The notes beneath the pieces were generated by a model. That model did not search any database and was not told the DNA's origin. It saw only the letters and a program-made list of their open reading frames with translations. From Zygophlyctis sp. KS116 (taxonomy: Eukaryota; Fungi; Chytridiomycota): DNA of 22,364 nucleotides. Of this stretch, positions 1 to 22,364 are shown piece after piece. The translations under genes were made by a program, and so were the position numbers. How positions within the stretch are numbered: position 1 is the stretch's first letter; each line of letters begins with the position of its first letter. The stretch is taken from the NCBI GenBank assembly GCA_054661495.1, contig BAAFSQ010000164.1, positions 1 to 22,364 of the forward strand, given 5' to 3'.

Positions 1-869
1 TTTTGATCTGCAGGATTAACTCTAGGATCTGACATTAGGAGTTTAACAATTTCAACATCCTTAATCGCTTCTATAATTGCCTGATTATCCTGATCTGAAG
101 GATTTACTCTAGAATCTGCCAACAAAAGTTTTAAGATGCCCACATTTCTACATTTAGCAGCATTTATTATTGCTTGATTATCCCGAGCCGCAGGATCCAC
201 TCTTGCATCTGATAATAAAAGTTTAACCAATTCCTCATTACCACTAGACGCTGCATAAATTATTGCAGAATTATTATTCAATGAAGGATCAAATCTTGTA
301 TCTTCAAGAAGTAACAGAAACACATTTATATGCTTAATGGCTGGAATTAATGCTTTTGTACAGTCCACAGGATTAAAATTTGGATGTTCGATAATGTACT
401 TAACAATATCAATATACCCTTTTTCGCATGCAGTACAGAGAGCTTCATTTTCATGAGCAGAAATATCAATCCCACATTCATTGACGAGAAGCTTAACAAC
501 TTCTATTTGACCAAAATTGCAAGCTAGTAGTAAAGGACTATCCCATTTATCTTTATGATCTACTCTTGGGTCCTTGAGAGCATTTTTTATTAATTCAAGA
601 TCTTGACTTGAAATGGCAAGTTGCGCCTTCTTATTCGCATCAGCCAGCGCTAGAAATCCAGCATTCTTAAACAGTGCCTTGACAAGATTTGGATTCAATG
701 GTTTCCAAGTTGAATAATAACTTGTATTTTTTTCAAAAGAAGGACAGTACTGATGATACTGATAAGCTAGTTCCTGAGAAACCTTTAGAGCCGCACAGAG
801 TATAGATGCATGATCAATATTTAGTCTCTCAAGAAACATGAGTATTGTCTCTGTTGGTATTTTATTCAT
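1..869 (-). CDS. Ankyrin-repeat protein with a possible F-box-like N-terminus (3' end runs off the window)
   Basis: Not in the ORF track. ATG at 869, open to position 1: MNKIPTETILMFLERL..., then repeats SPLLLACNFGQIEVVKLLV, EALCTACEKGYIDIVKYII, VKLLLSDARVDPAARDNQAIINAA, LKLLLADSRVNPSDQDNQAII, VKLLMSDPRVNP. Confidence 0.85.
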   Translation of the reverse strand, partial: MNKIPTETILMFLERLNIDHASILCAALKVSQELAYQYHQYCPSFEKNTSYYSTWKPLNPNLVKALFKNAGFLALADANKKAQLAISSQDLELIKNALKDPRVDHKDKWDSPLLLACNFGQIEVVKLLVNECGIDISAHENEALCTACEKGYIDIVKYIIEHPNFNPVDCTKALIPAIKHINVFLLLLEDTRFDPSLNNNSAIIYAASSGNEELVKLLLSDARVDPAARDNQAIINAAKCRNVGILKLLLADSRVNPSDQDNQAIIEAIKDVEIVKLLMSDPRVNPADQ

Positions 870-1002
870 TTTTCCTCTAAATCCTCAGCATTGGATTTTC
901 GGACAATGTTTGGACAATACAGAGTAGTGTGTGGTAGGACCAAGACCATACGAGGCCTGCGTCAAAAACAAGAAAAACCACGCCACTTTTACTTGAAAAA
1001 AA

Positions 1003-2220
1003 ATGTCTCACTGCAAGTACGAACATCCTCGTCATGGATCTCTAGGATTTCTCCCTAGAAAGAGAGCCCGAAGACATAGAGGAAAAGTAAAGTCTTTCCC
1101 AAGGGATGATGCCTCCAAACCAGTCCACTTGACTGCATTCATGGGTAATATCATCTTTACTGATTATAGGTTATAAGGCTGGAATGTCTCATATTGTCAG
1201 AGAATTAGACCGCCCAGGATCTAAAATGCACAAGAAGGAAATTGTTGAAGCTGTGACTGTTTTGGAAACTCCTCCAATGGTTATTGTTGGTATTGTGGGC
1301 TACGTTGAGACTCCAAGAGGTCTCCGATCGCTTGCTACTGTCTGGGCTGAACACTTGTCTGAGGAAGTAAAGAGAAGATTCTACAAGAATTGGTATAGAT
1401 CAAAGAAGAAGGCTTTTACCAAGTATGCCAAGAAATTCACTGAAGCTTCAAAACCTGTTGAACAGCAGATGGAAAGAATTAAAAAGTATTGCCAAGTCGT
1501 TCGTGTTTTGGCTCATACTCAGGTTAAAAAGGTTAAAATTGGTCAGAAAAAGGTAAGGGGTTTTTTTACTAAGTTTAGGCCCATTTGATGGAAATTCAAT
1601 TGAATGGTGGTTCTGTTTCAGACAAGGTTAACTGGGCTAAAGATCATTTTGAAAAGACTGTTGATATTCACTCTGTGATGGAACAAGATGAAATGGTTGA
1701 TGTTATTGGAGTTACTAAAGGTCATGGATTTGAAGGTGTGACTGCTCGTTGGGGTACAAAGAAACTTCCTAGAAAGACTCATAAAGGTCTTCGAAAGGTT
1801 GCTTGTATTGGTGCTTGGCATCCATCTCGTGTCATGTACACTGTTCCTCGTGCAGGTCAAGATGGTTATCATCATAGAACTGAAGTTAACAAGAAGATTT
1901 ATAGACTTGGAAAAGCTAATGATGCTGCAAGTGGATCTACTGAATTTGATTTAACTGCTAAACCTATTACTCCAATGGGTGGATTCCCTCATTATGGTGT
2001 TGTCAATGAAGACTGGATCATGTTGAAAGGATGTACTCCAGGTGTTCGTAAGCGAGTGGTTACTATCCGTAAATCTCTTTTAAATCATACCAAACGTTCT
2101 GCTTTGGAAAAGGTTCAACTCAAGTTTATTGATACTTCCTCTAAATTCGGTCATGGTCGCTTCCAGACTACTGAAGAAAAGACTACCTTTTTTGGTACTC
2201 GTAAGAAGGATTTAGCTTAA
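1003..2220 (+). CDS. RPL3: 60S ribosomal protein L3 (uL3), 388 aa, 3 exons
   Basis: Exons 1003-1144, 1170-1552, 1579-2220; introns 1145-1169 (25 nt) and 1553-1578 (26 nt, TACTAAG). Splicing restores [21 protein letters not shown]...[10 protein letters not shown]...GQKKAHLMEIQ...[13 protein letters not shown]. Confidence 0.98.
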
Positions 2221-2255
2221 AGAGAATTAAAAATACACAAAGTGTCTTGAAATTT

Positions 2256-3243
2256 CTATTTTTGTTGAAGCTTACTCTCTAATGCCTTAAGTCCTAAATT
2301 CCTTCTTCTTTCAGCATCAACTTCTTCAGAAAATAATTCTGGAGTCTTTAAATTTATCCCTTGTAAATTTTCATCATTATCTGTCTGATTGTCTGACTGA
2401 TTATCTAGAGGAGCATATCTAGAAGCACCAGGAATAATCTTCATTTTTAAACCAATTTCAAATAAAAAATTTGAAACTGGAGCCAAATATGTGCTAATAT
2501 TAAAAAATCTAAATTACTGTGTTGATTCTGGAAAGAAACTTAAAATTGAAAAAGTTTCACTTCTATCTCCTAGAATCCCATCTCTCCTTTGATAAAACCT
2601 TAAATATCCCCATGAACCCAGTATCCCACACCATCCTTGATAGTAGTTTACTAAATAGTAATAAAATGTAGAAAACGGAGGACTATCCAAAACTGCAAAA
2701 AAACTTGTCATAAATCCAATCCCTGAAATTGCTAAAATTGGTAATACTTTTGTCCGAAAGGAAATGTAACCACCAATTAATAAACGATGTTCTGGCACTA
2801 ATTGTTTATAAGCCACTAAAAACCCAAAAATGACACAATTAAAACCATAAATTGGAGTAAATCTAAAATTATAAATTTGCAATATACAGTATTTGTGATC
2901 CCATAAATAAACTGGAGAGTAATACCAGAAAAATCAAGAAAATCTGTGACACTGCCGTAGAAATCCATAAATATCTAAATAATTCAGCCATTCCCCAAAC
3001 ATTTTCAAAGTATTTTAGAGAAAACATTAAAAACATAATCCCTAGAGGCAAATTATAATATTCGGACACAAATGTATTCGTGAACATTGTCCATGGCGAC
3101 CAGCCGATAGCACCAACTCCTTGTAAAACTAAAAAATCTCTAATCAATGGTAAATTAGCAACTAGAATAACAGCAAGAGAATATTTAGAGAGTAAAGTCA
3201 GATTATTAAAAGACTCTTTGACTACCGAAACAATTTTGTTCAT
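2256..3243 (-). CDS. TMEM115: TMEM115/DUF1751-like multi-pass Golgi membrane protein, 3 exons
   Basis: Introns 2863-2887 (25 nt) and 2494-2517 (24 nt) join three ORFs. Family-like motifs PWTMFT, VAYKQLVPEH, SWGYLRFYQ..GDRSETF..SFFP and DAERRRNLGLKALE. Confidence 0.85.
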
Positions 3244-3467
3244 CGCTGTTTAATTTATTTGCGCTGAATATTCTCGGTTTACTCTCCTACTCTATTTACT
3301 CTGTTAAATCTGTTAACTGGAACTCATGGGGGATGCATGGGGATTCAAATGGAATGGTGAAAAATAGAGTAATAATGGTCATTGTATTTTATTCTGCGTA
3401 GATCTCATTATAGTCAAGACTCGTTTGAGGCCACCGCCAAGTCTCGAACCCGCGGCCTTGATTTTAA

Positions 3468-6400
3468 ATGCAACTTGTGTCAATTCTTTCTAGACTTAAT
3501 GCAGACTCTATTTCGCCTCCTGTATCAGTTGTACATGAATTAATTCAATGGATCTCAACAGGGAAACTATCGGAAAATGAATTGGGAAGTTGTTGGCATT
3601 TAATGAGTCAATTACTAAGGAAATATCCAAAATCTGTTACCGACTTGCGACCATTGGTTTTGGAATTTATGGTTGCATGTATGACTCATCATTCAATAAG
3701 AATGGGTCCAATATTATGGAAGGAATTTTTGAAATTTGCTAGTACAGATTGGGATGGAATTCAGGATTTAAATTCTAGGATTAAGATTATAATTCAATTG
3801 ACAAAAGATGGGAGAGATGTTTCAGGGATTGAAGAGGAAATAGGGTCATTGTTGGCATCTTGGTTGGAGGAAATAGTATTGCACGGCGATTATAATAATT
3901 CTGTTTTATTATTGGGATTTATTACAAATATTTTCAAGTTTTCTAGGTTATATCTAGATAAAGATATGGTTTACCGACTCTTGGGACTAAATAGGAAATT
4001 TTTAGAAAGGAATGCAAGTGATCAGGTTATTACTGCTGCATTACAATTGTATTTCATTTATAAATTCTAAAAAGTTTATAGATATGATGCGGTTACAAGA
4101 TATGGTGGAATGCCAGAGTCGTGTTTAGAGTTGATTGCTCATGGTTTAATAAATCTAGATTCAAATCAGGAATTAACACAATCAATTCTTAAAAATATAT
4201 TAGGTTCTCATTTATCAAGTGCTTTTGTAAAAATATTGGTGGATTATTTACATGGAGATGCAGAAAAAGAGTTTTACACAATACAGAATTCAATAAAACT
4301 ACTCTCGGTTTGGAAATGGAAAGAAAAGGAAAAATTGTTGGAATGGAATTTATCAGATTACTTGCTATTGTCATTCTTTCCGAAATTAATGCAATTTGAG
4401 AGTTTTTTGGATCTGATTTTGGAATCTATTGCGTTTTTTTTAGACTCAAAATCTCCTTTGATAATTGAATGGAGTCTGGTTATTCAATGTTCTTGCTTTA
4501 TTATTCCTAAAATAGTTGGGAAAGGAGAGGCAGTCTATAAATTCTCAAAAAATTCAAAGTTGGACCAAGATCCTTCAATTAAAGATTCTATAGAGTTTAT
4601 TTTACAGAAGATAATGTTGAATTTTGATACGCAAAGTAGGTTGAAAATTGTATAATTAAATTAGTGACTCAAGATAAAAAAACCTTTTGTAGGCTTTTAT
4701 TGGATATTTTGTCGTACTTAGATGATGAATGGGGTCTTTTTCTGATTCAAAAGGAAAATGATTTACAATTGCTGACACATTTAGTGTCTTTACTACTTAA
4801 AAGAGATGAAAAGAGTTTGGTTTTTCAGATTTTAGAAAAAATTGATCAGTTTCCGTTTATAGAAATTTCAGATATTAATAGGCTTGTAGATTTATTGATT
4901 TTAGTGGAAAAAGATGATGTATTTTCAAATTTGTTACGAATATGTCTTCGAATTCCAAGTTCTGAATTACTAGACCAACTATCAAAAATTCTTGAAACAC
5001 ATCAAAATGAAGATGTTAGGATGATGGCTGCAAAGGGCATAACTTGTATCTGGGATTGGTTTTGTGAAACAAATTCTCCAGAAAAAATGGATTCGGCGAT
5101 TGATACATATAGGCGTATTCTTTCCCATTTCACAGATGAAAAACTTCCTAAAAATACTAGAATTTATTTTGGGAAATTTCTCTGTGGATTTAGAGCTATT
5201 CGTAAACGAGTCAAATATTTAGATATGGATAAAGGAATTGAAAGGATTTGCTTTTTTATCAATAGTGAAAATACTGTCGAGGGCACCAATCTCTCGATAT
5301 TGCCATTGGGCGAGTACTTGCCAAATTTGAAAAACTTTCTTAATCGAGAGCCTAATTGGGATGTATATCATGCAATTTTAATTGAACTTCAGCCTCAGCT
5401 TCACGATTCTATCATGTTTGATACTTTAGAAGGAAGAAAATTTTTAGTGGACTTCACCCAATCTCTAATAACAATGATTCAAACTGATACGGTTGGAGCG
5501 CAGCTAATCGATGTACCTTCCAATTCTAAAGCATCAGATTTTGTATCTGTATTTCTGAAACTCTTGGCTGGACTTATTCAGTCATATAAAAATCTGTTTA
5601 TAAAAAAGAATTTAGATGACGCTGTGCTCTGCTTCCTTTCTGGTTTATCTCGGCCAAGTCTTTCACGATTCTGTATGCATTCACTTACAATTGCTATTTA
5701 TGAATCTCCTTTTAGTATTATGAAATACCTCTCTTCAATACTCTTAAAATTATCTCAAATGACTTCTTTATTGCAAGGGATTGAAAATCTAGAATTTTTA
5801 TCTCATTTAGGTAAATCTCAAACTTTACATGTGAATCTTACTGAAGACGATTATAAGCGGGTATTTGGGATTGCACTCCAGTATTTAAGAGTAGAAACGA
5901 ATGAAAGTGTTCAAAGCAAGTATATTGTTCATTTGGCTCATAAAGTTTTGTCTCTATGGTTTGTCAACTTACAAATACCTGAGCGCAGAATATATCTTTC
6001 TTTCATAACTAAACAGTTGATGATAAATGGGCTCAATGAAACAGTGGAGTTGGTTCTTGACACGCTGGCAATTTATTCTTTTTCAGATTGTGAAGCTCGA
6101 TCTCAAATAAGCAATAATTCATCTGGTGGGAAAACCTGGCTATGGGGGAATACACTAATCACTATTAATAATCACCCTAGCAGTGTTGAATGGAATGAAA
6201 TTACAATTCGGAGACCGTCTGGAACATTATTGATGCATAATCGTTTAGAAAATTCCTTTATATCAGATCAGCAGCCGTATATTCCCGCAGCAATGTCATA
6301 TCTTTTAAAAAAGTGTGAATCGCGTGAGGCGGAAATCGAAAAAAAGCAACATATGAGATCTTTCTCGACTGGATCAGTTCATTTGGCCAGTTTACAAGAA

Positions 6401-7399
6401 CAAAGGAGCAGAACACGTCAAATTAGTTCAGGTAGTAGTACCTCATCATTCTTAGTTCATAAAAGACGCTCTATTTCTGCGTCAAGCCATAACAGCCTAG
6501 TTGGCGGGTCTGTTCTTGAAGAGTCTGATACTTCCCTATCAAATTTAGATATGGATTCTTTAATGTCTAGGGATAAAAGAATCGATCCTTCTTTTGTATT
6601 AGCTCAAATGATTGGAATTCCAAATACGTTTATGACTGATAATTCAAACTTGCCTTTTTTACTTCCAGGAGATGAATCAGTTTCAAGAGCACTCTCAGTT
6701 TTGGACAGAACTCCAGTTCTTGATCTTCACAAGATTGGAGTACTTTATATTGACAAACTGCAAAAATCTGAAACCGAAATATTAAGCAATACTTGTGGCT
6801 CTAAAGCATATGGTGACTTTTTAGAGAGTCTTGGGACTTGGTTCCTATTAAAAGAATCAGGAAGCCTATATTCAGGAGGTCTAGATACCAGTTCTGAAGC
6901 ATTAGATGGTCCTTTTGCACTTACACATGCTGATCGACTATCTCAATGTGTTTTTCATGTGACAACAGTGATGCCTTCTTCTCCTAATGATCCAATGTCA
7001 ACCTTGAAGAAGCGTCATATAGGTAATAATTTTGTAAACATTTTATGGAATGAATCTGGAATTGAATATTCAATGGGAACTCTTGAAGGTCAATTTAATT
7101 TTGTAGCCATAGTTATTCAACCACTTTCAAAAAAAGAATTTACAGTCAAAGTATTAACCAGAAAAGACATTCCAAATCACTTTTTATTTTCTGAACCACG
7201 TTCAGTCTCACTAAAATGTCTGGGAAGTATAATTAGAACATTGGCTATTCATTGTGACACTTTTTCTCAAATGTGGATCAATCGTTTTGTCTCTAGTCCT
7301 AAAGAAAGACTAACACAAATTTATAGACTTCGAGATCGCCTATCAATTTCAAAAACCAGTGAAATATTTCGAATGCATGATTTTAGTCTCTACTTATAA
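3468..7399 (+). CDS. TSC2: Tuberin (TSC2), Rheb GAP, about 1289 aa, 3 exons
   Basis: Introns 4049-4081 (33 nt) and 4636-4664 (29 nt). C-terminal RapGAP domain HKIGVLYID..EILSN..GS..GGLD..VFHVTTVMP..KKRHIGNNFVNILWNE; tuberin-type motifs LTKDGRDV, EITIRRPSG, RALSVLDRTPV. Confidence 0.93.
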
Positions 7400-8056
7400 A
7401 TCCTTTTTCTTATTTTCAAACTTTTCAAATTCTTTTAGAGAAATTTCCTCGACTTCATCCAAAACTTGAGCGACACCTTGAACTTCTGGTAAATAATGCA
7501 TCAACATATTTTCAATCCCATGTTTTAAAGTAATTGCTGAAGAATCACAAGTTCTACAACTTCCTTTTAATTTTAGAGAAACTATTCCATCTTTAAATCC
7601 CATATATTCCAAATCCCCACCATCTTCCATGATAGTTGGTCTAATTTTAGTTTCAATTAATTCCTTTATAGTCGCAACAACCTCATCATCCTCTGGAAGA
7701 ATCATTGTGTCCGATGGCCGCAGATCCTGAGAATCCTTAAAAATCGGTTTTTCTGATGAGAAAAAGTCCATCATTCCTCCAAATATTTCAGGTTTCAACA
7801 ATTGCCATGGAGTATCAGGATCCTTTGTCACTGTAATAAAATTAGGACCATAAAGTACTGATCTCACACCTTGAATTCTTAATAATGATGCAGCTAGCGG
7901 TGACACCGATGCCTCCTTGAGCGACAGAAATTCCCTTGTGCCACTTTCTAAAATTGGTTTTCCAGGTTTAAATTTGATAGAATCAATATTTGGAGTTGTT
8001 TCAGTCTGAATGAATAAATTTCGAACAAATCGCTTAATCGGACCTTGTAATTTCAT
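7394..8056 (-). CDS. NFU1: Mitochondrial Fe-S scaffold NFU1
   Basis: First ATG at 8056 (the track starts at an upstream TTG). Basic presequence, then LFIQTETTPN, and a NifU C-terminal domain IRPTIMEDGGDLEY..GSCRTCDSS.ITLKHGIENML with CxxC. Confidence 0.95.
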   Translation of the reverse strand: MKLQGPIKRFVRNLFIQTETTPNIDSIKFKPGKPILESGTREFLSLKEASVSPLAASLLRIQGVRSVLYGPNFITVTKDPDTPWQLLKPEIFGGMMDFFSSEKPIFKDSQDLRPSDTMILPEDDEVVATIKELIETKIRPTIMEDGGDLEYMGFKDGIVSLKLKGSCRTCDSSAITLKHGIENMLMHYLPEVQGVAQVLDEVEEISLKEFEKFENKKKDL

Positions 8057-8640
8057 TAGTTTAGATTCAACAAATTTCAATTTTCAATTTTTCTAGAGAC
8101 TTATAATGATTTAATTTTGGTTTAATATTAAGTTTTATATCCTTTAACAGTACCGGCAGCAGCCCATCACAGGAACGTGTGTTTCCAGTTATAATTTCCG
8201 CAAATTCTACCTCTATGAGTCAAGCATCATCTGCGGTGACTAGCAAAACTCAGGCGACAGGATTAATTCCCACAAGGATAAGACTAAATTAAAACTAGAT
8301 AAGTTGAGAACAAGCCTTCGAATTCAGCTCAATACAATATGCAGTATGCTTATAATTATTAATACTTTGAAAAATTTTGTGGTAGAAAAGTGGTTCCATA
8401 TACAAATCTATCAAGGTGGGAATATCAATTTACAGGAATCCCTTTAGAACTTGATCTTTCTAGTTTTTCTCGTTTACATAGAGTGGATTTGAATAAACTT
8501 GCAAAGAAACTAAATGCAGGAACAATTAGTAAATGAAGAGTCTTCATAGATCATAGAAGCTACGCGTTCAGATTGGTATTGACTCCCATGACTGATAATA
8601 TATATAAATACATCTCATTTCTCTAAATATATCATTAAGT

Positions 8641-9213
8641 CATTTAAGACAGTGTACTTGGTATATTGATTGGCATTAAACCATACATGCAAGGTACTGC
8701 AGCAGGGCAGCACCTTGAGGACATCTGTGAGTATAACATTTTGACTATGAGGGGTTTTTGAATGATACAATGCATTCGTATACTGAGTTTGAAAGCGGTA
8801 TCATAATTTCATCGTGAAGAGAGAGAAACAAATCTTTGAGGTAGGTTCAATCGGACAGTACCCATGCTTTAAAATACACTCCAGTCTTTGAGATTCATTA
8901 TAACACACGCTCCAGAAAAATCACAGCACGATATGAAGACATTTCAGTGAAGATGTATTCTCTATCTTGTTGAGAATAGATCTAACACAGATAAATATTT
9001 TAGACTCCCCCATAAGATGAGATATTATCTGAGGTTTCCCAAACTTTGACGTTTTCAATAACATTCTCCTTGATTTTATTTCCAAGACCATTTCTTCTCT
9101 TGTCGTCGTTGCTTTGCTTAGGCGGCCTCTAGCTTCAGATTCTAAAACTATTAATAAAGACAATTACCGCCATCAGTAAGTATAGTATTGATCCGCCTCC
9201 TTTTCCCTATCAT
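8641..9213 (-). mobile_element. Degenerate transposase relic, possibly KDZ (Kyakuja-Dileera-Zisupton)/CxC type
   Basis: Putative ATG 9213 (MIGKRRRINTILTDG) and a 26-nt GTAATT..TTAG intron at 9142-9167. One frame then continues through TGA stops and contains CILKHGYCPIEPTSKICFSL (like CxC 'LLxxGxxPxxPxxxxxFS') and LPCCSTLHVWFNAN (like 'CPxC...DxNF'). Resemblance judged by eye; no terminal repeats seen. Confidence 0.38.
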
Positions 9214-9505
9214 TAAATCCACAATTATAATGCAATGTCTCAAAGTCAACAGTGTGATCATTATCCGCCAAGTTATGAGAAAGCCGCATTCTCTGGAATT
9301 TCTCTCGGCCAGATATGTTTCTTCTTCTTTTCGCTCTGCTTTTTAACTTCTTCTTCTTATTTTTTGTAAAATTAAACAGTCCAATGCAACTCTCTCTTTT
9401 CAGAGAGCATTTATAGAAATCCGACCAACCAACTCTTGTTAATGTTGCTGGAGATTGCACGACAAATGTGTGCTTATGTCTGTAACGGCTCTTTCAAATT
9501 TTAGT

Positions 9506-9847
9506 CTAAAAGATCAAGAAAAAAAACTTCAAATTTGCAGAAAATATAACTGGACCTTCCAAGAAAGGTTCATATCCATTCGTAGCGCCCTCTAGTGCAA
9601 TTATTTTAAAATTATACAAAAAAGATTTCGGCAAGCATTGTACTGATTTGGGAATATATTGCCATTCAACCGCATATGATACTTTATTGAAAAGAGTTAT
9701 TGAGAATTTATCAGCAGCAGAGTATGGTATCAAAACTTCATCTGCATAAGTAATTTCCTCCGATTTGCTTCTGGTTCTTGGATCTGGTAGTCTTTCAGAC
9801 AGCCCATAGTATTGTTGTAGGAGCTGTTTTATTTCTGCATTATTCAT
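9506..9847 (-). pseudogene. Unidentified gene fragment
   Basis: ATG 9847 (MNNAEIKQLLQQYYG...) and an intron-like 26-mer GTATAA..CACTAG at 9592-9617. No splice choice I tried gives a long product, and no family was recognised. Confidence 0.25.
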
Positions 9848-10584
9848 TTTATTTTTAGAAACGATCGGTGCCACTCGCCACGATATTTGTGATTTGTAAT
9901 TATCCCGCCACTAGTCCAACAGCTTAAAAGACTCTGTCCGACAACTATTCCATAATTCTTATTCAATAAAAAATTGAGAAAAAGATCAAGAACATTTCTT
10001 GAATTGGATGATGTAGCACGTAAACGATTGTCCGAACTAGAGGTGGCTATTACTTCACAGCTGGGAAATGGAGCGTTCTTTCTTGTTGGTATGAAATCAT
10101 TTATTTTATTTTAAGCGATTTCTTTAAAGGAAATAGATGAAAAATGTTTATATGGTAAAGACTCAAAAGTTGGTGAAATTATGGTTTTCTGCAATCAGCA
10201 AGTAATATTCGACGGCGTAAAGGCGACACATCCATTCTTAAACTATGAAAAGATTGCACTTTTTTTGGTTTACAGTGTATTTTAAATGTACATCTAAATG
10301 TTTGTCCATACCTAAATTTGAGAATTCCTTTATGAACACTAGAAAGATTCAAAATTATGTGGTTTTCCTTGACTGAATAAGACTTATCATATGCAATAAT
10401 AAGCTGACAATCATTCATAAAAATCAATTCTAAGATTTGCATTTTCAATTATTTGCATGATTGGTCTTGGTATCAATAATGCAAATGATCATCAGTTGGA
10501 TAATTGAAAAATCATTTTCTCAAAATCTAGACAGTTCAAAATGATTTCTTCATTTTCAATTCAAGAATTTCAATTCATTTATGG

Positions 10585-12162
10585 TTAGCATTGTCGTATT
10601 AACGTCACTTGCGTACCAGTGTATCTACTATTTGTCAAAACTTGGTATTTCTTACACTTGCATTCTGCATCTTGCAGTAAAAGTGCCATTCAAACCAGGA
10701 TTGTTTTCAAGCCACCTGTTAATTTAAATTCAGAAAATAATTACAGCCAATTCAAATTCTGCAAACTACCAATTCCAACAGGAATTGAGCCTGAGAGTTG
10801 ATTGTTAGAAAGTTGACTTTTATTTAAGTTTAGAAAATAATTACAGAAAACGCAAATTTATCAAATTTCCAATCGCAGCAGGAATTGAACCTGAGAGTTG
10901 ATTGTCGTAAAGACGACTTTTATTTAAATTTAGAAAATAATTACAGATGAGTCAATTTTACCAAGTTTTCAATCTCTTGAGGAATTGAACCTGAGAGTTG
11001 ATTGTTGAAAAGTTGACTTTTCATATAAATTTAGAAACAAATTACAGGTCACGCAAATTTACCAAATTTCCAATCGAGGCAGGGATCGAACCTGAGAGTT
11101 GATTGCTGTCAAGATGACTTGAATTTAAATTTAGAAAATAATTACAGCCATTCCAAGTTTATCAAATTTCCGATCTCTGGAGGAATTGATCCTGAAAGCA
11201 CTCTATAAGACCAAATTATCCGAATAACATTGGTTTTAGTAGAATCACAAGTGATGCCAGACATAGGCATAGTACAACAACTGTTATCCGAAGATAAGAT
11301 CCCTGTAGGAATATATTTGGCCATTTTTGTCCATGATGCAAGAACCCAACAGCATTGGTGCGAAGTAGAAGTGCACGAAAAGCAACTAGACGAACTAGTC
11401 GACCCAGGAGAAGAATATTGACCGTCTGGACACAATGTGCAACTATTCGAATCGGCAGTAGATGAGTATTGACCTGCTGGGCAGGAATTGCAGCTAGCCG
11501 ACCCAGGAGAAGAAAATTGACCTGCTGGACACAAAGCGCAACTTGTTGAGCCAGCAGTAGATGAATATTGACCCGCGGGACACGATGCGCAACTAGTCGA
11601 GCCAGCAGAAGAAGAGTATTGACCAGCTGGACAAGAGGTACATTTGCCAGTAGAGGAAGAGTAAAATCGACCTGCCGGACAGTTTATATTAACTGAAGTT
11701 CCAGTCACATTTCTATGCATTTCATAAGAAAATGTATTACATAACCATTATATCTACTTGAGTAGTTGGCGGCGTGAAAGATCCATTCAATTGAAGATTA
11801 TTGGAAACGTCACTGTAGATTATAAGCTGTTTAAAAAGTTACAGTTGAGTTAACCTAGTCAACATTGCTAGTTCGCTGGGCATAGAATTCAACAGATTTT
11901 GAGCTGTCCAGTTTATCTTAGTAACTTTGTTAGTATCACAGGTCACGCCAGACATGGGCATAGTACAACAACTGTTATCCAAAGCTGAGATCCCTATAGG
12001 AATAGCTTTGCCCATCGCTTGCCATGATTTTACTGCCAAACAGCAGTGGTAGGAAGAAGAAGAAGAAGACTTTGTCGATTTGCAAGAACTCTGGGATTGC
12101 ACTCCAGAGATGATTCCAGACAGAGCTAAAGCTAAGAGAGGCTTGATAATTTCAAGTTTCAT
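10585..12162 (-). CDS. Secreted two-domain plant-type LRR protein with a Cys-rich (GCC2/GCC3-like) repeat linker, 449 aa, 9 exons
   Basis: Exons 12162-11843, 11812-11741, 11712-11146, 11117-11046, 11016-10945, 10916-10845, 10816-10745, 10715-10656, 10627-10585 total 1350 nt and are fully open. Introns are 28-30 nt, all phase 2. Signal peptide MKLEIIKPLLALALSGIISGVQS; LRR consensus LxxLxLxxNQLSGSIPxxIGNL; no transmembrane segment seen. Confidence 0.9.
10716..11145 (-). repeat. Tandem ~100-nt exon+intron repeat (4 exons of 72 nt, 5 introns of 28-29 nt)
   Basis: Invariant CAATCAACTCTCAGG in all four exons. Introns follow GTAATTATTTTCTAAATTTAAAT.AAG; introns 10817-10844 and 10917-10944 differ at 1 of 28 nt. 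Confidence 0.95.
11373..11681 (-). repeat. Six coding Cys-rich repeats (CPAGQYSS..GSTSC..), mostly 48-51-nt units
   Basis: Visible in the translation of ORF 11142-11720. A higher-order 99-nt duplication is shown by GACCCAGGAGAAGAA at 11401 and 11500. Confidence 0.9.
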
Positions 12163-12184
12163 TGTTTTTGAAAGAACAACTGGA

Positions 12185-12252
12185 ACGTCATCAAAGTATT
12201 AATCTTCCTTATGATACGTCATCAAAGTATGACATCCTATGATACGTCATCA
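12185..12252 (-). promoter_or_regulatory. Triplicated TGATGACGT (CRE/bZIP-like) element upstream of the LRR gene
   Basis: ACGTCATCA at 12185, 12216 and 12244, inside longer duplicated blocks (ACGTCATCAAAGTAT x2, TATGATACGTCATCA x2), 23-90 nt upstream of ATG 12162. Confidence 0.45.
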
Positions 12253-12625
12253 GCTTTCTTTAATGATAGTCTTTAACAAAGTGATCCAATTATAATATCT
12301 GAAGCTATTCTTTTTTTCATATTGCAGGTCAATGTATTTTACTTCCTGGTGCACTATCCAATGATAAACTCCCCAAAGCACCATGATTTGTCCCCGGAGC
12401 ACCACTATTATTTATGGATTACATGTTTAACATATCATAATAATGTTGATCATTCCTCAAATGCAAAAGAATTAATAATCTTCAATCAAGAAATCGATTA
12501 AAAATGCAAGAAAGTAGAGAAAACAATGAAGATAACGGGAAACAAACGGTTCTGTGCCGGAAAATAATGAGGATTTTTCCTGGTGCCGTTTGCAGCCCCA
12601 GTCACTGATTTTGGCGGTCAAGTTT

Positions 12626-12940
12626 ATGGATCATGAAATATTATTGGAATTGGCAGAGAATCCAAAATCTTTGCAATACTCTTGGGATAGTAATATTCGT
12701 CCGGTTTTAGGAAATTATTTTAGAGATTTTGGATTTGAGGATTTAATTGAATATTTAGAAAATTATTCTAGTCCTCCATTCACTATTCAAAGAATAGCAG
12801 AAATATTATTAAATCCTGCTCCGCTAAATATAAATTCTAAATGCAAGAGAGCTCTTGAAAAATGTCTTAAAGTCTCTACAACCATTAATCAGATTCAAAA
12901 CAAGGATTTAGAACTAAAGGATGACATGATGCAGCTTTAA
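12626..12940 (+). CDS. PPP4R2: Protein phosphatase 4 regulatory subunit 2 (PPP4R2/Psy4-like), minimal 104-aa form
   Basis: First in-frame ATG at 12626; signature PPFTIQRIAEILLNP...KRALEKCLKVSTT. Confidence 0.8.
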   Translation: MDHEILLELAENPKSLQYSWDSNIRPVLGNYFRDFGFEDLIEYLENYSSPPFTIQRIAEILLNPAPLNINSKCKRALEKCLKVSTTINQIQNKDLELKDDMMQL

Positions 12941-13630
12941 TATTGATTTTTTGATTTAAAAAATGTATAATGTAATACAATCTCTGAAACATCCTTCATC
13001 CAAGGATCAGATGCAAATTCTGGATCAATATAAAAGAAAACTGGCATATCTACTTCTTCTTTTGGTGCTAATTTTTGTTCCTCTAGAATTAAAATCTAAA
13101 AATTACCAAAACAAAAACATTGAATCTTGTTAAAATATTGAGCTGCTTTACCTGGTGCAACAGAATATGTAGAAATTCCAACAAGATCATTATCAGATGG
13201 ATTATAAGCCTTGAAAAAGGTTAATGCAGTTTCTCCTGGTACAACAGTTAATTGCGATACTTCTATTAGATTTAGATTTCTAAAAAGATTGAATACCTGG
13301 TACAAATTTCCATTTCATTTGATCAGAAATTGAAGATGTAAACTTTACCTTTATGGGTTTAGAGTCTGTAAGTGGTGTCATTGATTCCGGTTCGAATTTA
13401 TGGCCTATTTTAAGTCTATAGAGTTTACCAATGGAAGTTTTAGGAGTTCCGTCGAGTCCTGTTTGTGTACAAATCATTTGGTAAATTGGCACTGCAAGAT
13501 AACTTGCTCCAATCATTGCAACTATTAATGATGCTCCATAGTATAATGCAGTTTTGTTATCATGTTCTTTTTTAGTATTATATCCTCTTTTTAGAATCCA
13601 ATGAATTCTTTGACGATGAAATTTCAACAT
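12937..13630 (-). CDS. COX11: Cytochrome c oxidase copper chaperone COX11, 4 exons
   Basis: Introns 13405-13428 (24 nt), 13263-13296 (34 nt), 13083-13106 (24 nt). Motifs SYLAVPIYQMIC.QTG, VVPGETALTFF, YFNKIQCFCFEEQKL, EEVDMPVFFYIDPEF. The last exon is absent from the ORF track. Confidence 0.96.
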
Positions 13631-13665
13631 TTTGCAACACTACCGCAACCTCAAGAAGTGGGCTG

Positions 13666-16333
13666 CTAATTGTTTAATTGTAGCTGAAGATTTATAATCT
13701 AGATTTTATATTAAAGAAAAATTACCTGGACATTGACTCCTTTGACAGTGTCTGGAGGAATATCATCAGATTTTACACTTGTTTTCTAATATTTATAAAG
13801 TATTAAATACATTTAAAGTCAATGATTGGGTCCTAGGAATGGTTTGAGTTGTCCTTGGTTTAATTTTAGAGTTGAAAGTAGTAGATTGTCTGATTTGGAA
13901 TTTTTCTTTAGAGGTGGTTGGAGTGTCCGATAATTTTGAAGGTTTGGATTTTATCTTGAATGAATTGGATTTTGTTTTTAGTTTTGATTTACGTTTTATA
14001 ATTCGTAGTCCTTCTTCATCAGAAGAGGTGTCAGAGTCTGAAGATCCAAAAGTTTCAAGAAAATTTGAATTTCCTTGTCCGATTTCCTCTTTAATTTTGG
14101 AAAATATACTATTGACTAGAGTATTTGTAGATTTGATTTTATGGTTTAGAGGTTTTATTTCTGATTCTGCTGCAACTGCAACAGGAACAGCAACTGCGCC
14201 TGCACCTGTGATTATATTTAGTGGTGGATTTTCAATATAGAAATAATCATAGAGTGTCCGACCAAACATTTGTCCCATATTTTCTAAATGTTGTATAGTA
14301 TAAAAGAATCCCTTGTCTATTCCAACATCGGATCCACAAAATGAGGCTTCCATTGTAAAACTATTTGTAATTCCAAAATTCTTCCAAAGTGCAATCTAAA
14401 ATGTTTAGATTACAAGGATAAATTACTCTTCCTGTTCCTTCCTTGCTTTTTTGGATCTTGAATTGACACTTTTTAAAGAAAAATAAGTCTGGTGCTCTTT
14501 GAGATAAAAGGAATGGAAAAACTCTTTCAGAATGGCGTTTTTCTTCATCATGATCATTATGACATCCATACATAAAAATTCCATTTTTTCTATTATGTCC
14601 CTAGCTTTAAAGGAAAGATAAATTACATGTAAATCACAATATAAAACTATTTCTCGTTCTTCTAGGAGTCGGCTGATCATGCTTTTTACTATATTGACTT
14701 CTGGTGCACCAGCTAGATTTGATAACCAGTGACGATTAAGATCATAACCATTTAAATTACATCTATGATTTCCTACAATAACTCCATCTAAAGTTTAGAT
14801 TGAATAGAAATTATACCTGGGTTAACCATTGGAATTACTCTGATTATAAAGTTATCTCGAAGATATTTAGCATGAGAATCAGAACTTAGAATAAATTCAA
14901 GGAATCCTCTCATCATCCAGCTGGAATTGGTTTCTCCTGGATGAGCTCTAGCAGAAAGTACAATAGCTTTTCTAGATTTAAGATGTTCAGGAGATTCTGC
15001 TTTAGATGTAATACTAAGCATATCAATATAATTGCCTCCAAATGACTTTCCTAATATACTATGCTTGAATAATTCGGACTTTTCAGAATCTTTTTTGAGA
15101 TTGTGTATATATAATTGAAGATCTGAGTAAGTATATGGGAAACAATGGGCAAAATATACTGTATCATTATCATGCTTAAATCTGGCTGAAAAAGAAAGAG
15201 TATTAAGCGGCCGTTTTGATTCCTCATCAATCTTATTTGGAGCGTATGTCACATCAAATCCGATTCTTTGCCATCCTATTTCTAACATTAGATCATATTA
15301 ATTTACTATTTTCTTCAAAATTTCTATTTGAAAACATTAGAGGTCGCATTCCTTTTGCGTATAGACAATTAGGCTTCATCAAATTAATTATATGAAATCG
15401 ATAAGCTGTATTAGCCTTGATATTTTTGACTTGAAAATAGAACCACTGAGTATGTCCGTGCGTACTTAAATCAGGGCGCACGGTAAGAATATAAGCATCC
15501 TTGTCTAAACTAAGTTTTAACATATAAGGCATTCATTTACATTTTTTCAGCCTTTTGGAGATTTCCAGATTCGAATCTGGACTCGAATAATAGCGTGCAA
15601 TCGTTTTGATCCTTCAATGAATAACATTGTTCCTATTATATTAATAAATAGAGTCTACATTTATTTTTGAGAAGTCGGCCTGATATACAACTGTAGTAAT
15701 GGCTTTGGCTAAATCAGGCGCCTCTGATAATACTTTTCTTGGATCAAACTTTTCAATCGTTTCATTAAAATATTCAGGATATGATACTTGCGGACTTGGT
15801 AAGGCTGAATTCATTTGTTTTGGCCATTTTGGTGCAGGTTTTTCTTCATAGATGGATGATAATGCTTTTGGACCTTTGATGATGACATTTTGCTTTTCAG
15901 GGATATCATTAGGTGACGATTCAATTGGATTCGTGATTTCTATATTATCCAATACTAATATAATTAATTACTATATCAACTTACTTTGTAACTCTTTAAT
16001 CTTTAACTCGTCGATCTTCTGTTCCTTTCGGACATCTAAACTTGGAACAGCACTTTGGTTAGGGGTATTTGCGGCTCTTTCAGGTATAATTATATGTTGA
16101 TTTTGTTCTTCATTTTTCTCTGCAGGCATCTCTTTAGCCTTCATTAAACTCTGATCTTTGTTTTTGGGCAATGGCAAGGGAGTTGGCTTTAATTGTTTCG
16201 ACTGATTAATCTCCTGCTGCTTGATCAATGGCCTACTAGGCGGAGTCACAGCATGTACAGCAGGTGTCTGATTCTGTATCATTTCAAGTGGGGAAACTTT
16301 AATAAGTCTGGAATACTTTTTTCTTGGATCCAT
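13666..16333 (-). CDS. Cytosolic carboxypeptidase (Nna1/CCP/AGBL family, M14D tubulin deglutamylase), 10 exons
   Basis: Introns 15955-15984, 15633-15658, 15510-15540, 15282-15306, 14788-14816, 14601-14626, 14396-14426, 13786-13810, 13699-13725 (25-31 nt). Splicing restores FESRFESGNL, HTQWFYF, PYTYSDL, ARAHPGETNSSW, NPDGVIVGNHR..DLNR, DLHGH and FTMEASF. The last two small exons are less certain. Confidence 0.93.
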
Positions 16334-16361
16334 CAGGCTTAATACAAAGTTGGATGACGTA

Positions 16362-17655
16362 CTATCTATTATGAAAACTACGTTTGCATGATAAACTACA
16401 AAACTTGTATAATAATGGTAATGATATAATTGGATGCATATTTATGAATTCAAGAGAGAAATATGTGAACTTGTCGCAGTCGCTTGAATGCGTAAATATG
16501 TCTGTACATTGATCGCAAAACGTGAATTTTTGTCGATTGAATCTCCATCCAACCTTTGATATTCCTTTCAAACCTATTTTATTTATGCACAGAGTTTCAA
16601 GTGAAGATATGTATGGGAATGTAAACGTGCTTTTCTTTAACAGATTATTATCTGATAGATTTAGTACCCGACACTCCAACTCCTTGATTCTTGATGTAAT
16701 TGTCATCAATTTATTGAAACTTAGATCCAAATATCTGATTTTTGATTTGATGGTCTTATCGTAATCCATTTGATCACCAGTTAAACATTTCAAATCATTG
16801 TTTTTCAAATTTAAATATTCCAGATTTGGTAGATAGAGAATGCTTTCAGGAACATAAATTATATTATTTGATGCAGCATCAAGCGTTTTTAGATTCTTTG
16901 GCAGCTGATCATAATCTATCTTTTTAATATTATTGTTGAATATGCTGAATGTGTTCAAATTTGGAAAGAAGTGAAGCCCAAAAAATGTTTCTAACATGTT
17001 GTTACCCAATCCCAGATCACATAAATTAGATAAATTTACAAAAGAAGGAGCCAATCTTTTCAATTGATTATTACTTAAATTTAGCCACATCAAAGATGAA
17101 AGATTTCCAAAACTTCTAGGAAGATTTGTAATTGCATTCCCACTTAAATCTAAAGTCTCCAAGTTTGTAAGATTTCCAAAAGCACAAGGCAATTGAGTGA
17201 TATCATTGTTACATGCAATCAATGTCCGAAGATTTAAAAGATTCGATAGTGTTGCAGGCAACTCTTGTAGTCCACAATATCCGATTGACAGAATTGCCAA
17301 TTGATCTAATCTATCAATACTAATAGTCAGATTATTGATTGGATTGTATGATATATTTAATGCTTCGAGTGAAAACTTCAAAAGTTGCGGGGGCAATACG
17401 CTGAGCTCATTATGAGAAATATCCAAGATCTTCAATCCGTACAGATTCTCGACAATCAAATCATCCAGACTGGTAAAATCTGTTTTTAATGGTTGCATAA
17501 TTACGATTAAATGAAATGTCAAGTTTGCGGATCTCATCCAATCGCTGATCAAAATCGATTGGAAGCTGCCGAAGAAAACAATTCGATAAATTCAAATTCC
17601 AAAATTGATTCTCCTTCTTGTCTGGATAGTATCCTAGTGATAATGATGAGCCCAT
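16362..17655 (-). CDS. Cytoplasmic LRR protein with an N-myristoylation motif and an LRRC58/LRRC28-like Cys-containing C-terminus, 2 exons
   Basis: Intron 17480-17504 (25 nt) gives KLDISFNHFTSLDDL and joins the two track ORFs. Starts MGSSLS, has multiple LxxLxLSxNxL repeats, and ends SLETLC...FCDQC...LPLLYKFCSLSC. Confidence 0.85.
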
Positions 17656-17746
17656 TCAACGGTTTTTGAGTGACGAAACTCAATGTCTAAAATGTCCGAA
17701 AGTTGTGTGCATTTACATTTTAATTATTTATTTTAAATTTTGAGAA

Positions 17747-19072
17747 TCAGCATAGAGGAGGCACATCTGGATCATCAACAAAATCACATGGTATAGTTTT
17801 TTCGGATTCAGAGGATCTTACATCCACAATCCCTCTTTTTAAATCAATTTTCTGATCTAATTTGACTTGCTCCAAAATATTTCTAATATTGACAGCTTCT
17901 TTTGGCTCAAATAAGCGGTCATATCTTCTATTTCGACCTTTTTCTGCTTTTAAAGCTTCTTTTTGAAGCGCATCTTTCTGCCGAGATTCAATATATTCTT
18001 CTTGGACAATTTTTTTCAAATCCTGATTTGTAAATTCTGATTTCAGCATTGTTAGTAATAAATGTCCGGTGGCTTTACTTCTTTCACAAATAACTGAAGA
18101 TACTTGAATGTCTTGAGAAGTTACAAGTTGTAAAATCTTGTCTTTTATGGTAACTCTAACCCATTTTTCATTTAAATCTACATTTACAAGACTTGTATCT
18201 ATAAATTTTGAAATTTCTACATCCAAAACTAAAGTTTTACTTGTTTCGGACCACTTAAAATTCCATTTTCCTTCATTTTTTTGTAAGATTCTTCCATCTT
18301 TAGTGAATAGTAAATTATCCTTTGAAACTTTTTCCTTTTTCTTTGCATTTTCAGGCTTCTCTTTAAGTTTTTCATAGTCTCTAGCAGCCTGCAATCTTGC
18401 TTGTGGAGTGTGAGGAGTTAGTTTAGTCTGAAATCCACTTCTTTTTTCTTCTATTCCTTCTTCTGGCTCTTCTGCTGCAGGAGCGATTTCTAATTCTAAT
18501 TCATTCGGAGATCCCAAATCCTCTTTTTCTTGTAAAAACCGTGATTTTATCTCTTCAAACTCTTGTCTTGCTTCTATTCTTTCAGAAATTTCAATTTCTC
18601 TAGAGTCCAAAATCTTTAATTGTGGCAAAACTGTAATCACGAATTTCCTATATCCTTCTTTCAAAGTACACGGATTTCCTGTTAAATATAGCTCTCTTAG
18701 CCTTTCTAATTTGACCAAAGATTCCACATCCAGAGGATTTTTAATGAAATTGACTGTTAAATCCAACTTTTCCAATGACTCTAGTCCTTGTAAATTTTCA
18801 ATTTTTGTAATATTATTCAATGCAACCTGAAGATATTTCAGACTTTTGAGTTTAGACAGATTTTCTAGCTTTGAAATTTGGTTATTCTGAAGATAGAGTA
18901 TTTCCAAATTTCTTACCAACTCCAGATTTTCTATTTTCTCGATATCAAACTGATGTAGAGTAATTTCCTTTAGAGTAGTTAGTTCTCCGTCATTATGCTC
19001 TGCTCTTTTCTTTAATAGCTGTAAAGTAACTAGAATTTAGTAATAAGTCTCAAATATACTTTTCTCGCCCAT
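17747..19072 (-). CDS. DNAAF11: Dynein axonemal assembly factor 11 (LRRC6/tilB), 2 exons
   Basis: A 13-nt first exon (19072-19060) and intron 19030-19059 (30 nt) give MGEKITLQLLKKRAEHNDGELTTLKEITLHQ. Also LEKLDLTVNFI, LYLTGNPC, CS-like QKNEGKW..ERSKATGHL and terminal DDPDVPPLC. Confidence 0.95.
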
Positions 19073-19105
19073 CCAAGTTTCTCTTTCTAGTCGTTTGCGG
19101 AGAAA

Positions 19106-20418
19106 ATGAATAGAAATCTTTCTAGTCTTCCTTTTGAAATACAAACAATGATTCTTCAATTCCATATCGGCATAGAGGATTTCAAAGTTGTCCTGAAATG
19201 GATGCAATTGAATTCATTCTTTAGAAACTTTGTTGTTGGAAACTCTAGTCTGATTTCTAAAGTTGATCTTATCAATGATTGTTTGAGTGATTCTAAACTG
19301 TACAAATTTCTAAATGTTTTCCAGGGGCATGCAATCCAAGAAATGAATTTAAGTGGAAATTGTGAACTTTCCTTTGAATCGGTTTTAATCATTCTCGGCA
19401 AATGTCGCAATTTAAAAAAACTAGATTTACAAGATTGTTGCAGGATTGATATTTTTGAATTATCTTTGAATATTAAGTATATTCAACAGGAAAATTGTCT
19501 AGAAATTTCACAGTTGAAATTATTGCATTCAGGACTTGGAGACTCTTACTTTTGTAGAGTGGCACTAGAAAGATTACAAGTTTCTCAAAGAAAAAAAATA
19601 TTAGAGGCTTCTTCAAGAATAGAAAATCACCTGAAATTTCTGTCTAAAAAGAAATTTGAACTAGAACCGTAAGTTTATCTTCTTTAAACCTCTAATTCTT
19701 TCAGGTGTCTGAAACCCCTACGGCCACAGTCTGCTTAGGGTCTGGACATCTGAAATCTGAAAGAGATCTAATAGATTTTTTCTCGTCGCACAAATTACTA
19801 ACTAAAAGTGGGCCATGTTTAAACTGTAATGATCAGTTATCAATAGAATTCATTCCAAAATGTAGAAAATGTTTTAAAAAATGTAAAAGAGTTTGTGGCT
19901 ACTGCCAACCACAAACTTTTAGAATTTGTGCAGAATGTCTCTATACGGTTTGTGTAGACTGTGATGGAGGATACAAGTACTATGGTAAAGATGATAAACA
20001 AATCCAATCTCAAGATCAAAAATTAGTGAAATATGGAACAAATAGCTTTATCTTTCCAAAATGTTCTCTCTCAATCTGTTATGAACACAATGGAAGATTA
20101 GAATTTCTAAGATCAATGACTGTTTGTAGAAATTCTTGTCTAGATTTCAATCGTAATCAATGTTACAATTGTGGATATTGGGTCTGTCCGAGAACAAGAG
20201 AATGTCATTATGAAATAGGAGTCTTGAAAAGTATAAACAGACTCGTAAAATATTGTTCTAAATGTGATTATGGATTTTGTGGAGTTTGTACAGACAATTC
20301 ATTAAAATCATGTGGTGAATGCAAAACTAAATGTTTTTATTGTATTGAAATGGGTATAGACTGTTTATTTTGCAAACAAAGCATTTGTCTTGAATGTAAA
20401 GAAATTCACAATTGCTAA
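19106..20418 (+). CDS. F-box/Cys-containing-LRR protein followed by a long CxxC-rich zinc-binding region (junction unresolved)
   Basis: F-box LSSLPFEIQTMIL, LRRs IQEMNLSGNC and LKKLDLQDC, and a downstream ORF 19705-20418 with many CxxC pairs and no upstream ATG. The obvious intron 19669-19704 (36 nt) does not connect the two frames. Confidence 0.65.
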
Positions 20419-20471
20419 CTTGAAATTTAGCGATAATATTGCATTTATACATTTGTGAAAAAAGTTGCAAA

Positions 20472-21351
20472 TCAAGATATTTTACATTGTGAGACTTGTT
20501 TGAGACTTTTGATAGGAACCGTACTTGGTAGTAAAATAAGCCACCACGGATATTCAGGAGAAATACTAAAAAAATCGACAATATTATCTCTCCATCCAAA
20601 ATCATACTAGAAATTGAGTAAAAATTAAAATACAGGATTTACAAAATCAGCTTCTAATACTGCTTTTGCAACTTGATTTCCATAAAATTCTATTGTAGTT
20701 TGTCCTGTAATAATTAACCAAGATTGCCAACCACAAAGAGTTAAAAGTGCACTTCCAGCTAATAAAGCTACTAAAAAAGAAAACAAAAACAGTCCCCTTG
20801 CTTTTGGAAATGGCCATAACATTGATGAAGTCCCTAAAGACCAAAATTCCCTATAAAATATAGGAAAACCATCAATACTAATCATTATACAAGCAATAGT
20901 TAAATAGACTATAAAGAGATAAAAGAATCGATGGTTAGCTTTCCCAACACTATAATGAATACTTGAAAAATTACCAATTATTAATCCAAGGACAATGATG
21001 ATCCATTTTATCAATGCAAGAATTACATACAGAGCAATGATGAACTCTAAAACCCTTTTTCTCTGCACAAACTGCACAAGTTGGCAAATCTAAATCATCG
21101 GCAAGCGAATGACTGTATTTCACATTTATAGTACATGATTGGTAGAAATTAAACAAAATTAAAAGAAAAATGTGCGATGATAAACTGATTCTGACGGCCC
21201 AAAACAATGAAAATGGTTTTTGAAATAAAACGACGAATAGATACACCCAACCGATAATGATTATTAGCAGCGGTGCCATCAATGCAAGCACAGGCCCCAA
21301 ACTACGAGCTATAATGTCTAAAACTGAAGCAAATCGTCGCAGAGAAATCAT
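20472..21351 (-). CDS. DHHC palmitoyltransferase, 3 exons
   Basis: ATG 21351; introns 20950-20974 (25 nt) and 20607-20633 (27 nt). Splicing restores [42 protein letters not shown] and [10 protein letters not shown]. Confidence 0.93.
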
Positions 21352-21414
21352 CCGCCTAAATCTAAATCTGAATTTGCTGATCAGCACATACTGACTCAAT
21401 GCTAATGTATATTA

Positions 21415-21442
21415 GATCTAATCATGGATCTAATCATGGATC
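21415..21442. repeat. 12-nt direct tandem duplication GATCTAATCATG x2.3
   Basis: Exact copies at 21415-21426 and 21427-21438, followed by GATC. Confidence 0.85.
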
Positions 21443-21467
21443 AAATAGTAGATGCATCGTTTTTATT

Positions 21468-21902
21468 TCATTTAGGGATAGCTAAGCTAGAAATATGACT
21501 CTTGATAAGTCCCAATAGATGAGAAGTAACAGTAACAAAAGTTCTTCCATTAAAGGATGGGAGTTGAGTTCCGATCAATTGTTGGGTTGCTAATTCACAA
21601 GTAATTGTAGGGACATGATCAACTGTTAAATAAGAAGATCCTCCGCATTGATAAAGAAAAGCCTTCCAGTCATTGTTTACAAATTGTAAGAAATTCTGTA
21701 AAGCAATTCGGCAGTTTTCAGGATTTTCAGCACATACTTTCTCAAGATTGTTTACACTTTCATAATATGGATGACCATTGATGTTTGCAATAGTCTGTGA
21801 AGTTTCAGCCTGTAAAGTTTCTAAACTAGAAAATACTGCTACACTATTGACTCCAGTCATCAATGCAATAAAGAACAAGATCATCTTAATATTGGCCATC
21901 AT
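21468..21902 (-). CDS. Small putatively secreted protein of unknown function
   Basis: Intronless ORF from ATG 21902; hydrophobic leader KMILFFIALMTGVNS; four cysteines in the mature part. Confidence 0.65.
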   Translation of the reverse strand: MMANIKMILFFIALMTGVNSVAVFSSLETLQAETSQTIANINGHPYYESVNNLEKVCAENPENCRIALQNFLQFVNNDWKAFLYQCGGSSYLTVDHVPTITCELATQQLIGTQLPSFNGRTFVTVTSHLLGLIKSHISSLAIPK

Positions 21903-22144
21903 TTTTAAATTTTTAGTAAACAATTGTAAACAATGGGATTTATTTGTGTAGGATTACATAATGATTTTTGAGTCTGATTGAATGATCTAAATAGTATATA
22001 ATCTTAAATGTGAAAATCATTGTTAAACCAATACAGTTCGATTTGTCCGACTGCAGATTGTAGTACTGATAAAATTAAGATCAAAGATAATCTGCATCAG
22101 TTTAAAACAATATTTATCGTAAAAAAGTCAATAAATCAACAGGT

Positions 22145-22364
22145 TTATTGTATCACTGGCAGTTCTAATACATATTGCTTCAATTTACTGATTTCGGCCA
22201 CATCATTCGTACCAGTTTTCGGTTTGAAACGCTGCTTCTTAAAGGCTGCAAACCGATGTGGAGGAACGACAAAGTAAAGTTTCGGTTACTTTTCATTTTC
22301 TTTGGCACTGGAATAGAATAATCCTTGTGAAATACAAAACGAGCAACACCTCCACAGACCTGGT
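22145..22364 (-). pseudogene. Crinkler (CRN)/RHS-like NTPase-nuclease effector, internally deleted 3' fragment
   Basis: Not in the ORF track. QVCGGVARFVF (GG[IV]xR[YF]V motif), then a frame change into PKLYFVVPPHRFAAFKKQRF..LKQYVLELPVIQ* (stop 22145-22147), a typical CRN/RHS C-terminus. Confidence 0.7.

What the first reader, a model, noticed from the sequence alone, without database searches (positions are those of the whole stretch)
10585..12162. Cassette-built secreted LRR protein: all introns phase 2, one 72-nt exon per LRR
Seen: all 8 introns are phase 2 and all 7 internal exons are multiples of 3 (72, 567, 72, 72, 72, 72, 60 nt). Any exon can therefore be lost, duplicated or swapped in frame, and six donors cut the same Leu codon (CT|N). 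Every intron starts GTAA, so retention gives an immediate NNG-TAA stop. Known: one-LRR-per-72-nt-exon architecture occurs in plant ERECTA/SERK-type receptors and in brown-algal ROCO genes proposed to diversify by exon shuffling. Inference: a miniaturised combinatorial recognition system (host, prey or parasite sensing) in a zoosporic fungus, missed by ORF callers. With such small introns, DNA-level unequal crossover or conversion is more plausible than exon skipping.
Basis: partly seen in the sequence, partly recalled or inferred. Interest (0 to 1): 0.86.

Follow-up and report, generated by a model that had tools for sequence, protein, structure and literature searches.

The report
Scrambled LRR gene on mobile island
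A lake fungus carries dozens of genes for secreted binding proteins whose repeat units are remixed by ordinary DNA recombination in pieces smaller than an exon, and this copy sits in a 4.4-kb transposon-like insertion that a close relative lacks, which points to a fast-changing recognition repertoire in a kingdom thought to have few such proteins.

Summary
The gene model is right (minus strand, 9 exons, 449 aa, eight 28-30 nt phase-2 GTAA introns), but the phase and stop argument is weak. There are only two independent intron positions, and tiny introns are genome-wide. Only exons 4-7 are LRR cassettes. The gene belongs to a large family of predicted secreted plant-type LRR proteins, with no transmembrane helix or kinase seen, in an unnamed freshwater chytrid: at least 81 N-caps, 292 cassettes, arrays of 1-23. 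Concave-face codons are hypervariable. Exons are not shuffled whole: linkage is gone beyond about 35 nt, and 45-90 nt identical tracts between genes end without preference for introns. That indicates conversion and unequal crossover on a 100-nt period. New here: the gene lies in a 4,426-nt insertion (8166-12591) between NFU1 and PP4R2, absent in a 96.5%-identical strain, with a 7-nt direct repeat, asymmetric inverted ends and a hairpin. The scan found this family before on other DNA of this genome (s1-560669). Ligand, host and expression of this copy are untested.

The parts
11843..12162 (-). Exon 1: signal peptide, Cys-rich N-cap of module 1 and its single LRR
   Evidence: N-cap profile matches the capping region of plant receptor ectodomains and PGIP; highest 19-residue hydropathy 1.76 at residue 3
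11741..11812 (-). Exon 2 (72 nt): C-cap of module 1, not an LRR cassette
   Evidence: no Pfam hit; aligns to C-cap stretches of intronless relative L072
11146..11712 (-). Exon 3 (567 nt): end of C-cap, six intron-free Cys repeats (Ephrin_rec_like/TNFR-like, 48-51 nt period, about 11393-11680), N-cap of module 2 and its first LRR
   Evidence: PF07699 E 1.9e-19; tandem repeat; 65% identity of the N-cap to L072
10716..11145 (-). Cassette array: exons 4-7 (72 nt, one plant-type 24-aa LRR each) and introns 3-7 (28-29 nt), period 100 nt
10585..10715 (-). Exons 8 (60 nt) and 9 (43 nt): C-cap of module 2 and stop; no transmembrane helix, no KR-linked tail
   Evidence: same ending in C701, C53, C855, C770
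12163..12528 (-). Upstream region, 98.6% identical to sister C626; holds a 28-nt tandem repeat with TGACGT motifs (12185-12252); 12528 is a recurring homology boundary
8166..12591 (.). 4,426-nt insertion holding the gene, in the short gap between NFU1 and PP4R2; absent in L068/L069
8159..8165 (+). Left copy of the 7-nt direct repeat GCAGCCC
12592..12598 (+). Right copy of the 7-nt direct repeat; single in the empty site
8168..8191 (+). Left arm of an imperfect inverted repeat, 2 nt inside the junction; homology to contig C391 begins at this base
12533..12556 (-). Right arm of the inverted repeat (20/24), 35 nt inside the junction
   Evidence: 0 of 1500 random pairs reach 20/24
12543..12592 (+). 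Stem-loop at the right end
   Evidence: DNA fold -12.3 kcal/mol, z -2.5
8192..10584 (.). Rest of the island: patchwork of multi-copy fragments, including the 5' end of an unidentified multi-copy ORF family (9506-9874); no transposase recognised

Best explanation
The gene encodes a secreted two-module plant-type LRR binding protein (signal peptide, capped one-repeat module, six Cys repeats as a rod-like spacer, capped five-repeat module). It is one member of a family of dozens. Diversity is made in inherited DNA by in-register unequal crossover and short-tract gene conversion on the 100-nt exon+intron period, within and between genes, with breakpoints anywhere in the repeat. Selection keeps the framework and favours change on the concave strand, which each intron splits. 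Shown: anatomy, family size, variable counts, sub-exon mosaicism, position-specific hypervariability, presence/absence of the locus. Inferred: secretion; binding of variable foreign proteins, most likely from an algal host or another interacting microbe, as an adhesin or PGIP-like neutralising binder rather than a signalling receptor; arrival of this copy with, or inside, a non-autonomous transposon-like element.
For: 81 N-cap matches on about 55 contigs; 292 cassettes, 287 distinct, arrays of 1-23. Exact 3- and 4-cassette duplications in C610, C43, C778. Sisters with 2, 4, at least 8 and 10 cassettes, 2-12 Cys repeats, 2-3 modules. Entropy 3.2-3.9 bits at concave positions against 0.2-0.8 at framework positions; pN/pS 1.9 against 0.11. 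Mean r2 falls from 0.052 at 1-3 nt to the null (0.007) beyond about 35 nt. Exact tracts of 45 nt or more between contigs: 32 against 2.1 expected, with background identity outside them. Upstream DNA 97-100% identical to C626, cassette array 76-80%. No transmembrane or kinase part in the window gene or in intronless relatives. Fold of relative L075 matches plant receptor ectodomains and PGIP. Empty site, direct repeat and inverted ends.
Against: No RNA or protein evidence for this copy. Host and ligand unknown. pN/pS is only about 1.2 when the concave codons' own pS is used, and conversion violates the assumptions of the test. Short-read collapse of near-identical sisters may have blended the window's module 1 and upstream region (single-copy-depth contigs of run X1 differ there). 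Only one filled site with both ends was seen; no transposase in the island; the ends fit no tested superfamily fully.
Confidence: 0.68

Rival explanations
1. Whole-exon shuffling: recombination in introns moves intact 72-nt cassettes, and phase-2 symmetry is what makes the system work.
For: Strict 72-nt, phase-2 cassettes; introns nearly identical between genes, up to 28/28; one 90-nt shared tract covers an intron and most of an exon.
Against: Halves of one exon unlinked (Mantel r -0.01 and -0.03, p 0.62 and 0.77); none of 9 tracts of 55 nt or more holds a whole exon, 5 hold a whole intron; tract ends 52 in exons, 9 in introns, as expected by length; intron-free Cys repeats vary too.
Confidence: 0.12
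2. The proteins are defence or non-self sensors of the fungus (against Rozella-like parasites, viruses or bacteria), possibly paired with a membrane partner, rather than host-directed binders.
For: Same diversification pattern as candidate immune receptors of brown algae (PMC3341825, PMC11378527); the sequence data cannot tell host from enemy ligands.
Against: No signalling or membrane domain found; many relatives carry a KR-linked Cys-rich tail typical of processed secreted proteins; one LRR locus neighbours a P-loop gene I read as Crinkler-like (not tested).
Confidence: 0.3
3. The island is not a transposition of the gene: a short element inserted first, or break repair made the insertion, and part of a tandem LRR unit (8802-12528) was copied in later by ectopic repair.
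For: Boundaries at 8802 and 12528 recur in C626 and L095; run X3 keeps the right end but has 750 other letters behind it; earlier notes of the scan report repair-like insertions with direct repeats of many lengths in this genome (not tested here).
Against: Inverted arms and hairpin sit at both junctions, and the 19-nt core occurs only three times in the genome, the third where homology to the left end begins. This supports an element but does not show that it moved with the gene.
Confidence: 0.45
4. Programmed or somatic cassette assembly (VLR-like) or exon skipping makes the diversity within one individual.
For: Many joints that add or remove whole cassette periods in contigs of four runs.
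Against: The joints can be paralogues; no orphan cassette library stood out (most single cassettes lie next to an N-cap or at a contig end); 28-nt introns favour intron definition and make skipping unlikely (own knowledge).
Confidence: 0.05
5. Much of the mosaic pattern is an assembly artefact of collapsed repeats.
For: 1175 contigs, many ending in arrays; summed contig depth over the gene is many times single-copy depth (not a copy number).
Against: Linkage is lost within 35 nt, far below read length; cassettes differ by about 25%; run X1 holds 10926-11140 without a difference; frames and splice sites are intact in the scored cassettes.
Confidence: 0.07

Closest known systems
Brown-algal ROCO and LRR-kinase genes (PMC3341825, PMC11378527)
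   Same: One 24-aa LRR per 72-nt phase-2 exon, intra- and intergenic recombination, variable repeat number, diversifying selection on the concave face.
   Different: No ROC-COR or kinase; signal peptide and Cys caps; introns of 24-30 nt, so the unit is a 100-nt period; mosaicism below exon size; no splicing variants shown.
[quoted passage not shown]
   Same: Arrays of fixed-length exons with phase-2 introns from clonal expansion and unequal crossing over; association with mobile DNA.
   Different: 30-aa repeat against 24-aa plant-type repeat; there a LINE-like element, here a DNA-type island with inverted ends.
Plant extracellular LRR proteins: receptor-kinase ectodomains (MIK2, FLS2, ERL1/2, SERK) and PGIP
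   Same: LxxLxLxxNxLSGxIP repeat, Cys N-cap and fold; PGIP is also secreted and LRR-only.
   Different: No membrane anchor or kinase; tandem capped modules joined by Cys repeats; no named close relative in protein searches.
Secreted LRR family of Spraguea lophii (PMC3749934) and high-copy LRR-RLK-like groups of a Lobulomycetales chytrid (PMC13618815)
   Same: Expanded LRR families in early-diverging fungi or their kin, proposed for host interaction; 37 of 52 Spraguea proteins have a signal peptide and no membrane helix.
   Different: The passages read report no cassette exon structure, conversion mosaic or mobile island; homology not tested.
Helitron2-type elements (PMC5148889) and Dada transposons (PMC3706591), for the island
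   Same: Helitron2: asymmetric inverted repeats, 3' arm 20-40 nt from the end, hairpins, gene capture. Dada: 6-7 nt duplication and subterminal inverted repeats.
   Different: Helitrons make no target duplication, this site has a 7-nt repeat; Dada elements with defined ends target small-RNA genes; no transposase found in the island.

Membership tests
Plant-type LRR receptor kinase / receptor-like protein | 24-aa plant-specific LRR with Cys N-cap | tested here: met
   fold of relative L075
Plant-type LRR receptor kinase / receptor-like protein | Transmembrane helix, with or without kinase | tested here: not met
   No hydrophobic 19-mer after the signal peptide in the window gene or at the ends of intronless relatives
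ROCO (brown-algal type) | 72-nt phase-2 LRR exons with concave-face diversification | tested here: met
ROCO (brown-algal type) | ROC-COR GTPase domain | tested here: not met
   Gene ends after the C-cap; Pfam shows only LRR and Cys repeats
ROCO (brown-algal type) | Alternative splicing of LRR exons | not testable with these tools
   No RNA run of this organism
PGIP-like secreted LRR inhibitor | Signal peptide, LRR only, no anchor | tested here: met
   (hydropathy only; no signal-peptide predictor available)
PGIP-like secreted LRR inhibitor | Inhibits an enzyme of the interacting organism | not testable with these tools
   Needs biochemistry
VLR-like somatic cassette assembly | Incomplete germline gene plus flanking orphan cassette library, somatic assembly | tested here: inconclusive
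   Complete genes and no clear orphan library in 40 fetched regions; the assembly is fragmented
Helitron2 / Helentron | Asymmetric inverted repeats and terminal hairpin | tested here: met
   criteria from PMC5148889
Helitron2 / Helentron | No target-site duplication | tested here: not met
   7-nt direct repeat at both junctions, single in the empty site
Helitron2 / Helentron | Rep-helicase in the element or an autonomous partner with the same ends | tested here: inconclusive
   Genome has Rep and PIF1 matches, none on C164 or C391
Dada transposon | 6-7 nt duplication and subterminal inverted repeats | tested here: met
   criteria from PMC3706591
Dada transposon | Dada-type DDE transposase; small-RNA gene target | tested here: inconclusive
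   No Pfam hit in island ORFs; the target lies between two protein genes; no RNA-family scan or Dada profile was run
Crypton / KDZ element | Tyrosine recombinase or KDZ transposase linked to these ends | tested here: inconclusive
   Both families occur in the genome, none on C164 or C391

The most novel reading that the evidence does not exclude
Uncultured freshwater chytrids keep an antibody-like repertoire of secreted LRR binders, remixed by micro-conversion on a 100-nt period and moved between chromosomal sites as cargo of an undescribed DNA element (asymmetric inverted ends, hairpin, 7-nt duplication); strain-specific repertoires set host range in chytrid-phytoplankton arms races.
Probability: 0.2. 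Interest if true: 0.85.

Novelty: new variant of a known kind. Interest (0 to 1): 0.63.

Why it matters
A survey of 49 fungal genomes found only fifteen predicted secreted LRR proteins and almost no LRR receptors (PMC2939053). This 12.7-Mb chytrid genome alone has at least 81 capped modules and 292 cassettes with a hypervariable binding face, and other freshwater assemblies hold the same architecture. How chytrids recognise their hosts is an open question (own knowledge); a repertoire that differs between strains in sequence, repeat number and presence gives direct candidates. The data also show that a one-repeat-per-exon layout need not mean exon shuffling: with 28-nt introns the exon is not the unit of exchange. 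The empty-site allele gives a simple PCR test of mobility.

Tried and rejected
The fold is of a natural intronless relative, L075, not of the window protein. The search of protein representatives with exon 3 was swamped by unrelated giant Cys-repeat proteins and told nothing about the N-cap. Ten hits of the end motif in viral contigs are chance (no identity beyond the core). Island ORFs gave no Pfam or Atlas identification. Selection for a retention stop: rejected. My first reading that run X3 lacks the gene: withdrawn, since its contig ends in a repeat and shows only a different right-hand interior. The outgroup did not polarise the site: relatives at about 78% have a TAF1A-like gene there, which lies on C176 in this genome. 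The sigma-70 scan does not apply to a eukaryote.

Full report
Observation. The gene lies on the minus strand from 12162 to 10585. Translating each exon in its own frame and checking each junction codon gives nine exons, 1350 nt and 449 aa without a stop. The joined protein was not used in any search, alignment or fold; all searches were exon by exon by reference.

What the regularity is worth. Exon 2 is 72 nt but is the C-cap of a first module, not an LRR. The protein is: signal peptide, Cys N-cap with one repeat, C-cap, six Ephrin_rec_like Cys repeats (E 1.9e-19), second N-cap with one repeat, four cassette repeats, C-cap, stop. The eight introns are copies of two positions. Predicted housekeeping introns in the window are 25-35 nt with mixed phases and GTAA in 7 of 17, so the single-gene statistics are unremarkable. 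In-frame stops are not enriched in 3n introns of the family (50/54 against 174/177), so a selected safeguard against retention is not shown.

Organism. NFU1 from the window has its best named relatives among chytrids at 60-65% and closer unnamed relatives in metagenomes. The window carries DNAAF11. The DNA occurs in freshwater runs of 12 studies, none of them RNA. It is an unnamed freshwater chytrid with a 12.7-Mb assembly in 1175 contigs.

Family. The cassette DNA has 99 matches and exon 1 has 81 matches on about 55 contigs. In 40 fetched regions plus the window there are 292 cassettes of 72 nt in phase 2 on 37 contigs, 287 of them distinct, in arrays of 1-23, with introns of 24-30 nt. Close sisters vary at three levels: cassettes (2, 4, at least 8, 10), intron-free Cys repeats (2 to 12) and modules (2 or 3). 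Exact repeats of 3 or 4 cassettes in C610, C43 and C778 record recent unequal crossover. JGI contigs hold relatives at about 64-77% nucleotide identity: four with the same cassettes and 27-32 nt introns, and 19 without introns, which begin near the start codon, often end A-rich and look like transcripts (library type not confirmed). These support the spliced reading and the two-module layout. None shows a membrane helix or kinase at its end; many end in a KR site and a Cys-rich tail that the window gene lacks. The N-cap profile and the predicted fold of relative L075 (mean pLDDT 79.7) match plant receptor ectodomains and PGIP. Protein searches found no named relative.

How diversity is made. 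Five positions on the concave strand (22, 23, 1, 3, 4 of the cassette, split by the intron) have 3.2-3.9 bits of entropy, framework positions 0.2-0.8. Concave pN is 0.62, which is 1.9 times pS elsewhere in the exon and about 1.2 times the class's own pS; the framework ratio is 0.11. This fits diversifying selection but is a rough test. Exons are not inherited as units. Left and right halves of one exon are unlinked (Mantel r -0.01 and -0.03), with weak linkage across the intron (r 0.075, p 0.03). Mean r2 decays from 0.052 at 1-3 nt to the null beyond about 35 nt. Yet exact tracts of 45 nt or more shared between contigs number 32 against 2.1 in a column-permuted null, identity outside them is background (0.734 against 0.736), and their ends fall 52 in exons and 9 in introns, as length predicts. 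Excess long tracts without long-range linkage is what conversion gives, not independent mutation or clonal descent (inference). The window gene and C626 are 97-100% identical upstream and 76-80% in the array. The working unit is the 100-nt period; phase symmetry is a by-product of duplicating it.

The island. An ENA contig, 96.4-96.9% identical over 15 kb, has NFU1 and PP4R2 135 nt apart; window 8166-12591 is missing (L069 is probably the same sample). A 7-nt repeat, GCAGCCC, stands at both junctions and once in the empty site. An imperfect inverted repeat (20/24; 0 of 1500 random pairs reach this) lies 2 nt inside the left junction and 35 nt inside the right, with a stem-loop at the right end. 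Its core occurs three times in the genome, the third on C391 exactly where homology to the left end starts. Contigs of runs X1 and X2 support the right junction; run X3, identical over 1.47 kb of flank, keeps the right end but has 750 other letters behind it. The interior is a patchwork of multi-copy pieces without a recognised transposase. The ends resemble Helitron2 (PMC5148889) except for the duplication, and Dada (PMC3706591) except for target and enzyme. Helitron, KDZ and Crypton-like genes exist in the genome but not on C164 or C391. I give about 70% to a transposon-derived frame, and even odds that the gene moved with it rather than being copied in later.

Function. The best reading is a secreted binder of variable foreign proteins: signal peptide, no anchor, stable capped solenoid, hypervariable concave face, gain and loss between strains. 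A host-directed role (adhesion or neutralising a host protein, like PGIP in reverse) is preferred to defence at roughly two to one. This step is inference; no ligand, host or expression data exist for this copy.

Comparison and novelty. One LRR per 72-nt phase-2 exon with concave selection is known from brown-algal ROCO genes (PMC3341825, PMC11378527), and a 90-nt version from Tetrahymena (PMC6564038). LRR expansions are reported in a microsporidian (PMC3749934) and a chytrid MAG (PMC13618815), while most fungi have few (PMC2939053). My searches found no paper describing such cassette arrays in fungi, which is not proof of absence. The gene fails membership of ROCO and of receptor kinases but works like their LRR domains. 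The scan already reported this family on other DNA of this genome (s1-560669); the sub-exon tract analysis and the empty site are my own tests. Verdict: new variant of a known kind, interest 0.63.

Limits.

Noticed in passing
window 1145-20974: Housekeeping genes (RPL3, TSC2, COX11, a carboxypeptidase, a DHHC gene) have predicted introns of only 25-35 nt.
   Followed up: partly
L070:5981-7087 and G000:C176:18098-19192: A TAF1A-like gene sits between PP4R2 and NFU1 in relatives at about 78% identity but on another contig in this genome, so the same intergenic site was rearranged before.
   Followed up: partly
window 9506-9874: ORF whose first 37 residues match the starts of 345-371 aa frames on C88, C252 and C45; family unidentified.
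   Followed up: partly
L075, L082, L083, L085, L087-L089 C-termini; L040, L047: Many family members end in a KR site followed by a mainly helical Cys-rich domain of about 130 aa; absent from the window gene.
   Followed up: no
L050:3142-4983 (G000:C69): A 613-aa P-loop protein with a nuclease-like end, which I read as Crinkler-like, lies next to a three-module LRR gene with a long low-complexity linker.
   Followed up: no
window 12185-12252: 28-nt tandem repeat with three TGACGT motifs upstream of the start codon, shared with C626 and C583; candidate bZIP sites.
   Followed up: no
window 16362-17552 and 17747-18919: Two other LRR genes in the window (an SDS22/RAS-type LRR protein and DNAAF11) have no cassette structure and are conserved in L068 and L070; unrelated to the family.
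   Followed up: partly
window 19106-20418 and 21468-21923: An F-box-like LRR ORF, a 237-aa Cys-rich ORF and a 151-aa probably secreted ORF without convincing Pfam hits.
   Followed up: no
L023 (G000:C583) 1770-1942 and L042 (G000:C626) 1-49: Pieces of the island's interior (9811-9971, 8802-8850) lie upstream of sister genes, suggesting head-to-tail arrays of the unit; summed contig depth over the gene is 4-60 times single-copy depth and differs between runs.
   Followed up: partly
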